Shown here piece after piece: positions 1-64,000 of a stretch of 64,000 nucleotides of DNA; positions within the stretch are counted from its first letter, which is position 1, and each line of letters begins with the position of its first letter. This stretch comes from a virus. Made by a program: the position numbers and the translations under genes. Below the pieces are notes generated by a model that was not told the DNA's origin, did not search any database, and saw only the letters and a list, made by a program, of their open reading frames with translations. The stretch lies in the IMG/VR virus record IMGVR_UViG_3300005340_000003, positions 1-64,000 of that record; one strand, written 5' to 3'.

Positions 1-8
1 AAGAATTT

Positions 9-1004
9 GTGAACTATAATGACAACGTGGAATCCGCGAAGGCTTTTATTTCCAGTGCTAAGGCGGTTCCCGTCAAGGATACAAAGACGGTAATCCAGGA
101 CGGAAAACAAAAAACCGTAATTACGGAAACGCCTCAGCATGTAAATAGTTTCGGACAGGTAGTCCCCGAAAAAGATTTAGCAGACGCTTACAAATACGCC
201 ACGATGACTCCGAGTATGTGGCGGCACATGGGCAAGCCTCAGTTTGCCGAATTATCGAGGATTAAGCCCGGAAAATTTGGCGGGGGAATGACCGGTCCAT
301 TGAGCGAACCTGAAGTAACTGCAAAAACAACTGCTGTGACTACACCAACTGTTGTCGAACCCGAACCTTCGGCGATTGTGACCGAGACTAAGGAAATTCC
401 CGTGGACAAATCAACCGTAAAGGCACCTACAGAAGCGCAACAACGCGCCGAATTAGCGTTGGCGAGGTTTTCTTCGTCCAACGACGTGTTCAATTATTTG
501 CAACAGCGTGGATACGATCCGACCACAGTTACGTCCTGGGTGAATAGTTTTCTTCCCGAGATTCTGAAGAGCGGTGATCGTAAAACTTATGACGCAGCCG
601 TTGATGCCTGGTCCCAAGGTTTGCTCCGGCTTGAGTCTGGTGCCGCGATTTCGAAGCAAGAGAAAACTTGGTATGACAAAGCATTTTTCCCACAAGTGAA
701 CGACCCACCTACGGTGGTTGAAAACAAATCGAGGATGCGACGGGACATCGAACGAATGGTTGGAGAAATTGCACAGGCCGGAGGAATCGATTCTCCGGAA
801 TCGAAAGCACAAGTGGCCCGCATTGCGGACGAAGCCAAAAAGGTCTATTCTGAAGCCGGTGCTGCGGCTGGCGTTCCGCCAAAAGGTGCAGCTACACGTT
901 TCCGTCCTCAAACTGGAGGTGCTAATGTCGCTCCAGTCACCACACTTTCCGGAGGGACAAATCTTACCTACGTTCCCGGAGTGGGCTTCAAATACGTAAA
1001 ATAA
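9..1004 (+). CDS. Putative DNA-ejection/internal virion protein (5'-truncated by window edge)
   Basis: Frame is open from the window start. LLRLESGAAIS...FFPQVND...K.R.R resembles a motif of phage injected proteins. Stop overlaps the start of the giant ORF. Confidence 0.55.
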   Translation: MNYNDNVESAKAFISSAKAVPVKDTKTVIQDGKQKTVITETPQHVNSFGQVVPEKDLADAYKYATMTPSMWRHMGKPQFAELSRIKPGKFGGGMTGPLSEPEVTAKTTAVTTPTVVEPEPSAIVTETKEIPVDKSTVKAPTEAQQRAELALARFSSSNDVFNYLQQRGYDPTTVTSWVNSFLPEILKSGDRKTYDAAVDAWSQGLLRLESGAAISKQEKTWYDKAFFPQVNDPPTVVENKSRMRRDIERMVGEIAQAGGIDSPESKAQVARIADEAKKVYSEAGAAAGVPPKGAATRFRPQTGGANVAPVTTLSGGTNLTYVPGVGFKYVK

Positions 1005-4000
1005 TGCCCCTCGATCCGCTAATCGCCGACGTGCCGTATGCGTCAGAGAATCCGCCTCCTACCGAGACTCCGAGCAATGTTTTTCACACCGAAGGTCCAG
1101 AACTCGAACAAGGCGGGCCGGCAGAAAAACCTCCGTTACAAATCGCCCCAGGCACCCCGACACTCGACGAGATTAAAGAATACCACCGTTTAAACGGCAC
1201 GGTTAATCCGATCATCGATCTGAGTGCGGAGGACATCGCGAAATTAGCGATTAACGATCCGGAAAATTTCCAACTCAGTAAGGCCATGATCGAACTCCGG
1301 CCTCAGTGGAACAAGGAGATCGTAAATAAAGCCGCCGACGCTTACAACCTACTCGAACGTCGCGGTTGGAAACCGCCGAAAGACTTGGGATTTTCTCAGC
1401 TTCCGAAAATGGTGAAGGAAACCGTTGCTGGCGCTGCGGATTGGTTGGGCGCGGTAGCTAAAGGTTCATTCGGTGTTCCGGCTTCTTTGGCGATGGAAAA
1501 AATCGACGAACTTTCGGGAATTTCCCCGGCTATCGACATTCGCCGTCGCCAGGAACTTCAGCAAGGAGTTTCTGAAGCTGCTGCGGCTACGGAGGCCAGC
1601 GTTACCGGGCTCGCGTTCCTGGGCGAGAAAGCGTGGAACAAACTTTTCGGCAAGAAACCTGAACTGAAAAATCAGCAGGAAAAATTAGAATCGCTGAAGG
1701 CTTTTCTCATTCCGCACCTCGCGCACGAAACAATTTCGAAAGGCGGAGGACTCGTCCAATACAGCCCCGAGATTCAGGCGGAGCAAGCGCAAGCTGGATT
1801 AGCCATTAGACCGGAGGAAGTGAACAAGAAAATTGCCGGTGATCCGGTGGGATTTTTGGCTTTCGGTAAAGGTCTCGAAGGTGTCGCCGGCTTGGTTGGA
1901 GTAACGAAACCAGTCGCTACTGCGGTCAGTAAAATTCCAGGATTGAAAAAAGCTGCGGCTGCGGTTGCTCCGGAGAAAATTGCCGGTGGCGCAATTGAAC
2001 TTGCGGGTGGAGCGGTTAAGGGAACGGCTAAAGTCGCTGAAGTCGTCGCTCCGGTCGCCGTTCCGGTTATCGGCGCGGTCGCGGGTGGGGACGTTCTCTC
2101 CAACCTCGGTCACGCGGCTGCGGGGGCTATTACCGGTGGATTAACGGCGATTCGTGGAGTTAAGCCGGTTCAGGCTGCGGCTCGGGCCGTCCAAAAAGGC
2201 GGAGAAGCGATTAAAACTTTCGGTCGCGAAGTCGCCGGCAAGGAGCTTCCGACAGGCGCGACTTCCCAACTTGCTCGGGATGTTTTTCAATCGTTGCCGA
2301 GTGCAGCCGGCGAAACGGCCAAAGGCGCAACGCTCGATCTCGGGCTTGCCGCGCTTACCGCAACGACTCCGGAAGATCAACAAGGGTTGCAACTCGGAAC
2401 AATTCTCGGAGCAGCCCAAGGGCTCAGACGGACCGGCGCATGGGTTGTAAGTGGTCAGAAAATCGCTCCTCGTGCTTGGGGTTCAAAGGGTGCAGTCGGA
2501 ACTTCCGGCGACTTGCCAATTTTCGACCGCATGCACAATGCCGCGTATTCGAGTGCTTCTCCGGCAGTGCGAGAGCACATGAATGCAGTCAGGCAGTTTT
2601 TGAAAGGTATCGGTGGCGATACTGAAGCTTTCATGGCAAACCCGGAGAATGTCCGGACGGCGGCTGACGGTCGCGTGGTGAACACCGACATCGAGAAAGC
2701 ACTAATCGATTCAGGATACGACGCTGCCACGGCTGAAGATTGGGCGAAACAAAACGGGATGTTCACCAAGGAATTTGCGGTCCCGGGCAAACCCGGCCAA
2801 ACGAAGCGAGTAATCATTGTCGCCGACGCTGACGCTGCCCCACATGAAGCGAAGCACGCTTTTCAAGACGTAATCGGCGAACAGGCCAATACCGTCATTG
2901 ACAAAGTTATTCGCGATACCTATTCCGATCAGTGGGAACAACTCGGTCAATCGTATGCGGAACAACTCCTCGGACGCCGTTTAAACGTTGGTGAATCCTG
3001 GAGAAATGTTGTTCTCGATGCTTCCGGCGCGGGCAACGAAGCAGCGAATCTGAAGATTTCAATGGAAGCGGCGAATAAATTCGCTGCCGACAACGGCGCA
3101 TTGCCGAAACCCGGTGACATTGCGGAACCTCCGCCACTCGATCCCGGTCAATGGAAAACCATTTTATCGGCAGACGATGCCGGAGCTGCGGCGGATCGTT
3201 ACATCTCTCGCGAAATTGCCGCCGAGACCTTCGATTCGATTTTCAAGAACCTGGGCGCGGCACTACAGGAAAAAACCGGGCTCGTTCCGTGGCTGGCGAA
3301 GGTTGTCGCAGCGACGACAGAGGCTCTCGGAGGTGACAGTTTACGCGGTCGCGGGACCACCCTCGGTTTCCCGTTACAGGAACCCGTCGTTCAAGCGATT
3401 AAAGGTCAGGTTCGAGAATTCGTTCCGGAAATTAAACCAAAAGCTCCTGGTGGAATATCGCCAACACCTCGGGCCGGCGCTCCTGCGCCATTGCCGAGTG
3501 GATCGCCGGTTCCGTTTACGCCGGAGGATCGCGCAGTTGCAGCCGAGGAAACTCGAAAAATTTCCGAGGGCGCTTCCGATACTCCGAAGGCTGGCGGCAC
3601 ACGATCCGACAAGGAACTCCTCGGAGAAATCGCTGCTGCACAAGCTGGCGGAGACGCAGTTAAAATCAACTATTTATCGGCACCCGATGAGCCGGCTGCG
3701 GCAATCAGCAGTAACCGGAACGTCCGAAGGCAGTTAATCGAAATGTTTCGCACGATGCCTGCGGCTGCGCGGAAATTGTGGGAGAAGAACTTTTTTCCAG
3801 AGCGCGTGCGACGGACCGCAAAGGGCAAAATTCAAGTCGGCGGTTGGGCACCGGAAGTTTTCGCGGCCAACGCGCACAAGACTGCGGAAATACTTTCACA
3901 ACTCGATCCGGCTCTCAGTCCGTATGAAATCGATAGAGTCAACAAAACGTTTACGGAGGCCGGCTGGAAGCAGCTTTTCGAAGACACCCAAAAATTCGTC

Positions 4001-7000
4001 CGAAACCAAATGGCAGGACAAACTGGTTCCGGCCAGTCGCTTGTCGTTCCGAGACAGATAACCGAAGCTGGTTTTTACAAACCGCCCGAGACTGCTGGTG
4101 CAGGCGTGCTCGACCAACGCAACGCTGATTTTATCAGTGCGATGTTCGGGATGAAGCTTCCGGAAACGACTCGTGTTACTGGAGGCAAGACTCCATTGAA
4201 CATTGCCGGTCAGGTGATCTCCCAGGCGACGATCCCGGGACGAGTTGAAGCACCTGTTCGGGCGCGTCCGGAGGGCGGCGTTTATCCGGAACCGTTCGAA
4301 GGGTTCGCCATTTCCGAAGTGAATCCCTGGAGGGCGGAATTTGAACTGGCTGTTCAATCAGCCGGCAAAACACTACCATCCACCATAGAAGCTTTTCAAT
4401 GGCTGAACCTGGATAACATCAAGGAAGTTCAACACACTCCGGAGCAACCGCAATTTCGCGGGAACACTCTAACGTTGCAGGCGGGATTTCAACCGAAACC
4501 GAACGATCCTCGGGCAATTCGGTCTCCTGCGGTCCGCGATGATACCGGAAAAGTTTTTGAGGGCACTTGGCATGGTGACGCAATCGGCAATGCAAGCATG
4601 ATGGGAAGTCGGACTCGATATGACGATTTCGAACACGGTTACACCACCAACACTCCGGGGGAATTCCTTAGTCGCGAGGATGCGTTGAAGAGAGCCACGG
4701 AATTGAATCAGGTATCGAAAGAATTCTCAGACACGCGGGAGGGTCTCGAAGCTTTTGAATTTGGTAAGGCTAGACAGTTTCAGCCGCAACCAGCGAAGGA
4801 AATCGAAGTTGAAGGTCCGGATGGAAACAAATACAAGGTCCGGTTCGACGGTTACTACGATCTGACGGCCCTCGGTAAAGGATTCGTGCCGGCGATTACC
4901 GCCCTCGAAGATTTGCCGGGATCGCTCACCAAGCTATCGAGCGGAATGGGTAAATCGCTCACTGACGCCGGGTATAAGCTGCCGGAGTTGCCGGCACCTG
5001 AAGGGGAAGTCACACAATTTGCGCCGAGACGCCGAACCGACGATTACGAGACCCTGAATAAACAGTTCGCCCAGGAGCATCCGAATAACGCGGGTATGCG
5101 ATTCGTAGAGGGGTTTGAAAAGGCATATAGAAAAGACCCGGAGCTTAAATCCTTGATGGAGGGAGTCTATTTTCAAAGGTTGTCGAAAGACAATTTTCCC
5201 GATGCTTTTTACGATCAAGCTAAAAACATCGCAGACTCTTTTGGAAAGCCGACCAATAATGCTGAGACGGATTTGCAAAATTATCTTGCGGACACATATC
5301 CCGACTTAGTGGATGAAATCAATCTCTCCCAGGATTATTTTCAGTCATTGCTACTCACTCCAGAGAAGGAACTTCAACAAATCCCCGCTATCGTTGAAGC
5401 TAGACAAAATTTCGCCTTCGGCAAAATAGTGCAGGAAGGTTTCGATGCACGAGAAGCGGAACGTTTCCTCAACGACTGGCGCGATGAAGGGTATTCAGAA
5501 GTAGCGTCCAAGAATCCGGCACTCGCGAAATGGATCGACGATAATCTGCGCTCCGGCAGCGCACAGCAGGCCGCGCAGTTCCAGCCGAAGGCATCGGAGG
5601 AAGAAGGAGTAAGACGAGTGGTTTCTGCCCCAGGATTAGAGCACGGTGGAATTACTGAACCGATTTTGAGTTTTGTTGAACCTGGAGAATTTCGATCAAC
5701 TTTAAATCGATACCGGGATTGGTTGATGGATGTTAAGGGTTTGACTAAAGAAGAGGCAGAAACACGTCTCAGGGGAATCCTTCAGTTCCAACCTCGAAAG
5801 GAGGGCGAAGAAGTCCGAGTCGGAATTCCGAGTTTTCGCGCTACGGGAGGAAATCGTCCAAGTGGTGCCGCTCCGATGATGATGTTTAAGGATACGGGGG
5901 ACGAGACCCGGTATTTTAAGTTTTTGCAGGAAGTAAAGGGGATGACGGAAGAGCAGGCCGCAAACGAAATCTTACGTTTAAGCCAATTTCAACCGAGACG
6001 AAAAACTCCGGAGGAAGATAACATCGCGAAAATCGGCGATGAGTCTTTCGCAATTTTCTCCCCGCGCAGCCGCAAGGAAGAGAAAGACCAAATCGGACCG
6101 GTGCCCAGGCCAGCAATCGACCGCGAAGAGCGACGAATCCGTGGACTCACCCAGGAAGAACAGCAGACCCCGGAAACGGCATTCTCTCCGCGAAAACGCG
6201 AGAAGGAGGACGATCTCCGAATATTGCCAACGAGTTTCGGAGCGGCGAGCAAAGCCTGGATACTCCCGAATGGCAAGGTCGAACAACTCGGTGCTGAGTG
6301 GCATCACCAATGGCTCGACGAGCATCCGGAAATTCAGGCGAAATACGGTCTGAAGGTTCCGGCGTTTGAGGGGACCGATACTGAAGGCGTCCGAGAGGCC
6401 GCGTTGAAAAAGGGATTCTCTCGCGTCAACCTGGAGAATGGCAACCTCATCGTGGAAGCTCGCGAAAAGGATTGGCGCTCCGTTCGTCCGATTGTAGAAG
6501 ACATGATCGAGCGGAATCTCGATGACATCGACAAGTTCCGAGTGCATCTGTTGAATGATGCCGTGGACAAAGTGACCAAAAGTCTTTCCGAGAAGCTTTT
6601 CGACGCGGACACCGACAAGGAAAAACTCGACCGGGTTTACAATACCCTCTCCGAGCGTCCACAAACTGAACTTGAGACGAAGTTCCAACCGAAGACCACG
6701 AAGGAAGAGGATTTAACCGGAACGAAAATAGTCCCGCCAACCGCAAGTCCGATGGAACAGGCGTTGGTTCGGGCACTCGATGCCTGGGCGGAGAATCAGA
6801 AAAAGCAGTCGAAGAAAGACGCTGAGGAATGGCTGCGGACACATGGCGCTTTGCCGCCAGAGGGAGAAGTCGCTTTTCAACCGTCAACGGAAGTTCGGAA
6901 TGTTGCTAAAAAATATTCAGAGGAAGAAGGAATCGATTACAAACCTCTCGGTGCCCCGCTTGCCGTAAAAGAAGGTCTCGCAAAACGGATCGCTGATTTT

Positions 7001-8869
7001 TACGATACCGCGAAGCATGATCCGAACGATCCGGAAGTTGTGAAATCTTACGATGCTCTCGGTGAAGAGACAGTTAAACAATATCACGCGATTGAGGATG
7101 CGGGATACACCATCGAGCCCTGGAAAAAAGCGGGCGAACCATACGCTTCGAGTGCGGAAATGCTGAAGGACGTTCAGGAAAATAAACATCTTTGGTATCT
7201 TCCGACAACTGGGAATTTTCAAGATGCTGGAAATAACCTCATGCTTCGGCCTTCGGGAGTTGAGGGCGTTTCGTATAACGATTTGTTCCGTGCTGTTCAT
7301 GACTTTTTCGGTCATGCCCAAGAGGGATACCAATTCGGACCGAGGGGAGAGCTTAATGCCTGGAATGCTCACTCGGAGATGTATTCTCCGGAAGCGCAAG
7401 GCGCACTCGCGGCTGAGACTCTCGCACAGAATTCCTGGGTGAACTTCGGAAAACACATGCGAGACGAGGCCGGCAACATCCCCAAACTCGGAGAGGCCGG
7501 ATATAAACCATTACCCGAACGTCCGTTTGCTGAACAGAAAAACATCGTCATTCCGAAAGACCTAATTTCGGAAGCGAAACAATCGGCACAGTTTCAACCG
7601 CGTGACGACCAGGAACAACTTTTTGGCGGCAAGGAATACATTTCCCCGGCTAATTTCACTCGGGCCGAGTTGCTGGATCGTCATCCGGAAGCAATCGTTC
7701 CGAAGAACAGCAACGAAAAAATCGCCTCAGACATTACGGGTTCCCCGCTCTATCGCAAGTCCGACGATCCGGTTCAGGCGTTCGCGGATAAACTCGCCGC
7801 GTTCGCGAAGACGTATGCCGACAACCCGGTTTATCAACTCGGTCTCAAGTGGTATTCGGATTTCGTGCCGGCACTGAAGAAACAATTTGGAAAAGACGCT
7901 CCGATGATGGCGGAACTTCTCGCGGCATCGAGCCCGAATGAAACTCCGACACAGAACTTTTTCTATGCGGCGGATGCTCTTCAAGGCTTCCGATCCGGTC
8001 GCTTCGACAAAATCATCGACAAATTCAATCAGGGATTCGATTTGATGAAGGATGACAAGTGGCTAGGCTGGTATAACAAGGAATTGAAGGCCGGAAATAT
8101 CCCGGATGCTCCAGCTACACCGACTCCTGAAGCGTTCATGGCGCACTGGATTTTCAAGCACGGCCTGAAGCCGAAGCAATCGAATGGTGCGCTATACGGT
8201 TTTCACGGGAAAGCGATTCTTGAAGTAATGGCTCGAAAATGGATAAACGAAAACAAAGGACCGAAGGTCGCTAACTTCGTGCAGAATCTTCTCGGAACGG
8301 GCCACGAAGCGACCATCGACGTATGGGCTGACCGAACAATGCGCCGGCTCGGATATGCCGACACAAAAGATCGTTGGAGAATTTTACCGAAGAATGCTGA
8401 GGGTGTAAGTGATGCCGATTTCGAATTCGCGCAGCAAGCTTTTCGTGAGGCCGCGAAGCAACTCGGTATTAAACCGGATGCACTTCAGGGCGGTCTCTGG
8501 TTTGCCGAAAAGCAGTTGTGGGCTGATAATGGTTGGGGCCGGCTTGATCTCGGAAGTTACATGAAGGAGATGGAAAATTTGCCATTGATTCAGCAGTCAA
8601 TTAAGCAACGACTCAAAACCACAGAGTTGAAGAAAAAAGCTGTGCCGATGGAGCAAACTGGATTACAATTCCAACCAATGAACAAATATAGAATAGGGCC
8701 TTACGGACGGACGGACACGGTGGTAGAAGCCGAGAACACCGAAAAAGCTTTTAGAAAATACGAACGAGAACGGGGGGTTCGTAAAGGAAGCATTCAATCT
8801 AAAGTTTTGACTGTCCGTCCCGTGACTCCGGAAACCGACATCGAAGTTAAACCGAGGAATGTCCGATGA
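1004..8869 (+). CDS. Giant polyvalent virion protein (2621 aa): HExxH metallopeptidase plus multiple C-terminal cargo modules
   Basis: Gly/Ala-rich hydrophobic N-terminal region; HEAKH at 2843-2857 with downstream EIAAE; 12 F-[QSA]-P linkers between 4487 and 8677; late module with GPKVANFVQNL...TIDVW (HhH glycosylase-like). Confidence 0.7.
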   Translation: MPLDPLIADVPYASENPPPTETPSNVFHTEGPELEQGGPAEKPPLQIAPGTPTLDEIKEYHRLNGTVNPIIDLSAEDIAKLAINDPENFQLSKAMIELRPQWNKEIVNKAADAYNLLERRGWKPPKDLGFSQLPKMVKETVAGAADWLGAVAKGSFGVPASLAMEKIDELSGISPAIDIRRRQELQQGVSEAAAATEASVTGLAFLGEKAWNKLFGKKPELKNQQEKLESLKAFLIPHLAHETISKGGGLVQYSPEIQAEQAQAGLAIRPEEVNKKIAGDPVGFLAFGKGLEGVAGLVGVTKPVATAVSKIPGLKKAAAAVAPEKIAGGAIELAGGAVKGTAKVAEVVAPVAVPVIGAVAGGDVLSNLGHAAAGAITGGLTAIRGVKPVQAAARAVQKGGEAIKTFGREVAGKELPTGATSQLARDVFQSLPSAAGETAKGATLDLGLAALTATTPEDQQGLQLGTILGAAQGLRRTGAWVVSGQKIAPRAWGSKGAVGTSGDLPIFDRMHNAAYSSASPAVREHMNAVRQFLKGIGGDTEAFMANPENVRTAADGRVVNTDIEKALIDSGYDAATAEDWAKQNGMFTKEFAVPGKPGQTKRVIIVADADAAPHEAKHAFQDVIGEQANTVIDKVIRDTYSDQWEQLGQSYAEQLLGRRLNVGESWRNVVLDASGAGNEAANLKISMEAANKFAADNGALPKPGDIAEPPPLDPGQWKTILSADDAGAAADRYISREIAAETFDSIFKNLGAALQEKTGLVPWLAKVVAATTEALGGDSLRGRGTTLGFPLQEPVVQAIKGQVREFVPEIKPKAPGGISPTPRAGAPAPLPSGSPVPFTPEDRAVAAEETRKISEGASDTPKAGGTRSDKELLGEIAAAQAGGDAVKINYLSAPDEPAAAISSNRNVRRQLIEMFRTMPAAARKLWEKNFFPERVRRTAKGKIQVGGWAPEVFAANAHKTAEILSQLDPALSPYEIDRVNKTFTEAGWKQLFEDTQKFVRNQMAGQTGSGQSLVVPRQITEAGFYKPPETAGAGVLDQRNADFISAMFGMKLPETTRVTGGKTPLNIAGQVISQATIPGRVEAPVRARPEGGVYPEPFEGFAISEVNPWRAEFELAVQSAGKTLPSTIEAFQWLNLDNIKEVQHTPEQPQFRGNTLTLQAGFQPKPNDPRAIRSPAVRDDTGKVFEGTWHGDAIGNASMMGSRTRYDDFEHGYTTNTPGEFLSREDALKRATELNQVSKEFSDTREGLEAFEFGKARQFQPQPAKEIEVEGPDGNKYKVRFDGYYDLTALGKGFVPAITALEDLPGSLTKLSSGMGKSLTDAGYKLPELPAPEGEVTQFAPRRRTDDYETLNKQFAQEHPNNAGMRFVEGFEKAYRKDPELKSLMEGVYFQRLSKDNFPDAFYDQAKNIADSFGKPTNNAETDLQNYLADTYPDLVDEINLSQDYFQSLLLTPEKELQQIPAIVEARQNFAFGKIVQEGFDAREAERFLNDWRDEGYSEVASKNPALAKWIDDNLRSGSAQQAAQFQPKASEEEGVRRVVSAPGLEHGGITEPILSFVEPGEFRSTLNRYRDWLMDVKGLTKEEAETRLRGILQFQPRKEGEEVRVGIPSFRATGGNRPSGAAPMMMFKDTGDETRYFKFLQEVKGMTEEQAANEILRLSQFQPRRKTPEEDNIAKIGDESFAIFSPRSRKEEKDQIGPVPRPAIDREERRIRGLTQEEQQTPETAFSPRKREKEDDLRILPTSFGAASKAWILPNGKVEQLGAEWHHQWLDEHPEIQAKYGLKVPAFEGTDTEGVREAALKKGFSRVNLENGNLIVEAREKDWRSVRPIVEDMIERNLDDIDKFRVHLLNDAVDKVTKSLSEKLFDADTDKEKLDRVYNTLSERPQTELETKFQPKTTKEEDLTGTKIVPPTASPMEQALVRALDAWAENQKKQSKKDAEEWLRTHGALPPEGEVAFQPSTEVRNVAKKYSEEEGIDYKPLGAPLAVKEGLAKRIADFYDTAKHDPNDPEVVKSYDALGEETVKQYHAIEDAGYTIEPWKKAGEPYASSAEMLKDVQENKHLWYLPTTGNFQDAGNNLMLRPSGVEGVSYNDLFRAVHDFFGHAQEGYQFGPRGELNAWNAHSEMYSPEAQGALAAETLAQNSWVNFGKHMRDEAGNIPKLGEAGYKPLPERPFAEQKNIVIPKDLISEAKQSAQFQPRDDQEQLFGGKEYISPANFTRAELLDRHPEAIVPKNSNEKIASDITGSPLYRKSDDPVQAFADKLAAFAKTYADNPVYQLGLKWYSDFVPALKKQFGKDAPMMAELLAASSPNETPTQNFFYAADALQGFRSGRFDKIIDKFNQGFDLMKDDKWLGWYNKELKAGNIPDAPATPTPEAFMAHWIFKHGLKPKQSNGALYGFHGKAILEVMARKWINENKGPKVANFVQNLLGTGHEATIDVWADRTMRRLGYADTKDRWRILPKNAEGVSDADFEFAQQAFREAAKQLGIKPDALQGGLWFAEKQLWADNGWGRLDLGSYMKEMENLPLIQQSIKQRLKTTELKKKAVPMEQTGLQFQPMNKYRIGPYGRTDTVVEAENTEKAFRKYERERGVRKGSIQSKVLTVRPVTPETDIEVKPRNVR

Positions 8870-9030
8870 AAGAAAAGATCACAGAACAACAGAAGGCGGC
8901 AGCAGTCGCGGCACGAATTACCGGCGACGATCTGACGGATTTCATGGATCGAGTCGCTGAACGATTAACCCTTTATGATAAAGCCGCCGAGGAAAGCGTT
9001 GTAGCGCGTCCGGTAAAATCTGACCACTGA
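8866..9030 (+). CDS. Small hypothetical protein (54 aa)
   Basis: ATGA overlap with the stop of the giant ORF; MKEKITEQQK...VKSDH fills the gap. Confidence 0.5.
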   Translation: MKEKITEQQKAAAVAARITGDDLTDFMDRVAERLTLYDKAAEESVVARPVKSDH

Positions 9031-9035
9031 TTACT

Positions 9036-9656
9036 ATGGCAAAGACAATGATCGACCCGAATGAAGTAGAAGCCGCACCAGCCGCGCCTGAAGAATTCGC
9101 ACCCGCGCCGATGCCGGAATCAAATCTGCCGGATGAGTTGCTGAATATCCCGGCGATTCAAGGCATCCTCGCCGGAGCACCTCCGGCATTCTCCGCCAAA
9201 ATCAAGGGTGCCGAGAAGTCCGACCAGGGCAAACTGATTATTAAGCACAAATCCGACCTGGAGGACGCTGGCATTCGTTTTTACCGGTCGTTATCAGGCG
9301 ACACGGCGGTAATTTTCAACGCGCTTCAACTGAACGGTGAAGACCTGAAGGCGGCTGACAAAGCCGGCAAACTGCTACAGATTGCGCCTCCGTTCGAACA
9401 GGTAAACTCTGAGATAGCCAAAATGGGACCAGACCAGCATCCGAGCCTCAATCCGAAGGCCGTTCCTGGCTCCCCTGCGGGGCCTACATCGCCGAATCCG
9501 CCTCAATCGGCTCAATTCCCCATGCCGGCTAACTCCGGGGCTGCTACAGCCCGCCTGAAGGCCCAACTGACTAATTTGAAGCCCCAGGCACCTACTGCCG
9601 GGGCTCGACCTGGGCAGGGAAGACTACTCAATTCGATTTTGAAGCCAGTGTTATGA
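9036..9656 (+). CDS. Hypothetical protein, last gene of the + strand virion block
   Basis: 206-aa ORF with Pro-rich termini. Confidence 0.7.
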   Translation: MAKTMIDPNEVEAAPAAPEEFAPAPMPESNLPDELLNIPAIQGILAGAPPAFSAKIKGAEKSDQGKLIIKHKSDLEDAGIRFYRSLSGDTAVIFNALQLNGEDLKAADKAGKLLQIAPPFEQVNSEIAKMGPDQHPSLNPKAVPGSPAGPTSPNPPQSAQFPMPANSGAATARLKAQLTNLKPQAPTAGARPGQGRLLNSILKPVL

Positions 9657-9969
9657 AGGGGTCTATCGGTTTCAACGCCTGGGCGTCTTCCCAATTTCTG
9701 AATCTTACCGGAACGGGATCGTCTCTCCAGACCGGAGGATGACCGGGAATTTCGTTTAAACGCGGATGAATTATTGGAAACCGTCCGGTTGGAAAATGGA
9801 ATCCAATTTCGTAGGGCGCATTTTCCCACTCCGGATTTATGATCCAGATGTCTCCTGATTTCTTCCAGACCGGATATTTCCAACACCGATCAAAAGTAAT
9901 CGCCGGAGGCAACACCACCGTCCCGGCGACGGCGGCTGATAGCGTTTTGAAAAAGCTTCTACGGTTCAT
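9628..9969 (-). CDS. Small protein with twin-arginine (Tat)-type signal, paralog 1
   Basis: MNRRSFFKTLSAAVAGTVVLPP matches RRxF(L/F)K plus a hydrophobic stretch. Confidence 0.65.
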   Translation of the reverse strand: MNRRSFFKTLSAAVAGTVVLPPAITFDRCWKYPVWKKSGDIWIINPEWENAPYEIGFHFPTGRFPIIHPRLNEIPGHPPVWRDDPVPVRFRNWEDAQALKPIDPFITLASKSN

Positions 9970-10249
9970 ACACCTGAAGTTGGAAACCGGTTACGCCCTG
10001 CCCCAAAGGAAAAATCCCACCTTCAACGTGAGTGATCCACGGACTGTATTTTTCTAAGGCCCGTGCAACTTCTCCCTGTAACCTACAGGAATCCTTCACC
10101 AGAATCCACTCATACTCGCCCATGTAGTCCTCGGGCCTCCAAATGTTGCCCATGCGTTTCCAGCACCGATCAAAAGTAATCGACGGCGGAGCGATGATGA
10201 CGCCTGCGGCTGCGGTCGCGAGGGATTTGAAAAAGCTTCGGCGGTTCAT
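9959..10249 (-). CDS. Small protein with twin-arginine (Tat)-type signal, paralog 2
   Basis: MNRRSFFKSLATAAAGVIIAPPSITFDRCWK; ATG at 10249 overlaps the upstream stop. Confidence 0.65.
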   Translation of the reverse strand: MNRRSFFKSLATAAAGVIIAPPSITFDRCWKRMGNIWRPEDYMGEYEWILVKDSCRLQGEVARALEKYSPWITHVEGGIFPLGQGVTGFQLQVYEP

Positions 10250-10455
10250 TTTTGGGAGTCCCTCAGTGCTTTGATTACTTTCTTCACCTCGGATCGAAGC
10301 AACGAAATTGATTGCCATTGATTTCCATTAGTGGTCGTGCTAAGAGTTATTTGGCCCACCTCATCCGGGTATTTAGTCGGGGTTACTTCAACCGCGAAGT
10401 GTTTTTTCCGATAGGCCAACAACTGCTCTTTAAAATCTGGATTGTTGATATTCAT
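10246..10455 (-). CDS. Hypothetical protein
   Basis: MNINNPDFK..., ATGA-coupled to both neighbours. Confidence 0.55.
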   Translation of the reverse strand: MNINNPDFKEQLLAYRKKHFAVEVTPTKYPDEVGQITLSTTTNGNQWQSISLLRSEVKKVIKALRDSQK

Positions 10456-11465
10456 TTTTTGATGATGAGGTGTCCCTTCAACAGTTTCGCGTCGGAGCGG
10501 AGATACGGCTTGTAGTATCCACGGTCGAAAAACATATTGAACTCGATCCGGCACCTCGTCACCGATCCGTCATCCGGGTTCACCTTGAACTCTAGGATCG
10601 CCCCGCCGATTTCCATTCGTAATCGTTTCTTACGGGCAAAAATTGTCTGGTCCTGGAACCCGGGCAGGCCGATGACATGGACGTTTCGGTCCACCATGTA
10701 ATTGCTGACGTGATAGTGTCCCTGCACGAGAATCGCCGGCTTCTCTCCGCCCTGGAAAGACTCCACTTGCTTCTGACCGGTATAGCTCCGAGCATACGCG
10801 CTTCCTCCACCCGGATGTTGAACTTTGATGATCGCGCTTTTCTTAGCGCCCTTGATTTGAACCTCAACGTCGGATTCAACGTGGCCGATATATTTCAGGT
10901 CGGTTCGCTTCCCCATTTCAGCGACGTGCTGAAGATACGCGCCGAAGTTGAATCCTTCCTTCTGCCACCATCCCTCATGATCGTCCCCTGTGATAAAGTG
11001 CGTTGTAATGCAGTTTCTCGCGGGGTAATTGTCCACCACATATTGAGCCTGTCCGTCAATGCTGGTATCTTCCACCGATCCACCGTTGATATGCGGGACG
11101 TAACCATCGACGATATTCCCCGCGTGCAGCACCGTGGAAATTCCTTCGCGTTTAAACAGGTCGTATTGCGCGTGCAAGCTGTCGAGCCGGCATTCCTTGC
11201 AAGCGAGGTGCGTGTCCGAGACCAGACCGAAACGAATCCATTCCCCGCCGTCAATCGACCGAAGCGGAATATATCCGAAATCCGGAGCATCGAGTTTTAC
11301 GTCATGCTTGAGCTTCGGAGTATTGTCGGGAGAGGATAGCTTATGCTCCACCGATTTCCGGCTGCGTCCCAGGCGATTTCCGATTTCCCGGTAACTTTTT
11401 CCCTCGCCCTTTAATTTTTCGGCTTGCGCCAGTTCGTTTGCGCTCCACGGTATTGATTTTGTCAT
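10452..11465 (-). CDS. Calcineurin-like metallophosphoesterase with N-terminal HTH
   Basis: SDTH, HAGNIVDG, GDDHE, QHPGGG and GHYH motifs; N-terminal SYREIGNRLGRSRKSV HTH. Confidence 0.85.
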   Translation of the reverse strand: MTKSIPWSANELAQAEKLKGEGKSYREIGNRLGRSRKSVEHKLSSPDNTPKLKHDVKLDAPDFGYIPLRSIDGGEWIRFGLVSDTHLACKECRLDSLHAQYDLFKREGISTVLHAGNIVDGYVPHINGGSVEDTSIDGQAQYVVDNYPARNCITTHFITGDDHEGWWQKEGFNFGAYLQHVAEMGKRTDLKYIGHVESDVEVQIKGAKKSAIIKVQHPGGGSAYARSYTGQKQVESFQGGEKPAILVQGHYHVSNYMVDRNVHVIGLPGFQDQTIFARKKRLRMEIGGAILEFKVNPDDGSVTRCRIEFNMFFDRGYYKPYLRSDAKLLKGHLIIKK

Positions 11466-12057
11466 TTTGTTCCTTATTCTCCCGCATGTCCCGCTCCGCC
11501 AACCAAGCCAGAAGATGTTCCGGCAATGGTTCCCCTTTAAATAAACTGTCGAAAGACTCCAGCGCGTTTGCCGGTGTGTTGCCGATGCCGACAATTGAGT
11601 GCTCGACATCCTCCAGGCTTCCGATGTAGGCAATCCACTCACCCGTTACCGGGAGCTTCAGAAGTGTCGGCTTGTAACAGAAATGCGGCGTGTTGACTTG
11701 CCTCGCCGCCTTCGTTTGCTCCAACAAAAATTCGAGGTTCTGGTCATACATCTTTTCGAGTTTGTTTTCGAGCGTCTCCTGCACGTTGAAGTTCCATCGG
11801 TCGGTGTCGCTCAAAATATCGTCGAGCTTGTCGCAGACCTTGATGAAAATCGCTTCTGCGCTCGATTTGCACCCGCCGTCAAGTTCCGTCTTTTGATGCG
11901 GTTCAACCCCCTGGTTGTAGGTGAGAGAGTGCAACGCGAAGCTTCCGATCTGCACCAGATTTTGAATCTGGTTACTCGTCATAATATCTCTCTGAGGGAA
12001 AGGCAGCTTGTCTTTCCTCGGTCGGTTGTCGGGGGATTGTTGTGAGGTGTTGCTCAT
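11341..12057 (-). CDS. Hypothetical protein
   Basis: 238-aa ORF within the operon; GIGNTPANALESF is weakly HicB-like. Confidence 0.6.
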   Translation of the reverse strand: MSNTSQQSPDNRPRKDKLPFPQRDIMTSNQIQNLVQIGSFALHSLTYNQGVEPHQKTELDGGCKSSAEAIFIKVCDKLDDILSDTDRWNFNVQETLENKLEKMYDQNLEFLLEQTKAARQVNTPHFCYKPTLLKLPVTGEWIAYIGSLEDVEHSIVGIGNTPANALESFDSLFKGEPLPEHLLAWLAERDMRENKEQNDKINTVERKRTGASRKIKGRGKKLPGNRKSPGTQPEIGGA

Positions 12058-12563
12058 AGTTTCATCCGTTTAAACGTCTTCATTGCCCACACCCAAATCC
12101 AGGCTGCGTCGATGGCGTCATCATTCAGGCCGCTCGGATCATCTGGAAACTCCGCCTGGGCTCTCCAGCTTCCGAGGGCGTATTTTTTCATGGCTTCTTT
12201 CGTCGCATGTCCGTTGCCGGTTGCGAAAAGCTTCAGGGTGCCGACCGGAACGCAATCGAAATGTTTCGCATGAGCGCAAAGCCACACCACCGACCGAAGG
12301 GCACTCCACAATTGAACTTGGTAGGTGCTGCTGGCGAATTCAACATCTTCAAAAACCACTACATCGAAATCGTGTCCTGCAAGCTTCGATAGTTTTTTGC
12401 ATAGCCGATCCACCCTCGGATCGTTGGTTCGTCGCTCCCTCGTTTTGCCCCAGGCGGTTATTTCTTTTTTAGTGGCGAGATTCCAGGTGCCGCAAAAGAA
12501 TTCCGAGTCGATATTATAGGCGTAGCCGGTGTCGGTGCCGAGATCGAGTGCGAGGATATTCAT
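12054..12563 (-). CDS. RuvC-like Holliday junction resolvase
   Basis: ILALDLGTDTG, VVFEDV, LKLFATGNGHATK and DDAIDA RNase H-fold motifs. Confidence 0.85.
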   Translation of the reverse strand: MNILALDLGTDTGYAYNIDSEFFCGTWNLATKKEITAWGKTRERRTNDPRVDRLCKKLSKLAGHDFDVVVFEDVEFASSTYQVQLWSALRSVVWLCAHAKHFDCVPVGTLKLFATGNGHATKEAMKKYALGSWRAQAEFPDDPSGLNDDAIDAAWIWVWAMKTFKRMKL

Positions 12564-12862
12564 GAAGGCGGAATTTGTTCCACGAATTTCACGATCCGGG
12601 TATGATTACCCGGAAGAATGCAATCGTCATCGGAATAGACATGGCCATAATCGATTCCGGAACCTAGATATTCCTTCAAATACACAACCCGGGGCTCAGG
12701 TTTCACCCGATATCTTTCGGTCCCGAAGTTCCAACTCGGATCATTGTTCGAGACATCTTCCCAACCGTTTGAAGATGCAGACCAAAATTGAATTATCTTT
12801 CCGGCTCGATGCGCCCGAGCTAGTTCAATAATTTCGTCCGTAGGGATATTTCCGAGTCTCAT
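12560..12862 (-). CDS. Hypothetical protein, YRxKP family
   Basis: WNFGTERYRVKPEPR motif shared with three other ORFs in the window. Confidence 0.6.
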   Translation of the reverse strand: MRLGNIPTDEIIELARAHRAGKIIQFWSASSNGWEDVSNNDPSWNFGTERYRVKPEPRVVYLKEYLGSGIDYGHVYSDDDCILPGNHTRIVKFVEQIPPS

Positions 12863-13491
12863 AACAGTTGATCTTTCTTTGGTTCGAGCACCACGCGCAA
12901 TTTCTTCAACGCGCATGAGTGCAGATTTTGGATGTGTTGCCGGGAGTAGCCGATTCGTTCGCCGATTTCGCCGAAGGAAAATCCAGACTCATACCTGAGT
13001 ATAAAAATGGCTCGCTCTCGGTCATTCAATACTCGAAATATAGCAGGTCGGAGACCGGCGAGCAACTCTTTAGTTTCGAGATTTGAGGTGTCGATTTCGC
13101 AGACTGTCGGCACCAAGGCGTTTCCGTGATCCGGATCAAGCTTTCCGGATTCACCTGGGGTAATGAAATCAATCGGGCAATGTTCCGCCTGCCGCACCAC
13201 TAATCGGCTTTTGAATTCCTTGCTGATTTGTCCTCTCAAATATTGTTTGCTAAAGGCGAAAAATGTTATCCCGTTCGATTTTCGCCGGCAATAGTTCTTC
13301 GCGGCCTGCCGCAACGCAATCCAACACATACTCGTCAACTCGCCGTCGTTCAAGCCGCCTCGGGAACAATGCCGAGCGTAAATGATCGCTTCCGACATAT
13401 TCGCGAGAGCGAGTTTGTCGAGAGCGCCTTTCGTCCCCTTTCGAATCAGCTTGTGCTCTTCGTCGAGGGTTATTGTTTGTGAAATCCTCAT
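12859..13491 (-). CDS. Sigma70-family RNA polymerase sigma factor
   Basis: Region 2-like IALRQAAKNY...FFAFSKQYLRGQI; region 4 LNDRERAIFILRY...SFGEIGERIGYSRQHIQNLHSCALKKLR. Confidence 0.85.
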   Translation of the reverse strand: MRISQTITLDEEHKLIRKGTKGALDKLALANMSEAIIYARHCSRGGLNDGELTSMCWIALRQAAKNYCRRKSNGITFFAFSKQYLRGQISKEFKSRLVVRQAEHCPIDFITPGESGKLDPDHGNALVPTVCEIDTSNLETKELLAGLRPAIFRVLNDRERAIFILRYESGFSFGEIGERIGYSRQHIQNLHSCALKKLRVVLEPKKDQLL

Positions 13492-15569
13492 TTTGGAAAT
13501 ATCCAGACTCTCGTTTTACTTTCCCCGGTTTCCGTGTAACATTTAATCACTCCCTCACGCTGGATTAGCTCAAGATACCGGTTTATCTGATCCGGCTTGA
13601 ATGATTTAATCAATCCGTCGTTCATCGGGTTCGCCTGTAGCAAGCGATAAAGCTGTGTGAATGTCCCGCGCCACTCAGTCGCTTCCGGCGTCATATTGAA
13701 GAAGGCACGCAACTCTTCGATCAATATTTCCTTGAGCGGTGCCGCCTTGCTCGTCTGGTGGGTTTGGTCGAGAAGATGCGGATCGTGATAAGCAGCAAAA
13801 CCATACCGCCCATCGCGAGGGATGTAGTCCGGAACTTTCCAGTTAAGCACGACACGGCCAAACACAGGAAGCTCAACAGCAAGAATTTTTTGCAGTTCAT
13901 ATCGTTCGGGAAATTCGATTTTGGCGGAGGTGCATTTGAAAACGCATGTCTTCTCTGCCGAGTTATTATCGAGGGCGCACAGAATCCGGCTAGAGGTGAA
14001 GTCTGTATTTGCTGTTACCAATATACGTCCCATCCACTCAACAGTCACGGGAACGCGGAACTTTTCGTTCACTCGGAATTCCTGGTTTGCCGCCGTTTTT
14101 TTCATCATGGCCGAGAATCGGTCATGGGCATTGATCGAGTTGCCGGGAGTTTCATCATCGATTACCCACAAAGGCACATGATAATTCTCCGAGCCAAATG
14201 AATCGCCCCGGACAATATAGTCGCTGGCGTCCACGAATCCGCCGACTAGTCGCCCAACAATGTGCCGGCCACAAAATGTCTTACCGCGATTCGGTTCTCC
14301 GAGGATAAAAACATTCTGTCCTGGGCGGGGGAGAAGTTCCACTGCGGACCGATAATAATGCTGGAGCCACGCCATGAATCTTTGAAACTGTTCCTCGGTG
14401 TCAAAAAGCTGCCGGAGAAATCGGATGATCCAAAGGTCATCGGAATTATGGTCGGCGGGCTGCACTACATTGTTTTTCCAGGTATTCAGCACTTTCCGAG
14501 TGTTGTATTCGATGAGCCCCGGCTGGCGGAAAACAAAGGGGGCCGCGCCGACTACCCGGGCATTTTCGTGAAGGTGGAAAAGTGTATCATCGATTTTCTT
14601 CTCGGGGATGCCGCAACCTTTCTTGAGGAAAATCTTCATCGCTGAGTCGTTTACGGATTGATAGATGCCGTCTATTTTTCGCCAGTAAGCTTGCCCGTCA
14701 TGGAAGATGTCGAGTGTCGCCTGGGTGATTGCTTTTTCGTTGATGTCCTTTGTGAATTCTTTGCCGAGGATTTCCGACCACGAATAGAACGGTTTTTCTG
14801 CGTGGGCCGAGAAAGTAAGCATCCCGTCTGATTTGACAATCGCAGATAGTGGACTAATGGAAGCGGGTATCCAAAATGATGGGCCTTGTGTATCGAGTTC
14901 AAAAGAAGCGGGCCAAGAAAAACCCGGATACCGCTCTCTAATTGCAGGCTCGATGGTGGATAGTGGAATTGTGTTTCCCTCCGCCACTTTGAATTTGAAT
15001 TTTTTGAGAGCTTCGACATAGAATGCCTGGAGTTTGTTTTCGTCTATTGGGGCTGAATCATGAACAGGTGTCCAAACCGCGCCGTTGCAATAAAGGCGGG
15101 TGGGCTCTTCAAAAGCATTCGAATCAAGACCCGGAAGTAGATCGAGATTAAGCCATTTCTTAGCGTGCTGCAAAATCCAAATGGCCAAGTCCGTCGTTTC
15201 GACCGGAAGCGGACGAGGGAGTAACCAGAGCAAACGGCAATTACCTCCAAGGGATCGCTCAATCCAGGATGGTTTAATTGACATGGACAGAATGGCTTCC
15301 CGAATTCGATCTTCGGGAATTGTGACATCGTAGTCGGCAACGAATCCGTGAATATATTTGGCAGGGTTGTCTTTGTTAATTCGCTGATTGTTGTTGGCGG
15401 GCTCAATGGCGGTGTAGAAATTCCAGTCGGTTGATGATGTGCGATACCAGATTTGTCTTTCGGTTTTGTCATGACAGATTTTTTCTGAGGGTTTCGGACT
15501 GTTGAATGTCCAGGGTTCGCAAGGCGTGAGCGTCTTGTCGAGGATGTTGTGGGAGTAGAAAAATTTCAC
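13488..15569 (-). CDS. Primase-helicase (N-terminal primase-like domain plus SF3/D5-like NTPase)
   Basis: FVADYD catalytic-like motif; Walker A GEPNRGKT, Walker B VIDDE, motif C VTAN; GTG start overlaps the pol stop. Confidence 0.8.
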   Translation of the reverse strand: MKFFYSHNILDKTLTPCEPWTFNSPKPSEKICHDKTERQIWYRTSSTDWNFYTAIEPANNNQRINKDNPAKYIHGFVADYDVTIPEDRIREAILSMSIKPSWIERSLGGNCRLLWLLPRPLPVETTDLAIWILQHAKKWLNLDLLPGLDSNAFEEPTRLYCNGAVWTPVHDSAPIDENKLQAFYVEALKKFKFKVAEGNTIPLSTIEPAIRERYPGFSWPASFELDTQGPSFWIPASISPLSAIVKSDGMLTFSAHAEKPFYSWSEILGKEFTKDINEKAITQATLDIFHDGQAYWRKIDGIYQSVNDSAMKIFLKKGCGIPEKKIDDTLFHLHENARVVGAAPFVFRQPGLIEYNTRKVLNTWKNNVVQPADHNSDDLWIIRFLRQLFDTEEQFQRFMAWLQHYYRSAVELLPRPGQNVFILGEPNRGKTFCGRHIVGRLVGGFVDASDYIVRGDSFGSENYHVPLWVIDDETPGNSINAHDRFSAMMKKTAANQEFRVNEKFRVPVTVEWMGRILVTANTDFTSSRILCALDNNSAEKTCVFKCTSAKIEFPERYELQKILAVELPVFGRVVLNWKVPDYIPRDGRYGFAAYHDPHLLDQTHQTSKAAPLKEILIEELRAFFNMTPEATEWRGTFTQLYRLLQANPMNDGLIKSFKPDQINRYLELIQREGVIKCYTETGESKTRVWIFPK

Positions 15570-17533
15570 TTGAGGTAATGGGGAACTTCCTTTGCTTCGG
15601 CTTTCACCGGCAACCCGGCACACCATTCTGGACAAACCGACATGATGCTTTCAACATCGTGTTTGGTGATGTGTTGATCCGTTTCGAGGATCGCCTCGTC
15701 GTGGCTGGAAAACAGAACGTCAATTCCGGATGTGTCATGTAGGGTTAATAAGTGCTCTGAAAATACGTCCCGCGCCATTCCCTGATCGACGTTCTCAGTC
15801 AGCTTGCCGCCGTAGCTCTCAAATCGACGGTCTCCACGGTCGAACGTAAACACGACTCGAAGCTCCGGCTTGCCGTCCGCATCGGGCTTGAGTCTCCGCT
15901 CACACTTGACCTTTTCATAACGTAACACCCGGCCAGAAGGGAGGACAACTCTTAAATCTGAGCCGACACTGCGTTTAAACATGCCATCCAGGTATGCCCA
16001 CAGCCCGGTTACTTTCGGATTCTGTTCGCGATATTCAGCGACGATCTTTTTGGCCCTCTGACCATAGCCGCTGACTTTTTTGCCGTCCACCTCGATCCAC
16101 TCCGGATCGTCTGCCGTTAAATCCATCCCGGTATAGTCCTGGGCCATGACGATGAACTTCTCCCATCCGGCCCCATATCCGAGCGCGAGAACCCGGGCTT
16201 TCACTTCCGCGTAATAGGTCGAGTCCTTATCGAGAGCAGGCTCGTTGAACCCAAGGGCGGTTCGAGCGTGAGCTTCATAAGGGCTCATGCCGGTTCGAAT
16301 CAAGTTGAGGGTCTTTTCATCCTTGGCAAGCCAGAGCAAACATCGAGGTTCGATCTGTGATAAATCCGACACAATCATTTTCTTCCCAGGTCGGGGAATA
16401 ATCAGGTGTCGGAAATCGATGGAATATTTCACCCAGGCCGGAAACGATTTGGTCTCTTTACGAATTTTCAAAGCTCCATCGATTACTTTTTCGTTCGTCT
16501 CCATCAGTCCGGATTGATCGCAGAGTATCGGTTTCTTCCGCATGTTCTGCATGTTGATTTTCGCGTCTCCGGACCACCTGCCTGTATGTGCTCCGAAATA
16601 CTTCAAACCAAATGGCATCGTCCCATCCGAGCGGAGACGTGCCTTGACCGTCAAAAACGATTTGTAGAGTTTGTTGATGCTGCGCCAGGACGATAATGCG
16701 ACGATCCAGGGATTGCTCTTCCGATACATCGTTTCCCACTCCTCGTAAGCCTCCTCTCCTTCGTGTTCCTTGACGGGCGGGCTTGGAATTCCTGATCGCC
16801 GGCACTGCTCTGCTATGCACTTCGTCGATGTCGGTTTAGTGTTGAAGTCCTCCCATGAATCATCGTCGCTGCCGTCATCTTCCATCCAGGGGATTAAGCG
16901 TTCGGTCGCCAGTTTCATTTCATGACTTTGGAGGATGTAATCGTTTAAGAGCTTCGTATCGATTTGCACTCCGCGCATACCCTGCTCGATGGTCATATTC
17001 GACAAACGCTTTTCTTTCTCTGGCCATTTATCGGAATGATCCGTCCAGAGTTTCCAACACCACCAAGGGTCTTTCCTTGCATAGTCGATCATCGTGGATC
17101 GCTGTTCCGGAGTAAAATCTGCCGGCCAATGTTTGCCGTTGGCGTCCTCCCGAGGGTCTTTCGATAATTTGATTTTGTATAGGTGTTCGACCGCATGAGC
17201 GAGAGCGCGACGGTTGCAGAGATAAGCTGTGAGATTGGCGCTACAATGCCATTCGAGGTAATTTACTTTTGGTGCCCAACCTCGAAGGACCATTTCATTG
17301 TAAACAGTGTTGTCGAAATATCGATTATGGCTAACGAGGATTTTTCCTTCGAGTGACGACCAAATAAAATCTTTCGGGGAGCCCGCCCAACAGGTCGATC
17401 CATCGGAGACGCTAATAATATACGGATCGAAAAGTTCGTGCCGGCAATACTGCTCCGCTATCATCGTCTTAACGGAGTATTTTAATTTCTTGCTGAAGAA
17501 GGTTTCGAAGTCCAGGCCGATTACGTTATTCAA
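15566..17533 (-). CDS. Family A DNA polymerase with 3'-5' exonuclease
   Basis: Exonuclease LDFET, HNRYFD, YARKD; polymerase HTGRWSG, DLSQIEPR, KARVLALGYG, HDE. Confidence 0.95.
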   Translation of the reverse strand: MNNVIGLDFETFFSKKLKYSVKTMIAEQYCRHELFDPYIISVSDGSTCWAGSPKDFIWSSLEGKILVSHNRYFDNTVYNEMVLRGWAPKVNYLEWHCSANLTAYLCNRRALAHAVEHLYKIKLSKDPREDANGKHWPADFTPEQRSTMIDYARKDPWWCWKLWTDHSDKWPEKEKRLSNMTIEQGMRGVQIDTKLLNDYILQSHEMKLATERLIPWMEDDGSDDDSWEDFNTKPTSTKCIAEQCRRSGIPSPPVKEHEGEEAYEEWETMYRKSNPWIVALSSWRSINKLYKSFLTVKARLRSDGTMPFGLKYFGAHTGRWSGDAKINMQNMRKKPILCDQSGLMETNEKVIDGALKIRKETKSFPAWVKYSIDFRHLIIPRPGKKMIVSDLSQIEPRCLLWLAKDEKTLNLIRTGMSPYEAHARTALGFNEPALDKDSTYYAEVKARVLALGYGAGWEKFIVMAQDYTGMDLTADDPEWIEVDGKKVSGYGQRAKKIVAEYREQNPKVTGLWAYLDGMFKRSVGSDLRVVLPSGRVLRYEKVKCERRLKPDADGKPELRVVFTFDRGDRRFESYGGKLTENVDQGMARDVFSEHLLTLHDTSGIDVLFSSHDEAILETDQHITKHDVESIMSVCPEWCAGLPVKAEAKEVPHYLK

Positions 17534-17793
17534 AATGGATGCCTCTCTTTTTCTTGATGAGATTTCGAATTATTACACTTCTCGCAAAGCAACTGAAGAT
17601 TGCCGGCCCGATGCTGCGCGTGATAAAAACTCATCCGTGCGGAGGTATCCATCCGATGATGTCGATCTCCGCACGGTGTAATACAATCGAATTCTAGTTT
17701 TTCGGTGGCGGGGCATCTAGCGCATTTATCGCCGAGGACAACCCTCAGCTTTGCACGCGCACGGCGAGCCCATTCCTTGTGACGCTTCGCCAT
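17530..17793 (-). CDS. HNH endonuclease-like protein
   Basis: CARC...LEFDCI...NLQLLCEKCNNSK. Confidence 0.75.
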   Translation of the reverse strand: MAKRHKEWARRARAKLRVVLGDKCARCPATEKLEFDCITPCGDRHHRMDTSARMSFYHAQHRAGNLQLLCEKCNNSKSHQEKERHPF

Positions 17794-17957
17794 TCAGCAC
17801 GCCCCGCCGTTCCAAGTGTCTTCCGACAACTCCCGTTTCAGGTTTTCGATTTCCACCTGGAGCTTCAGATTAACCTTGTCGAGTCGCTCGATTGCCTCGC
17901 ACGCGGGGCAACGGTCCGCTTCGAAAAGTATCGGGTAGTGGCCGGCGTGACAGGTTT

Positions 17958-18269
17958 TCATTCGGCCTCCACAAATCGGATCGCACGAACGTATCTCGCC
18001 CCAAAATGAGCACGACCGATATTCTCCGCTTGAAGGTGGGTATCAGCGATAATGTTAGCTAATAAAACATCTCCGTCGATGCTCCGGAATTCAACCACCC
18101 ATTTTTCCCGGGGTTCCGGCTTGATTCGATAACGGTCGGCGTCGTAACAGAAATCGAGATTCTCTGAAACTTCCCATTTTTCGGTGCAAAGACCTTTCAT
18201 TTCCACCGGTTTGCCTTCGGCGAAGGCAGTGATGATCGGCAGCATTTGTTTGGCTTTCTCAGGACTCAT
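17958..18269 (-). CDS. Hypothetical protein, YRxKP family
   Basis: AFAEGKPVE...YRIKPEPREKW. Confidence 0.65.
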   Translation of the reverse strand: MSPEKAKQMLPIITAFAEGKPVEMKGLCTEKWEVSENLDFCYDADRYRIKPEPREKWVVEFRSIDGDVLLANIIADTHLQAENIGRAHFGARYVRAIRFVEAE

Positions 18270-18619
18270 AGGTTTATTAGTTGATCGGTTAATTCTCGGA
18301 CGGATTGAAAGAATTTGATGTAGTCTTTCCGCGTTACTACGTTTACCTGTAGTAAAGCACAAGCGGCGACATCGCGCAACTCACGAAATTTAGTCGCTGT
18401 TTCGTTGCCGATGTTTGACGATTTCTTCGGGCCGGAGATCGATGTCTCGTTCAGCCGTTTATTCGGGCCAAGATCGCTACATGCCTTCCGAACCGTTGCG
18501 GAGACAACCGAATCGAGGGCCGTCAAAAACTCCGGTCCGGATTGGTTGCCGAGGCCCTTCACGAGTTTCTTCACTGACGAGGTTACAATGAATTCGGGTT
18601 TGTTCATGGTTTCAGCCAT
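18266..18619 (-). CDS. Putative histone-fold protein with C-terminal helical extension
   Basis: FIVTSSVKKLVK-G-NQSGPEFLTALDSVVSATVRKAC-NKRL fits the a1-L1-a2-L2 pattern of bacterial histones. Confidence 0.55.
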   Translation of the reverse strand: MAETMNKPEFIVTSSVKKLVKGLGNQSGPEFLTALDSVVSATVRKACSDLGPNKRLNETSISGPKKSSNIGNETATKFRELRDVAACALLQVNVVTRKDYIKFFQSVRELTDQLINL

Positions 18620-18691
18620 ATCTCTTTAATTAGTTTTTTGATGAGTCGAATCGCTTTCGCGTGCTTCCTGTAAAAGCCGATGGATGGTTTT

Positions 18692-19297
18692 TTACTCATC
18701 GGTTTTTTCAGTTGAAGATTTGAATTCAGTGCCGCAGGCACAAGTCGGCAATCCGGTCTCGATCCACTTTTGCGTCGTCCGGATCACGTAGCCGCACTCC
18801 GGGCATTCGCACTTCAGCAGCCGAGTCGATTGTTTCTTCGTCGGTGCCATCCCCTTCAATTGACTGTGCGGATAAATGCCGAGCGACTTTTGCCAGCCGA
18901 GCATGTCCGACATCAACTTTTCGCCGGCATTGGTGGAAGTAAGTTTTCCCTCCAGGCCAACCGCACGAGCGCACTTGCCGAAAACTTTGTTGTGGCCTTC
19001 CTTGTGGCCGACAACGGCGTGAACGACTTCATGCACGAGTGTCGCAATGACTCCCATGTCCGTAGTCATTTCGTCGAGTGCGGGCGAGATAAAAATCTGC
19101 GCGGCTTGCTTGTCGGCTGATGCTGTTTTGCTCCAGCATTCGCCGAGCACTCGTTTCTTGTTCGCGAGACCACCACGGACGGGCCACCCACATGCTACCC
19201 GCACTTGCGGCACTTTATATCCGGCCTCCACGAACAGCGGCGTCATTTCGCCGACTGCCGCCTGGAGCCACTCTTCCCGAGTTTTGTATTGTTTCAT
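18692..19297 (-). CDS. SprT-like zinc metalloprotease with C-terminal Zn ribbon
   Basis: LVHEVVH...H...F; CPECGY...CACG. Confidence 0.85.
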   Translation of the reverse strand: MKQYKTREEWLQAAVGEMTPLFVEAGYKVPQVRVACGWPVRGGLANKKRVLGECWSKTASADKQAAQIFISPALDEMTTDMGVIATLVHEVVHAVVGHKEGHNKVFGKCARAVGLEGKLTSTNAGEKLMSDMLGWQKSLGIYPHSQLKGMAPTKKQSTRLLKCECPECGYVIRTTQKWIETGLPTCACGTEFKSSTEKTDE

Positions 19298-19563
19298 TTT
19301 TTATAGAGGTTTTCGTAAAATTTTCCCAACTTTTCAACAGTCATGTTGATGGGTTCCGAGGTTTTTTGCGGGACAAAATTTGCAAGTTCGTATTGAATCT
19401 CCGGCCATTGTTTTCGGCAGTCATCGAGGAAAGTCTCTGCTGCTTCGATAGACTGCCCGATATTACAATACCATACTTCGCCAGTTTCCTTGCGCGTGCA
19501 TCGAATCCAGTAGCATTGACTGGCTGGCGGAATTTGATCCGCCTTCATCGGTTCCTGGTTCAT
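19294..19563 (-). CDS. Hypothetical protein
   Basis: Coupled ORF MNQEPMKAD... Confidence 0.5.
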   Translation of the reverse strand: MNQEPMKADQIPPASQCYWIRCTRKETGEVWYCNIGQSIEAAETFLDDCRKQWPEIQYELANFVPQKTSEPINMTVEKLGKFYENLYKK

Positions 19564-19564
19564 G

Positions 19565-19864
19565 TTACTTGCTCCCGTGTTCAAGTCCGCGAAAATAGGC
19601 TCGCACGGTGGGATACCGACCAGCCTGCAAAAATGACTTCGCAATGTCCACCGACAATTCGGCGATAGCGCGGAGGTTGGCCTTGTAAAGTTTCGAAACC
19701 CAATAGCTTTGATCTGCGATTGCGCGAACCTGATCGTAAGCAATCACGCTTAGTTTCGCGGGGTTCTGCTGTTCAGCGATTTTCTTTTCGGCAAACTGCA
19801 ACCAGTCGATTGCCACCATCGAAGCCACCGCTTCCGCGTATTTTGAATTGTGTTTTTGTTTCAT
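19565..19864 (-). CDS. Hypothetical protein
   Basis: 99-aa ORF directly after a promoter, hairpin and A-rich leader. Confidence 0.65.
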   Translation of the reverse strand: MKQKHNSKYAEAVASMVAIDWLQFAEKKIAEQQNPAKLSVIAYDQVRAIADQSYWVSKLYKANLRAIAELSVDIAKSFLQAGRYPTVRAYFRGLEHGSK

Positions 19865-19876
19865 GTTTTTTTTTTT

Positions 19877-19930
19877 GTGGGTCGTTTATTCGACTTCACT
19901 ACTTATCGCACCCTATCCAACGAATGTCAA
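19877..19930 (-). promoter_or_regulatory. Sigma70-type promoter plus AATAAA-loop hairpin
   Basis: TTGACA-N17-GATAAG (TGn extended), then GTCG-AATAAA-CGAC. Confidence 0.6.
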
Positions 19931-21727
19931 ATGTTTTTTTGCCCGTGTAACTGCCACGTAGTAAATGTTTTGCTCCTCGTCGCCTTTATTCTTTTTGAAG
20001 GTCGCCGTCAGAATAAACACCCGGTTCCATTCGAGGCCTTTCGCCTTGTGAACGGAACTGAGGACAACAGAAGGCTTTGCGTTGCTGTCGGTATCCTGGA
20101 AAAGCGAGTAAATTTTCGATTCAATCTCGGCTACATTCCGAGCCCCCTCGGACACCGCCATCAGCGTATCCACTTGGTCGTTCACCTGGGCGATTTTCGC
20201 TTCCGCGTTTTTCGTCGCGCCAAAGCGAGCCCTCTGCTTGGTTCCCCAGGCTTCGAGCTTGCGGATGAAATCCGGCACGCTCTTCGCCCTGAGTTTCCGA
20301 ACCATTCCGACTAGCTGCGCTCCAATGTCGCGTCCCTCGATCCGAGCCGGCGTTCCACGGCGGAGGAGGTTCAGGCATGCGCTCATGAGCGGAGCGTTGA
20401 GGCGGCTGAGGATCGCATCGCCGATCCGAGCATGTTCGAGAACGCTCACCACTTCATCCACCAAGCCCTCGGGAGCACTCGGGGCGGCTTTGTAATCGGT
20501 CACAATTTCAGCCGCAATTGCCACCACAGCCTTCGGGCAGCGGTAAGTGGTAGTCAGACCGAAGACCCGGGCTGAAAGACGCTCCTGCATCATCCTCATG
20601 CCATTTTGAGCCGCTCCACGAAACGCATAGATTGCCTGCCGGTCGTCGCCCACGATGCAAATCCGACCGCCCGGTTCACAGCTTCGAATCGCCATTTCGA
20701 GTTGCGGGAGATTCATATCCTGGCTCTCATCCACCACCACGAGGCCGAAACGAGGGAAAACCCAATTCTTCACCACCGGCAACCAGACCATATCGTTGAA
20801 GCTGATTCGGCCCTCGTTGTCGCGTTCCTTGGCGGCTTCCAGGGCGTCGAAGGCCACTTTCGCGAGCTTCGCCACGGTCCAGCCGCCATCCGCTTCGGCC
20901 TCTGCTGCTGAGAAAATCCCCCGGTCGTTCGCGATGTCGATAAGTTGTTCGACGGTAGGGTTGAGGAGAAGGTTTTTCGCGAAGCCGACGATCCGTTCCA
21001 CGCAACCAAGGACTTCCTCCGGGATATTCGGGCTAACCGCTTCGATCCGAGCCGCTTCCACCGAGGCGTCCGGCTTCACACCGGGCCAAACTTGCGTGAT
21101 GTAGAAAAAACCGAGGCTATGCAACGTCTTGATCTCCACGCGCTTGTCGGAGATTTTCTCTTCGGCTTCGATCTGGTTTTTCTTGTTGAAGACCGCGTAA
21201 AGGAGCTTCGTGATGTGGCTCGGAACGAAGGTGAAAGCCTGCTTAATGGTCGTCGTTTTGCCAGTGCCGGCCCGGGCTTGGACGACCGCATTGCCAGTGC
21301 CCGACGCGAACCATTGAAAAATCTCTTCCTGCTCTGCGGACCAAAAAACGGTGGGAATAGAAGGGATCGAACCTTCAACACCCGCGCTCAAACTATCAGT
21401 GCCAGTCGAGGCACCCGAGACGTTTGACGACTGCGCGGGCACGGAGCCATCCACTCCCGACAGTGACGGAACTTGGGCTTGTTCTTGAGGGTTGGTGGGA
21501 TTGGTCGTCTCGTCAGACGTAGCGCCATTACCCCACAAGCAAATTTCCCAAGTTCCGTCACGGTCGTTTTTACTGCAAGAAACACCCTCATTTTTCAAGG
21601 TGTTCTTACTCGATCTCCAGGCATTCCAAAAAGCCGGTGTCGGCGCTGCGGTTCGGAGCGTCCGGATTCCCACTCGGGTATTCACGGTTTTCGGCTCGCT
21701 CCAGTTCAGTTGAATTGTTTCAATCAC
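19913..21727 (-). CDS. UvrD/Rep-like superfamily 1 helicase
   Basis: ARAGTGKTT, VDESQD, VGDDRQAIYAFRGA, TYRC, HKAKGLEW, YVAVTRAK; probable leaderless GTG start at 21727. Confidence 0.92.
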   Translation of the reverse strand: MIETIQLNWSEPKTVNTRVGIRTLRTAAPTPAFWNAWRSSKNTLKNEGVSCSKNDRDGTWEICLWGNGATSDETTNPTNPQEQAQVPSLSGVDGSVPAQSSNVSGASTGTDSLSAGVEGSIPSIPTVFWSAEQEEIFQWFASGTGNAVVQARAGTGKTTTIKQAFTFVPSHITKLLYAVFNKKNQIEAEEKISDKRVEIKTLHSLGFFYITQVWPGVKPDASVEAARIEAVSPNIPEEVLGCVERIVGFAKNLLLNPTVEQLIDIANDRGIFSAAEAEADGGWTVAKLAKVAFDALEAAKERDNEGRISFNDMVWLPVVKNWVFPRFGLVVVDESQDMNLPQLEMAIRSCEPGGRICIVGDDRQAIYAFRGAAQNGMRMMQERLSARVFGLTTTYRCPKAVVAIAAEIVTDYKAAPSAPEGLVDEVVSVLEHARIGDAILSRLNAPLMSACLNLLRRGTPARIEGRDIGAQLVGMVRKLRAKSVPDFIRKLEAWGTKQRARFGATKNAEAKIAQVNDQVDTLMAVSEGARNVAEIESKIYSLFQDTDSNAKPSVVLSSVHKAKGLEWNRVFILTATFKKNKGDEEQNIYYVAVTRAKKHLTFVG

Positions 21728-21733
21728 GGGAGC

Positions 21734-21762
21734 ACTATCGCAGAGGATCGCCGGCACGTCAA
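21734..21762 (-). promoter_or_regulatory. Sigma70-type promoter (leaderless) of the SF1 helicase
   Basis: TTGACG-N17-GATAGT-N6-GTG. Confidence 0.55.
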
Positions 21763-21944
21763 CAACTGTTTAAACATTTTAGCGGGCCTGATGGTTAGTA
21801 TCAGACCCGCTAATTACTGAATCTCGAACCCAAATTATTTCCGGTCTCTCCCGGAAGTCACGTTGCATGGTTTTCCGCAATTCCCTGACGTTAGTATTTT
21901 CCGCCTCACGGTATGGCTTTCAACGTTTAGCCGCTAGGATGTTT

Positions 21945-22802
21945 TCAGATGCCGACGACCTTGTGGATGAACCCCATCAGGTCAGTGTCAGTAACGGCCT
22001 TGACTGCGAGGACCGGAACCGGTGCCTCGAATTTTCCCGTGTCTGTCTTGAAGGATTTCATCCTCGTTGAAAGACTCCAGGTGCGGGAAAAATACCCGTC
22101 CTGAAGGCACCCGAGCCGGCGCTGATAGTTGAAGGTGTTTTTCATGGCCTCCGTGTAAACAGAGCCCTTGCAGTTCCAGTATCCGACAGTCATCTTCCGA
22201 CTGCCGACCGTGAATCCGAAAACCGCGCCGTCATCCTGGACGTGTGCCGGCTTTTCAATCGCCAGCAAAAGTTCCGTCATCGGCTCGAACCGGCGCATGC
22301 CCTCCGCTTTCTTGAGTTTCCACTCGTTGTAATCGAGCGTGCCGCCGACTGCGCGGACCGCATCCTCGGTGTCCACGATCTCTCCGCCGACTTGACCGGC
22401 GAGTTTTTCCTGGAACTTCAGCCACACGATGCCGATCACGCAGATAACGACAGGCGGCAATTGCGCCCGAGTGATGACGCCCTGCTTCTGATCGATTTCA
22501 GCCGGCGAATACAGAATGGTTTCCTTGCCGAAAACGATGCTGCCCGGGGTAAAGTTCTTCCCAAGTTCTCCGACGCTGTAGGTGAGGTTCAGGCGAGGGA
22601 GGTTGATGTCCTTGAACCCTGGCAGGTAGTCACCGAGCTTGAAAGCATCCTTTGTCGCCGGCACGCCGGGAGAAGAAGACGCAACGGTTGTGGTGGTTTC
22701 GACTTTCACATCCGCTACCGGAGTGCTCACAGTCTTTGTTTCAACATCGATCACCGGAGCCGGTGACGATCCGCTATCATTTCCGAATTTGACTTCAGGC
22801 AT
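21945..22802 (-). CDS. Putative single-stranded DNA-binding/annealing protein
   Basis: 285 aa, beta-rich, DINLPRLNL...PGSIVF; lies between a Cas4-like nuclease and a helicase. Confidence 0.45.
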   Translation of the reverse strand: MPEVKFGNDSGSSPAPVIDVETKTVSTPVADVKVETTTTVASSSPGVPATKDAFKLGDYLPGFKDINLPRLNLTYSVGELGKNFTPGSIVFGKETILYSPAEIDQKQGVITRAQLPPVVICVIGIVWLKFQEKLAGQVGGEIVDTEDAVRAVGGTLDYNEWKLKKAEGMRRFEPMTELLLAIEKPAHVQDDGAVFGFTVGSRKMTVGYWNCKGSVYTEAMKNTFNYQRRLGCLQDGYFSRTWSLSTRMKSFKTDTGKFEAPVPVLAVKAVTDTDLMGFIHKVVGI

Positions 22803-22851
22803 TTTAGTTTTGTGTTTAGTGTTTAACCGACATTGGTGGACACTCCTAGTG

Positions 22852-23061
22852 TTAGCTAGGAAGGACTCCAGCCCTAACAGGCCCCGTCCTCACATTTGGT
22901 GATGTCCGACAGTTTACCATCCGACTCGATTTGGCGAACCATTCTCCGCCGTCCGCGTTGACTCCGTGGTGAACGAAGTAATGCGTGTCGGTTTCCCGGA
23001 GGACTTCCCCGGTGAAGACCACATCGAATTCTCCGCGATTGATTTCGACTCGTGTTTTCAT
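22852..23061 (-). CDS. Hypothetical protein
   Basis: ATGA-coupled 69-aa ORF. Confidence 0.55.
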   Translation of the reverse strand: MKTRVEINRGEFDVVFTGEVLRETDTHYFVHHGVNADGGEWFAKSSRMVNCRTSPNVRTGPVRAGVLPS

Positions 23062-24059
23062 AGATTGTTCGCTTCATTTTGGATGTAAGCGCAAAGCCTT
23101 TCCAGGTTCGCGCCGATATTCGCGATGACCCGCCCGCCCCGATCCGTTTGCGTAATCGGCCTGGGTGTTTCCCAAAGACGTTTCGAAAACTCCAAAATCT
23201 TTTCCTTGTCCGGGGCGAGCGCGGCTTTCTCTTCCGCCAATCGCACGGCGAGTTGTTCGGCGGCGAGTTTATCCCTCGCAGCCTTCGCTTCGCGTTCCAG
23301 CTTGGCGACCGCTTCGTTCGCTTTCGCGACGAGGGCCAGCTTTTCAGCTTTGAGTCGATTCGCTTCTGCTTCTAATTTCGCCTGGGCCGATTTGCGTTCG
23401 TCCGCAAGTTGTTTCTCAAGTCGATCCCGGGCGATTTCAGCGGCTTTGCGAGCGGCTTCCCGTTCGGCGGCTTCTTTCTTCAATCGTTCGTTCTCCGCAC
23501 GCTGCGCTTCGATTCGATCTGCTTCCGCTTTACGGACGGCTTCCGCCGCTTCGCACTCCAGTCTCAATCGTTCGAGTTTCGCGGTATGGGTAGCGATTGA
23601 ATCCTTCAACAAGCCGGAATATTCAGCATCGGTCAAATCCGCTAAATCGATAATGACAGGGGCGGAGAGATACGGACCAAGTTCAGTGGTCCGCGATTGA
23701 CGGACCTCGATTCGAATTCGTTCGGTTTCCCGTTCCGCAAAAGTTTCCTGCAACAACAACCGCTCTTCGAGTGGTTCGAGTATGCGAAGCAATTCGTTTT
23801 TGCCGGCGTCGATCTTCCGGCTCTCCTCCAGAACGCTTTCCTTCAATTCCCGATGCTTGTGCGTAATTGCAACGCGAAGGTTTTTGATGGTGAGCCGAGT
23901 CGCCCGGGCGAGTTTCATTTCGGCGACTTGAGAGACATCTGTTACGGTAAGGGTTTCCGCCGTGGTTTTCAACTTCTCCGCCTGGGACTTGAAGTCGTCC
24001 CAAACGATCAATTGTTTCATCCGTTCTCCGGGTAGTGAGTTTACAATTTCAACTTCCAT
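23058..24059 (-). CDS. Coiled-coil protein
   Basis: Long E/A/K/R-rich heptad region. Confidence 0.75.
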   Translation of the reverse strand: MEVEIVNSLPGERMKQLIVWDDFKSQAEKLKTTAETLTVTDVSQVAEMKLARATRLTIKNLRVAITHKHRELKESVLEESRKIDAGKNELLRILEPLEERLLLQETFAERETERIRIEVRQSRTTELGPYLSAPVIIDLADLTDAEYSGLLKDSIATHTAKLERLRLECEAAEAVRKAEADRIEAQRAENERLKKEAAEREAARKAAEIARDRLEKQLADERKSAQAKLEAEANRLKAEKLALVAKANEAVAKLEREAKAARDKLAAEQLAVRLAEEKAALAPDKEKILEFSKRLWETPRPITQTDRGGRVIANIGANLERLCAYIQNEANNL

Positions 24060-24060
24060 A

Positions 24061-25329
24061 TTATTCTTTCGTTTTCTCCGCCTGCAAAAATACTGCTGGC
24101 GAGCCTCGTTCTACTACATTCGCGGCCTCCAGACAACTCTTGAATTCTTGGATCGCATGTTTTTTACTGCCGCGAGGTGCCTTCGCTCCGATTGAGTCCT
24201 CAATCGCGCCAATGCTCACGTCGAGCGCCTGGGCGTATTCTTCCTCCGTCAAATACCGCAATGCCTCGCGCTTGAATCCGGCCATATCGGTAACTGCGCG
24301 GCTTCCGTCCCGTTGTTGCAGGCGGTATCCTTCAGGAAGCGGAGCACCACGAAGAACCCTCTCCGCCGTAACCTTCCGGAACGCTTCCGACCAGACTTTC
24401 ATTACCTGGGCGAGTTGCATCCCGAGACCGGTATTCGCCGGGTCTTGAACCATACTCGGAGTCACTGAAGCCGGGATTTTAAGTGGGGCGAATTTGTTTC
24501 CGACAGTGCAAGCGAATTTGGTAACAGCGGGACAGATGCCCGTATGTTTGCAAAAAAGACAGTTCGGAATAGTCGGATTTGCAGATGAAAAATCTGCTTT
24601 AGCCCGGGCCATTCTCGCCCGTTCAACGACAACCGAAACCCGAAGGAGTAGCGACAGAATTTCGGAACGGTGGAAAACGTGATCGTCAAGAAAACCGATT
24701 GCTGGCTGCTTGATCCAGAAGCGAACCGATTCGAGCTTCGGAAATTTTTTGAATAGACCCAAAACATAAGCGATTGCCTGGAGGTTGTTTTTGACTTTCT
24801 CGACCGACCACACACCAAATTTCCAATCGAAGGCTTCACAGTAAGTGCCAGCATGAGAGAAAAACGCCCGGTCGAAATATCCTGCGGTCGTTGATTGAAT
24901 CTTCAAAAGAATCGAGCCGAGACCAACTTTGATTTCGTCTTCGAATTCCAGGTCGTCAATCGGGAGGTAAGTCTCGGTCAATTCGAGAATCTCCGGATAC
25001 GATCTGTGATCCGGAAGTTCAGAAATCATCGCATGCGCCCGCGCATCGACCGCCAACTGTTTTCGCTCTTCGTAAAAATCCAGGCACTCAGCCGCCATCA
25101 AAGCGTCATCATCGCTGAGGGACTCATCGTCCATTCTGTCCTCAGTAACCTTGTGCATTTTGGTGCCGGCAATGGCCCGAATATGGCTCTCGTCTCTTCC
25201 TTCATAGCACGGACAGGCTTCGAGACTTTGTAAGGTGGAGGGAGAGTAAGGATGGTGAACGCGATCCTCTTGCTTCGGTCGTTGTTCATTTATCAGAGTT
25301 TGTTCTTTCAACGCTTGTTCGAGATTCAT
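24061..25329 (-). CDS. Cas4-like PD-(D/E)XK nuclease (DUF2800-like)
   Basis: HHPYSPS...CP; GT.MH; GYFD...FDWKFG; NLQAIAY; CLFC...CP. Confidence 0.85.
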   Translation of the reverse strand: MNLEQALKEQTLINEQRPKQEDRVHHPYSPSTLQSLEACPCYEGRDESHIRAIAGTKMHKVTEDRMDDESLSDDDALMAAECLDFYEERKQLAVDARAHAMISELPDHRSYPEILELTETYLPIDDLEFEDEIKVGLGSILLKIQSTTAGYFDRAFFSHAGTYCEAFDWKFGVWSVEKVKNNLQAIAYVLGLFKKFPKLESVRFWIKQPAIGFLDDHVFHRSEILSLLLRVSVVVERARMARAKADFSSANPTIPNCLFCKHTGICPAVTKFACTVGNKFAPLKIPASVTPSMVQDPANTGLGMQLAQVMKVWSEAFRKVTAERVLRGAPLPEGYRLQQRDGSRAVTDMAGFKREALRYLTEEEYAQALDVSIGAIEDSIGAKAPRGSKKHAIQEFKSCLEAANVVERGSPAVFLQAEKTKE

Positions 25330-25925
25330 TGGCCTTTTCCTCCCTCGTCGCCGACGATGGTTTTCTTGAACATCACCCGGGCTGCGGTGTGCCAGATGAC
25401 GATCCCTTCGGGCTGCATGAATCCAGGAGACGCCACGCTACCTTTCTCCGCTAGTTCCTGAAGTGTCCAGGCAACATTACCGGTTGTGAAAAGTCCTCGA
25501 TACAGTGTCGGAACTACAAGGCAACACTCGGGCGGCTTTTCCTTCCCATCCGGACCCCATCGGTCCACATTGAAAAGTGAAAAGTGTTTTTCCGTCAAAC
25601 CGTAGCGACGTTGAATTCCTCCGCCCCACCATTCGCCGAAGTGCCGTCCCTGTCCGAGTTTCACCAATTCTTCCGCGTTGGACTGCACCCATTTCGCGAA
25701 TCCGTAATTATCGTTGTCCGGAGTGATCCAACGGGTGCGACTGCCTGCGGCAATCCAGGGACCGTTCGAACCGACGCGAACCAAAGGAATGTCATTTGGA
25801 TTTGCCACCTCGTCGAGAACTTCAGTGATGAAAATCTGTGCGTTAGTGCCGTCGATCTTTTCGGTGATAACACACTCGCGGCTGAGACGCGCCATTTTCG
25901 GAAACGTTTCAAAGGTGCTATTCAT
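25326..25925 (-). CDS. RNA ligase (Rnl2-like adenylyltransferase domain)
   Basis: Motif I TEKIDGTN, GSR, FGEWWG, FSLF, EGIVI, FKK. Confidence 0.85.
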   Translation of the reverse strand: MNSTFETFPKMARLSRECVITEKIDGTNAQIFITEVLDEVANPNDIPLVRVGSNGPWIAAGSRTRWITPDNDNYGFAKWVQSNAEELVKLGQGRHFGEWWGGGIQRRYGLTEKHFSLFNVDRWGPDGKEKPPECCLVVPTLYRGLFTTGNVAWTLQELAEKGSVASPGFMQPEGIVIWHTAARVMFKKTIVGDEGGKGQ

Positions 25926-26109
25926 GATTCATAATTTCCTTCAGGCGTTGCTGGAGTTTCCAGAGGGCAATCGTTTCGATTTGTCGAAGTCGAGTGGTGG
26001 ACACGCCGATCATCGCGGCGACTTCCACCGGGGATTTTATCGGGGTGAGTTTATCCGCAATCGCTGCGCCGATACGCATGCGTTCCCGATTCTCGGGATT
26101 CATTGTCAT
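25918..26109 (-). CDS. Stand-alone sigma70 region-4-like HTH protein
   Basis: SPVEVAAMIGVSTTRLRQIETIALWKLQ. Confidence 0.7.
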   Translation of the reverse strand: MTMNPENRERMRIGAAIADKLTPIKSPVEVAAMIGVSTTRLRQIETIALWKLQQRLKEIMNHE

Positions 26110-26139
26110 ACTAACCTTTCGTGTTTTGACCGGGCTTTA

Positions 26140-26334
26140 TTACCCAGGTCGTTTCATTACCGCTTTTCGAAGATTCTTTCGCTTTGCACCGGTTGGCTTC
26201 CATCCGTGTTCGACCGCGTTCAGGAGCCGCTCTTGTGCAGCCGCCTTTTCAGGGGTCGTCGATTTCGCCTTGACGCCGTTCGGGGTCGATACTCTCACTC
26301 TCGACTTGCTGATTTTGCGAATGGTTACTGGCAT
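26140..26334 (-). CDS. Small basic hypothetical protein
   Basis: 64 aa, K/R-rich. Confidence 0.65.
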   Translation of the reverse strand: MPVTIRKISKSRVRVSTPNGVKAKSTTPEKAAAQERLLNAVEHGWKPTGAKRKNLRKAVMKRPG

Positions 26335-26357
26335 ATTGAAATAGTGTCAGAAAATTA

Positions 26358-26585
26358 TTACTTCGACAACTTGTATTCTTTCGGCCTCGGATGATGGTGA
26401 ACACACCCGAAAAGAGGACCGGTGGCAAAACAGCCGGAATTAAAAGGTTCCCCATCCACCACGGCGAAACCATGCTCCGGGGCTGGATAACCAATTGGGT
26501 CGAGCTTCGGGCATCCGCACTTCTTGAAATTGGAAATTTCTCCGCACCTCTCCCCCCAATAGATACAAGTATTACAAGTGTTCAT
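26358..26585 (-). CDS. Cys-rich hypothetical protein
   Basis: CNTCIYW...C...TGPLFGCVHH. Confidence 0.6.
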   Translation of the reverse strand: MNTCNTCIYWGERCGEISNFKKCGCPKLDPIGYPAPEHGFAVVDGEPFNSGCFATGPLFGCVHHHPRPKEYKLSK

Positions 26586-26938
26586 TTGAGGATTCGGTAA
26601 TGAGTGAACCGGATTCCGCAATGCCAGCAATATTTTACCGGATAGTCTCCAGGGAATATTCCCGCTTCAAATTGAACGATCATCGTTAGCGGAGTGTAAG
26701 CGACTGGAAGAGTTTTGCCACATACCCCGCAATCGAATCTATAAATCCCGTCGCTGAGGTGTTGCCCCTGGATCAGCACTGCCGGATAAATTGTCCGAAA
26801 TTCCGTCTGGTTGTGATGCCACGCGAGGACGTTTTTCGCCGCGCATGCAACCCCGCCCTCTCCGGATTCAATCAGGAGAGCCAGCATTTCTTGAAATTTT
26901 TCCGAGGTAATGTCGATGTCTGAGGCGTCGATTTTCAT
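26582..26938 (-). CDS. Zn-ribbon protein
   Basis: CGVCG...YCWHCG. Confidence 0.6.
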   Translation of the reverse strand: MKIDASDIDITSEKFQEMLALLIESGEGGVACAAKNVLAWHHNQTEFRTIYPAVLIQGQHLSDGIYRFDCGVCGKTLPVAYTPLTMIVQFEAGIFPGDYPVKYCWHCGIRFTHYRILK

Positions 26939-28401
26939 TTTAGTTTGAGGTTTCCCGGCATCAAGTCCGAGTCCATGATCGCTGAGTGGTTGTCGAGCTT
27001 CCGGCGCAACGCCCTAAACATATCGATCTCCACCGTGCCGGCAGCGAACGGAACCCGGTAGTGCGATTTGCTTTTACCGCCATCCCGAGGGAAACGCCCG
27101 AGGACTTGTGTGAAGGTTGCCGCCGACCACGGAGGACAGACTAAACCCCATCGCGGATGTTTTCCCTCAATGTCCTGTAGGCCGATATTGACTCCCCCGA
27201 CTTCGGAGTTGAGGACCAGGGCACGACATTCGTTTCTCTGAAACGACGCAATGATCTCATCGCGTTTTTTACCTGTAATGGTGCCATCAATAAAAGGGCA
27301 GTGAAGTGCCCCGGATAGTTCCTCAATAGATTGTCGAAAGTTACAAAAAATTCCGACGTTGAAATTTTGCTCCATTCGGTCTCTAGCAAGTTCAACGAGT
27401 GTTGGAACTTTGAGGATTTCGATTGCCTGTCTCGCGTGGAGGATTTGCGTGATGTTGATTTCATGTTCGATTGATCTGTATATCTCAGCGATTTCTTCGG
27501 TTGTCGTAAAGTCGATTAACTGCGCCTGAACGTCCACTTCGGGGAAATTCGGGATTTGGTCTGTGGTAACTCGAATGCCTCGTGCCGGAAAAATTTGCGA
27601 ACCGATCTCCAACATCGTCTGCTTTTGCTTTTCGTCGGACACCCACCATTTCCAGGCGTGAAAAGTCTTGTCGAACGTCGCGCCGTGTTCAGCGAGCCAT
27701 CCGGAAAAGACCTTACGCTTTGCTCCTTTTGTGTTCGATTCAACCAGTCCGCGAATGTCGAGGCAGTGCAGGTCGAGCGAGTAGCCGAGAGCCCGAAGTT
27801 GAAGTATCGTCTGCGCTGGAGTAGCGGATAGCATGAGGTGTTTTATACCCTGTCGTTTGGCGGCAACGAGCAACTCGGAGTTGAGGGAGTCGAGTCCTCC
27901 GCACTTGTGAACTTCGTCGAAAATAATAAAGCGCACGGCTGAGTGGAATTTGAAATCGCCGTAGGGAACATCTTTGGTCCGAGTGCTAACACAGTGTATC
28001 CCCGAGGCGTTAACAGGGCAAAGCTGCTGTTGCAAATCCTCCGGGCTCGAATACTTTCGCTGACAGAATTCACAAACGTAAATAGTGGGTCTCCCGGCGT
28101 CGAGCGCAGCTTGATTAGACCAAGAACCGAATGGAGTGTGTCCAAGTCGAAGTCGTTCATAATTGATTATTGAGAGGGTTTCGCCGAAGTGTTCGCAAAC
28201 AACTTTCCATCCTGATATAGCAATCTTCGGCACAACGGCGACAGTCGGCAATTGTAAAGCTTGAGCGATTGCAACAGCAAGGTAAGTCTTGCCTGTGCCT
28301 GTGTCCGAGCCATCGATTGCTGAGTCATGCGCTTGTAATATCCTGGCGAGTTGATTCGCCTTCGGCACCTGCCAAGGTTTCAGTTTGTTGGTGGTAATCA
28401 T
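26935..28401 (-). CDS. Superfamily 2 (SNF2-like) helicase
   Basis: DTGTGKT, INYE, DEVH, SATP, QVLGRFPR; Cys/His insert CEFC...C...HC. Confidence 0.9.
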   Translation of the reverse strand: MITTNKLKPWQVPKANQLARILQAHDSAIDGSDTGTGKTYLAVAIAQALQLPTVAVVPKIAISGWKVVCEHFGETLSIINYERLRLGHTPFGSWSNQAALDAGRPTIYVCEFCQRKYSSPEDLQQQLCPVNASGIHCVSTRTKDVPYGDFKFHSAVRFIIFDEVHKCGGLDSLNSELLVAAKRQGIKHLMLSATPAQTILQLRALGYSLDLHCLDIRGLVESNTKGAKRKVFSGWLAEHGATFDKTFHAWKWWVSDEKQKQTMLEIGSQIFPARGIRVTTDQIPNFPEVDVQAQLIDFTTTEEIAEIYRSIEHEINITQILHARQAIEILKVPTLVELARDRMEQNFNVGIFCNFRQSIEELSGALHCPFIDGTITGKKRDEIIASFQRNECRALVLNSEVGGVNIGLQDIEGKHPRWGLVCPPWSAATFTQVLGRFPRDGGKSKSHYRVPFAAGTVEIDMFRALRRKLDNHSAIMDSDLMPGNLKLK

Positions 28402-28404
28402 TCA

Positions 28405-28821
28405 TCATCCAACATGCACTCTTATCGCGAACCCGCCGTAATAGCCGTTGTGTTCGTTGTGGCTCGCCATTTGAAAAACGCCTTTGTCGGTGGTGATGTC
28501 GAGGAACTGAACTTCATGTTCGTCCCCACGGCATTCAATATTCGGAGCGTCTTTGATTTCCGCGCCGAGGAGTTTCGCGCCGATGAATGCCGACAAGTCG
28601 TCGTCGGTCCGCATGTATCGATGCTCACAGCACGACTGGCCGTCATCGGAGAAATAAATCTTCGATCCGTCGCTGAATTCGAAATGAAGGTAATTGGTCT
28701 CCGTATCCAGGCGTAAGCCAGTTATGGTTTTGCCGAGGGCACCAGTAAACGCGGCAACTGAGTCCGCGTTGCCGCCGAGTTGGGCTATCATTACGCCGAG
28801 TCCAGGATTGCTATTGCTCAT
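28405..28821 (-). CDS. Conserved phage hypothetical protein
   Basis: QSCCE...ITTDKG...HNGYYGG pattern recalled from other phages. Confidence 0.7.
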   Translation of the reverse strand: MSNSNPGLGVMIAQLGGNADSVAAFTGALGKTITGLRLDTETNYLHFEFSDGSKIYFSDDGQSCCEHRYMRTDDDLSAFIGAKLLGAEIKDAPNIECRGDEHEVQFLDITTDKGVFQMASHNEHNGYYGGFAIRVHVG

Positions 28822-29018
28822 GATTTGGTTTGTGGCTTAAAGACGTAATCACCTTCATTCGCGCCGAAAGACATTTCAATTCCGACACGGATTAACATTT
28901 CGGCGCGGGTGATAATTAAAACCTTCGTCGAGGGCATCGGCATCCAGCCAAAAACAGAACCACACCACACGTCTCCATTGCTGTTATAGAGATACCCTTG
29001 TTGTATTGCGTTTCTCAT
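28818..29018 (-). CDS. Hypothetical protein
   Basis: Coupled 66-aa ORF. Confidence 0.5.
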   Translation of the reverse strand: MRNAIQQGYLYNSNGDVWCGSVFGWMPMPSTKVLIITRAEMLIRVGIEMSFGANEGDYVFKPQTKS

Positions 29019-29081
29019 ATTTTATTCAGAGTCTTTATTGACCGTGACGAACCCTACCAAATTGCCGACATTTTGCAACAA

Positions 29082-29273
29082 CTAGGGCCGGGTGTATTCC
29101 TTAGTGGTCTCAGGAGTCCCGGCCAGAAAAGTGATGTGAGGTGCCCACGGAAAACCGGGCCGAAGGTTCACCGGGCAAAAAGCTATGTCGCGCTTGCCCC
29201 ACAATTGACGCGCACGAGCTTTTGATACCCGGGTAAAGGTGGTTGCACCGGACTTGATAACAAAGTGCCTCAT
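29082..29273 (-). CDS. Hypothetical protein
   Basis: 63-aa ORF within the operon. Confidence 0.5.
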   Translation of the reverse strand: MRHFVIKSGATTFTRVSKARARQLWGKRDIAFCPVNLRPGFPWAPHITFLAGTPETTKEYTRP

Positions 29274-29280
29274 AAACGAT

Positions 29281-29610
29281 TTAGCTGAGTTTGGTCTGGT
29301 TGCGGAAGTAGTAAATCGCGAGGGCGAGCTTCGCGTTTTCGAGCTTCGACTCCAATTCGTTCACCACTGCGCGGAGTGCGGACCCATCAGCTTCGATGGT
29401 GGAATCAAGCGGGACGTATCTCCCGTTTAAGTCAAACGATTTGGTCGGGGTTTCATAGCCCGACCAAATTCCTATAGTGCTGCCCCGGCTGCGTCGATCA
29501 GGAGCACCAGACTTTGTGATTTCCGAGTGGGTGAAAAACTTCTTTCCATCGACTACGGCAGGCGTGATAATTTCCCCGGTGTAGATGTTTACGATTTGCG
29601 TGATGTTCAT
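29281..29610 (-). CDS. Hypothetical early protein
   Basis: First ORF after a repeated promoter, with an A-rich leader. Confidence 0.65.
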   Translation of the reverse strand: MNITQIVNIYTGEIITPAVVDGKKFFTHSEITKSGAPDRRSRGSTIGIWSGYETPTKSFDLNGRYVPLDSTIEADGSALRAVVNELESKLENAKLALAIYYFRNQTKLS

Positions 29611-29625
29611 TTTTCGGTTTTTTCT

Positions 29626-29700
29626 GGTCTGCCTTTATTGGCTGACCGTGCATATAACATATCAGAAAGGACGCACTCTGCAACAAGTATTTTCAACTTT
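29626..29700 (-). promoter_or_regulatory. Repeated early promoter, copy 1, plus hairpin
   Basis: AAAGTTGAAAATA.TTG-TTGCAG-N16-TATGTT, then GGTCAGCC-AATAAA-GGCAGACC; near-copy at 37567-37641. Confidence 0.7.
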
Positions 29701-29702
29701 CA

Positions 29703-29921
29703 CTAACTCTTTGGTATTTCGGGAGTTGCGTCCGGATTGTCGAGAAAAGCGACGATCATCAACAGCACGTTTGAGTTCATTGCCAGGGCGAGAAGGAGTA
29801 TCTGAAACCAGTCGAGTGTCGCCCAGGTTGCGGCAGTGAAGCCGACTGTTTTCACCAGAAATATGTTGGTCGCTGCCCACAGGCCATACAAAACCATCCG
29901 TGCGATTTTTCGAGGTGTCAT
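29703..29921 (-). CDS. Small two-TM membrane protein
   Basis: MTPRKIARMVLYGLW..., two hydrophobic segments; ATGA-coupled. Confidence 0.55.
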   Translation of the reverse strand: MTPRKIARMVLYGLWAATNIFLVKTVGFTAATWATLDWFQILLLALAMNSNVLLMIVAFLDNPDATPEIPKS

Positions 29922-30817
29922 CGCTTGAGGGTTCGCGCAGAGATTACCGGCGAGTATGCGCTGAGTGTGCCGGCAGCATTTTGAGATTGCACGCGGAAAA
30001 AATACGTTCGGTCCCGGCGCAGTCCGGTGTTCGAGTAATAGGAATTGGAAGTGGTCGCAACATATTTGTTGTCTCGCTCCACACGGACCGTCACGGCCTC
30101 GGGCGGGGCGTCCCACCTGATGTCTATCCTGCTCGCGCTGATAACCGTTGCTCGGAGGTTCGTCGGCGCAGCCGGCACTGTAGGCACCGCTACAGTAAAC
30201 GCGGTATCCGGTCCATCCGTCCAGAGGCCGGAAGCGTTCTGAACGGCGAGGTGGCACCTCCACTGCCCGGCAGGAGCGTCAGCCGGAACAATCCAGGTTC
30301 CGGTGAAGTTCACGGTCTGTCCAGGCTGCACGCTGACATTGATTACCTCCGGAGAAAAGTCGTCGAACGGTCCTCCGGTATTTGTCGCTCCAGGACGCCG
30401 AGCGGTGATAACGGATTTCGCCGCGATGAAAACCGTGGTGGTGTCGTTCTTGAGGGTCGCGTTTGCGGTGATAGTCTGCCCTCGATTAAAAATGGTCGAA
30501 TTCAGGACAGGAACACTCAAGACGATATTCCCGGACGCGGGCGGTGGCGGAGAATACGCGAGGACGTTGCTCTGCGGGGATTCGCCGGCTGAATTGAAGG
30601 CCGTCACGTAATACTGATATTGATTCGGATTCGAGACGGAGACCGTCACGGGTGGCGACGTTGGCGAAACTACCACGGCAAACGGAGCGGAATTGACGGC
30701 CTGATAAAGCCGGTAGCCGTCCGCGTTCGACACGGTGTCCCAAGTGAGCGTGAGGCTATCCGACTGTGCGACGAAGCTGCACAGGCCGGCCAGTAGTGCG
30801 ATTAGTTGCTTTTTCAT
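29918..30817 (-). CDS. Secreted fibronectin type III / Ig-like domain protein
   Basis: Signal peptide MKKQLIALLAGLCSFVAQS; LTWD...GYRLY...YYVTAFNSAGES; PAAPTNL...W...TYFFRVQSQN. Confidence 0.8.
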   Translation of the reverse strand: MKKQLIALLAGLCSFVAQSDSLTLTWDTVSNADGYRLYQAVNSAPFAVVVSPTSPPVTVSVSNPNQYQYYVTAFNSAGESPQSNVLAYSPPPPASGNIVLSVPVLNSTIFNRGQTITANATLKNDTTTVFIAAKSVITARRPGATNTGGPFDDFSPEVINVSVQPGQTVNFTGTWIVPADAPAGQWRCHLAVQNASGLWTDGPDTAFTVAVPTVPAAPTNLRATVISASRIDIRWDAPPEAVTVRVERDNKYVATTSNSYYSNTGLRRDRTYFFRVQSQNAAGTLSAYSPVISARTLKR

Positions 30818-31362
30818 TATGCGTTGGTTAGTTGATGGTAACGTGAGAGAAAAGTGTGTTCGACAGAATCGAAATCGAATCGTCGGTAATCCGACATGAG
30901 TTTGAAATCCCAATGCCATTTTACCGGAGGAATAACACGCGGAACGTCACCGGGATGGTCTGGAAAAAAATACTCGTGCTCCAGGAAAAGTGCCGCTGCG
31001 TCCGCTTGCTTGACTTGCTCGTGAAACGGAAATTCAAAGTTGAGGGCGTCAGCGATTGTTTTCATTAGCCGGTGTTCGATGATTTGATATTCCGGCATGT
31101 CGTTTTTTACCGGTTTCGCGATGTCGGAGAGTCCGAGTCCTTCACTCGCATCGTGCAGTAGTGCAGCCCGCGCATGCTCGGGTTCCACCATAAAAGAAAC
31201 GTGGATCGAGTGAAGACCGACTGAATAAAATCCTGGGAGGTGCCCATTCCATCGGCAGAGTCGAGAAAGTGTGTGGGCTATGTCTTCGATCCGAATGTCC
31301 GAGGGTTCTGCATCGAGGGGGTAAAATGGATCACCTGAAAATGTTCTAATGTATTCGCTCAT
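30817..31362 (-). CDS. HD-domain phosphohydrolase (YfbR/YfdR-like nucleotidase)
   Basis: DIAHTLS...R.NGH...YSVGLHS...LLHDASE...KQAD. Confidence 0.85.
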   Translation of the reverse strand: MSEYIRTFSGDPFYPLDAEPSDIRIEDIAHTLSRLCRWNGHLPGFYSVGLHSIHVSFMVEPEHARAALLHDASEGLGLSDIAKPVKNDMPEYQIIEHRLMKTIADALNFEFPFHEQVKQADAAALFLEHEYFFPDHPGDVPRVIPPVKWHWDFKLMSDYRRFDFDSVEHTFLSRYHQLTNA

Positions 31363-31376
31363 GGTTTATTTTTAGC

Positions 31377-31574
31377 CTACACGTCCTCCGGTGTGCTCAC
31401 AACTTCTATTCGGAGGATTTGAAAAGTCGTTTTTCGATACTGTCTCTCACGAGGTTTCAACACCTTGTCCCGATACCAAAGAGCGCCATCGAGGGTTTGA
31501 TGGTCCGACCCCACAATAAAAGGTTTTTCATCTTTGTTTGTGGCCTCAACTTGCCAGTATGTTCGAACGATCAT
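31377..31574 (-). CDS. Hypothetical protein
   Basis: 65-aa ORF. Confidence 0.55.
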   Translation of the reverse strand: MIVRTYWQVEATNKDEKPFIVGSDHQTLDGALWYRDKVLKPRERQYRKTTFQILRIEVVSTPEDV

Positions 31575-31788
31575 AAAAAGTTGCCGGTTACGTCTCCGGC
31601 TCCCGCCGTTGATAGACGGGACGATTTAATATTTGCCGCGTATCGTTAGCGTGCCCACGGCTATGTTTTTCTGTTGAATCGGCGACATCTTTTACCCGAT
31701 GCCGATAGCCCGATCCCTTCACCGGCTGATTTGTCCCGGTTATCGACCGGAGCCGGTTCGAAATTGCGTGCCGTCCCTCTCTTAGAAA

Positions 31789-32022
31789 TCACTTCCGTTG
31801 TCTCCGTTCCAGGAGTGCCGTAATTGCGAGAGCTACTCCGGCGAACGCCAGGATGCCTCCAAGGAAAACCACCACCAGCCCGAGGCTAATCCAAAGCGGA
31901 GACAGCACCCACCACCAGGACCAGTCGATTACGTGACAAAGTTTCAGGGTGATAAAAACGATGGTGAGAAGTCCTCCGAAACTGATTCCTCCGCTTGACG
32001 CTTGTGTTTTTGTGTCGCTCAT
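31789..32022 (-). CDS. Small membrane protein
   Basis: [24 protein letters not shown], a common phage TM motif. Confidence 0.8.
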
Positions 32023-32591
32023 AGTTTTGCTGTTACGATTCCGGTTTGTGATTGATACTTTCCTTTTTTGTCCGCGTAACTGACATCGCAGCCGCCAGCG
32101 TCACCTCGGAAGAAAAGCACCTGGGCGATGCCTTCGTTAGCGTAGATTTTCGCCGGCAATGGAGTTGTGTTTGAAATCTCCAGGGTGACGAAGCCTTCCC
32201 ACTCGGGCTCGAAGGGTGTCACGTTGACGATGATCCCGCACCGGGCGTATGTCGATTTGCCGAGGCATACCGTAATCAGGTCGCGAGGAATTCGAAAATA
32301 CTCCACACTCACGCCGAGGGCGAAACTGTTCGGCGGGATGATTACGTATTCTTCCGTCTGCACGGTAACGAATGCCTCGTCCTTGAAAGCCTTCGGATCG
32401 ACAAGGGTGCCGTGGACGTTGGTGAAAATCTTAAACTCATTCCCGATGCGGATGTCATATCCGTAGCTGCTCAAACCGTAGGATATTTTCCCGTCGCGCA
32501 CTTGATGATCCACGAAGGGGTCAATCATCGGCTTAAAGTTGCCGGAGGTAAAACATCGGGCGGTTATTTGATGGTCGGCGAGGACGCTCAT
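32019..32591 (-). CDS. dcd: dCTP deaminase
   Basis: [41 protein letters not shown]. Confidence 0.95.
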
Positions 32592-32782
32592 ACGCTCATG
32601 TCTTCGTGTTTTTCTTGTGTGCGATTGAATCGACGACCGGGATGGTGACTCGTTCGCCCTTTTCGTTGATGAATTCTCCGGCCTCCTGGTTGCCTTCACC
32701 GGGCCAGAACGGATTCTGGCCGAGTGAATCTTCCGGGCGACCTTCGATTTTGTTTCCTGGTTTTTTCTTTCTGCTCATATTT

Positions 32783-33025
32783 TTAGAACGGGTTGTCATC
32801 GGGTTTCTTTCGAAAATAAATGAAAAGGTCTCCGGTATCGTCGGTGGTTAAAACTGTGTCCCAACCAAGTAAGCCGGCTGTTGCAACGCGCTCCCGCAAG
32901 GACTTCAATTCCCACCCGTTGCTGAGTTTGTCCTTCGGGTATCTCCACAAGAGTCTGGTGCGCGGAAACTCCACGGAGTATGCCCACGCCTGGGCTCGGG
33001 CGAGAAGTTTTGTGTATGGGTTCAT
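32783..33025 (-). CDS. Hypothetical protein
   Basis: ATGA-coupled ORF MNPYTKLL... Confidence 0.55.
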   Translation of the reverse strand: MNPYTKLLARAQAWAYSVEFPRTRLLWRYPKDKLSNGWELKSLRERVATAGLLGWDTVLTTDDTGDLFIYFRKKPDDNPF

Positions 33026-34038
33026 TGTGCGATCCTGGTAAATTCTTCGAGTGTGTAAATCCGGTTGCTCGGAGACGGGACACTCGGGTCCGACCAGATG
33101 ACTCGAAGTTTGTTGCCGGCGCGTTGTGCCGATAGTTTTTTCGTGAGGTCCGCGTCGAGGGAGTGGGCGAGTTTCTCCGACATATCGCGAAGCTCCGGCG
33201 ACTCTGGCGTGAGCTTGCGCTGCGCGAGTCGGGCGGTCCACGATACAGGCGAACAGAGAATATGCCAGTGTTCGAAACCGCCAGCAGTGAGAGATTTGTA
33301 TTCGTTCGCGAATCGGCAGTTGGTGACGGCGACACGCGCCGGCCCGAGGCCGAGGGACCGGTGGAATACCGACTTCACCCAAATGTCCTGATCGAGTCCG
33401 AAAAGTCCGAAGTCGGTTCCGGTGTTAACCAGGATTTTCTGGTTCGCCAGGGATCGAACCATCAGGCAAAACATTGCCCGCTCGGGAGTAAGTGGATACT
33501 GCTCGTTGATTTCGTTGCGTCCCCACTGGCCGATTGTCTGGAGGGTTTTTCGAATGCCGGGGAGCGCCTTGTTGTCGGCGTCGATCCGAGTATTAAAAAG
33601 GTATTCCGCTAACACATACATCGGGTCCGCGAATCCGAGGACTGTCGCGCCGATACTTTTGGCGACGAAATCCTTGCCGGCGCAAAGCTTGCCGGTGAAG
33701 AAAATTTTCCGTGCAACTGAGGCGTGTGTTGAACTGGTCGCTGGAGGATTAGCGGTGGGAGTAGTTGCCTCAGCTTGCACGGTGGAAGTTAGTTGTGTGA
33801 TCCTACCGACAACCGGCGCGGAGGCCGGCATCGGATCGGCGAAAATCGTTGCGCCGTGACGATCCGTTTGTTGTTTAAACGTGTCAGCGATTTCTTGTTT
33901 GCCCTCGGGCGGCACAACTGCACCGGTAACTTCGGGGTTATTCACGAAGTCAACCAGTCCGCGCAACGTGGCGGCGTCGGTGCCCATGTTGGATTTGTCT
34001 AGGGGCTTCTTCAAGGTCGTATCGGTAAGTTCATTCAT
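33022..34038 (-). CDS. Deoxynucleoside monophosphate kinase with low-complexity N-terminal extension
   Basis: FTGKLCAGKD, FADPM, R..LQ..G..GR, WV, TNCRFANE. Confidence 0.85.
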   Translation of the reverse strand: MNELTDTTLKKPLDKSNMGTDAATLRGLVDFVNNPEVTGAVVPPEGKQEIADTFKQQTDRHGATIFADPMPASAPVVGRITQLTSTVQAEATTPTANPPATSSTHASVARKIFFTGKLCAGKDFVAKSIGATVLGFADPMYVLAEYLFNTRIDADNKALPGIRKTLQTIGQWGRNEINEQYPLTPERAMFCLMVRSLANQKILVNTGTDFGLFGLDQDIWVKSVFHRSLGLGPARVAVTNCRFANEYKSLTAGGFEHWHILCSPVSWTARLAQRKLTPESPELRDMSEKLAHSLDADLTKKLSAQRAGNKLRVIWSDPSVPSPSNRIYTLEEFTRIAQ

Positions 34039-34312
34039 AAAAATTCCATGCTGATCGTATCACCACAAAACACCCAATTTTTTCCACGGCAGTATTCACG
34101 AAAAAGTCCCTGCTCGCGCCAGGAACGATACTCAAAACCGGTTCGGCGCACAACTTCTGTTGCGAATCTTTTATCTCTCTCGCACAGAAAGGATAGGTTC
34201 GTTACGGGAGAAAAGCCGGAGGCGGCTGGTTCGCTCTGCAACTCTCGGGCGGATTTCGGTTGGTTGTTCACGAGCTATGTATCGCCAGTATGCCGCCTGG
34301 AAGGAATGCCAT

Positions 34313-34543
34313 TCAGACACATGAGCGGTTGTCGGTAGTTTGTTCTTCATAAAGTTTCCTCAATCCGCGACGGAGCTTCGCGAGGGCCTCTTGCTCGATC
34401 TGCACGACACGTTGGCGGCTGAGCCCGAGGATGTCGGCGACTTGCTGGTGTGTTCGAAGTTCATAAGGTAGCATCGGATTTTTCACTGATCTAGCGGCTT
34501 TATCCGGTCGGTGCCGGATTCGGTATATTTCATTATCGTCCAT
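34313..34543 (-). CDS. Stand-alone sigma70 region-4-like HTH protein
   Basis: RTHQQVADILGLSRQRVVQIEQEALAKLR. Confidence 0.8.
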   Translation of the reverse strand: MDDNEIYRIRHRPDKAARSVKNPMLPYELRTHQQVADILGLSRQRVVQIEQEALAKLRRGLRKLYEEQTTDNRSCV

Positions 34544-34617
34544 TGTCGTTCTTGTTGAAAAGTCCGATGATGAAAGCCACGAGACCGATAAGCAAAATGA
34601 AAAATATGGCTGTCACA

Positions 34618-34974
34618 TTAGCATCCCCTGCATCCGTCGTCGATGTCCTCGGGCGCTTCCGGCTCAGGCCGAGCCATATCCGGATGATCCCACTCGTGCC
34701 GAAGATTCGTCACGGTGCCTGGATAAAGGACCATCCAAAATCGTTTGCCTGGAGTGACGCCGTGATCGAGAAAAGGATCGACCACTCCGATAGGCTGGAT
34801 CATTTCCGGACACGCGATGACTCTCTCAATGCAGCCGGGAGCGAGAATAACTTTCTGCCCCGGTAAAAGTTTCTCGTCTGAGAAAACTGGCGCGATTGCG
34901 ACGTGAACGGCATCGCGTTGGATGTCATCGTAAGACCGCAGCAATTCTCCGAGCTTAGGTGAGTGTTTCGACAT
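34618..34974 (-). CDS. Conserved phage hypothetical protein
   Basis: RDAVHVAI...GVVDPFL...G.RFW..LYPGTVT.LRH.W.HP. Confidence 0.7.
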   Translation of the reverse strand: MSKHSPKLGELLRSYDDIQRDAVHVAIAPVFSDEKLLPGQKVILAPGCIERVIACPEMIQPIGVVDPFLDHGVTPGKRFWMVLYPGTVTNLRHEWDHPDMARPEPEAPEDIDDGCRGC

Positions 34975-35395
34975 AAGGTGCTCCGAAAATCTGGTGTTCC
35001 GGGGAGGCGAGGTGGGCCTGATAGTTTTTGATGTTCTCTTCGCGACGGCGGATTTCCCGAGTTGCCGCCGTTTGAATGGTGATGAGCGGGTAAATCACTT
35101 CCTTCGTGAAGTTCTCGCGGATGAAATCCACCTGAATTTTCCTGAGTTGCGTCGATGCCATCCGGAAACGGCGAACGGATCGCCTGAGTGCCCGGTGAAC
35201 CCGGTCGATGGGGGTGTGAGTGAACATCGTTTCAATCCGTTGGCCGAGCGACTTCGGCTGCTGTTCGCTGATCCAGTGTGTTTCCCGGCTCCGCATCAGG
35301 TTCCGGCGAAAAGTCCCGGTCATCCGAAGCTTCGGATTCGTTAGCTGCTCCGTCGCTGTTGACGCCGGTATCGTGTCCCTGTCTAGTTTTTGCAT
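34955..35395 (-). CDS. Hypothetical protein
   Basis: 146-aa ORF in the early operon. Confidence 0.55.
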   Translation of the reverse strand: MQKLDRDTIPASTATEQLTNPKLRMTGTFRRNLMRSRETHWISEQQPKSLGQRIETMFTHTPIDRVHRALRRSVRRFRMASTQLRKIQVDFIRENFTKEVIYPLITIQTAATREIRRREENIKNYQAHLASPEHQIFGAPYVETLT

Positions 35396-35621
35396 AACAT
35401 TTATTCCTTCGTTTTAGTTCGTCTGTCAGTGGCAGAATCATTCCGCACCGGCAGACAAAATTCTTCGGATCGGCTGCTCGTGTCAGCCATATTGGTTCGA
35501 TCTGTTCCACTTCGTTGTCTCCCATATCTAGTGACGCAATTTCGAGTCGCGTGCTGCTCTCCGCAACCACGGCAAGGTTGCTGATTGCGGAGGGCTTTCC
35601 AGTTGATTTTCCTCAGTTGCA

Positions 35622-35846
35622 TTATTGGTGAGAGTCGGAGACTTCATCATACATCGAGGGGATAAAAACCTCGGGCGTTTCATTGAAACGCCAATTAGGT
35701 ATGATGTTCGCCCAGGACCAATTCTCCGCACCGTCAACATGGAGGAAAAATCCAGGTTTTTCTTTCGGCATTTCCGGATGATTGAGCGACAGCAAAAGCT
35801 TCTCGATCTCCGCCGCGATGTGTTGTTTTTCTGAGGTGCTGAACAT
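35622..35846 (-). CDS. Hypothetical protein
   Basis: 74-aa ORF MFSTSEKQHIA...HPEMP...WSWANI. Confidence 0.6.
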   Translation of the reverse strand: MFSTSEKQHIAAEIEKLLLSLNHPEMPKEKPGFFLHVDGAENWSWANIIPNWRFNETPEVFIPSMYDEVSDSHQ

Positions 35847-35847
35847 A

Positions 35848-36072
35848 TTATTTTGAGGGTGCGCGGCAGATTGCTACGCCGTGCCCGGTTGAAACGATGA
35901 TGTAGGTGCTGCCGTCAATTTCGACTTTGCTTACTGTCAGGGACGAGGAAAATGTTTGCGACTGAGCCACGACCCGAATTTGCGCGTATTCCTCCGGCAG
36001 CTTCACGTCCGATTGAGGCGTGCAGCCGGCAGCGAGTGCCGCGATTAGTGCGAGGATTTTGATTTTCGTCAT
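35848..36072 (-). CDS. Small lipoprotein
   Basis: MTKIKILALIAALAAG-C lipobox. Confidence 0.7.
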   Translation of the reverse strand: MTKIKILALIAALAAGCTPQSDVKLPEEYAQIRVVAQSQTFSSSLTVSKVEIDGSTYIIVSTGHGVAICRAPSK

Positions 36073-36404
36073 ACGAATTGAGTGGATACTACAGTGATGG
36101 TGACGGCGACACAACTTTGATTGAGACCGTCGCGGATAAATTTCGCGAGGCCGAGGATTTCGTGGGTTTTGTTGTCGGTGGTGAGAATCGACAAAATCCT
36201 CCCATCCTCACGGATGATGATCTTGTTCGGATCGACCCATCCGCCTCGGGTGTCGATCCAAGTGTAACCTCCGAAAAGCTCGCAGGCGAGTTTTTCGATT
36301 TGCTCTCGGAGCGACCACATTTCGTGCGTGGTCGTGTCGAGCAGATCGTTGTTCCTGTCGCGCTCGATGCCGAAGGTGATTTCAGCTTTGATGGATTGGC
36401 TCAT
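36069..36404 (-). CDS. PII/ferredoxin-like fold protein (DUF3574-like; possible SAM lyase)
   Basis: FGGYT...GGW...RE....I...LNQSCV pattern. Confidence 0.4.
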   Translation of the reverse strand: MSQSIKAEITFGIERDRNNDLLDTTTHEMWSLREQIEKLACELFGGYTWIDTRGGWVDPNKIIIREDGRILSILTTDNKTHEILGLAKFIRDGLNQSCVAVTITVVSTQFV

Positions 36405-36405
36405 A

Positions 36406-36774
36406 TTAAAAGGTCCAGTCGTCGCCGGCGATTGTCGGCATTCGATTCGCTTCTCGCACGTTGGCGGAAAAGTTCCACCAGTCTTCGATGGCGCGTTTGG
36501 CGACGGCAAGATGAGTGAGATACTTCCGGCTATCGATGACGGTAGCATCATAATACGGGTTCAGGAAGAATTCCCGAAATTGTTTGATGGCGGCGATTTT
36601 TTTGTCGGGCCGGATGTTTCCCAGGTGAGTAACGAACGGTGCCATTGCCTCGAAAAATCGGGCGACATCCGGATCGAGTGCCGAGGGGCTGATGATGTCC
36701 AGTTCGAAATTATCGATGCCGAGCTTCGTTGCGATGATGGCGTGGACTTCTGCGAGTGTGAGCGTGATTTTCAT
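36406..36774 (-). CDS. Protein with ribosomal bL12 C-terminal-like motif
   Basis: KKIAAIKQFRE...LAVAKRAIE. Confidence 0.5.
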   Translation of the reverse strand: MKITLTLAEVHAIIATKLGIDNFELDIISPSALDPDVARFFEAMAPFVTHLGNIRPDKKIAAIKQFREFFLNPYYDATVIDSRKYLTHLAVAKRAIEDWWNFSANVREANRMPTIAGDDWTF

Positions 36775-37061
36775 TGGCGAGTCTTTCGAACGCTGACGAG
36801 GTTTTCCGCCGTGGCGACTCCGGGCGTTCCGAAACGACCGCCCATATTCAAGGCGACGTATCCGGGAGAAATGATGACTGCGCGTCCGGTGGCATTCTTC
36901 CATTCCTGGCCGTGCATGCCACGACCAGCCGGAACGAGGATTGTCACGCGGTCGCCTGGGCGGATGCTGGCGAGGTAGCGTTTCACGCTGGCGGCGTATT
37001 CACTGCCCATGCTCGCCGCGTCGGTCATTCGTTTTTCCAGTGTCACGGATTCACCACGCAT
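36771..37061 (-). CDS. Hypothetical protein
   Basis: ORF in the early operon; start uncertain. Confidence 0.55.
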   Translation of the reverse strand: MRGESVTLEKRMTDAASMGSEYAASVKRYLASIRPGDRVTILVPAGRGMHGQEWKNATGRAVIISPGYVALNMGGRFGTPGVATAENLVSVRKTRQ

Positions 37062-37261
37062 TCAATCTCAAAGTCTATGCTGTCTTTAAGAGCGCGGAGG
37101 CTTGGGCTGCCAACAATTTTCCTCCCACTGGGAAGCGTTGCACCCCATCGGTAGCAACGCACATACCCATTGGCGGCAATACCTGAACTAACAGTCCATC
37201 GGCTATCCGCCTTCACGCGGAGGCAAGGTTTTTTGAAAATTTCGCAGCCTTTGTATTTCAT
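37043..37261 (-). CDS. Hypothetical protein
   Basis: 72-aa ORF. Confidence 0.55.
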   Translation of the reverse strand: MKYKGCEIFKKPCLRVKADSRWTVSSGIAANGYVRCYRWGATLPSGRKIVGSPSLRALKDSIDFEIECVVNP

Positions 37262-37312
37262 GTTAGCCTTTCAGGTTGCGCCCGATGCTGGCGAGGAGTT
37301 GTTCGGCGGGGA

Positions 37313-37549
37313 TCATCGGGCACCTCCGGTCACGCCGCAGGCGGCGAGAAAAATGTTGCGGTTGAATCGGGGATTGGCGTCGGAGAAAACGTCTGCGAGG
37401 CGGTTTGCCATCCGTTCGATGGTGAAAACCCGGGTGTTGCCCTCAGCAATAGACTGCCCGTCCTGGCCGGGGAGATTGCGAAGTTGAATCGCAGCGTCAT
37501 ATTGGTTCTTGATCGCTGCCGCCACTGCTACGAAGTCTTTTCTGCTCAT
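37313..37549 (-). CDS. Conserved phage early protein
   Basis: MSRKDFVAVA...LADVF...NPRFNR..FLAAC; first ORF after the repeated promoter. Confidence 0.7.
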   Translation of the reverse strand: MSRKDFVAVAAAIKNQYDAAIQLRNLPGQDGQSIAEGNTRVFTIERMANRLADVFSDANPRFNRNIFLAACGVTGGAR

Positions 37550-37566
37550 GATTTTTGTTTTTGTTT

Positions 37567-37641
37567 GGCCGGCGTTTATTCGCTGACCGTGGTTACAACA
37601 TATCAAAACCGCTGGAGTCTGCAACAACTATTTTCAACTTT
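37567..37641 (-). promoter_or_regulatory. Repeated early promoter, copy 2, plus hairpin
   Basis: TTGCAG-N16-TATGTT, then GGTCAGCG-AATAAA-CGCCGGCC. Confidence 0.7.
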
Positions 37642-38254
37642 CTTTGGCTGGTTGTAGAAGTCGTTGCTCAATAGACACTTGCATAACGTTGTCTGCGTTC
37701 GGAATAACTTTCCTCACCTCCGCGATGTCGCCGCAGCCGTAAACCAGGCTCGGATGTGACTTGTCGGCCTCAAACCAAGTGCTTACGACCGTTTTGGTTG
37801 AGTCGAGACTGAGAGGCTCGAAAATGATCGCCTGGGAAGTTCCCAAGCTACTCAGTTTCACAATGCCCTGAAATGCGTTCCGGACGAGGCTACGGGCGGT
37901 GTTGTTGACGATGGACATCAGTTGCGCCGGATTCTCCTTGGCGTTGCGTATAACCGATTCTGGAATGAATGCGGATACTTGCCATCCGATGCGGCCTCTA
38001 CCCGATGGGTCGCTGTTCTCAACACGGATTTGCATAACCTGGGAGCGCAGGTGTTGATAATCCTTTCCCCACTGTTTGATCTCTGCGTTTAAACGAACCT
38101 TTTGGGCGGAGCACCCGTGAAAACGAAAAGTCATCGCGTCGAGTTCCACCTGGAGGCGGATAACATTCGATTTGAGATTCTCGCACTCCGAGAAAAGGTC
38201 GCCGGTCCAGAAATTCCACAGCCAGCGGTGGAGTTTATGAAGAATGTTTTTCAC
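37634..38254 (-). CDS. Hypothetical protein (coiled-coil N-terminal region)
   Basis: Long ORF; GTG start inferred. Confidence 0.55.
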   Translation of the reverse strand: MKNILHKLHRWLWNFWTGDLFSECENLKSNVIRLQVELDAMTFRFHGCSAQKVRLNAEIKQWGKDYQHLRSQVMQIRVENSDPSGRGRIGWQVSAFIPESVIRNAKENPAQLMSIVNNTARSLVRNAFQGIVKLSSLGTSQAIIFEPLSLDSTKTVVSTWFEADKSHPSLVYGCGDIAEVRKVIPNADNVMQVSIEQRLLQPAKES

Positions 38255-38465
38255 TGAGGGTTTCTTTCGCGATGTTGTATGCGTTGGTGATGTTGGACGG
38301 GTAATCGGGTGTGGGGACTCCGATTTCTTTTTGGATTCTCTGGAGCGCGTCACGGAGTTTCAAATCCCGCCATCTCCACATCTCGCAACATTGGGAGGCG
38401 TGCGTCTCGGATACCCGTCGAATAATGTCCCGGATTTCTTCCAGTTCTTCAATGAAAGGTTTCAC
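38235..38465 (-). CDS. Hypothetical protein
   Basis: Coupled 76-aa ORF. Confidence 0.5.
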   Translation of the reverse strand: MKPFIEELEEIRDIIRRVSETHASQCCEMWRWRDLKLRDALQRIQKEIGVPTPDYPSNITNAYNIAKETLSEKHSS

Positions 38466-38656
38466 GATTCGAATACGAGCGTCGTTTCCAATAATCGCTT
38501 AGTCCAGTCCTCGTCAACCCGGCGATAGACCTTGTGAAAATTGCGGGTGTCCTTCGACGGCCAATTGATGTCATCGTAATTGGCCCGCCATTTGGTTGAT
38601 CGTTCCTTGCATCCTTTGCCGGCACCTTGTAGGCCGATGTCGCGTGGGTTGCTCAT
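38462..38656 (-). CDS. Hypothetical protein
   Basis: GAGKG..R...NYDDINW. Confidence 0.55.
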   Translation of the reverse strand: MSNPRDIGLQGAGKGCKERSTKWRANYDDINWPSKDTRNFHKVYRRVDEDWTKRLLETTLVFES

Positions 38657-38958
38657 ATTGCGTTGATTCGTTTAATGGTGAGTAATCGCCAGGAGGGATT
38701 CACGAAGGCCCGAGCGTCCGCTTTGTCTGAATAATACCCCGAGCGAAAAGTGCCAATCTCTGTATCGGCATATACGTTAGTCCAGGCATGAGAGAGTTTC
38801 GCGGGTGGAGCGATGCGGTATTTGAAGACGCTGAAGTTGATCGCCACGAGGGAACGTGGTGTGCGTATCCAGTGCTTTCCTCCGTCGATCCGTTTTCGCT
38901 GAACGTGGACCTGTTTGGAGAATGCCGCGATGATTTCCGAGACGTTGGTGAGTTGCAT
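38653..38958 (-). CDS. Hypothetical protein, YRxKP family (divergent)
   Basis: IIAAF...NFSVFKYRIAP. Confidence 0.55.
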   Translation of the reverse strand: MQLTNVSEIIAAFSKQVHVQRKRIDGGKHWIRTPRSLVAINFSVFKYRIAPPAKLSHAWTNVYADTEIGTFRSGYYSDKADARAFVNPSWRLLTIKRINAI

Positions 38959-39275
38959 CAGATTAGGCTTCCGCGTGATTCGGTGGCGACATGCTTCACT
39001 TGTTCCGGCGCGGGTTTGTTGTGCGCTTCAGCACGGCGAAAAATCGCCGACAGTCCGGTGACGAGCGGCTGGTATTCGTCGGTGGCGGCAAGCCATGTCG
39101 CGATGAATTCGTTGCCGTGCTGGAGGAAAAGTGTCGTCAGGTAATTTTGGAGCACTTCGATCTCTGCGGCTTTACCGGATCGCTCGATTGGGCTGGTGTT
39201 CGTTTCCTCAATCTTCGCGAGTGTGCGATACATTTCAACGACTGTCTGTCTGGTTAGGGGTGGTGCTGTTATCAT
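38958..39275 (-). CDS. Hypothetical protein
   Basis: 105-aa coupled ORF. Confidence 0.55.
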   Translation of the reverse strand: MITAPPLTRQTVVEMYRTLAKIEETNTSPIERSGKAAEIEVLQNYLTTLFLQHGNEFIATWLAATDEYQPLVTGLSAIFRRAEAHNKPAPEQVKHVATESRGSLI

Positions 39276-39544
39276 GGTAGTGTGATGGTGAACCGAATGG
39301 GTTTGGTTGGTTGGCGGAGGTCGGTGCGTTCGATGAATTTTTGTGCTGTGCGCGGAAGCGGGACGAAGACATGTTCATTACCGATTTCAAATCGAAGTTT
39401 AGTCGTGAGAACCGATCCGAAAATTTTCCTCAGTTGTTCGTGGCATTTGATTGCCCGAGCTACCGGGCAACAAGAAGGGCTTTTAGGTGCTCCGAGACGA
39501 ATGCACGATTCCGTTACGTTGATGATGAATTTCTTCTTTTTCAT
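39272..39544 (-). CDS. Conserved phage hypothetical protein
   Basis: INVT...I..G...CPVARAI...LP..A..FI...D. Confidence 0.6.
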   Translation of the reverse strand: MKKKKFIINVTESCIRLGAPKSPSCCPVARAIKCHEQLRKIFGSVLTTKLRFEIGNEHVFVPLPRTAQKFIERTDLRQPTKPIRFTITLP

Positions 39545-39855
39545 CGCACCTCCAAAAGTTCGATGCACTCAACTCGGTTAGGCGCGGCGTTGTCGTTCGC
39601 GTCCGCGAGGGAAGAGTGGATTTGAGGATCGGCGTCATCGGGATACACGTTCAGCCAGAATCTCCGGGGAGACCGCTTGATGCGATACCTGAATTCCTCG
39701 AACCAGAATTTGTCGCCTTTATCGAGGTCGCAGTATCCCTCGCCGGCTTTGTTTTCTGTGGCGGTGTATTCGACGGCTTCGCCGTTAAGAAAAGCCTTCA
39801 CCACTGCGGCGGCTTCGTCGGGTGTATTCGGCTGGTTGCGTTTTACGGTTTCCAT
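39541..39855 (-). CDS. Hypothetical protein, YRxKP family
   Basis: KAFLNGEAVE...FRYRIKRSPRRFWLNVY. Confidence 0.6.
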   Translation of the reverse strand: METVKRNQPNTPDEAAAVVKAFLNGEAVEYTATENKAGEGYCDLDKGDKFWFEEFRYRIKRSPRRFWLNVYPDDADPQIHSSLADANDNAAPNRVECIELLEVR

Positions 39856-40469
39856 ATTGTCACGGGTGCTGGTGTTGGTTTTTCGATGTTGTCGTAAATC
39901 GGCGTGGTGATCTCGGTCAGTGCTTCCAGGTTTGCGAGTCGCGTTTCGAGGTTTGCAAGTGAGTTGGTCAGCCGATCCTGGAGATATTTTATCGCTTCGT
40001 TGTCGAGGTTTGTGATCCGGAGTTCGAGTGCGTCGAGTCTTTCATCGAGGGAAAGTTTAGCGGGAGACGAGGGAGCGCACAACTTCTGTTTTGGTTGTGT
40101 GTCGTTAAGAAAATCGCCGAACGCGACGGCGAGTCGGGCGAGGAGAAAATTGGCGAGGGCTCCGCCGTTCTCTTCCTCATTCTGAGTATCGTAAGTCGCC
40201 TGGGCTTCGCTGTAGTTGTATTTGGGCGGGCCTTTGCGATACCGTTGAAAACGAAGGGACGCCATATCAGCGAAGCGCAAAGCCGATTGGTAGTCGTCAA
40301 TGTAGGCTAGGACGACCTGTGATCCGGCAATCGACATCTGAACGACGTAGCTGTTGCCAGCAGTGCGATACACGAAAAGGTTCCGCTTGAGCGGTATCGG
40401 TGCGTCCGAGAATTTAAGGTGGCGGGCTGATTTAATCAGGGATGCGGTTTGCGGATCGAGTTTTTTCAT
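39843..40469 (-). CDS. Putative AP2-like DNA-binding protein with coiled coil
   Basis: YVVQM...LAY.DD...A.R.AD.A...YNY. Confidence 0.45.
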   Translation of the reverse strand: MKKLDPQTASLIKSARHLKFSDAPIPLKRNLFVYRTAGNSYVVQMSIAGSQVVLAYIDDYQSALRFADMASLRFQRYRKGPPKYNYSEAQATYDTQNEEENGGALANFLLARLAVAFGDFLNDTQPKQKLCAPSSPAKLSLDERLDALELRITNLDNEAIKYLQDRLTNSLANLETRLANLEALTEITTPIYDNIEKPTPAPVTIWKP

Positions 40470-41055
40470 TGAGGTAATTGATTGCGGAGGATAGTTGATC
40501 GGTGGAATTGTTGAACGCTTTTATCCCCATGTGGCATGCGCGGCACAAAATACCGTTGTTGTCCGGATCGAATTTTGGTCGGAGGAATTCGGTAAAATCA
40601 TTCCGGCAGATGGCACACTTGCCGGTTTGTTTGCGGAATAACAGGGCGAAGTCTTCTTGCGTGATACCATACCTGGATTTCCGAATGCGGCCCGCATTTG
40701 ACGATATGCTGACCCTACGAATGTCAACGCCTGATTCGATTTTATCCAGGTGAGCCCGAATCTCTGGAATCTCTGCATCGATGGCGGCTTGCTCCTCGGA
40801 GAAGCACCAGAGAGGGAATTGTATCCGGTCGAGGAAACGAAAAGTGGCGGCATCCGCTAGACGGAATGCGGTCTCCAGGTGTTTGACGAATCCTATCGTG
40901 AGGGATTTCTTGGGATTGAATGTGATGGTCACGGACCAGATGTCGGGATAGGGAGATCGAAAAACGTTGTTTGCGGTTTGCCGTTTGCGGTCGGTGTTTG
41001 GCAGTTCAAGCTCTCTAACCTCAAACGCTGCTGGAGGACGAAGGATTTCTCGCAT
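40432..41055 (-). CDS. AP2-like domain plus degenerate endonuclease VII domain
   Basis: YGITQEDF...Q.GKCAIC...GILCRACH; lacks the DHxH catalytic motif. Confidence 0.6.
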   Translation of the reverse strand: MREILRPPAAFEVRELELPNTDRKRQTANNVFRSPYPDIWSVTITFNPKKSLTIGFVKHLETAFRLADAATFRFLDRIQFPLWCFSEEQAAIDAEIPEIRAHLDKIESGVDIRRVSISSNAGRIRKSRYGITQEDFALLFRKQTGKCAICRNDFTEFLRPKFDPDNNGILCRACHMGIKAFNNSTDQLSSAINYLNEKTRSANRIPD

Positions 41056-41123
41056 ATCCGAACAGTGCCACAGCTACAGGGAAAATGACAACTCTTTTTG
41101 TGTCGGACGTGGGAGGTTGGGTA

Positions 41124-41314
41124 TTACGATAGAAACAAGCCCCCCCAAAAAGGTAAGGATTAAGCTCGGTAGGTAGGTAAGCAGGAGTATTCCCTTAGAT
41201 ACACTTTAATATTATTTGTAAAAATTGATATATAAAGATAAAGGGTGGGAGACCCCCAGTTACCTACCTACCGAGTATCTCTAAGGGTTTTGGACCCCGA
41301 AGTTTCTATCGTAA
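41124..41314. repeat. Nested inverted repeats around an AT-rich core (putative origin, packaging or recombination site)
   Basis: TTACGATAGAAAC 41124-41136 / 41302-41314 and CTCGGTAGGTAGGTAA 41165-41180 / 41260-41275, at the point where transcription diverges. Confidence 0.75.
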
Positions 41315-41739
41315 GGTCGCAACACCGTTTTTTCAGTGGCGCTTTTCAGCGCCGGGGATCACATCTTTTCGTGAGAGAGAACGAGACTGACCTTTTCTCG
41401 GGCCTACCGTCCGAGGACGTAAAACGCCTCAACCGCCAAGCCCGACAGGAGCGCCGGCAGAAAGCCAGGGAAGAATGGAAACGAAAGAACCTCCAACGTT
41501 TGCCGGATTCGAGAGATATGAAGTAAAGGGCGATTCGGCGAGCCCACCACCCGATTCTGAATTCGCCCGAGTTGTCGCCGAGGTGTGGGCGTTGAACCTC
41601 GCGTGGCCCACCACTTTTCGCGGCGGCATGCGCGAATCGATTCAGCACGGTCGCCGATGCGCCGGTTTGCGACGGGTGAGGCATGGCGAAGTGAACGGCT
41701 TTTCTGGATTCGTGCAGATACCGCGACAGACCACTCATT

Positions 41740-42429
41740 ATGAGTAATCAAATTTCAATCCCCGTGAAGCATACAGAACTGGAAGCAGCGTTTGATCGAG
41801 AGCAGGCTTTTCTGTTATACACAATGTTTGGTGGCGATTCAGTAAAGACCGCGCATGCGTTGGGAATGCGAGCCGTCGATGTGTTGCGTATGTCGGAAGA
41901 GGAATCATGGAACGAGAAGATCAAACCAATTCTTGAGCTTCGTAAATCAAATAAGCCTGGAGATTTTGAACGTTCCGTCAACCGAGCGATGAACTTTTGT
42001 CAGGCTCGCCGTCTTTGGTTATTTCTTGAACGAGTCATTAACAGAATCACAGGCATGTCTGAAGAGGAGTTGAACGACTATTTGTTTACGGGTGAGCAGA
42101 AGTTCAATGCGGATGGATCGTTGAAAGGTGAAGTGAAGAAACTAACGACACGGGCGCTCGCGGATTTAGCTAGTGCGTGCGAGAAAGCGCATGCGTTGAC
42201 TTACTTGGCTCTTCATGATGTGGCCTCAGACCGAGCGAGACGAAAAGAGGAAGTGAGTGGGAACGAAGACGCAGGAGAACTTCATATCCGAATCGCACGG
42301 GCAATGAGCGAGGTAAAGCGAAGCAATACACCACGCGCCGAGTTGTTCGACCTGAAGCTTGAGCAAGCCTCACAGCAAATCAATGCTCAGGAGAAACCCG
42401 CAAACCCCCTGGACAATGACGACCATTGA
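41740..42429 (+). CDS. Putative terminase small subunit
   Basis: N-terminal HTH-like segment plus helical body; first large gene of the late block upstream of TerL. Confidence 0.5.
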   Translation: MSNQISIPVKHTELEAAFDREQAFLLYTMFGGDSVKTAHALGMRAVDVLRMSEEESWNEKIKPILELRKSNKPGDFERSVNRAMNFCQARRLWLFLERVINRITGMSEEELNDYLFTGEQKFNADGSLKGEVKKLTTRALADLASACEKAHALTYLALHDVASDRARRKEEVSGNEDAGELHIRIARAMSEVKRSNTPRAELFDLKLEQASQQINAQEKPANPLDNDDH

Positions 42430-42956
42430 CAGTTGTAAAGGCGGCTCTACAAATGTAGAGAGTCTAATCTAACAATGTTAGTCATGCCTAACATTATCCT
42501 CATTTATCATGCCAACAATTGAAAGCGAGTTCGGGTCGAGACCGCCGCAAACCACGTCCGAGGTGTAGAATTTTGACCACCCTGAGCAAAAGTCGCCAAA
42601 ACGAGGGTCGTCGCGTTCCCGTTGATCTGGAAACCAGCGCGAACCGCCGACCGCAGCCCGCGATCCCCAGGCCGGCGTGGACGGACGGTGGAGGACGGTC
42701 CGGAGCCTGGGAGGGCTTTATCGGTAACGTTAACGTTAAAGTTGGGTGGGGGCCTCGGGGGGTTTGCGCCGGCCCGGACTCGCTTACTGACGGACCCGAA
42801 ATTTGAAAAATTGACATCGAGGAAGTCTTTCAGTAGCGTCTGACGCTCTGATATGAAAACCACGATCAAAGGAGATTTCCACCTGGAGTTTCTCAGTGAG
42901 GACCGTTGCGAGAGAAAACAGTTGTCACTTCGACGCCCACGGATCACTTCTCGTAT

Positions 42957-43172
42957 ATGGCAACACTTTCAACGGCGGAGAAGGCAGACATCGCATATTT
43001 GATCGAGTATCAGCGCGGCAACTACGACACGCCACTCGACAGTTTTGTGGCGGAGAGACTGAGCGTCCTTCACGCGAAGTTCGGATACGACAGCCAGATT
43101 GTGTATCTCGAAGCCCTTCGCGATGCGCCCCACCGCACACTTTTGCAATCTCTCCTGGCAGTGTCGGCTTAA
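42957..43172 (+). CDS. Hypothetical protein
   Basis: MATLSTAEKAD..., 6 nt after TTGTCA-N17-CACTTC. Confidence 0.55.
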   Translation: MATLSTAEKADIAYLIEYQRGNYDTPLDSFVAERLSVLHAKFGYDSQIVYLEALRDAPHRTLLQSLLAVSA

Positions 43173-43184
43173 CCTCTTTTCGAC

Positions 43185-44507
43185 ATGGGCTGGCCACTAA
43201 CCGGTAATAACCTCAGCCGTTTCAATCGGCTGCTCGACGACCTCCGGCAATACGGGGATTTTCCCTTCGTTGGTTCGCCCGATGACATCACTTGGCTCTG
43301 GCAGATAATCCGGGAAGCGAGCGACAACCAACTCAATCCCGCACTCGATGACGTAGCGAATCGCTCTCACTATTGGATGCTTCGGCTGGTCGCTTTCCTC
43401 GGCGATCAAGTAACTCCACCAGCACCCGCACCCCCCACCGGTTTATTGTGGGGTCCGAACCCATCTATTATAGACATGAGTGTGGATGGCAGGAATTTGG
43501 ACTTTTCTTTTCTGGATAACCCCTCAATCACGAGTTTAGATTTTCGAGGACTTACTTTGATAACAGACGGGGGATCGGGTAATGGTCTGAACCTCTACAC
43601 TCCCAATTCTGTGGGGATGAACTTTTCTTTTCCCGATCTGGAAAACGTAGATGCTCCATTTGGTTTTGGTGGAGAAGGAACCATCGGTTCGATCAGTGCC
43701 CCCAAGCTGAAGAACGTTCAATTCGGAATGTTTTTGTATGGCAACCCCATCACTTCTCTGGATTTTCCAGGTCTGGAAACAGTTGTAGAAGGCGGCTTGG
43801 ATGTCGTGGACGACGTTCCATTAACCAGCATGAGTTGGCCGGCACTTCGAACCGTTGGTGTCGGGTCTGTAGGAGGTGTTACTTATTACGCAGCCTATTC
43901 CTGTCCGAACCTCACCACACTTTTGCATCCGGCACTCGAACAAGTGGACTCCGATTTGGTTGTTTTTGGTTGCCCGCTTTTGACCGCCCTGGATTTTCCG
44001 TCCCTTGTTTCGGCAAGAATTTCTGTTGCTGACTGCGTTTCGTTAGTCAGTCTTTCTGTTCCCCTTTGGGGAACGCTTTCAGCTTCTAACGCAGGATTCA
44101 CTTTAGTTAACACCGGATTGATTTCATTGGTTCTTCCGTCGCTTGTTGAAGCAACGCAGGGCTCTGTCGATGTTCACAACAATTTATTTTTGGATTCAAT
44201 CAGCCTCCCGCTATATGTGGGTAACGACGCCCCTTCCGCCAATTTAGCGTTTTACAATAACCCGGTATTAACCACTCTGAGTTTGCCATCGTGGTCTCCT
44301 GCCGATGGTTCCGGTCTTCTTTTTTCTGGAAACTCATTATCCGCTTCGAGCGTAAATCATGTCCTGGCTCGTGCTGTGGCAAATCTGGCTTATGTTTCAG
44401 GTTCTATTGATCTCAGCGGGCAGACTCCCGCGCAGCCCCCGACTGGTCAAGGTGCCACAGACAAAACAACGCTTCAAGGTCGCGGCGTAACGGTCATCAC
44501 AGACTAA
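43185..44507 (+). CDS. Leucine-rich/receptor-L-type beta-solenoid protein (possible receptor-binding or decoration protein)
   Basis: ~22-25-aa repeats of L.sL.fP.L..V (FPDLENV, APKLKNV, FPGLETV, WPALRTV, HPALEQV, LPSLVEA). Confidence 0.7.
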   Translation: MGWPLTGNNLSRFNRLLDDLRQYGDFPFVGSPDDITWLWQIIREASDNQLNPALDDVANRSHYWMLRLVAFLGDQVTPPAPAPPTGLLWGPNPSIIDMSVDGRNLDFSFLDNPSITSLDFRGLTLITDGGSGNGLNLYTPNSVGMNFSFPDLENVDAPFGFGGEGTIGSISAPKLKNVQFGMFLYGNPITSLDFPGLETVVEGGLDVVDDVPLTSMSWPALRTVGVGSVGGVTYYAAYSCPNLTTLLHPALEQVDSDLVVFGCPLLTALDFPSLVSARISVADCVSLVSLSVPLWGTLSASNAGFTLVNTGLISLVLPSLVEATQGSVDVHNNLFLDSISLPLYVGNDAPSANLAFYNNPVLTTLSLPSWSPADGSGLLFSGNSLSASSVNHVLARAVANLAYVSGSIDLSGQTPAQPPTGQGATDKTTLQGRGVTVITD

Positions 44508-44630
44508 CTATCATCATGACACGGGAAGAAATAATCCGCAAGCACGACGAGCTTCATCGCCAGCATAAAGAGAAGCAACTCAAGCAACGACTAAAAGGGA
44601 TAAAAGGGAAAACCGCCGAACCCAAGACCA

Positions 44631-46286
44631 ATGATTCTTAAGACCTTATTTTCCATCCTGGCTTTTCTTTCCGCCGCATCCGCTCAATCACCTCTCCCTC
44701 AGTCAGTCTATCAGCAATTCGCTGATCCGAGTGTCAGTGTGATTAACCTTCCATCGGGAACATACACGCTACCCGGCAACGCACCGCTCATTCTCCATCG
44801 GTCCGGGGTGACAGTAAATTTTTCCGGATGCGTCCTCGAAGTTAATCCCGCCGACAAAGCGAACGACGGGAATTATCCGATTCAAGTGGCAAGCACCAGC
44901 ATCACCTCCCCCACGTATCCCGGGGGAAATAACAGCCGATACATTTCCCATCTGACCGGCAGCATCTCGGAATGCACGACGCAACTCACGATGGACCCCG
45001 CCGAAGCAGTGAGTCTCTCCCCAGGCGAACGTGTGCTTATTTGGGCCGGCGTAGCGAATTCCGATCCGGTGGAACCAGCGGCTTTTATTCCGGCGACAGT
45101 ATCATCCGTGGATAGTCGCGGCACCATCACTTTTACCGCACCCCTCGGGAAAAACATTTACAATTACGGATCAGTAACCGGGATCATCAACGCGACGATT
45201 CCGTCCCTCCAATGGAAAGCAGGCGCATGGGGAAGCTGGCCGAGTGGAGCGAACTTTTCGAAAGGGTTCGGCATCGACCACGGGCTCGAAAGATTTGTTG
45301 GCGGAATGGTTCACGATGTCGTCCTCAACGACATCACTCTTAATCTTCAGACGGTTGACGCGGCACATTCGCCGAACGCGATGTGGGACGTGTCGGCAAT
45401 CGCAGTGGACGGGTTCACCATCAGGAACGCCTCAATCAATAATCCCCACGGCAACACGGTTCATTTTTGGCGCAGCTTCAATACGCTTGTTGACGGAGCG
45501 ACATTCACCGGTCACGGTCAGAACAAGATTTGGAATACGACCATGAGCGAGGCATTCGCTCTGACGGCCTGGGGCGGGGATCACCTCGCTTACAATAATG
45601 TCACCATCACCGGCACGGACATAACGGCATTCAACACCGAGGTTGGATCGAGCGACATTTCTGTAAACGGCCTGAGTTTCGATGTCGAATTCACGAGTGC
45701 TCGAAACTACGCATCATCGCCGACGATTTTCGGATTCCACTCTCCAGCAACCACACCGAAAATTACCAACGCGAGCGTCCATGCTGTAACTACAGGCGGA
45801 TCGAATCACGCATACACCACCTACGACTATATCGAATTCCTCGGGAGCCTCACTTTTCCAGGATCGTCCCTCACGGCATTTTTCGATTGGGGTTATCAAC
45901 GACACGCTGATTTGAATGGAACGGTGTCCCTCAACGGAATCACATACGGGCCGAAGGCTTCAGTCGCGGCAACGATCACCTTGTTGCATGGAGCCGGTTC
46001 TCGGACTTACACACCGCCCGAGGGAGTTTATGCTTCCGGAAAGTTCCGCGTCACCACACTCGGATCGTTGCGTGGCGTGACTGATACGCAAGGCGGCACC
46101 TACGATTGGAACGCGGTGTCCACCGGACAGTGGGTGACTTTTCTTTCTAACCGGTGGTTTTCAATCGGTCCCGGTGACTCGAATCTCGCAATGTATCTTT
46201 CGAAGGGGATTCAGTTTTGGTTCACGTCTCCCTGGCCGAATGATTCCGTGGTGGAATTCGAATTCACATATCTCCCGAAACAATGA
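44631..46286 (+). CDS. Signal-peptide-bearing pectin-lyase-like beta-helix protein
   Basis: MILKTLFSILAFLSAASA signal; VINLPSGTY; N/T/G-rich beta-helix rungs. Confidence 0.65.
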   Translation: MILKTLFSILAFLSAASAQSPLPQSVYQQFADPSVSVINLPSGTYTLPGNAPLILHRSGVTVNFSGCVLEVNPADKANDGNYPIQVASTSITSPTYPGGNNSRYISHLTGSISECTTQLTMDPAEAVSLSPGERVLIWAGVANSDPVEPAAFIPATVSSVDSRGTITFTAPLGKNIYNYGSVTGIINATIPSLQWKAGAWGSWPSGANFSKGFGIDHGLERFVGGMVHDVVLNDITLNLQTVDAAHSPNAMWDVSAIAVDGFTIRNASINNPHGNTVHFWRSFNTLVDGATFTGHGQNKIWNTTMSEAFALTAWGGDHLAYNNVTITGTDITAFNTEVGSSDISVNGLSFDVEFTSARNYASSPTIFGFHSPATTPKITNASVHAVTTGGSNHAYTTYDYIEFLGSLTFPGSSLTAFFDWGYQRHADLNGTVSLNGITYGPKASVAATITLLHGAGSRTYTPPEGVYASGKFRVTTLGSLRGVTDTQGGTYDWNAVSTGQWVTFLSNRWFSIGPGDSNLAMYLSKGIQFWFTSPWPNDSVVEFEFTYLPKQ

Positions 46287-46320
46287 AAAAGAAAAAAGGC
46301 AAAAAGAAAAGCAAGGGCTA

Positions 46321-46348
46321 TTGACGCCGGCAGTTCTTCTGATATAGT
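46321..46348 (+). promoter_or_regulatory. Sigma70-type promoter (leaderless)
   Basis: TTGACG-N16-TATAGT-N6-ATG. Confidence 0.65.
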
Positions 46349-46354
46349 TCCGAC

Positions 46355-46681
46355 ATGAACGAATTTTTCGATCATGTCCTGAAACTGTGCGAACAGCACA
46401 ACATCGCGGTTTATATCCATCCCGAATGCAGGCCGTGTTCTTTTCCCCCGATCCGTCAAATCAACATCCACCCGGTTAAATCCGTCGAGGACTACTGTGT
46501 GGCCCTCCATGAAATCGGCCACGTAATTCTCGGACACCTGCCGGAGCAAGATCGCATGGAGAAAGAAACCTCGGCTTGGTGGTGGGCGATAAACAATGCG
46601 CTTGAGTGGGATATAGAGCATACAGAATTTCTTGCGAAATGTCTTGCGCTTTGGGAGGAAGAGTGTAAGTTGACGCCATGA
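46355..46681 (+). CDS. Small HExxH zinc metallopeptidase-like protein
   Basis: ALHEIGHVILGH...EKETSAW. Confidence 0.7.
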   Translation: MNEFFDHVLKLCEQHNIAVYIHPECRPCSFPPIRQINIHPVKSVEDYCVALHEIGHVILGHLPEQDRMEKETSAWWWAINNALEWDIEHTEFLAKCLALWEEECKLTP

Positions 46682-46787
46682 AAAGATTCATAACCAATCC
46701 GAGAACGGACACAGATGCCTTGATTGGAGGCTTCATTATTTCCGTGGCTGTCGCTACCGTGATAATCCTCATTGTGTGCGCTCTTAC

Positions 46788-47597
46788 ATGAAAGTTTACA
46801 GCTACATTCGGGTCTCGGGTCGCGGACAAGTCGGCGGGGAAGGCCCCGACCGCCAGCGTGAGAGCATCAACGCCTTCTGTGCGGCCCGAGGACTTTTCTC
46901 CAACGGCGAGTTTTTCGAGGCCGGCGTCTCCGGCACGGTCGATGGAATGGACCGCCCTGAATTCTCCGACATGATCGAGCGGATCGAATGTCTGCGTTTA
47001 AACGGCGCTGAATGCGACGGGTTCGTTATCGAGCGGCTCGACCGGTTGGCGCGTGATTTAATGGTTCAGGAGGTTCTACTCAGTGAATGCCGGAAGCGTG
47101 ACATTAAGGTTTTCGCTGCCGACCAGGGGGAACTTCTCGACCTCGCTTCGGATGCCGGCGATCCGACACGCAAGCTCATCAGGCAGGTTATGGGAGCCCT
47201 CGCGGAGTGGGAGAAATCTCAGACGGTTTTGAAGTTGCGTAAAGCGCGTCAGGCGGTTAAGGTTCGAACTGGACGTTGTGAAGGTGCCAAGCCGTATGGC
47301 GTCACTCCTGAAGAGCGGGGGATTTTGACGGCCTTGAAACTTTTCGTCCGTCCGGATAGCACTTTGAAGGACATCGCGTCACTACTTAACCGGGAAGGTT
47401 TTCATACCCGGCACGGCGGCACCTGGGACGAGAAGTCCGCATTCAGGGTGATGAAGATTGCCGGCGTGTGGCAGCGAAAGCCGACCGAGAATAATTTGAA
47501 GAATTTGGGTAAACACGCAAAAAATAAGCGGGAAGTCGGGGAGCATAGCCCCGCATTGCCTCTGGCATGTGGTGTAACAGTAGCACAACCGCACTAA
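46788..47597 (+). CDS. Serine recombinase (resolvase family) with C-terminal recombinase/HTH region
   Basis: YIRVS...Q, EAGVSG, RP, RLDRLARD, AEWE, PYG. Confidence 0.9.
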   Translation: MKVYSYIRVSGRGQVGGEGPDRQRESINAFCAARGLFSNGEFFEAGVSGTVDGMDRPEFSDMIERIECLRLNGAECDGFVIERLDRLARDLMVQEVLLSECRKRDIKVFAADQGELLDLASDAGDPTRKLIRQVMGALAEWEKSQTVLKLRKARQAVKVRTGRCEGAKPYGVTPEERGILTALKLFVRPDSTLKDIASLLNREGFHTRHGGTWDEKSAFRVMKIAGVWQRKPTENNLKNLGKHAKNKREVGEHSPALPLACGVTVAQPH

Positions 47598-47892
47598 TCG
47601 AAAGGAAACAAATGGATGGAGCATACAAAGCATTCGTAAAGAGTTACGGGACAGACGTGGTGGAAGATTTCGCGAGGAAACATCGCGAGGACTGCCTCCT
47701 CCGTCTCGCTCGAATCACCAACGGCGCGGTGAAGGAATACCAGAACGGAACTACCGTCACCAAGCTTCGTAATTTGAGGAATAGCCGGTAAGAGACTTTC
47801 CGACTTTTCACTCAGAACGACACGACCACTGGAGGGCAAAAATCCAGTGGCCGTTTTTTTGCGCTCGGAGCACTTCTTATTGCGGGCGGTAT

Positions 47893-47971
47893 TGCGGGCG
47901 GCAGGTCGTAATCTGAGCGTGCCTCATAAGCAACGCATTGAAGCGAGTTTAACTCTCGCGCTTCGCATCCA
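47893..47971 (+). tRNA. Atypical tRNA-Met(CAT)-like gene
   Basis: CTCATAA anticodon loop, T-arm GCGAG-TTTAACT-CTCGC, encoded CCA; bulged acceptor and anticodon stems, D-loop lacks GG. Confidence 0.55.
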
Positions 47972-47972
47972 T

Positions 47973-48048
47973 CGGAATGTAATGTCAGTAGCAGACGGCC
48001 CGGCTCGGAACCGGGAGGCCGCTGGTGCAACTCCAGCCATTCCGACCA
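47973..48048 (+). tRNA. tRNA-Pro(CGG)
   Basis: 76 nt; CGGAATG/CATTCCG acceptor, CCCGG-CTCGGAA-CCGGG anticodon arm, GCTGG/CCAGC T-stem, ACCA end. Confidence 0.9.
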
Positions 48049-48055
48049 ATTTTAT

Positions 48056-48220
48056 CGGGGGATAGTGTAAGTATGCCTGGATAGACATAAACGGGTTGGA
48101 CGAAACTCCTGCTTCGGCGGGCATCAACCTCTGGCCCGGGAACGACGTGAAATCCCAGGAAAAGAAAGCACACCGGATGTGATTCCGGAAGTAGCGCATC
48201 ATTGCGTCTTCGCCCGACCA
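48056..48220 (+). ncRNA. tRNA-His(GTG)-like RNA with a 99-nt structured D-loop
   Basis: CGGGGGA acceptor, GTGT/GCAC D-stem, CCGGA-TGTGAT-TCCGG arm, GCGCA/TGCGT T-stem, ACCA end. Confidence 0.6.
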
Positions 48221-48226
48221 AATGTT

Positions 48227-48346
48227 AGCGGAGTGCGGCACCAACCAGGATAGGCCCTGGCCGTTGCAACGGGTTCCGGCCCGGTGGTCAAACGCCATCG
48301 GGAAAATAGGGATGTGGCTCGGTTCCACGACCTCACTTCGCGACCA
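48227..48346 (+). ncRNA. CCA-terminated multi-hairpin tRNA-like RNA
   Basis: 8-bp closing stem GCGGAGTG/CACTTCGC followed by GACCA; four internal hairpins. Confidence 0.5.
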
Positions 48347-48515
48347 ATTTTGAAACGAATCGTTTACACAAGAATTGATACTCGACCGACCGCACCCCCC
48401 GGTCAGGGTCAGGCGATCCGCGAATGGGACGACGCCTGGAGAGCGAAAGGTTTTCGGACAAAGATTCTGATTTCTCCGGACTCCGCGAAGCTCCTCGGGA
48501 TTAAACCTAAGAACC

Positions 48516-50465
48516 ATGCTGACCGACCCCGCTGAAAAATTTCTCGCGCAGCAAGTCGCTCAGAAAGTTCACTCGGATAAAAAATTCGAGGCGGCTCAAC
48601 AGATTGACGATTACCTGAAGCTCAACCTCCACCTGGAGGACGACCCGAAGCAGTTCCTTCCGGTCCTGATGCACTACGTTCACTATCTCCTGAACGCAAA
48701 CGCACCGGAAGCCGCCGCGCAGGTTCTCTGGACACCAAACCAATTCACGCCGGAGCCACAATTTACAAAAGACCTCTGGCAACTTTTCGACCGGTCCGCG
48801 CAGGGGCTGATTATGGGCGCGGCATCCTGCTCGAAGTCCTACGGAATGGGTGTAAGACTTTTTCTCGAATGGATTCGCGATCCGGAGTGGACGACCATTC
48901 GAGTGCTCGGTCCGAGCGAGGCTCACCTGGAGCAGAATCTTTTTTCTCATCTTGTCGGATTGCACAAGTCAGCATCGCTGCCGATGCCCGGGGAAATCGG
49001 GGAACTTTTCATCGGCACCGACCGGAGAAATCAGTTGTCGAGCATCATGGGCGTAATTATTCCCGTTGGCCAAAAGAAGAAGGCCGGCAGGATTCAGGGT
49101 GTGAAGCGGAAGGGACGGATCACCCGTCATGAAGTCTTCGGAACTCAAAGCAGGCTTTTTATTTTTGTGGATGAAATTGAAAACGTCCCGGGCGGTCTCT
49201 GGTCCGACATCGACAACATTCTGTCGAACATCCAAGAGGAAGGCGAGACATCCGGATTCAAAATTTTCGGCGCGTTCAACCCAACGAATCAAACAGACGA
49301 AGTGGGGAAACGAGTCGAGCCTCCTTTCGGTTGGGAAGGATTCGATGTCGAAAGCCATTACCAATGGAAATCGAAACGTGGGTGGGATGTTCTGCGTCTT
49401 GACGGGGAACGATCCGAGAATGTAGTTCAGAAAAAAGTAATCTACCCAGGACTGCAAACTTATTCCGGATTGGAGATTATCGCGAGGAATGCCGGTGGGA
49501 AATCCGCCGCAGGATATTTTTCTATGGGACGCGGTGCCTATCCGCCACAAGGCATCGAGCTTACCGTGATACCTCCGGGAATGTTAATGAAGTGGCGGGG
49601 AAAGTTCATTTGGTATGACGAACCTAAACCTGTTGGATCAGAAGATTTGGCTCTGGAGGGAGGAAACGCAGCAATATACACTCTCGGAAAATGGGGGAGA
49701 GCAACTGGTATTCTTTTTCCTCCAACCATTGAATACCCATCCGGTCGCAAGTTCATGTTTAAAGACCGCAATGGACACTCAGTCACTCGATACGGACTTC
49801 AGGCCGACCAGCAGTTCATCATTCCTAAAGGAGATACACGGGCAATGACTGACCGGACGATTGAAGTGAATCGTCGCGCGGGAGTGCGGGGGGAATTTTT
49901 CGCGTGTGATCGAACGGGCGCGGGTGCTGGAACAGCAGACCTTCTCCGGCATGAATGGAGTCCATCGCTTCATGATGTGAATTATTCTGAGGCGTGCAGC
50001 AAAGATAAAATCATGATGGAGGATTCGAAACCCTGCAACGAACAATTCGAACGAATGAATTCGGAACTCTGGTTTGCCCTCAAGTCCTGGGGCGAGTTTC
50101 AATATTTCCTCATCAACCCCGAACTGGATTTGACGAAGCTCACCGGACAACTCACTCAACGAAAATTTCGAATCGTTGGCGGGAAGACGCGAGTCGAGCC
50201 GAAGAAGGATTATGTATCGAGAGGCTTCGAATCTCCGGACGAAGCGGACAGCCTAACTCTTCTCGTTCACGCGGCACGTAAAGGTTCCGGTGTGACTCTC
50301 AGCATGTCCCTCGATAATGTCGGCGAACTGAATCCGAATTACGACGATTCGGATGGATGGCTCGACGAGATAACACTTTTGGGTGGGGCTCGGATCGATG
50401 AGAGCAACCGCACGCAATTTCTCGATGACGGAATGAAGCCGGTTCACGAGGACGCAATTTTATGA
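48516..50465 (+). CDS. terL: Terminase large subunit
   Basis: Walker A-like GAASCSKS, Walker B FIFVDE, coupling motif FNP; nuclease EDLA, CDRTGAG, SPDEADSL. Confidence 0.85.
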   Translation: MLTDPAEKFLAQQVAQKVHSDKKFEAAQQIDDYLKLNLHLEDDPKQFLPVLMHYVHYLLNANAPEAAAQVLWTPNQFTPEPQFTKDLWQLFDRSAQGLIMGAASCSKSYGMGVRLFLEWIRDPEWTTIRVLGPSEAHLEQNLFSHLVGLHKSASLPMPGEIGELFIGTDRRNQLSSIMGVIIPVGQKKKAGRIQGVKRKGRITRHEVFGTQSRLFIFVDEIENVPGGLWSDIDNILSNIQEEGETSGFKIFGAFNPTNQTDEVGKRVEPPFGWEGFDVESHYQWKSKRGWDVLRLDGERSENVVQKKVIYPGLQTYSGLEIIARNAGGKSAAGYFSMGRGAYPPQGIELTVIPPGMLMKWRGKFIWYDEPKPVGSEDLALEGGNAAIYTLGKWGRATGILFPPTIEYPSGRKFMFKDRNGHSVTRYGLQADQQFIIPKGDTRAMTDRTIEVNRRAGVRGEFFACDRTGAGAGTADLLRHEWSPSLHDVNYSEACSKDKIMMEDSKPCNEQFERMNSELWFALKSWGEFQYFLINPELDLTKLTGQLTQRKFRIVGGKTRVEPKKDYVSRGFESPDEADSLTLLVHAARKGSGVTLSMSLDNVGELNPNYDDSDGWLDEITLLGGARIDESNRTQFLDDGMKPVHEDAIL

Positions 50466-50598
50466 AAAATCCAGAAGACATCGATATTCGACCGATGGGT
50501 TTAAACACTCCCCAAATTCGAACGCTCGTCATTAAGATAATTGAAAGACAGTGGGAGGAATTTTTTAAGCAGGCGATGAACGCGATCCCGAGGAAAAA

Positions 50599-51177
50599 AT
50601 GAATCGGATCAACGTCAACCTTTTCCCGAAGTCCGGATTCATCTATAAGGAATCTGACGGCACGACCATTGCCGGCAGCACTTGGGATGGCGTTGTAAAT
50701 CGAGTCCGCGCATACCGCAAACGCGCCGGATTACCTCCAGGCGATCCGGAGAATGAAGTGCGTGCCCAGGCATGCCAGCGCGATCCCGTGCTTTGCACAA
50801 ACGATGATGGGAGCCATGCGCGAGCCGTGAAAGTCGCCACGTTAAAAGGGCGTGTTCTTCAGTGGTTCTCCCGGATCAAGGCCGGAAATGCCCGGGAACC
50901 CATCCAGCTTGCCTTTACAGAGGTGATGTATGCCCGGGCGAACGTTTGTGCCTCCTGCCCGATGAATCAGCCCCTACCCGAAGGCTGCTCCAGTTGTAAG
51001 TCAGCCCTGGAAGAGCTTCGAGTCGATATAATCGGCGCGAGGCCGACAGACGGGCGACTCGTTCACCACGGATGTAACGTTTTGGGTGCTGACCTCGCAA
51101 CGCAGGCGTGGATTGAGTCGCCAACAGTCGAAAATGCGGAATTGCCGGCGCATTGCTGGAGGAAACGGACCCTTTGA
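50599..51177 (+). CDS. Cys-rich hypothetical protein
   Basis: R...CASCPMN...CSSC...C...P.HCW. Confidence 0.7.
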   Translation: MNRINVNLFPKSGFIYKESDGTTIAGSTWDGVVNRVRAYRKRAGLPPGDPENEVRAQACQRDPVLCTNDDGSHARAVKVATLKGRVLQWFSRIKAGNAREPIQLAFTEVMYARANVCASCPMNQPLPEGCSSCKSALEELRVDIIGARPTDGRLVHHGCNVLGADLATQAWIESPTVENAELPAHCWRKRTL

Positions 51178-51431
51178 GGCTCTTATCACCGTTCAGAGCG
51201 GCCCTAGCTGCGCTCAGGTTGGCGTATGCGAGGCTTTTCGGCTATCGGACGGTTACGACAGTGCCCGAACGAATGATGCGTCAGGATTGTTGTGAAAACT
51301 GCGAGTTTTTCGATTATCGGGAACGGCAATGTAAGGTTTGTGGATGTTACACCGATTTGAAGATAGTTCTGGCTACCGAAAGCTGCCCGAAAAGAAAATG
51401 GCGGTCTATTTGGATCAAACGCACTACTTAG
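51153..51431 (+). CDS. Cys-rich small protein (DUF6171-like)
   Basis: R...C..C...QCKVCGC...K......CP..KW. Confidence 0.65.
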   Translation: MLEETDPLRLLSPFRAALAALRLAYARLFGYRTVTTVPERMMRQDCCENCEFFDYRERQCKVCGCYTDLKIVLATESCPKRKWRSIWIKRTT

Positions 51432-51440
51432 AAGCAAGAT

Positions 51441-53543
51441 ATGCCTAGCGACTCTGCTGTTTTCAGCACTCAATATCCATCGGGAGACTACCCGGGCACA
51501 ATCGTTCAATCTCCGAAGATTAACGAAGCCGGCAAGCCGACTCAGCGATCCATCAAGGACGCCAACATGGGCCGGGACATTGTGAAGTTGATTATCCAGG
51601 CAGGCCGGAACCGTTCGATAGTCGGTTCGCGTATCCTGGCGAAGTATAATGCAGAGCGGCCATTCGACAGCTACAAACTGGAAGCGGAGGGACTCGCATG
51701 GAAGCAGAATTTCACGACCAAGCCGATGCCGTCCATGATCGACAAGGTTGCTCCGAGATTTACTCAAGCGGTGGATGGACTGAAATACCTCACAAGCTCC
51801 AGCCTCAGCAACAAGTGGGAAAACGCAGCCGCCAAAACGGAAACTTTTCGAGAGGTAATCACGCGAACGATTCGCGGACGAAAAGGATGGACGACTCTTC
51901 TTGAAGACATCGCATTCAACAACGCTCTTTTCGGTTATTCAACCGTCGCGTGGCTCGATGAATTTACGTGGTTCCCGCTTCATTTCAAATTCGATGAATC
52001 CTTCGCCCCGGACGGCACAAAACAGGACTCGACTTTTTGTCAGGTGATGATCCTGAAGGAAACGCTTTTGCCACACGAACTTTTCGCAAAGATCGAGGAC
52101 AGAGAAGTTGCTTCCTCAGCCGGCTACAATATCGAGGAAACAATTACCGGGATCAACAACGCGAGCCCGGTTCAAATTCGTGATCGGCTTAACGTTGGCG
52201 GCACCCTAGAATTTTGGTATCAGAACGCACTTCGCGAGCTTACCATCGGCGCAAGTTATATGGCAGGCGCGTCTGTCATTGTGGTTTATCATCTCCTCGC
52301 ACGCGAAGTAACCGGGAAGGTCAGTCATTACCAATTCGCCGGCCCGAGCATGACGGCTATTTTTTCGAAGGACGACCGTTTCCCGAGTATGCAGGAATGC
52401 CTCACGTTCTACACGTATCAGAAAGGCAACGGAACACTTCACGGCAGCAAAGGCGTCGGTCGCGACATTTACGAATTGGCCGGAATGATCGACCGTAACC
52501 GGAATGAAATCGTGGACCGATCCATCATGTCCGGGAAAATCCCCATCCAGGGAGACATAAAGCGGCTGCACACTTTCAAGATGTCGGTTGTTGGCATGAC
52601 GTGTATTTTCCCGAACGGTTGGACGATCCTGGAGCAACGCCTCGACGGAAACGTTGAGCCGAACCTGAAGCTCGACGCATATTTTAGCGCACTCATAGAC
52701 CAACTCATCGGCAACACGAGCCCGCCGCAGATGCAGAGCGGGGAGGCTTTTCGTTCTCCCGCCGCATGGAATCTTTTGGCGGCTCGCGAAGAGGAAGGAA
52801 AAGATAATCGCATTAGCCGATTCATGACTCAGTTTGTGAACATGATCCAGGCGATGCAGAAACGAATCTGTGACTCCGACACCGCCGAGGACGACGCGAA
52901 AGCGGCTCAAGATGAGTTGCTAAAATCAATGACTCGGGAAGAAATCACTGAGCTTGCAAACTATCCAGTGGCCGGCACGATCCGGGACTTAACTCCACTC
53001 GAAAGGCAAATGATTGCGATGGTAGCCACGGAGAAAAAAGGAAATCCGCTTTACAATCAACGCGCCCTCGAACTTGAAGACCTCACGGCCCGAGTCGGAA
53101 CCGAATTTGCGGAGAGAGTGCTTTTGCCGGATAACGATCCGAGCGTGGAAGCGGAGCAACACCGACAACAGCAACTCGAATCAAACCTGCTCGTCCAAGG
53201 ACAGGCCGTGCCAGTGTCTCCGCGTGACAATCACATGATCCACCTCCAAACCCTGATGCCGCTCGCTCAACAAATCGGCGGGGCAGTCATGCAGGGTCAA
53301 GGAAACACCGCCATGCTGGAGGCCGTTGTCGCGCACATCTCGGAGCATTTTTCTCGTGCTGTCGAACAAGGCGTAAAGAAAGAACTGTTGAAACCCGTCC
53401 AAGAATTCCTGGACAAAGCCGGTCCCGCCATAGCACAACTTAAGCAGATCGACGCAGAGCACGAACAAATCGGTCAAACACTCGGACACCCCGATCAACC
53501 GCAACCCCCACCAAACAATGTCGTCCCCCTCGGAACTCCTTGA
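51441..53543 (+). CDS. Portal protein
   Basis: 700 aa, helical, between TerL and scaffold/MCP; G.GVG...Y; DNH..H near the C-terminus. Confidence 0.75.
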   Translation: MPSDSAVFSTQYPSGDYPGTIVQSPKINEAGKPTQRSIKDANMGRDIVKLIIQAGRNRSIVGSRILAKYNAERPFDSYKLEAEGLAWKQNFTTKPMPSMIDKVAPRFTQAVDGLKYLTSSSLSNKWENAAAKTETFREVITRTIRGRKGWTTLLEDIAFNNALFGYSTVAWLDEFTWFPLHFKFDESFAPDGTKQDSTFCQVMILKETLLPHELFAKIEDREVASSAGYNIEETITGINNASPVQIRDRLNVGGTLEFWYQNALRELTIGASYMAGASVIVVYHLLAREVTGKVSHYQFAGPSMTAIFSKDDRFPSMQECLTFYTYQKGNGTLHGSKGVGRDIYELAGMIDRNRNEIVDRSIMSGKIPIQGDIKRLHTFKMSVVGMTCIFPNGWTILEQRLDGNVEPNLKLDAYFSALIDQLIGNTSPPQMQSGEAFRSPAAWNLLAAREEEGKDNRISRFMTQFVNMIQAMQKRICDSDTAEDDAKAAQDELLKSMTREEITELANYPVAGTIRDLTPLERQMIAMVATEKKGNPLYNQRALELEDLTARVGTEFAERVLLPDNDPSVEAEQHRQQQLESNLLVQGQAVPVSPRDNHMIHLQTLMPLAQQIGGAVMQGQGNTAMLEAVVAHISEHFSRAVEQGVKKELLKPVQEFLDKAGPAIAQLKQIDAEHEQIGQTLGHPDQPQPPPNNVVPLGTP

Positions 53544-53829
53544 ATGGAATAGCGAAGACGAGTCAATTTTCAGACAATTTATCGAAACCCGAACAGGGGC
53601 GAAACTTTGTCCGAGATTGGCTGAACTAGCCCCGACACTCCTCGACGGCGCACACGCGAATAAAACCCTGGTTCGCAACGGCGAACTTCGCGGGTATCAA
53701 TTTGCCCTACAAAACATTCTTTTCCTGGCGTATCCCCCGCCTCCGCCAGTGAAAGAAACCGCCGCGTATCCCCCGCTCGAAGATGACGATGCGTGGGACG
53801 GAGAGAAACTCAATGAACCCAAGAAATAA
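53518..53829 (+). CDS. Small head-module protein
   Basis: F..T.TG..L...G...GY, typical of small ORFs following the portal. Confidence 0.55.
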   Translation: MSSPSELLEWNSEDESIFRQFIETRTGAKLCPRLAELAPTLLDGAHANKTLVRNGELRGYQFALQNILFLAYPPPPPVKETAAYPPLEDDDAWDGEKLNEPKK

Positions 53830-53832
53830 TTT

Positions 53833-55179
53833 ATGGCAGAACCCACACTAACCCCCGAACAAGTAGCCGCCAAAAACGAAGAGACGGCACGCACCCTTGC
53901 GAATCAAGGTAACGATTTTCTGAGGCCCGCATCCCCGGACGATTTCAAGTCGGCTTCCGAGGGTCTCGATAAACTCGCCGAATCAATCAGCAAAAAGAAC
54001 GATCCGGAAGTAATCGCCGCTGAAGAAGCTGCCAAGAAAAAAGCTGAAGCGGACGCTGCCTCTCCCGAACAAAAAGCCGCCGCAGAAAAAGCTGCTGCTG
54101 AAACTGCTGCCAAGGAAGCGGAACAAAAGGCCCTGAAGGAAAAGGCCGATGTCTATTTCAAGGACTCCCCAACGCTGCCGCCGAACGCCAGCCCAAGATC
54201 GGGCGAAGCTTTTGAGGGTATCAAGCTTCGGGCCGCTCAGGAAATCGGCGCGAGAGAAGCTGAGATTGAGAAGTTGAAGAAAGACATCGCGGAGAGAGAC
54301 GAGAAACTCAAGAACCCGGTTCCGCCCGAAATCGAAAAAGAACTGAAGGAGCATCGGGAATGGCGTGCGAAGATCGATGTTGAATACGATCCGAAATTTA
54401 CAGAATTCGATAAGAACGCGGACAACATCCGGGAATTCGTTTACGACCAACTCCGGAAGTCCCCGAACGTCTCCGCCGACAAACTGATTGAGAAAATCAA
54501 GGCCCTTGGCGGTCCGGAAATGGTGGACTGGACGAAGATTTTCGAATCTTTGAAGGACCCAACGCTCGAAAACATCATCAAGTCGAAGGTCTCCGACATT
54601 GAACTGATAAAGTTCAACAAAGCGGAATCGATCAAGACCGCGAAGAAAAACATCGAGCAATACATCACGGACAAAAATGCACAGTCTGAAAAAACTCTTA
54701 CGGCACGTCGCGACGAAACTAAGTCCCATCTCGATAGCTTTGTTCAGAAGCTCGGGTTTCTTAAGCCCGTGCCCGATGACCCGAAAGCGGATAGCGCGAA
54801 GAAATCGCAGATTGAAGAACACAACAAATGGGTCGCCCAGGTGAATGAGAACATTCAAACCGCCTTGAATGACGACACGCCCGAGACTCGGGCTTTGATG
54901 ATTGCCGGTGTCGCGAACCTCATGTATCTGAATCGAATTCACGACGGCACGGTTGCGGAAAACGAGTCGCTCAAGAAAGAAAACGCAACCCTGAAGGAAT
55001 CCATCGCGAAATTCAAAGGCGCGAGCGTCAACCGAATCCGAGAAGGCGGAGCGCCGGCATCCGGTGACTTGCCTAAACCGAAGACGGACGAGGAGAAGCT
55101 TTTCAAGACTCCGGCGACTCAGGCCCTCGATGATTTGGCGAAGGACATCATGGCGAAACGCGCTGCTGCCGGCCAATGA
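53833..55179 (+). CDS. Putative capsid scaffolding protein
   Basis: 448 aa, highly charged coiled coil, after the portal. Confidence 0.65.
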   Translation: MAEPTLTPEQVAAKNEETARTLANQGNDFLRPASPDDFKSASEGLDKLAESISKKNDPEVIAAEEAAKKKAEADAASPEQKAAAEKAAAETAAKEAEQKALKEKADVYFKDSPTLPPNASPRSGEAFEGIKLRAAQEIGAREAEIEKLKKDIAERDEKLKNPVPPEIEKELKEHREWRAKIDVEYDPKFTEFDKNADNIREFVYDQLRKSPNVSADKLIEKIKALGGPEMVDWTKIFESLKDPTLENIIKSKVSDIELIKFNKAESIKTAKKNIEQYITDKNAQSEKTLTARRDETKSHLDSFVQKLGFLKPVPDDPKADSAKKSQIEEHNKWVAQVNENIQTALNDDTPETRALMIAGVANLMYLNRIHDGTVAENESLKKENATLKESIAKFKGASVNRIREGGAPASGDLPKPKTDEEKLFKTPATQALDDLAKDIMAKRAAAGQ

Positions 55180-55400
55180 AAACCACACGTCATTGGGCAC
55201 CCTTTGGTAGAGACAACGAATTCAACATTTGGGGTGATTTTAATCTCCTTGTCGCTGAGAGGGAATCTGACGAGATTTCTTATCGTATGACAAAATATTA
55301 TTTGGAGGGGCCGAATAATCGGCGCAGGGATTTAACCGAGGAAGAATACAAGAAGTGTTGCATGTCTTTCGTTGTCCAAAACTCAACTTTTTCAGAATGA
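55176..55400 (+). CDS. Hypothetical protein
   Basis: ATGA-coupled 74-aa ORF. Confidence 0.5.
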   Translation: MKTTRHWAPFGRDNEFNIWGDFNLLVAERESDEISYRMTKYYLEGPNNRRRDLTEEEYKKCCMSFVVQNSTFSE

Positions 55401-55649
55401 AACAACTTAGGCCGACCGCTAGATACCTCGTCATACGAATTCGGGTTCCCTCGATTTTCGCTCCGCACGGATTGTGGGCAAGATTCGTAACCAACGTTTT
55501 GAAATGTCCCCGGCTTTACAAATGTCGAGACACTTTCAAGATGATTAAATATCGGACCTCGCCGTTTCCTCGGATCAATCTCACTACGGCGATCACCGAA
55601 CATTTCGAAGATACTGAAAAAGCTCTCGATAAACTCGCGAAAGAAATTC

Positions 55650-56570
55650 ATGATCGAAATAGCGGATCACACCTCGGGACTCCCGGCCCTTCCGGTCGAT
55701 CCCCCCAGGACAATTAACGTATTCGACAAGAAAGTTATGGTCGCGCTGCCGTGGCACAAAGCATCGCATCCGATCACCGCTTTCTGTGTAGCGCAATTAC
55801 TCGACAAACGGCGCACATCGAGCGTGCTGAATTTTGGTGATGCGTTCGTGGCGCACTCGCGAAACAGCATCGTGGATGCTTTTCTGAAGACCGACCTAGA
55901 CTATATCCTCAGTATCGACGACGATATGGTTCTGCCGATAGGGAACGCGGAGTGGTTCAAGCTGTATTCGGGGTGGAAATGGATGGGAGACAGTTTTGCC
56001 GGCTTGAATACCATCGACAGATTGACGTCACACAAAAAGTCCGTGGTCGGGGCGTTGTATTTTGGCCGATATATCCACGGTCCACCGGTTTTTGCCGAGG
56101 GAGTGAACGAAGAAGTGGCAAAAATGGTTCGATCAGGCCCGCACGACCGGCTGATGGCGACGAATTGGGTGGGCACAGGCTGCATTTTGATTCATCGGCA
56201 GGTTTTTCTCGACATTGAAAAGCGTTTTCCGCGCCTTGCGCGTGACAACTCAGGGAAATATGGCCAGTGGTTCACCAGTTCCGAACACGGAATCATGGAA
56301 GGTATCGACAGAATGCGCGACATGCTCTCAAAAGGGCCGATGGACGGTCAAAAAGCGATGAAGGCATACGAAATGGCCGAGGGACTTGCCGCAAAAGCGA
56401 GACAATCGAGCGGCCTGGGCGTCGGTGAAGACGTTATTTTCTGCCGGCGAGCCCGGGAATGCGGTCACGAGGTTTATGTGGACCTCGGACTCGTCGCGGG
56501 GCATGTCGGACACTGCTGTTACGGACCGAAAAACACTTTTCAACGACCAACCGATGCGAAATCCACCTAA
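55650..56570 (+). CDS. Glycosyltransferase (GT-A, GT2-like)
   Basis: SRNSIV, SIDDDM, VGTGCILIHR, GEDVIFC, GH. Confidence 0.85.
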   Translation: MIEIADHTSGLPALPVDPPRTINVFDKKVMVALPWHKASHPITAFCVAQLLDKRRTSSVLNFGDAFVAHSRNSIVDAFLKTDLDYILSIDDDMVLPIGNAEWFKLYSGWKWMGDSFAGLNTIDRLTSHKKSVVGALYFGRYIHGPPVFAEGVNEEVAKMVRSGPHDRLMATNWVGTGCILIHRQVFLDIEKRFPRLARDNSGKYGQWFTSSEHGIMEGIDRMRDMLSKGPMDGQKAMKAYEMAEGLAAKARQSSGLGVGEDVIFCRRARECGHEVYVDLGLVAGHVGHCCYGPKNTFQRPTDAKST

Positions 56571-57306
56571 AACCGATAAAATCCTGATCGCTCTCCAGTT
56601 TTGGAACGGAGATAAGCCCTATGCCATGCACCTTGCGAGGCTTCTTGCCGACATCGAGCCGGCCATGTGTCAAAAAGCGGATTTTCTGTTCGTTAGCCGG
56701 TTCGATTGCGATCACGATCAGGCTACGATCAATTATGTGGCACGAAAATTCAACACTTTCTCGTATGTGTCGAAGCGACGAGGCACCGGCTGGCCCTCCG
56801 GGTGCAACGCGACGTTTTTCGGAACCCTGGAGTGGTTCTATCACAAGAAAAACATGGGACAGATACTTCCTTACAAGTCGATTTTTCTTTTTGAGGCGGA
56901 TGGAGTGCCGATGTCCCTCGGATGGATCGACGGCCTAAGTAAAGCCTGGGACAATGCAAATTCCGTGAAGCCCGTTTGCATGGCCGGCGCGTGGTTGGAG
57001 AACGGACCGATCCCGGACTGTGGACACATCAACGGAAACGCGATGATGACAGGTGATTTGAAATTCTTGCGCTGGCTCGTAACTCGCGTCACTGATGTTT
57101 CGGTAAATGTCGGTTGGGATTACATTCTCGCGCCTCAGTTTAAACAACACGGATGGGCAAATCTCCCGCAAGTGAAAAGTGTGTGGAGACAACCGCTGAC
57201 TGAAGAAATTTTTCTTCGACAAATCGAAGAGGGGACGCTCTGGTGGCACGGGTGCAAGGGCGATGCGGGAATCAAACTGGCGAGAAAATTCTTACTCGGA
57301 CAATGA
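56554..57306 (+). CDS. Putative glycosyltransferase (GT-A)
   Basis: FLFEADGVP metal-binding motif; HINGNA; WD; C-terminal HGCK. Confidence 0.6.
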   Translation: MRNPPKTDKILIALQFWNGDKPYAMHLARLLADIEPAMCQKADFLFVSRFDCDHDQATINYVARKFNTFSYVSKRRGTGWPSGCNATFFGTLEWFYHKKNMGQILPYKSIFLFEADGVPMSLGWIDGLSKAWDNANSVKPVCMAGAWLENGPIPDCGHINGNAMMTGDLKFLRWLVTRVTDVSVNVGWDYILAPQFKQHGWANLPQVKSVWRQPLTEEIFLRQIEEGTLWWHGCKGDAGIKLARKFLLGQ

Positions 57307-58025
57307 GCAAATTACTTGTCGCAATTTCCGGATATGACGGAGATCGTCATCAAATCGAAAGCAACTGGCAATGCTATGAGCATCACAACAGCCCGGTCCT
57401 GGTGCTGTCCCCGAAGGACGGAGCAATCGACCGCATGAATTCCGCAAAGTGTATTTCAATCGGAGCGAAGGGCTGGATCGGGGCGCATACGCTTTATCGC
57501 CAGCGTCGGTTCCTTCAGATGATCCTGAATGAACCTGGGGAATTTGTTTTGTTCAACGACGCGGATTCGGTGTGCCTTTCTCCGCAAATTCCAAAATACC
57601 TTTACGATTCTCCGGGAGTTTTCTGGTCGAACGAAGTCAGAGACACGAATCCAGCCGCCTCCAAACTACCGAAACTTGCGTTTCAACCGCCGTATTTTTT
57701 CTCTAAGAGCGTTCTCCATTCGCTCGTCAGATCGTCTGCAACTCCGGCACACTCCTTCACTCAACCGAGCCCCGAAGGTTGGCCGATGCCACTTCCAACC
57801 GAGTGTATCGACCATTGGATGCTTCAGGTGGTTTACGCGGCGAATTTACCTCACAGAAGTTTTCCGGATGGAGCGAGCTTTGAGACGACCAGCCAGCACG
57901 GACTCGATACGATGTCCGAGCATGTGCGGGCACACGGGAAGATTTTCATTCATCAAGTGAAAACTCGTCCGGTGCTCGACCGTCTTCTCGCTGATAGACA
58001 AATTTTCCTCGATACTCACCGATGA
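57303..58025 (+). CDS. Putative glycosyltransferase, paralog A
   Basis: LFNDADS DxD motif; QPPY; IDHW; IHQVKT. Confidence 0.6.
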   Translation: MSKLLVAISGYDGDRHQIESNWQCYEHHNSPVLVLSPKDGAIDRMNSAKCISIGAKGWIGAHTLYRQRRFLQMILNEPGEFVLFNDADSVCLSPQIPKYLYDSPGVFWSNEVRDTNPAASKLPKLAFQPPYFFSKSVLHSLVRSSATPAHSFTQPSPEGWPMPLPTECIDHWMLQVVYAANLPHRSFPDGASFETTSQHGLDTMSEHVRAHGKIFIHQVKTRPVLDRLLADRQIFLDTHR

Positions 58026-58681
58026 ACGAAAGCACACTCATCGCAGTTTTCGGATACGGACCGAGCAAACACGGTTCGAACACCTGGGATTACAAAAATG
58101 CCGGGGATGTCGAACGTATTCGAATGCTCCTCCCATATTACGAGCATCACAAATGCCCGGTGGTAATCATGTCTCCCTCAGACGCGCCGATCCTCAAACT
58201 CGGTCCGCACATCTGCCGGCAGGCCGGCAAACGCGCATATACAGGGCAGGCGTCCCTCGACCGTCAACGGGATCATTTGAGAATCTTGCTTGAGTATCCG
58301 TTTAAACACTTCCTTTTATGTGATTCGGATTCGTGTTGTGTCACCCCGGAAATTCCACAGAATTTTTATGATGTGGACGCCTTCTGGTCGAACGAAATTA
58401 CGGAGCCGAGACCACATGAGTCGCCGTATCCTAAGATTGCGCTTCATCCTCCGTATTTTTGTTCTCGGGAAGTGCTTGGTAGGATGTTGACGGTTGCTGA
58501 TAGGATCGTGGCGCACCCGATTACTCCGTTCATTGACCATTATATGCTTCAACTCGTGTGTGAGTCCGGAGCGGAGCACCGGAATTTTCTCGACTACATT
58601 TTGGATCGTCGGATTATGATTCATCCGGTAAAGACGAAGGAAGACATTATCAAATGTCAGTGCATAGGAGAAACTAAATGA
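58022..58681 (+). CDS. Putative glycosyltransferase, paralog B
   Basis: LLCDSDS DxD motif; shares YEHH, FWSNE, PPYF, IDH.MLQ and IH.VKT with the upstream ORF. Confidence 0.6.
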   Translation: MNESTLIAVFGYGPSKHGSNTWDYKNAGDVERIRMLLPYYEHHKCPVVIMSPSDAPILKLGPHICRQAGKRAYTGQASLDRQRDHLRILLEYPFKHFLLCDSDSCCVTPEIPQNFYDVDAFWSNEITEPRPHESPYPKIALHPPYFCSREVLGRMLTVADRIVAHPITPFIDHYMLQLVCESGAEHRNFLDYILDRRIMIHPVKTKEDIIKCQCIGETK

Positions 58682-59646
58682 GAGATTTGCATGTTGTATG
58701 CGGTGGTCGCGGATTTGTCGGACAGGCTCTCATCGCAGACCTGAAACAAAAGGGCCATGAAGTGAAATGCGTATCTCGCGGCCTGGGACAGAATAATTGT
58801 GGGTGGTCGAGTGAACCGTGGGAAATTCGCGATGGGGTTGAATACGTAAACGCTGACTTGATGAAGCCAGATCACGCAGTCGGAGTGGTTCGAGACGCTC
58901 GATACGTTTACAACCTCGCGGCGTCCGTGGGCGGGATCGATTTCATTCAGAACAATCGAGCAGCCTGCATGTCGTCAGCGTTGATTAACCTGAATCTCCT
59001 CCGCGCATGCCACCAATTCGGAACGCAGCGATATTTTTTCGCCTCCAGCGCGTGCGTGTATTCGAGCCGGGATTTTCCGATTACGGAAAGTTGCGCGGAG
59101 CCCGCAACCCCGGAAAGAGGATACGGGTGGGAAAAACTTTTTGGCGAGCAAGTTTGCCGAGAATATCGCGAGGCCGGATTTGTCGATACGCGAGCGGCTC
59201 GATATTTCACACTGTATGGCCCGGGCGACGACAAGAAGCACAACCATTTTCCCGCCGAGTTGTGCAAGAAAATCGCTACGGCAAAAATCCTCGCTCACAA
59301 ATCGATTGAGCTTTGGGGCGATGGTTCTCAAGTTCGGTCCCTTTTGTATATTGACGACTGCGTAGAGGGCACTCAAAGGATCATGGACTCTGGCGTGACG
59401 ATCCCTCTGAATCTCAGTGGCGCGGAATACGCTTCCACAAATCAAATGGCCGATCTCGTTCAATCGATTGCCGGCACGGACCTCCAGGTGAACTACGTTC
59501 CGGGAGTTACCGGGGTCCAATCTCGATTCGCGAGCAATGAACGGATTCACCGAGAACTGGATTGGGAACCCTCGACGGGATTGAAGGAAGGGTTCGAGTG
59601 GACTTACCGGTGGTGGTTCGATAAACTTTTGAAGGAGTTGCGTTGA
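58678..59646 (+). CDS. NAD-dependent nucleotide-sugar epimerase (GDP-mannose 3,5-epimerase-like)
   Basis: GGRGFVG, NLAA..GG, ASSACVY, YGWEK, WGDGSQVR. Confidence 0.9.
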   Translation: MRDLHVVCGGRGFVGQALIADLKQKGHEVKCVSRGLGQNNCGWSSEPWEIRDGVEYVNADLMKPDHAVGVVRDARYVYNLAASVGGIDFIQNNRAACMSSALINLNLLRACHQFGTQRYFFASSACVYSSRDFPITESCAEPATPERGYGWEKLFGEQVCREYREAGFVDTRAARYFTLYGPGDDKKHNHFPAELCKKIATAKILAHKSIELWGDGSQVRSLLYIDDCVEGTQRIMDSGVTIPLNLSGAEYASTNQMADLVQSIAGTDLQVNYVPGVTGVQSRFASNERIHRELDWEPSTGLKEGFEWTYRWWFDKLLKELR

Positions 59647-59672
59647 GGGAGATTTTCTGATAGAGTTTTGGA

Positions 59673-60080
59673 ATGACGAAGGTTTGCAAAAAGTGCGGTG
59701 TGGAAAGAACTCTCGACCGATTTCGAAAGCGGGACGGCAAAAGAACTGAATTCTGTTACGAGAGTGTTTGTAAGGATTGTGTCGCTAAGTCCAAACGTGA
59801 AAAATATGATCGAGACCCCACCGCACTTAAAATGGCCCAACTCAAATGGAATTACGGAATAACTGAATTTGAATTCAATGGTCTAAGAAAATCTCAGGAC
59901 GACAAGTGTGCTATTTGCAGAAGGGAATTTATACCCGGTAGCCTTTGTGTCGATCACTGTCATTTTTCCGGAAAAGTTAGGGGCCTTCTTTGCAAGCCCT
60001 GTAATATGTTCATCGCTTTGATTGGGGAAGACACCTCCGCCCTTGTTAGAGCGATTGAATACCTTCAAAAAAATTCTTAG
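59673..60080 (+). CDS. Endonuclease VII-family (homing) endonuclease
   Basis: CKKC...CKDC; YGIT...CAIC...VDHCH..GKVRGLLC..CN. Confidence 0.9.
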   Translation: MTKVCKKCGVERTLDRFRKRDGKRTEFCYESVCKDCVAKSKREKYDRDPTALKMAQLKWNYGITEFEFNGLRKSQDDKCAICRREFIPGSLCVDHCHFSGKVRGLLCKPCNMFIALIGEDTSALVRAIEYLQKNS

Positions 60081-60109
60081 TTGACAGTCTTCTAAACTCG
60101 CGTCACTTC
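60081..60109 (+). promoter_or_regulatory. Putative capsid-gene promoter
   Basis: TTGACA-N17-CACTTC upstream of the structured MCP leader. Confidence 0.5.
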
Positions 60110-60253
60110 TTTTTGAAGCCTAAAAAGGCTCGCGCTCGCTTCAGCGCGAGAAGACCTACTCTTCTGTTTGGTCGCAGAAACTAAACTCCGCTTACGCGGA
60201 CCGAAAACTGAGTCTCGGAACAGACTCTATTCAGTTTAGAAAGACCAAATTTT

Positions 60254-61552
60254 ATGGCTTTTTTCTGCGATAATCCATCCGATATCTCTGATATTGCCTC
60301 CAAGGACGTGAACCGCATCGTCGGAACCATTGCAAAGGCTCTTGCGGCAAACTCCCCATACATGGGGGTAATCACTGGAGGCACCTTTCCATCGGGCACT
60401 TCTGACGCGATACGCTCTGTTGTGCAAATGCAAGCTGCCCCAGGGGACTCACTTGCAATTCCTACGTTCCTCTGCGATACCGAAATCTGCGGCAACACCG
60501 GCATCCAAGACCTCACCGACACAGTGGAGTTTACGCTCCGCCTGGAGTCGTTTCGCGGTCGCGGCCCGAACATCTGCGTCAAGAAAGGCTACAGCGCCTT
60601 CAAGGGCAGCTATGTTATGGCCGAGGACAGCTTGAAAAAGCTCGTCACTCAGTATGTCAACGCTGACATCCGCGCACAGTTGTATCTCCGATCCGCCTCC
60701 AAGTTCACGGCGAACGCCGGATACGACTTCAACAGTCTGTTCACTGGCGGTCTGGAAACCGACCTGGGCGTGAAATTCGCTCCGTTGCTTCCGACAGGCC
60801 CGATGACCTTCAAGGCTCTCCATTACATTGCGCGGTATCTCCGCGAGGTGCTTTTCGGCGAGTGGTATTCTCAGTCCGAGGGCATGCCTCACTTCCGATT
60901 CATCGGAGGTTCCGATCAGGTGGAATATTTCCGCTCTGAAGTCGGAGTCCAAAATGTGATGATCGCTCTTACGACCGGTCAATACAAACTCGGTGAGACC
61001 AGCCTTACGGCTTATTCCTTCGAGCAGTCGCCGGCCTACCGGGGAATTGCTTTCGGCGTGGATCAACGTCCGCTTCGTGCGACGGGATTCAATCCGGACG
61101 GCACACTCGCCCTGGTCGATCCCGTGACCGTGGTTTCGAACCCGGCACGTAACACCGCTTTTGCCAAGCCGAACCCGGCGTGGTTGAACGCGGACTACGA
61201 AGTCGGTGTTCTGATTGCCGATGGCAGCTTCGAAAGGCTCGTGCCCGAGAAGTATGTCGGCGAAGGTTCCTTCAAATTCGCTCCGCAGTTGCACATGGGC
61301 GAGCTTGAGTGGCACTACCAGATCGACAACCAATGTAACCAATGGGGGGACTTTGGATGGCACAAGTATCAAATCACCCGGGCATATCGCCCATTGCGTC
61401 CTCAGCACATCATCCCGATCCTCTACAAACGCTGCAAAGCGGACCTGGGTTTGGTGAGTTGCGCGGACACGGCCTCGTCCAGCTTCACGGGCGCTGACTC
61501 CTTCGTGGAAATCGGCGTGTGCGGCGATGACGAAACGCCAGTGATCCACTAA
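60254..61552 (+). CDS. Major capsid protein
   Basis: 432 aa in the head module, with its own promoter and terminator and C-ending codon bias consistent with high expression; fold not verified. Confidence 0.75.
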   Translation: MAFFCDNPSDISDIASKDVNRIVGTIAKALAANSPYMGVITGGTFPSGTSDAIRSVVQMQAAPGDSLAIPTFLCDTEICGNTGIQDLTDTVEFTLRLESFRGRGPNICVKKGYSAFKGSYVMAEDSLKKLVTQYVNADIRAQLYLRSASKFTANAGYDFNSLFTGGLETDLGVKFAPLLPTGPMTFKALHYIARYLREVLFGEWYSQSEGMPHFRFIGGSDQVEYFRSEVGVQNVMIALTTGQYKLGETSLTAYSFEQSPAYRGIAFGVDQRPLRATGFNPDGTLALVDPVTVVSNPARNTAFAKPNPAWLNADYEVGVLIADGSFERLVPEKYVGEGSFKFAPQLHMGELEWHYQIDNQCNQWGDFGWHKYQITRAYRPLRPQHIIPILYKRCKADLGLVSCADTASSSFTGADSFVEIGVCGDDETPVIH

Positions 61553-61569
61553 GTCTTGAATGACTCGCG

Positions 61570-61602
61570 AGGCGGTCGGGAATAAAACCTCGACCGCCTT
61601 TT
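61570..61602 (+). terminator. Rho-independent terminator after MCP
   Basis: AGGCGGTCG-GGAATAAAACCT-CGACCGCCT followed by TTT. Confidence 0.75.
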
Positions 61603-61744
61603 CACTATAGACAAAAAACTTTGTCTCAAATCCACTTAACACAAAATGATTTGTCACAATATCTCACGACGACATTGTGACATTGGGGGTGGGTAAACCG
61701 GAGCGGGTGCTCAACACATCCGCTCCGCAACTTTAGAAAAAATT

Positions 61745-62719
61745 ATGGCTGCTGACGAACTAACATTTAAACCCGGAGACACAGACAATAACCTGCTTCG
61801 AAAAATTCTCGGGACACTCGAAAACGGCCTGGATATTTCGGGCGGAACAATCAACATTCCAGGAGCGATTACCGCTTCAATTGCCGATGGCGCGGACACC
61901 GCCGAAGGCTCTCGTGCCGATCCAGCCGAAACCAATCCAGCCGCCGTCGCTTCGATTGTTTCTCTGTTGAAGGGAATCCTTACAATCGACACTCAATCGA
62001 ACAGCGGAGTAGCCCAACTCAATACCGCTACCGGGCTCATCAATTCAGCGGCAGTTACAAATCCGGCTTCGAATGCTTCTGTAATCGCAGCCCTCAAGGG
62101 AATTTTGACCGGAGTAAACAGCATAAACACCAATACAGGTGCTCCGGCAGACGCGGCAGTCACCAATCCAGCATCCAGTGCCTCAATTATCGCGGCGATT
62201 AAAGGTCTTCTAACGTTAATTACGACTGGTAACGCCCAACTCGTAACGAATAACAATGTCGGCGGATACACTACGGCAATCAAGGACACTACGGCAGTAA
62301 GTGCTACTCCTGATTATTCGATTGGGGACGCAGTTGGCGGAAAAAGAACACTCACTAACGCGGTTCGAGTTAGCGGTGGAACCGGGGTTTTGGAATCGGT
62401 TATCCTACTTGATCGAGCAAATCAAAAAGCGGGAATGGAACTTTTCATTTTCGACTCCGATCCAACCGCAGCGACGATCACGGATAATGCAGCTTTCGTT
62501 TTCAGCACTGACGACTTGAAAGTTATCGCCAGGGTGTCCATTTCATCCGGCGATTATGTTACAATCAACAGCAAAGCGGTCGCTGTTGTGAAGGGACTAG
62601 GCATCGCATTAAAAGCCTCGGGAAGCACCAGCTTATATGCGGCTCTCGTTACTACGGGTGCCCCCAACCTTGCTGCTACGGACGACATTCAATTGATTTA
62701 TGGCATTTTACAGGACTAA
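61745..62719 (+). CDS. Virion decoration/fibre protein with three internal repeats
   Basis: 3x (A.TNPA..AS.I..LKG.LT) plus a beta-rich C-terminal domain. Confidence 0.6.
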   Translation: MAADELTFKPGDTDNNLLRKILGTLENGLDISGGTINIPGAITASIADGADTAEGSRADPAETNPAAVASIVSLLKGILTIDTQSNSGVAQLNTATGLINSAAVTNPASNASVIAALKGILTGVNSINTNTGAPADAAVTNPASSASIIAAIKGLLTLITTGNAQLVTNNNVGGYTTAIKDTTAVSATPDYSIGDAVGGKRTLTNAVRVSGGTGVLESVILLDRANQKAGMELFIFDSDPTAATITDNAAFVFSTDDLKVIARVSISSGDYVTINSKAVAVVKGLGIALKASGSTSLYAALVTTGAPNLAATDDIQLIYGILQD

Positions 62720-62721
62720 AA

Positions 62722-63474
62722 ATGCCTAATCCAGTTCTCATAAAAAGACTGTCACCGTCTTCTGTTTCATCGGGTGTTTTACCAACAGTGGGTTTGACCC
62801 ATCAATATAAAGCCGATAGTTATGTCGGAGTCGCAGACAACACCGCCCTCGGTGGAACTGGATTAGAGTGGGTGGATTCAGTTGGAGGTGTGTCTTATCA
62901 AGCTGCCCAAGCCGTAGCAGCACTTCGACCAGTTTTTAAAACCTCTGTAACTAATGGGCTTCCTGGGGTTTTGTTTACTAATCTCACTACGTTCGCAACA
63001 CAAAATTATTTGGACATCGCCACAGGAATCGCTCATGTGAACACCTACAGTGTTTTCGCAGTCATTAAAGCGAGCACTACCGCAGGACAGTTTCAAGGCG
63101 GATGCGTCATCGGTGCTTTTTCTGTGGGTGGAGGTGTGGCAGATGAAGATACCTTGATGATTATCAGAAACTCCGTTTCCGCTCAATCCGTTTCAGGATT
63201 GGCCAGTGATAAGGGAACTGTTTTGGCAGTAGGATTTATTCAGGACAATTTCAACGTCGCCTTTTTTCGAAACAACGTAACGCAATCCACCAACACCTTG
63301 ACTTTGGGAACACTCAATCTTAACGAAATTGGGGCTGCAGGTGATATGGGTTTCGGGCCGACTTCCTCGGTTAGATACAGCGGACACATTTTTGAAATTT
63401 TGGTTTATGATCGTGCAGTCTCTAGTGATACTCGGGCGGCGATTCAGAAATATTTTGGACGTTGGGGGATTTAA
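62722..63474 (+). CDS. ConA/LamG-like virion protein
   Basis: W.D...RP....NGLPGV.F ... G.I.EILVYDRA.S. Confidence 0.6.
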   Translation: MPNPVLIKRLSPSSVSSGVLPTVGLTHQYKADSYVGVADNTALGGTGLEWVDSVGGVSYQAAQAVAALRPVFKTSVTNGLPGVLFTNLTTFATQNYLDIATGIAHVNTYSVFAVIKASTTAGQFQGGCVIGAFSVGGGVADEDTLMIIRNSVSAQSVSGLASDKGTVLAVGFIQDNFNVAFFRNNVTQSTNTLTLGTLNLNEIGAAGDMGFGPTSSVRYSGHIFEILVYDRAVSSDTRAAIQKYFGRWGI

Positions 63475-63476
63475 TT

Positions 63477-63731
63477 ATGCCCGAGCTAGAAAAAATTACT
63501 TTCCCTCTTGTTACTGGAGGTATGTCGAACGAACAACGAATCGAGTTGCTGGAGAAACAAATTCTCATCGTGTATCATCAACAGCAAAACATCGCTATTG
63601 AAATCGATACCACACTCAAAGGAATCGAAAAACTCGAAAAACGTTTTCGACTCCTCGAACGGGCTAATTGGGTAGGCATTGGAATTATTTTGGTCGTGGA
63701 GTTTCTGTTCAGATCGAAACTTCTACCATGA
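63477..63731 (+). CDS. Holin-like single-TM protein
   Basis: Coiled coil plus C-terminal TM WVGIGIILVVEFLF. Confidence 0.5.
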   Translation: MPELEKITFPLVTGGMSNEQRIELLEKQILIVYHQQQNIAIEIDTTLKGIEKLEKRFRLLERANWVGIGIILVVEFLFRSKLLP

Positions 63732-64000
63732 AGAAAATTCTCCAGGCGATACTCGTAGTTTTTCTGGCAACCGGATGCAGCAGTCTATTCCCCAAAACCG
63801 TAGAATTCGGACAGGACAAAGTTGAAAAATTCCCAAGTCACCCAAAACAACAACTCGAAGCGGAGAGACAAGCTACTGCCCTCGCCGCAGAGAAGGCTCG
63901 CGAGGCTGAAACAATTGCAACCATCGATAACAGCACAGCATCCCAACCAGCCGGCGAAGCTGCCGACCTATCGGAATCTGTTGCGCGTTCATTGGGTCCA
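63728..64000 (+). CDS. Lipoprotein (spanin-like?), 3'-truncated
   Basis: MKKILQAILVVFLATG-C lipobox; open to the window end. Confidence 0.6.
   Translation, partial: MKKILQAILVVFLATGCSSLFPKTVEFGQDKVEKFPSHPKQQLEAERQATALAAEKAREAETIATIDNSTASQPAGEAADLSESVARSLGP

Follow-up and report, generated by a model that had tools for sequence, protein, structure and literature searches.

Effector arrays of Vibrio MARTX toxins are freed by a built-in cysteine protease domain, which is activated by inositol hexakisphosphate and cuts after Leu; the toxin targets eukaryotic cells. In phage T4, internal proteins are processed by the prohead protease gp21. Prohead systems of this kind recognize short consensus sites in virion cargo and trim it before or while it is packaged, using a separate protease that acts on many head proteins and typically cuts each of them once. 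The ejection/internal protein gp245 of SPN3US is described as another target of a prohead protease (PMC10052503). The picornavirus 3C and potyvirus NIa proteases are built into polyproteins and read a repeated, lineage-variable short code at domain borders, though these are Cys/Ser chymotrypsin-like enzymes from viruses of eukaryotic hosts, in which the modules form an unchanging set of replication and capsid proteins. For the giant, multidomain phage-type polyvalent proteins, which combine an HExxH...E peptidase with variable enzymatic cargo, Iyer et al. (2017) predicted processing by zincin-like MPTases (PMC5512222).

The window analyzed here is a stretch of 64,000 nucleotides from the 74.6-kb (~75 kb) genome of an uncultured phage, and all features described below lie on its plus strand. 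The gene at 1004..8869 encodes a protein of 2621 aa, and its ATG shares one base with the TAA stop (..TAATG..) of an upstream neighbor encoding 488 aa. It is located behind tail-like genes, a synteny kept in 18-34 related loci. The product consists of an N-terminal half with a zincin-like domain and a domain containing a WYL/Sm-like barrel, after which comes a string of exchangeable modules. The likeness to polyvalent proteins extends to the cargo of its relatives (ART-PolyVal, GNAT, methyltransferase, His phosphatase). There are also two differences. The N-half matches no Pfam model, whether for peptidases in general or for the MPTases of polyvalent hubs. In addition, the joints between modules carry a defined peptide that is statistically secured and has lineage-specific variants, whereas the sections of the polyvalent-protein study drawn on here define neither a cleavage motif nor a joint code (PMC5512222).

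Twelve in-frame copies of F-[QSA]-P occur in the protein, none of them upstream of aa 1162. The first joint (G-FQP, aa 1162; 4487..4495) lies at the border between the conserved N-half and the cargo. It is followed by joints 2 (Q-FQP, aa 1259; 4778..4786; 47 BLAST block ends within 12 aa), 3 (Q-FAP, aa 1339; 5018..5026) and 4 (Q-FQP, aa 1526; 5579..5587), the third identified by motif scan and BLAST blocks and the fourth by motif scan. Joint 5 (Q-FQP, aa 1595; 5786..5794) separates tandem paralogous modules. A disordered linker is opened by joint 6 (Q-FQP, aa 1662; 5987..5995), contains joint 7 (I-FSP, aa 1685; 6056..6064) and is closed by joint 8 (A-FSP, aa 1727; 6182..6190), which has 58 block starts within 12 aa. 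Motif scan, BLAST blocks and AF2 all bear on joints 9 (K-FQP, aa 1894; 6683..6691), 10 (A-FQP, aa 1958; 6875..6883) and 11 (Q-FQP, aa 2197; 7592..7600), and 65 block ends fall within 12 aa of joint 12 (Q-FQP, aa 2556; 8669..8677). The original prediction had placed these twelve motifs at starts from 4487 to 8669, with none in the first ~1160 aa and spacings of 97, 80, 187, 69, 67, 23, 42, 167, 64, 239, 359 and 66 aa; the ORF translation reproduces every one of these values.

A typical joint is a short disordered linker that contains (Q)-F-x-P and, after it, basic and acidic residues. The counts far exceed those expected from composition (FQP, 9 vs 0.37; QFQP, 6 vs 0.018; F[QSA]P, 12 vs 1.6) and thus exclude chance. 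No other real ORF in the 74.6-kb genome contains QFQP, and other ORFs hold only scattered FQP or FKP without motif context, mostly in antisense frames. A look-alike, Q-F-G-P (aa 2110-2113), lies inside a conserved, confidently folded domain and outside the F-[QSA]-P pattern.

The original prediction further proposed that the DNA of the motif may serve as a shuffling junction. Under this explanation a CAGTTYCARCCG-like microhomology joint would be what is conserved and the peptide a by-product, in keeping with modules that are reordered, duplicated or missing exactly at the motif. However, no two of the six QFQP sites share a 12-mer, and all four synonymous positions vary, so selection acts on the peptide. 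The peptide also persists across lineages at ~30% protein identity, where DNA is saturated, and lineages differ in x but not in F and P. Homologous recombination, moreover, needs more than twelve bases. The synonymous variation largely refutes a DNA junction, which we regard as highly improbable.

Motif placement relative to folded domains was assessed with an AF2 model of aa 1650-2215 and with Pfam envelopes in homologues. Values of pLDDT <50 occur only at aa 1662-1733, 1885-1912, 1953-1956 and 2196-2215, and all six sites in this region (1662, 1685, 1727, 1894, 1958 and 2197) fall in or at these segments, although low linker pLDDT is partly expected, given that the rows of the alignment were trimmed where homology blocks end. 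In three homologues, none of 31 Q-type sites lies within a Pfam envelope (9 envelopes, 21% of sequence, P ~7e-4), and in P0077 a QFLP occupies the 26-aa gap separating ART-PolyVal from His_Phos_1. Of the internal BLAST block ends, 21% are no more than 8 aa away from a site vs a null of 5.4% (maximum 7.0%, 200 shuffles), and only 5.6% of blocks span a site vs 16.4% in the null. The closest relative, L003, has the same modules in another arrangement, and the homology blocks break off at the motifs. Both expectations of the original prediction, motifs in linkers and a conserved N-half with variable cargo exchanged at the motif, are borne out by these data.

The number of cargo modules, in contrast, was set too high at twelve. 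The supposed modules of 23 and 42 aa (aa 1662-1726) are merely disordered linker with three motif copies, and about nine folded modules are counted. M1 (aa 1162-1258), M2 (1259-1338) and M3 (1339-1525) span 4496..5578 and were delimited by homologue HSP coverage; M1 is covered by ~83 homologue alignments and M3 is rare in the family. M4 and M5 (5588..5986) are tandem paralogous ~68-aa modules with 30% mutual identity (E 3e-6) and gave no BLAST HSPs among the 117 other family proteins. M7 (6191..6682) is an alpha/beta domain folded over aa 1734-1884 with pLDDT >90; it is widespread in the family, and its fold matches reach only Z ~5. The small M8 (6692..6874) is modeled by AF2 with a single long helix (aa 1916-1946). 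M9 (6884..7591), a helical module with HDFFGH...QFGPRGE motifs assigned to phrog_3170 by profile and modeled by AF2, is found in unrelated phage proteins as well. M10 (7601..8668) contains DUF7178 (PF23802; phrog_3842, both profile matches) and is the commonest cargo of the family. A 66-aa C-terminal tail (8678..8866) remains beyond the last joint in the motif scan.

A library of 1.84 billion proteins yielded a family of ~190 giants (192 clusters at 50% identity) known from metagenomes only; no cultured relative of the N-half family was found. Giants make up nearly all of the 192 clusters; the short members mostly look like fragments since they begin inside the matched region. Across 118 homologues (31-69% identity, 1447-3510 aa), the N-half is conserved and the C-half is made of variable, reordered modules, with cargo Pfams that differ by member (GNAT, methyltransferases, radical SAM, His phosphatase, ART-PolyVal, DUF3293, DUF7178). 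QF.P is enriched (344 observed vs 18 expected), a result repeated in 68 further representatives (165 vs 18.8), and of the tetrapeptides found repeatedly within proteins, QFQP alone is strongly enriched (145 copies in 71 proteins). Motif sites number 292 beyond the first joint vs 18 before it. Only 43-51% of the joints preceding M7, M9 and M10 in homologues carry F-x-P; QAQP, QLQP or no obvious counterpart is seen at many of the rest. Across the family, Q-[F>>A,L,Y,M]-x-P describes the motif better than F-[QSA]-P does. An unrelated polyvalent protein of a cyanophage has a homologue of M9 but lacks the motif, which, as judged by its distribution, is tied to the N-half and not to the modules.

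The identity of x changes in concert. L003 and P0002, whose N-halves are 58-69% identical to that of the present protein, have K or R at six orthologous joints where Q, S or A stands here; their lineage has seven FKP, one FRP and no FQP, as compared to nine FQP and no FKP in this protein. This pattern argues for a single reader of all sites. Alternatively, joint duplication could in principle produce it without co-evolution with a reader.

The N-half would provide such a reader. Its peptidase domain (aa ~494-809; 2483..3430) was modeled by AF2 with a mean pLDDT of 84.7. The predicted zinc ligands and catalytic base (H614, E615 and H618) lie in HEAKH (aa 614-618; 2843..2857), where the original prediction had located them, and are kept in 116 of 116 aligned homologues and invariant in A1 too. 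The downstream Glu that it noted is E737, likewise present in 116/116. It lies in the helix Y733-x3-E737-x3-E741 (3200..3226), which may supply a catalytic Tyr as well as the third zinc ligand (Y733 in 109/116, E741 in 108/116). The zincin-type HExxH site is considered genuine and invariant. VIA-align matches of ~150-160 aligned residues include the Certhrax N-domain (Z 6.0), PPEP-2 (Z 5.8), PPEP-3 (Z 5.5) and anthrax lethal factor (LF; Z 5.3), while Foldseek against the PDB with this domain gave no significant match. The invariant motif and modest structural scores (Z 5-6) together suggest a zincin.

PPEP-1/2/3 and LF (6fpc, 9g0j, 1yqy), among the best structural matches (Z 5.3-5.8), share HExxH followed by a Tyr and a Glu ligand on later helices. 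The PPEPs and LF belong to MEROPS family M34. No sequence similarity of the peptidase domain to PPEP or LF is detectable, and its HExxH-to-Glu distance of 119 aa is far above theirs. They are enzymes or toxins that bacteria secrete and whose substrates are other proteins, whereas the domain here lies within a polyprotein. In PPEP-3, the catalytic Tyr is Tyr190 and the third ligand is Glu197, and Pro at P3' is a preference common to PPEPs (PMC12828418). PPEPs also require Pro at P1 and P1', which the Q-F-x-P motif lacks; the P3' preference is compatible with F-x-P as P1'-P3'.

The peptidase domain is joined by a Pro-rich disordered linker (aa 808-834; 3425..3505; pLDDT <50 at model residues 329-355; Pro 24% in aa 810-850) to the domain that the family conserves best (aa ~852-1159; 3557..4480). 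This domain contains a WYL/Sm-like beta-barrel by VIA-align (PafBC, Z 9.7; BrxR, Z 8.5; CapW, Z 8.4; DriD, Z 7.4-7.7). A conserved NTLTLxAG closes it immediately ahead of the first motif, and NTLTLxAGFxP is found in most of the 118 homologues. The N-terminal 480 aa include Gly/Ala/Val-rich hydrophobic segments (aa 282-369; 1847..2110) with a Kyte-Doolittle maximum of 1.95 in 19-aa windows, and G+A is 32% across aa 150-480; these segments are a possible membrane-active part.

Our preferred reading, to which we assign a probability of about 0.5, is a polyprotein that would process itself at the Q-F-x-P joints through its built-in zincin. The domain (H614-E615-x-x-H618 ... Y733, E737) would recognize the joint peptide and cut the chain, freeing modules as separate proteins either in the capsid or following ejection into the host. 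The zincin S1' pocket is usually hydrophobic. This property and the analogy to the P3' Pro of PPEPs place the putative scissile bond directly before Phe, with F-x-P at P1'-P2'-P3'. The protein would be packaged and delivered along with the DNA; delivery into the host is suggested by gene position and family context. The proposed logic resembles that of MARTX (a single giant chain with a delivery part, a built-in protease, effector modules that vary by strain and cuts in inter-domain linkers), though MARTX is a bacterial toxin with another protease class and no homology. RNA-virus polyproteins are an analogy only, as the cargo here is shuffled and accessory.

The motif might instead stay uncut, as a linker short linear motif for a common partner (a packaging/chaperone factor, the portal or an N-half domain) or as a structural hinge in a beads-on-a-string protein. 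N4 virion RNA polymerase, ArdC and TraC1 have an MPTase and, according to the polyvalent-protein survey, are transferred uncut (PMC5512222). A partner-binding motif would likewise change in concert and occupy linkers, and AF2 did not dock joint 1 into the active site, the tail beyond this joint being of low confidence (pLDDT <50). Nonetheless, the catalytic tetrad is unchanged in all 116 sequences, which points to an active peptidase needing a substrate, and the diverse cargo enzymes of relatives make independent action after release more plausible. Three motif copies in 65 disordered residues (aa 1662-1727) resemble leftover sites, as do the two copies 7 aa apart in L003, which lacks M1; neither looks like spaced binding elements. 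We consider an uncut motif rather doubtful.

Somewhat less probable still, and in our view unlikely, is cleavage of the motif by a divergent phage head-maturation protease, or by a host protease after ejection, with the built-in zincin acting on host targets or at joint 1 only. Where phage internal and ejection proteins are known to undergo processing, a prohead protease is responsible in most cases. MPTases that target host proteins are also allowed for by Iyer et al. (PMC5512222). A divergent protease could be hidden among the structural genes of this phage, most of which have no Pfam or PHROG match, though no protease family was found in the ~40 ORFs scanned. A maturation protease usually trims capsid, scaffold or portal proteins too; unlike in prohead systems, the motif here is confined to one gene, where it occurs twelve times on the same chain as the protease domain, and goes with the N-half rather than the modules. 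A host protease would leave the lineage-specific switches of x in close phages unexplained.

Taken together, the original interpretation is partly supported. The old idea that giant phage proteins are cut into effectors gains exact, testable candidate sites.

The giant protein has 2621 aa and is encoded by an ORF at 1004..8869 on the plus strand, whose ATG shares one base with the TAA of the preceding gene. The original prediction divided its C-terminal half at 12 in-frame F-[QSA]-P sites (here termed joints; aa 1162, 1259, 1339, 1526, 1595, 1662, 1685, 1727, 1894, 1958, 2197, and 2556). All 12 sites, the module lengths between them and the HEAKH at 2843-2857 were recovered exactly as first described, with no F-[QSA]-P in the N-half, the residues before aa 1162. 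Relative to composition, FQP was seen 9 times against 0.37 expected, QFQP 6 times against 0.018, and F[QSA]P 12 times against 1.6, and QFQP was absent from the other real ORFs of the genome. The C-halves of 118 metagenomic homologues contain 344 copies of QF.P where 18 are expected, and an independent set of 68 further representatives contains 165 where 18.8 are expected. The motif is real and far beyond chance, a chance origin being ruled out by the counts in all three sets. Across the family, 292 QFxP sites lie past the first joint and 18 ahead of it. Of the strongly enriched tetrapeptides, QFQP alone is repeated within single proteins, with 145 copies spread over 71 of them; the remaining enriched tetrapeptides are domain motifs, present essentially once per protein.

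The form F-[QSA]-P holds for the giant protein but not family-wide, where joints without Phe, often QAQP (90 copies), QLQP, QYQP, or QMQP, yield the consensus Q-[F>>A,L,Y,M]-x-P, after which K/R and acidic residues usually come. The middle residue x is mostly Q, and some lineages favour K/R, E, A, S, or M/L. Most homologues retain the first joint, NTLTLxAG-F-x-P. An F-x-P occurs within 45 aa of homologue joints in 43-51% of cases before cargo modules M7, M9, and M10, versus 93% for M1. Two further copies deserve comment. Q-F-G-P at aa 2110-2113 (window 7331-7342) sits inside the confidently folded M9, within its conserved signature, and in this model is probably a buried, uncut copy. F-T-P at aa 838-840 (window 3515-3523) lies in a Pro-rich disordered linker of the N-half; because the family consensus does not keep its Phe, this copy is unlikely to be a regular joint.

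Module borders follow the joints. BLAST blocks shared by the giant protein and its family have boundaries no more than 12 aa from sites 1162, 1259, 1727, 1894, 1958, 2197, and 2556. In an all-against-all comparison, 21% of internal block ends fell within 8 aa of a site, versus a null of 5.4% (maximum 7.0% in 200 shuffles), and blocks crossing a site were three times rarer than expected. The closest relative, L003, is 58.5% identical over the first ~1255 aa (BLAST) and carries its modules in a different order, aa 1956-2205 of the giant protein corresponding to L003 1537-1794 and aa 1727-1896 to L003 1786-1957. L003 lacks M1 (aa 1162-1258 of the giant protein), and two motif copies stay behind, 7 aa apart. 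With modules reordered or absent and block ends at the motif, the expectation of a conserved N-half with variable cargo exchanged at the joints is borne out.

The joints were also predicted to fall in linkers, and structural models agree. In an AF2 model of aa 1650-2215 (33 sequences, pLDDT 77), pLDDT dropped below 50 only at aa 1662-1733, 1885-1912, 1953-1956, and 2196-2215, and six of six sites lie in or at these segments, with the caveat that alignment rows are cut at block ends, which itself depresses linker confidence. As independent evidence, in three homologues (P0014, P0077, and P0019) the nine Pfam envelopes take up 21% of the sequence and contain 0 of 31 Q-type sites (P about 7e-4), and in P0077 a QFLP falls within the 26-aa gap separating ART-PolyVal from His_Phos_1. 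The proposed tally of 12 cargo modules was revised: instead of two modules, aa 1662-1726 form a linker holding three sites. The models show at least 9 folded units in 2621 aa, and the folded cargo units come to about nine. Two cargo alignments, A2 (1500-2621) and A4 (1650-2621), in which MAFFT placed M7 fragments on M10, were left out.

In L003 and a second homologue, P0002, six orthologous joints are altered at x relative to the giant protein. Joints 1162 and 1259 (L003 1184 and 1191) change from Q to K, joint 1339 (L003 1271) from A to K, joint 1958 (L003 1539) from Q to R, and joint 1894 (L003 1955) from Q to K, while joints 1727 and 2197, both corresponding to L003 1786, change from S/Q to K. 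Overall, L003 has 7 FKP, 1 FRP, and 0 FQP, and the giant protein has 9 FQP and 0 FKP. This concerted change is evidence for a single reader of all sites. The N-half was searched for a specificity-determining column with acidic residues where x is K and basic ones where x is E; the zincin domain held none that was convincing, the independent lineages being too few. The polyvalent protein of cyanophage Pag-Yong1 combines an M9 homologue with a different, preceding N-part and shows no repeated QFxP, which indicates that the motif follows the N-half of the giant protein and not the modules. The coincidence of block ends with joints might also reflect a DNA-level joint, and the DNA of the motif had been suggested as a shuffling junction. 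That suggestion was not supported: the six QFQP sites are encoded by six different 12-mers, which places selection at the level of the peptide rather than the DNA, and we consider a DNA-level joint very improbable.

The N-half holds the candidate reader. H614, E615, H618, and E737 are invariant in 116 of 116 aligned homologues, and Y733 (109/116), E741 (108/116), and D744 (105/116) nearly so. An AF2 model of aa 480-1180 (43 sequences, mean pLDDT 84.7) shows two domains joined by the Pro-rich disordered linker (aa 808-834); the preceding aa 1-480 have Gly/Ala/Val-rich hydrophobic stretches. Domain 1 (aa ~494-809) is modelled as a beta-sheet followed by the HExxH helix, with Y733 and E737 on helices further along. 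Its matches in an exhaustive structural search were the Certhrax N-domain (Z 6.0), the Pro-Pro endopeptidases PPEP-2 (Z 5.8) and PPEP-3 (Z 5.5), and anthrax lethal factor (LF; Z 5.3), modest scores over about 150-160 aligned residues; those for LF and the PPEPs (Z 5.3-5.8) lie below the level excluding a common arrangement. A profile search of PDB sequences gave no peptidase and the Pfam metallopeptidase models gave no match, and thus neither detected sequence homology to LF or PPEP catalytic domains (MEROPS family M34). Taking the invariant tetrad together with the modest structural matches, we take domain 1 as a zincin-like metallopeptidase. Y733 and E737/E741 resemble Tyr190/Glu197 of PPEP-3, whereas the HExxH-to-Glu spacing of 119 aa is unlike that of LF or the PPEPs. 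PPEPs have a catalytic Tyr with a Glu ligand a few residues after it, and share a preference for Pro at P3' (PMC12828418).

Conservation across the family is highest in domain 2 (aa ~852-1159, window 3557-4480). Its nine best structural matches are all WYL proteins (Z 7.4-9.7, ~81-93 residues aligned), including PafBC (Z 9.7), BrxR (8.5), CapW (8.4), and DriD (7.4-7.7), which are regulators of defence or damage. The WYL/Sm-like barrel is built from discontinuous segments and has no sequence-level match. Domain 2 ends with the conserved NTLTLxAG, immediately ahead of the first joint. Its position between the zincin domain and that joint suggests that it might sense nucleic acid or a nucleotide and gate the protease.

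The simplest account would be cleavage of the chain at its joints by the built-in zincin, a reading of self-processing to which we assign a probability of roughly 0.5. The scissile bond (marked here by a slash) would then lie just ahead of Phe, Q/F-x-P, or G/F-x-P at joint 1. Zincins generally take a hydrophobic residue in S1', and this, combined with the Pro preference of PPEPs at P3', suggests by analogy a bond just before Phe; the conservation pattern would fit a cut after Phe just as well. Cutting might take place inside the capsid or once the protein has been ejected, and the WYL-like barrel may regulate it. That some other protease, such as a separate prohead (head-maturation) protease, does the cutting seems unlikely to us; no protease family was matched by Pfam or PHROGs in about 40 ORFs scanned, most of which match nothing. 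The joints may otherwise stay uncut and serve as linkers or binding motifs, a lesser but real possibility. A complex prediction for the zincin domain with a 35-aa joint peptide scored 0.02, a value that, lacking controls, speaks neither for nor against binding.

The N-half defines a family of uncultured viruses. A tblastn search of 50,697 phage records matched only the module at aa ~1950-2200 and found no cultured phage with a relative of the N-half, and a search of 185,579 bacterial and archaeal genomes with the giant protein returned no relative. The 118 metagenomic homologues (1447-3510 aa) are 31-69% identical across aa 450-1165, and many are encoded on contigs of about 70-78 kb. Among 1.84 billion representatives, the family forms 192 clusters at 50% identity, nearly all of them giants matching at about residues 430-1200. 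Most short cluster members start within the matched region, and they look like fragments rather than stand-alone N-halves.

On the giant protein itself, Pfam detected DUF7178 alone (aa 2412-2501) and PHROGs two function-unknown families. By precomputed Pfam annotation, cargo varies among homologues, with GNAT acetyltransferases, SAM methyltransferases, radical SAM, histidine phosphatase, ART-PolyVal (PF18760), DUF3293, a phage L5 gp82-like domain, and DUF7178. M4 and M5 (window 5579-5986) are tandem paralogous modules of ~68 aa (30% identity, E 3e-6), both ending ...KG(L/M)T(K/E)E(E/Q)A...LQFQP. BLAST searches of the other 117 family proteins matched neither of them, suggesting that a module was recently duplicated along with its joint. 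The M9 signature, FRAVHDFFGH...YQFGPRGE, is found outside the family in Mycobacterium cluster C phages, Rhodococcus phage E3 gp205, and cyanophage 'lysin' and polyvalent proteins. Foldseek against PDB returned nothing at E <= 0.001 for either model. For M7 (fold at aa 1734-1884), M8, and M9, the cargo model (VIA-align) gave only gelsolin/ADF-like matches at Z ~5 and single-helix matches, and M9 matched only unnamed viral clusters in the ESM Atlas.

The window covers the first 64 kb of a 74,598-bp IMG/VR virus record, and the record's ends (genome 1-50 and 74549-74598) share a 50-bp direct repeat, an assembly overlap that makes the record a circular assembly. A 488-aa gene upstream of the giant gene spans these ends (74086 to 1004). 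The order at all compared loci is tail-like genes, the 323-aa and 488-aa genes, the giant gene, then a ~206-aa gene, and none of the 34 IMG/VR loci with the family has cargo modules as separate adjacent ORFs. We infer delivery into the host from this position after tail-like genes and from the protein class. Bearing indirectly on virion packaging are the conserved place behind tail-like genes and the annotation of the E3 M9 homologue (gp205) as 'structural protein'.

Several other genes of the phage were recorded. Two neighbouring paralogous tail-like genes (genome 69996-72658; L006 11997-14659) both match phrog_4900; the second also weakly matches the second domain of Mtd (PF21916, E 4e-4), a possible sign of a variable receptor-binding protein. 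The DNA polymerase region (13488-17533, minus strand) comprises two overlapping ORFs, 13488-15635 and 15566-17533, and PHROGs place the latter alone in DNA polymerase families. The region could represent a frameshift, a split polymerase, or an intein-free split gene. The late gene block also contains, at 55650-59646, a glycosyltransferase-like gene along with a nucleotide-sugar epimerase (phrog_540, E 1e-52). A serine recombinase/invertase-like gene is present at 46776-47597 (phrog_95 integrase, phrog_125 DNA invertase), and the search of bacterial genomes with the giant protein gave no prophage copy.

The giant protein belongs to the polyvalent-protein class of Iyer et al. 2017 (PMC5512222): many unrelated domains share one phage polypeptide, their content differs between relatives, and an HExxH helix is followed by a Glu on a later helix. 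Metallopeptidase processing of such proteins was predicted in that work, so the kind is already known. No defined cleavage site for any polyvalent protein appears in its passages on these proteins or in the literature searched, nor did literature on QFQP, DUF7178, or phage polyprotein processing yield a paper on the QFxP motif. Relative to that literature, the new elements are the joint code, its lineage-specific rewriting, and the uncultured N-half family.

Polyvalent proteins are regarded as a main route by which phages and plasmids deliver ready-made anti-defence enzymes. In this family, 12 exact candidate sites are available in the giant gene, with hundreds more among its relatives; the change from Q to K/R across six orthologous joints serves as a naturally occurring specificity variant, and the invariant catalytic site can be mutated. 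Were cleavage confirmed, giant phage proteins could be divided automatically at the motif into functional units, most of them (M1-M10 in the giant protein) without known function, and the family would provide a compact protease and site pair of tunable specificity. More tentatively, this family of uncultured dsDNA phages may follow a true polyprotein strategy, in which one gene encodes a delivery part and a zincin with a private code, Q/F-x-P, whose middle residue is rewritten by lineage at all sites, both joined to plug-and-play effectors, and the WYL-like barrel may gate release until ejection through a nucleic-acid or nucleotide ligand. If so, modules could be gained, lost, duplicated, or moved just by taking their joint along.

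What the first reader, a model, noticed from the sequence alone, without database searches (positions are those of the whole stretch)
48227..48346. Fourth CCA-ended RNA: acceptor-like stem closing four hairpins, no canonical cloverleaf
GCGGAGTG (48228-48235) pairs with CACTTCGC (48334-48341), followed by GACCA, giving the same CGACCAA 3' end as the two preceding RNAs. Inside are CCAGG/CCTGG, CCGTT/AACGG, CCCGGTGG/CCATCGGG and GTGG/CCAC stems. With its neighbours it forms an array in which three of four units are non-canonical, suggesting a family of tRNA-mimic RNAs (anti-defence decoys or ribosome modulators).
Basis: partly seen in the sequence, partly recalled or inferred. Interest (0 to 1): 0.7.

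Follow-up and report, generated by a model that had tools for sequence, protein, structure and literature searches.

The report
Non-decoding tRNA-shaped RNA in phage
An uncultured soil phage encodes, just before its DNA-packaging genes, a conserved 120-base RNA that keeps the end, elbow and CCA tail of a tRNA but cannot read codons; it belongs to a new small family whose job is unknown.

Summary
The fold is under selection. The same RNA occurs in two related phage contigs (L003, L004). Across the three copies 99% of pair cells stay paired and 14 of 35 pairs change on both sides; slid controls give 0.

It is not a tRNA by any test I ran. ARAGORN finds nothing and Rfam gives no hit even at E<=10. 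There is no conserved 7-nt anticodon loop. It does keep an acceptor-type closing stem, a single-stranded ACCA tail, a D-like loop (RAUAGGCC) and a T-like hairpin. It is the last unit of a same-strand array with one real tRNA-Pro(CGG) and two other irregular units. The array lies between a conserved terminator and a small ORF plus the large terminase.

Best reading: a non-decoding tRNA-shaped stable RNA of a new three-member family, an accessory gene that two complete relatives lack. I infer that tRNA-processing enzymes make it and that it acts by tRNA mimicry; neither is shown. The L004 copy weakly resembles tRNA-Sec-like 8/4 or 9/4 tRNAs.

Unchecked notes from this scan describe similar anticodon-less tRNA mimics in other phages. 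No RNA data exist.

The parts
47826..47860 (+). Intrinsic terminator-like hairpin (CCACTGG/CCAGTGG, then a T-run) that ends the upstream resolvase and 74-aa gene unit and precedes the RNA array
   Evidence: Read from the sequence. It is conserved in L003, and L002/L004 carry a different but still paired stem. The scan tool missed it because the loop is 11 nt.
47894..47971 (+). Unit 1: irregular tRNA-Met-like RNA (CTCATAA loop, TTTAACT T-loop, shrunken D arm without GG, TCCA end); a second GCGGGCGG copy lies at 47882-47889
   Evidence: It aligns with canonical tRNA-Met(CAT) genes at the same slot in L005 and L006 (ARAGORN and Rfam). ARAGORN and Rfam do not call it in the window.
47973..48048 (+). 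Unit 2: canonical tRNA-Pro (anticodon CGG) with encoded CCA
   Evidence: Rfam RF00005, 50.5 bits, against a gathering score of 29. It is the only RF00005 match in the whole 74.6-kb phage. Orthologs in L002 and L003.
48056..48220 (+). Unit 3: tRNA scaffold with a roughly 95-nt folded insert in the D loop, a 6-nt loop at the anticodon position, a small non-T-loop hairpin and an ACCA end
   Evidence: Fold. The L004 homolog has a much shorter insert and compensatory changes in the last hairpin.
48227..48346 (+). Unit 4, the finding: a 120-nt tRNA-shaped non-decoding RNA from A48227 to the ACCA at 48343-48346
   Evidence: Covariance model R1: window 147 bits, L003 139 bits, L004 29.9 bits (E 3e-5). 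Covariation.
48228..48238 (+). P1, 5' strand: 8 bp, a C/U mismatch, then 2 bp; pairs with 48331-48341 (acceptor-type closing stem)
   Evidence: 5 of 10 pairs change on both sides and stay paired.
48245..48260 (+). P2: D-arm-like hairpin; the loop RAUAGGCC holds the GG conserved in all three copies
48261..48272 (+). P3: 4-bp stub hairpin with a conserved UGCA loop, at the slot where a tRNA has its anticodon arm
   Evidence: 2 of 4 pairs covary; the loop is conserved.
48273..48313 (+). P4: long two-part arm (P4a 5 bp, internal loop, P4b 8 bp, apical loop UCAAACG) that directly abuts P5
   Evidence: Pairs that covary: P4a 2 of 5, P4b 4 of 8. The apical and internal loops are not conserved.
48314..48328 (+). 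P5: T-arm-like hairpin, GUGG/CCAC with the 7-nt loop CUCGGUU (UUCGAUU in L004)
   Evidence: The stem is invariant in all three copies. The L004 loop is a canonical T loop.
48350..48535 (+). Small conserved ORF (61 aa, TTG start) that begins 3 nt after the ACCA of unit 4 and overlaps the terminase start
   Evidence: Alignment A4: 53-60% identity, 28 invariant residues. In L004 the ORF cannot extend upstream. Longer homologs exist in more distant relatives.
48516..50465 (+). Large terminase subunit (TerL), first large gene of the late module
   Evidence: No Pfam, PHROG, NCBIfam or PDB sequence hit. The AlphaFold model (mean pLDDT 51; residues 360-590 score 70-90) matches the Sf6, E217, G20c and SPP1 large terminases by Foldseek (E 1.4e-7, probability 1.0).

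Best explanation
Window 48227-48346 is the gene for a roughly 120-nt stable RNA that is shaped like a tRNA but does not decode. It is the last unit of a four-unit tRNA and tRNA-like array in a 74.6-kb uncultured soil phage.

Shown: it has six helices kept by compensatory change. They are an acceptor-type closing stem followed by single-stranded ACCA, a D-like hairpin whose loop keeps GG, a stub hairpin with a conserved UGCA loop, a long two-part arm of two helices, and a T-like hairpin. It lies on the same strand as a real tRNA-Pro, 6-8 nt from its neighbours. It is present in three related phages and absent from others.

Inferred: the array is transcribed as one precursor from a start site just after the conserved terminator. 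Each unit is then released by the host tRNA machinery: RNase P at the 5' side, and endo- and exonucleolytic trimming to the encoded CCA at the 3' side. The D-like and T-like loops would dock into a tRNA elbow. The RNA would therefore present the 'top half' of a tRNA while the decoding half is replaced.

Most likely action (inference, roughly one chance in three): molecular mimicry. It would occupy or divert a protein that recognises tRNA bodies or CCA ends, such as a host tRNA-targeting defence nuclease or toxin, or a tRNA-processing or modifying enzyme, during late infection.

Because only 3 nt separate its CCA from the TTG start of the next ORF, cutting it out would also create the 5' end of the terminase-operon mRNA.
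For: Structure and selection:
- The structure-blind window/L003 alignment has 4 pairs changed on both sides and kept.
- Model R1 finds exactly three members: 147, 139 and 29.9 bits.
- On the three-copy alignment, 99% of cells are paired, 14 of 35 pairs have double changes, 0 of 500 shuffles reach this, and slid controls give 0.
- Pairwise counts: window vs L004 has 11 double and 4 single kept changes and 0 broken.

tRNA-like marks:
- A closing stem followed by GACCA or AACCA; units 2, 3 and 4 end in CGACCAA.
- The D-like loop RAUAGGCC and the T-like hairpin are conserved.
- The L004 copy has a canonical UUCGAUU loop and gives a weak RF01852 tRNA-Sec alignment (20.4 bits, E 0.11), with a 9-pair acceptor stem (one pair flagged non-standard) next to a 4-bp T stem.

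Array context:
- tRNA-Pro lies at 47973-48045.
- Unit 1 aligns with true tRNA-Met genes of relatives.
- Relatives carry tRNAs and even a tmRNA at the same locus.

Non-decoding: no tRNA call. The apical loops are UCAAACG, a 9-nt UUCAGACGC and CUGCAAA, so they are not conserved.

Accessory: two complete relatives lack it.

Position: a terminator upstream, then a conserved small ORF and a fold-identified TerL downstream.

Precedent that phage tRNAs act as decoy or supplement against tRNA-cleaving defences: PMC13096335. Precedent for irregular, apparently non-translating tRNAs in soil polycistrons: PMC5389517.
Against: - There is no expression, end-mapping, charging or binding evidence of any kind.
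- Only three sequences from one narrow clade are known, and the three-copy alignment was fitted to the model, which flatters pair counts.
- The window's fold is only modestly better than shuffles (z = -1.77).
- The stack from closing stem to T stem is longer than in any tRNA: about 15 layers with 2 unpaired bases, against 12-13. RNase P and CCA-enzyme recognition is therefore assumed, not assured.
- The L004 copy encodes CCG, not CCA.
- Two of the three T-like loops have C54/G58 instead of U54/A58.
- Nothing ties the RNA to a particular defence system or partner, and the host is unknown.
Confidence: 0.6

Rival explanations
1. It acts mainly in cis, as a tRNA-like processing signal ('punctuation') in the leader of the late operon. 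Excision of the last array unit by tRNA-processing enzymes would define a near-leaderless 5' end for the mRNA of the small ORF and terminase, and the excised RNA would have no job of its own.
For: A conserved terminator lies upstream of the array, and there is no room for a promoter or ribosome-binding site between the ACCA (48346) and the TTG start (48350). The same 3-nt spacing occurs in L003, where unit 4 is last, and in L004, where unit 3 is last. Relatives without an array place the ORF start a few tens of nt after the terminator.
Against: One unit would be enough, yet four are kept. In L004 unit 4 is internal, not adjacent to the ORF. P3 and P4 and their covariation would be pointless for a bare processing signal. 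L002 uses a plain tRNA-Pro at that place, and L005/L006 put a terminator between the tRNA and the ORF. Two complete relatives do without it.
Confidence: 0.15
2. It is a working but irregular tRNA, of the tRNA-Sec-like or allo-tRNA type (8/4 or 9/4) with an extra arm. It would be charged and would decode through the apical loop of P4.
For: An 8-bp acceptor stem and a 4-bp T stem. The L004 copy has a textbook anticodon loop, CUGCAAA (GCA), and a weak tRNA-Sec alignment. Irregular 8/4 tRNAs with an extra loop are reported from soil polycistrons and phages (PMC5389517).
Against: The window loop UCAAACG has C33 and C37, and the L003 loop is 9 nt, so there is no conserved anticodon. P4a plus P4b gives a 13-bp arm. 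The acceptor and T stems are not contiguous in the window or in L003. Rfam tRNA and tRNA-Sec give no hit for the window copy even at E<=10. The phage reads long ORFs under code 11, so it needs no suppressor.
Confidence: 0.07
3. It is a decaying tRNA pseudogene or a duplication remnant with no function.
For: Phage tRNA arrays turn over quickly. Unit 1 carries a local duplication (47882-47901). The unit is missing from close relatives.
Against: Neutral decay does not produce 14 pairs with compensatory double changes and 99% paired cells. The window and L004 copies differ at 45 of 101 aligned positions without one broken pair.
Confidence: 0.05
4. The region codes for protein: the antisense 197-aa ORF 47924-48517, or an N-terminal extension of the small ORF from GTG 48284.
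For: Both frames are open in the window.
Against: The antisense ORF has different limits in L003 and L004, and its product is similar only where the RNA is similar. It has no family hit. The upstream extension of the small ORF has a different length in L003 and is closed in L004. The substitution pattern is RNA-type.
Confidence: 0.02

Closest known systems
Irregular tRNA-Sec-like tRNAs: allo-tRNAs (8/4, 9/3), selC* tRNA-Cys and 'E-loop' tRNAs in soil polycistrons (Mukai et al. 2017, PMC5389517)
   Same: A long acceptor stem with a 4-bp T stem, and an extra arm that gives a five-stem junction. They occur in soil metagenomes, in phages and in polycistrons of irregular tRNAs. Several tested members are charged but not used, or are inactive in translation, so a non-translational role is suspected there as well. 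The L004 copy aligns weakly to RF01852.
   Different: Those RNAs keep a 7-nt anticodon loop and a contiguous 12-13-bp acceptor/T branch. Unit 4 has no conserved anticodon loop, has a stub hairpin plus a 13-bp two-part arm, and has extra unpaired bases around the junction. It scores far below the family threshold, and the window copy does not score at all.
Phage T4 RNA species I and II: small stable RNAs encoded inside the T4 tRNA gene cluster
   Same: They are non-tRNA stable RNAs sitting among phage tRNA genes (the T4 tRNA-region map in PMC2330249 shows 'RNA species I and II'). From my own knowledge, not checked here: they are made from the tRNA precursor transcripts, and their function is still unknown.
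   Different: The phage and host groups are unrelated. Unit 4 has a defined five-arm, elbow-bearing fold and an encoded CCA.
Canonical tRNA (Rfam RF00005)
   Same: An acceptor-type stem closing the molecule, a 3' ACCA, a D-like loop with GG, a T-like 7-nt loop, and a position in a tRNA gene array.
   Different: No anticodon arm, 120 nt instead of 74-90 nt, too long an acceptor-to-T stack, and no match to the model.
tRNA-like domains of other RNAs: tmRNA, bacterial Y RNA (YrlA), plant-virus 3' tRNA-like structures, plant mitochondrial t-elements
   Same: The principle is the same: keep the part of a tRNA that processing or binding enzymes see and replace the decoding part. Relatives L019-L021 carry a true tmRNA at the same locus.
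   Different: No Rfam match to any of them. There is no mRNA-like reading frame, no Ro-binding stem, and it is not at the 3' end of a genome.

Membership tests
tRNA (RF00005) | Score at or above the Rfam gathering threshold (29 bits), or a call by ARAGORN | tested here: not met
   No RF00005 match over 48222-48350 even at E<=10. ARAGORN finds 0 genes in the window.
tRNA (RF00005) | Anticodon arm: 5-bp stem with a 7-nt loop, U33 and a purine at 37, conserved among orthologs | tested here: not met
   The arm at the anticodon slot (P3) is 4 bp with a UGCA tetraloop. The P4 apical loops are UCAAACG, UUCAGACGC and CUGCAAA.
tRNA (RF00005) | Acceptor stem closing the molecule, followed by a discriminator base and CCA | tested here: met
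   An 8-bp stem, then G-ACCA (window) or A-ACCA (L003); L004 has ACCG.
tRNA (RF00005) | D loop with G18 G19 and a T loop (UUCRANY) able to form the elbow | tested here: inconclusive
   The P2 loop RAUAGGCC keeps GG in all three copies. The P5 loop is canonical in L004 (UUCGAUU) but is CUCGGUU and CUCAGUU in the window and L003. The tertiary contact cannot be tested with these tools.
tRNA-Sec-like / allo-tRNA (RF01852; Mukai 2017) | Contiguous 12-13-bp acceptor plus T branch in an 8/4, 9/3, 8/5 or 9/4 layout | tested here: not met
   Window: 8 bp, a mismatch, 2 bp, 2 unpaired nt, then 4 bp. L004 is close to 9/4 with one mismatch.
tRNA-Sec-like / allo-tRNA (RF01852; Mukai 2017) | Score at or above the gathering threshold (47 bits) | tested here: not met
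   The L004 copy scores 20.4 bits, E 0.11. The window copy has no match.
tmRNA (RF00023) | tRNA-like domain plus a tag reading frame and pseudoknots; Rfam score | tested here: not met
   No match in the window. Relatives L019-L021 have a real one at 78.7 bits.
Phage T4 RNA species I/II type (stable non-tRNA RNAs made from tRNA-cluster transcripts) | A stable RNA processed out of a tRNA precursor transcript | not testable with these tools
   No listed run that holds the stretch is on record as RNA. It needs Northern blots or small-RNA sequencing.

The most novel reading that the evidence does not exclude
Unit 4, together with units 1 and 3, is a natural 'tRNA-scaffolded' effector RNA. It would be one of a fast-shuffling cassette of tRNA mimics that soil phages express with their late genes. 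The mimics would disarm host immunity or toxins that recognise tRNA bodies, long variable arms or CCA ends. The tRNA frame would supply processing and stability, and the replaced arms (P3, P4) would supply specificity.
Probability: 0.25. Interest if true: 0.8.

Novelty: new variant of a known kind. Interest (0 to 1): 0.5.

Why it matters
Phage tRNA clusters are usually read as a fix for codon usage. More recently they have been read as replacements or decoys for tRNAs that host defences cleave. This RNA keeps everything a tRNA-binding enzyme would see, has clearly given up decoding, and is still under strong structural selection. That argues that some 'tRNA genes' in phages are RNA effectors. 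If the mimicry idea is right, such units would mark new tRNA-directed defence and counter-defence pairs. They would also be natural examples of the tRNA-scaffold design used to express RNAs in bacteria. For annotation, standard tRNA finders miss all three irregular units here, and ARAGORN even misses the real tRNA-Pro, so arrays like this are invisible in current phage annotation.

Tried and rejected
- Expression: no RNA holder listed among the public runs.
- Population variants: four DNA runs were laid on the region. Where contigs covered unit 4 they were identical to the window, so they gave no extra covariation. One loose end in run X9 hints at a further relative with an L004-type T arm in front of a unit-3-like RNA, but it could not be retrieved.
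- Wider family search: exact T-arm pattern in IMG/VR, 53 hits, of which only L003 and L004 are members and nearly all the rest lie in ordinary tRNA genes. Combined D-loop, UGCA and T-arm patterns, strict and relaxed, found only the same two.
- The same kind of pattern in 185,579 prokaryote genomes gave 31 hits. By eye nearly all look like protein-coding sequence, with many near-identical copies across genomes. None matched model R1 convincingly; the best scored 15.3 bits at E 0.22.
- The terminase-based search of metagenome contigs returned mainly the contigs already found. The same search of prokaryote genomes found nothing, and GenBank phages gave nothing. The host stays unknown.
- R1 against jumbo-phage arrays holding 90-nt long-arm tRNA-Ile(TAT) genes: no relation.
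- A 'CACTnTT' promoter box after the terminator was considered. The window's own copy does not fit the pattern and hits are scattered through the genome, so I dropped it. The sigma-70 scan found no promoter.
- G3:U70-type alanine identity: the G:U pair in P1 is G:C in L003, so it is not conserved.
- The antisense ORF and the N-terminal extension of the small ORF are rejected as genes.
- The supplement of PMC5389517, with drawings of the E-loop tRNA and the five-stem allo-tRNAs, is not held, so no direct structural comparison was possible.

Full report
**Where it is.** The window is the first 64 kb of a complete 74.6-kb IMG/VR virus record with direct terminal repeats. DNA runs that hold the stretch are rhizosphere and soil metagenomes. 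The finding lies in a 558-nt stretch without a conserved reading frame, 47792-48349. Upstream are a resolvase gene (46776-47597; Pfam PF00239), a conserved 74-aa gene (47567-47791) and a terminator-like hairpin (47826-47860). Downstream is a small conserved ORF that starts at TTG 48350, then a 649-aa protein. That protein has no sequence-family hit. Its model matches large terminases by fold: Sf6 gp2 at E 1.4e-7, plus several terminase nuclease domains. The RNA array therefore sits at the head of the packaging and late module.

**The observation.** The minimum-free-energy fold reproduces the layout. I make two corrections. CCGTT/AACGG is really a 4-bp stem with a UGCA tetraloop. Two helices were missed: GTTCC/GGGAT (P4a), which carries the CCCGGTGG hairpin (P4b), and a 2-bp extension of the closing stem beyond a C/U mismatch. 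The molecule is a five-way junction:
- P1, an acceptor-type closing stem;
- P2, a D-like hairpin;
- P3, a stub hairpin;
- P4, a long two-part arm;
- P5, a T-like hairpin.

No unpaired base lies between P2, P3, P4 and P5. The 3' tail is G-ACCA, and units 2, 3 and 4 all end in CGACCAA.

**Is it more than chance?** Yes. Using the terminase, I collected 21 related viral loci and 16 metagenome loci, largely the same contigs. BLAST found a unit-4 homolog in L003 at 80% identity. A covariance model built from the structure-blind window/L003 alignment found a third, much more diverged copy in L004 (29.9 bits, E 3e-5). It found nothing else in about 1.2 Mb of related and unrelated loci.

The window/L003 pair alone shows four pairs changed on both sides and still paired. 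On the three-copy alignment, 99% of cells are paired and 14 of 35 pairs carry double changes. All of P1, P2, P3, P4a and P4b covary. No shuffle reaches these values, and none of the slid structures shows a single double change. The window and L004 copies differ at 45 of 101 aligned positions without breaking one pair.

There are caveats. Only three sequences exist, they come from one clade, and the three-copy alignment was fitted to the model. The fold z-scores are -1.77, -3.29 and -2.43.

**It is not translated.** The 197-aa antisense ORF has other limits in L003 and L004. Its product is similar only over the stretch where the RNA itself is similar. The small downstream ORF is conserved from its TTG onward. 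In L004 it cannot extend upstream.

**What it is.** It is not a tRNA by any operational test. ARAGORN reports nothing. Rfam 15 reports no family at gathering thresholds, and no tRNA-clan match even at E<=10 on the isolated 129 nt.

It does keep the parts of a tRNA that enzymes see:
- a closing stem with a single-stranded ACCA;
- a hairpin at the D position whose loop (RAUAGGCC) keeps GG in all copies;
- an invariant 4-bp hairpin at the T position with a 7-nt loop.

The T-position loop is the canonical UUCGAUU in L004, and CUCGGUU or CUCAGUU in the window and L003.

What is missing is a decoder. The hairpin at the anticodon slot is sealed by a UGCA tetraloop. The apical loops of the long arm are UCAAACG, a 9-nt UUCAGACGC, and CUGCAAA.

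The L004 copy is the most tRNA-like of the three. Rfam aligns it weakly to tRNA-Sec (20.4 bits, E 0.11, threshold 47), with a 9-pair acceptor stem (one pair flagged non-standard), a 4-bp T stem and CUGCAAA as the anticodon loop. The family may therefore descend from the tRNA-Sec-like 8/4 or 9/4 irregular tRNAs that Mukai et al. described from soil bacteria, their phages and polycistrons of irregular tRNAs. Some of those carry an extra loop or five-stem junctions, and several were charged but not used in translation (PMC5389517). In the window copy the stack from closing stem to T stem is about 15 layers with two unpaired bases. That is too long for a normal acceptor/T branch.

**The neighbours.** Unit 2 (47973-48048) is a real tRNA-Pro(CGG) (50.5 bits). 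It is the only RF00005 match in the whole phage.

Unit 1 aligns with canonical tRNA-Met(CAT) genes that occupy the same slot in L005 and L006, but it has lost most of its D arm.

Unit 3 is a tRNA frame with a roughly 95-nt folded insert in the D loop and a 6-nt loop where the anticodon loop should be. L004 has the same RNA with a short insert and compensatory changes.

The complement of units differs between phages whose terminases are 80-85% identical:
- window: units 1, Pro, 3, 4;
- L003: unit 1, Ala, Pro, a further acceptor-stem/CCA-ended unit that by eye resembles unit 3 without its insert, then unit 4;
- L004: units 1, 4, 3;
- L002: unit 1, a similar CCA-ended unit, then Pro.

Two complete, more distant relatives lack unit 4. 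Other relatives carry a full tmRNA and more tRNA-like genes at this locus. The locus is thus a variable island of translation-type RNAs, and unit 4 is an accessory member of it.

**How it probably works.**

Shown: a selected fold, tRNA-type ends, same-strand tandem placement with a true tRNA, accessory distribution, and no conserved anticodon.

Inferred:
- The array is one transcript that starts after the terminator.
- RNase P and 3' trimming release each unit, ending at the encoded CCA.
- The D-like and T-like loops form an elbow.
- The product is a stable RNA that mimics the upper half of a tRNA.

I take mimicry of a tRNA ligand as the most likely function. The partner could be a tRNA-cleaving or CCA-modifying defence or toxin, or a tRNA-processing enzyme. 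Phage tRNAs are already known to act as supplements or decoys against tRNA-cutting defences such as Septu and retron-Eco7, which attack the variable arm of a long-arm tRNA (PMC13096335). A unit that keeps only the recognition surfaces fits that logic. The phage also encodes an RNA-ligase-family protein (25326-25925), which may or may not relate to RNA repair. None of this is tested.

A second role is not exclusive of the first and follows from geometry. Only 3 nt separate ACCA from the TTG of the small ORF in the window and in L003. The same is true in L004, although there a different unit is last. Excision of the last unit would therefore create the 5' end of the late mRNA. As the sole function this is unlikely, because four units and elaborate covarying arms are kept, and because unit 4 is internal in L004.

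**Comparison and novelty.** The closest described things are:
- the irregular tRNA-Sec-like tRNAs of Mukai et al.;
- the small stable RNAs (species I and II) inside the T4 tRNA cluster (named in the map of PMC2330249; the rest is from my own knowledge);
- more loosely, tRNA-like domains such as that of tmRNA.

Unit 4 fails the defining tests of tRNA, tRNA-Sec and tmRNA, so I do not file it under any of them. It is a new small family of a known general kind. Unchecked notes of this scan report anticodon-less tRNA mimics in other phages. By shared short words none is a look-alike of this RNA. They suggest the phenomenon is widespread, but I did not test them.

**Verdict.** Interest is moderate. 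The structural evidence is clean for so few sequences. However, the family is tiny, the host is unknown and nothing functional can be said yet.

Noticed in passing
window 47973-48048: ARAGORN misses the one canonical tRNA of this phage (Pro, anticodon CGG, encoded CCA), although Rfam scores it at 50.5 bits. In L003 ARAGORN does call the ortholog, as tRNA-Pro(TGG).
   Followed up: partly
window 47882-47971: Unit 1 is a diverged ortholog of the tRNA-Met(CAT) genes found at the same slot in L005 and L006. It has a truncated D arm without GG, a bulged 6-bp anticodon stem and a local duplication of GCGGGCGG. Neither tRNA finder calls it. Whether it still decodes is open.
   Followed up: partly
window 48056-48220; L004 3709-3826; L003 3632-3703; L002 3834-3911: Unit 3 is a tRNA frame with a roughly 95-nt folded insert in the D loop and a 6-nt loop at the anticodon position. 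L004 has it with a short insert. By eye, L003 and L002 carry a similar unit with no insert and a 7-nt loop lacking U33.
   Followed up: partly
L019 1038-1423 (also L020, L021): More distant relatives of this phage carry a full-length tmRNA gene (Rfam 78.7 bits) upstream of the terminase. About 400 nt of further non-coding sequence follows, then a tRNA-like gene with a 6-nt anticodon loop and a tRNA-Met.
   Followed up: no
window 48350-48535: A conserved small ORF (61 aa here, about 110-160 aa in more distant relatives; N-terminal motif VYTxIDT...QG..IR.WD.AWR) starts at TTG 3 nt after the last RNA unit and overlaps the terminase start. It has no Shine-Dalgarno sequence, and the terminase gene has none either. 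It could be a small terminase subunit; not tested.
   Followed up: partly
window 48516-50465: The 649-aa protein has no Pfam, PHROG, NCBIfam or PDB sequence match but is a large terminase by predicted fold. The N-terminal ATPase part was modelled poorly (pLDDT below 50).
   Followed up: yes
window 25326-25925 (-) and 12859-13491 (-): The phage encodes an RNA-ligase-family protein (PF09414, phrog_548) next to a PD-(D/E)XK exonuclease, and a protein with sigma-70 region 4. The ligase could bear on RNA or tRNA repair, and the sigma-like protein on late promoters.
   Followed up: no
L027 494-583; L024 10145-10234; L031 1512-1601 and 2549-2638; L039 14037-14131: Many unrelated IMG/VR phages with large tRNA arrays carry a 90-95-nt tRNA-Ile(TAT) with a long variable arm and an 8-bp acceptor over a 4-bp T stem. 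It resembles the abundant allo-tRNA-UAU group of Mukai et al.
   Followed up: no
G002:C1:56419-56577 (genome of L012): In this complete relative the two tRNA genes lie about 6.6 kb upstream of the terminase, not directly before it, so the RNA island is not fixed in position across the group.
   Followed up: no
window 48051 (run X9, loose end): A rhizosphere contig joins an L004-type T arm and closing stem (...TGGTTCGATTCCACCGCGC...) directly to a unit-3-like sequence. This points to further array variants in the field that I could not retrieve.
   Followed up: no
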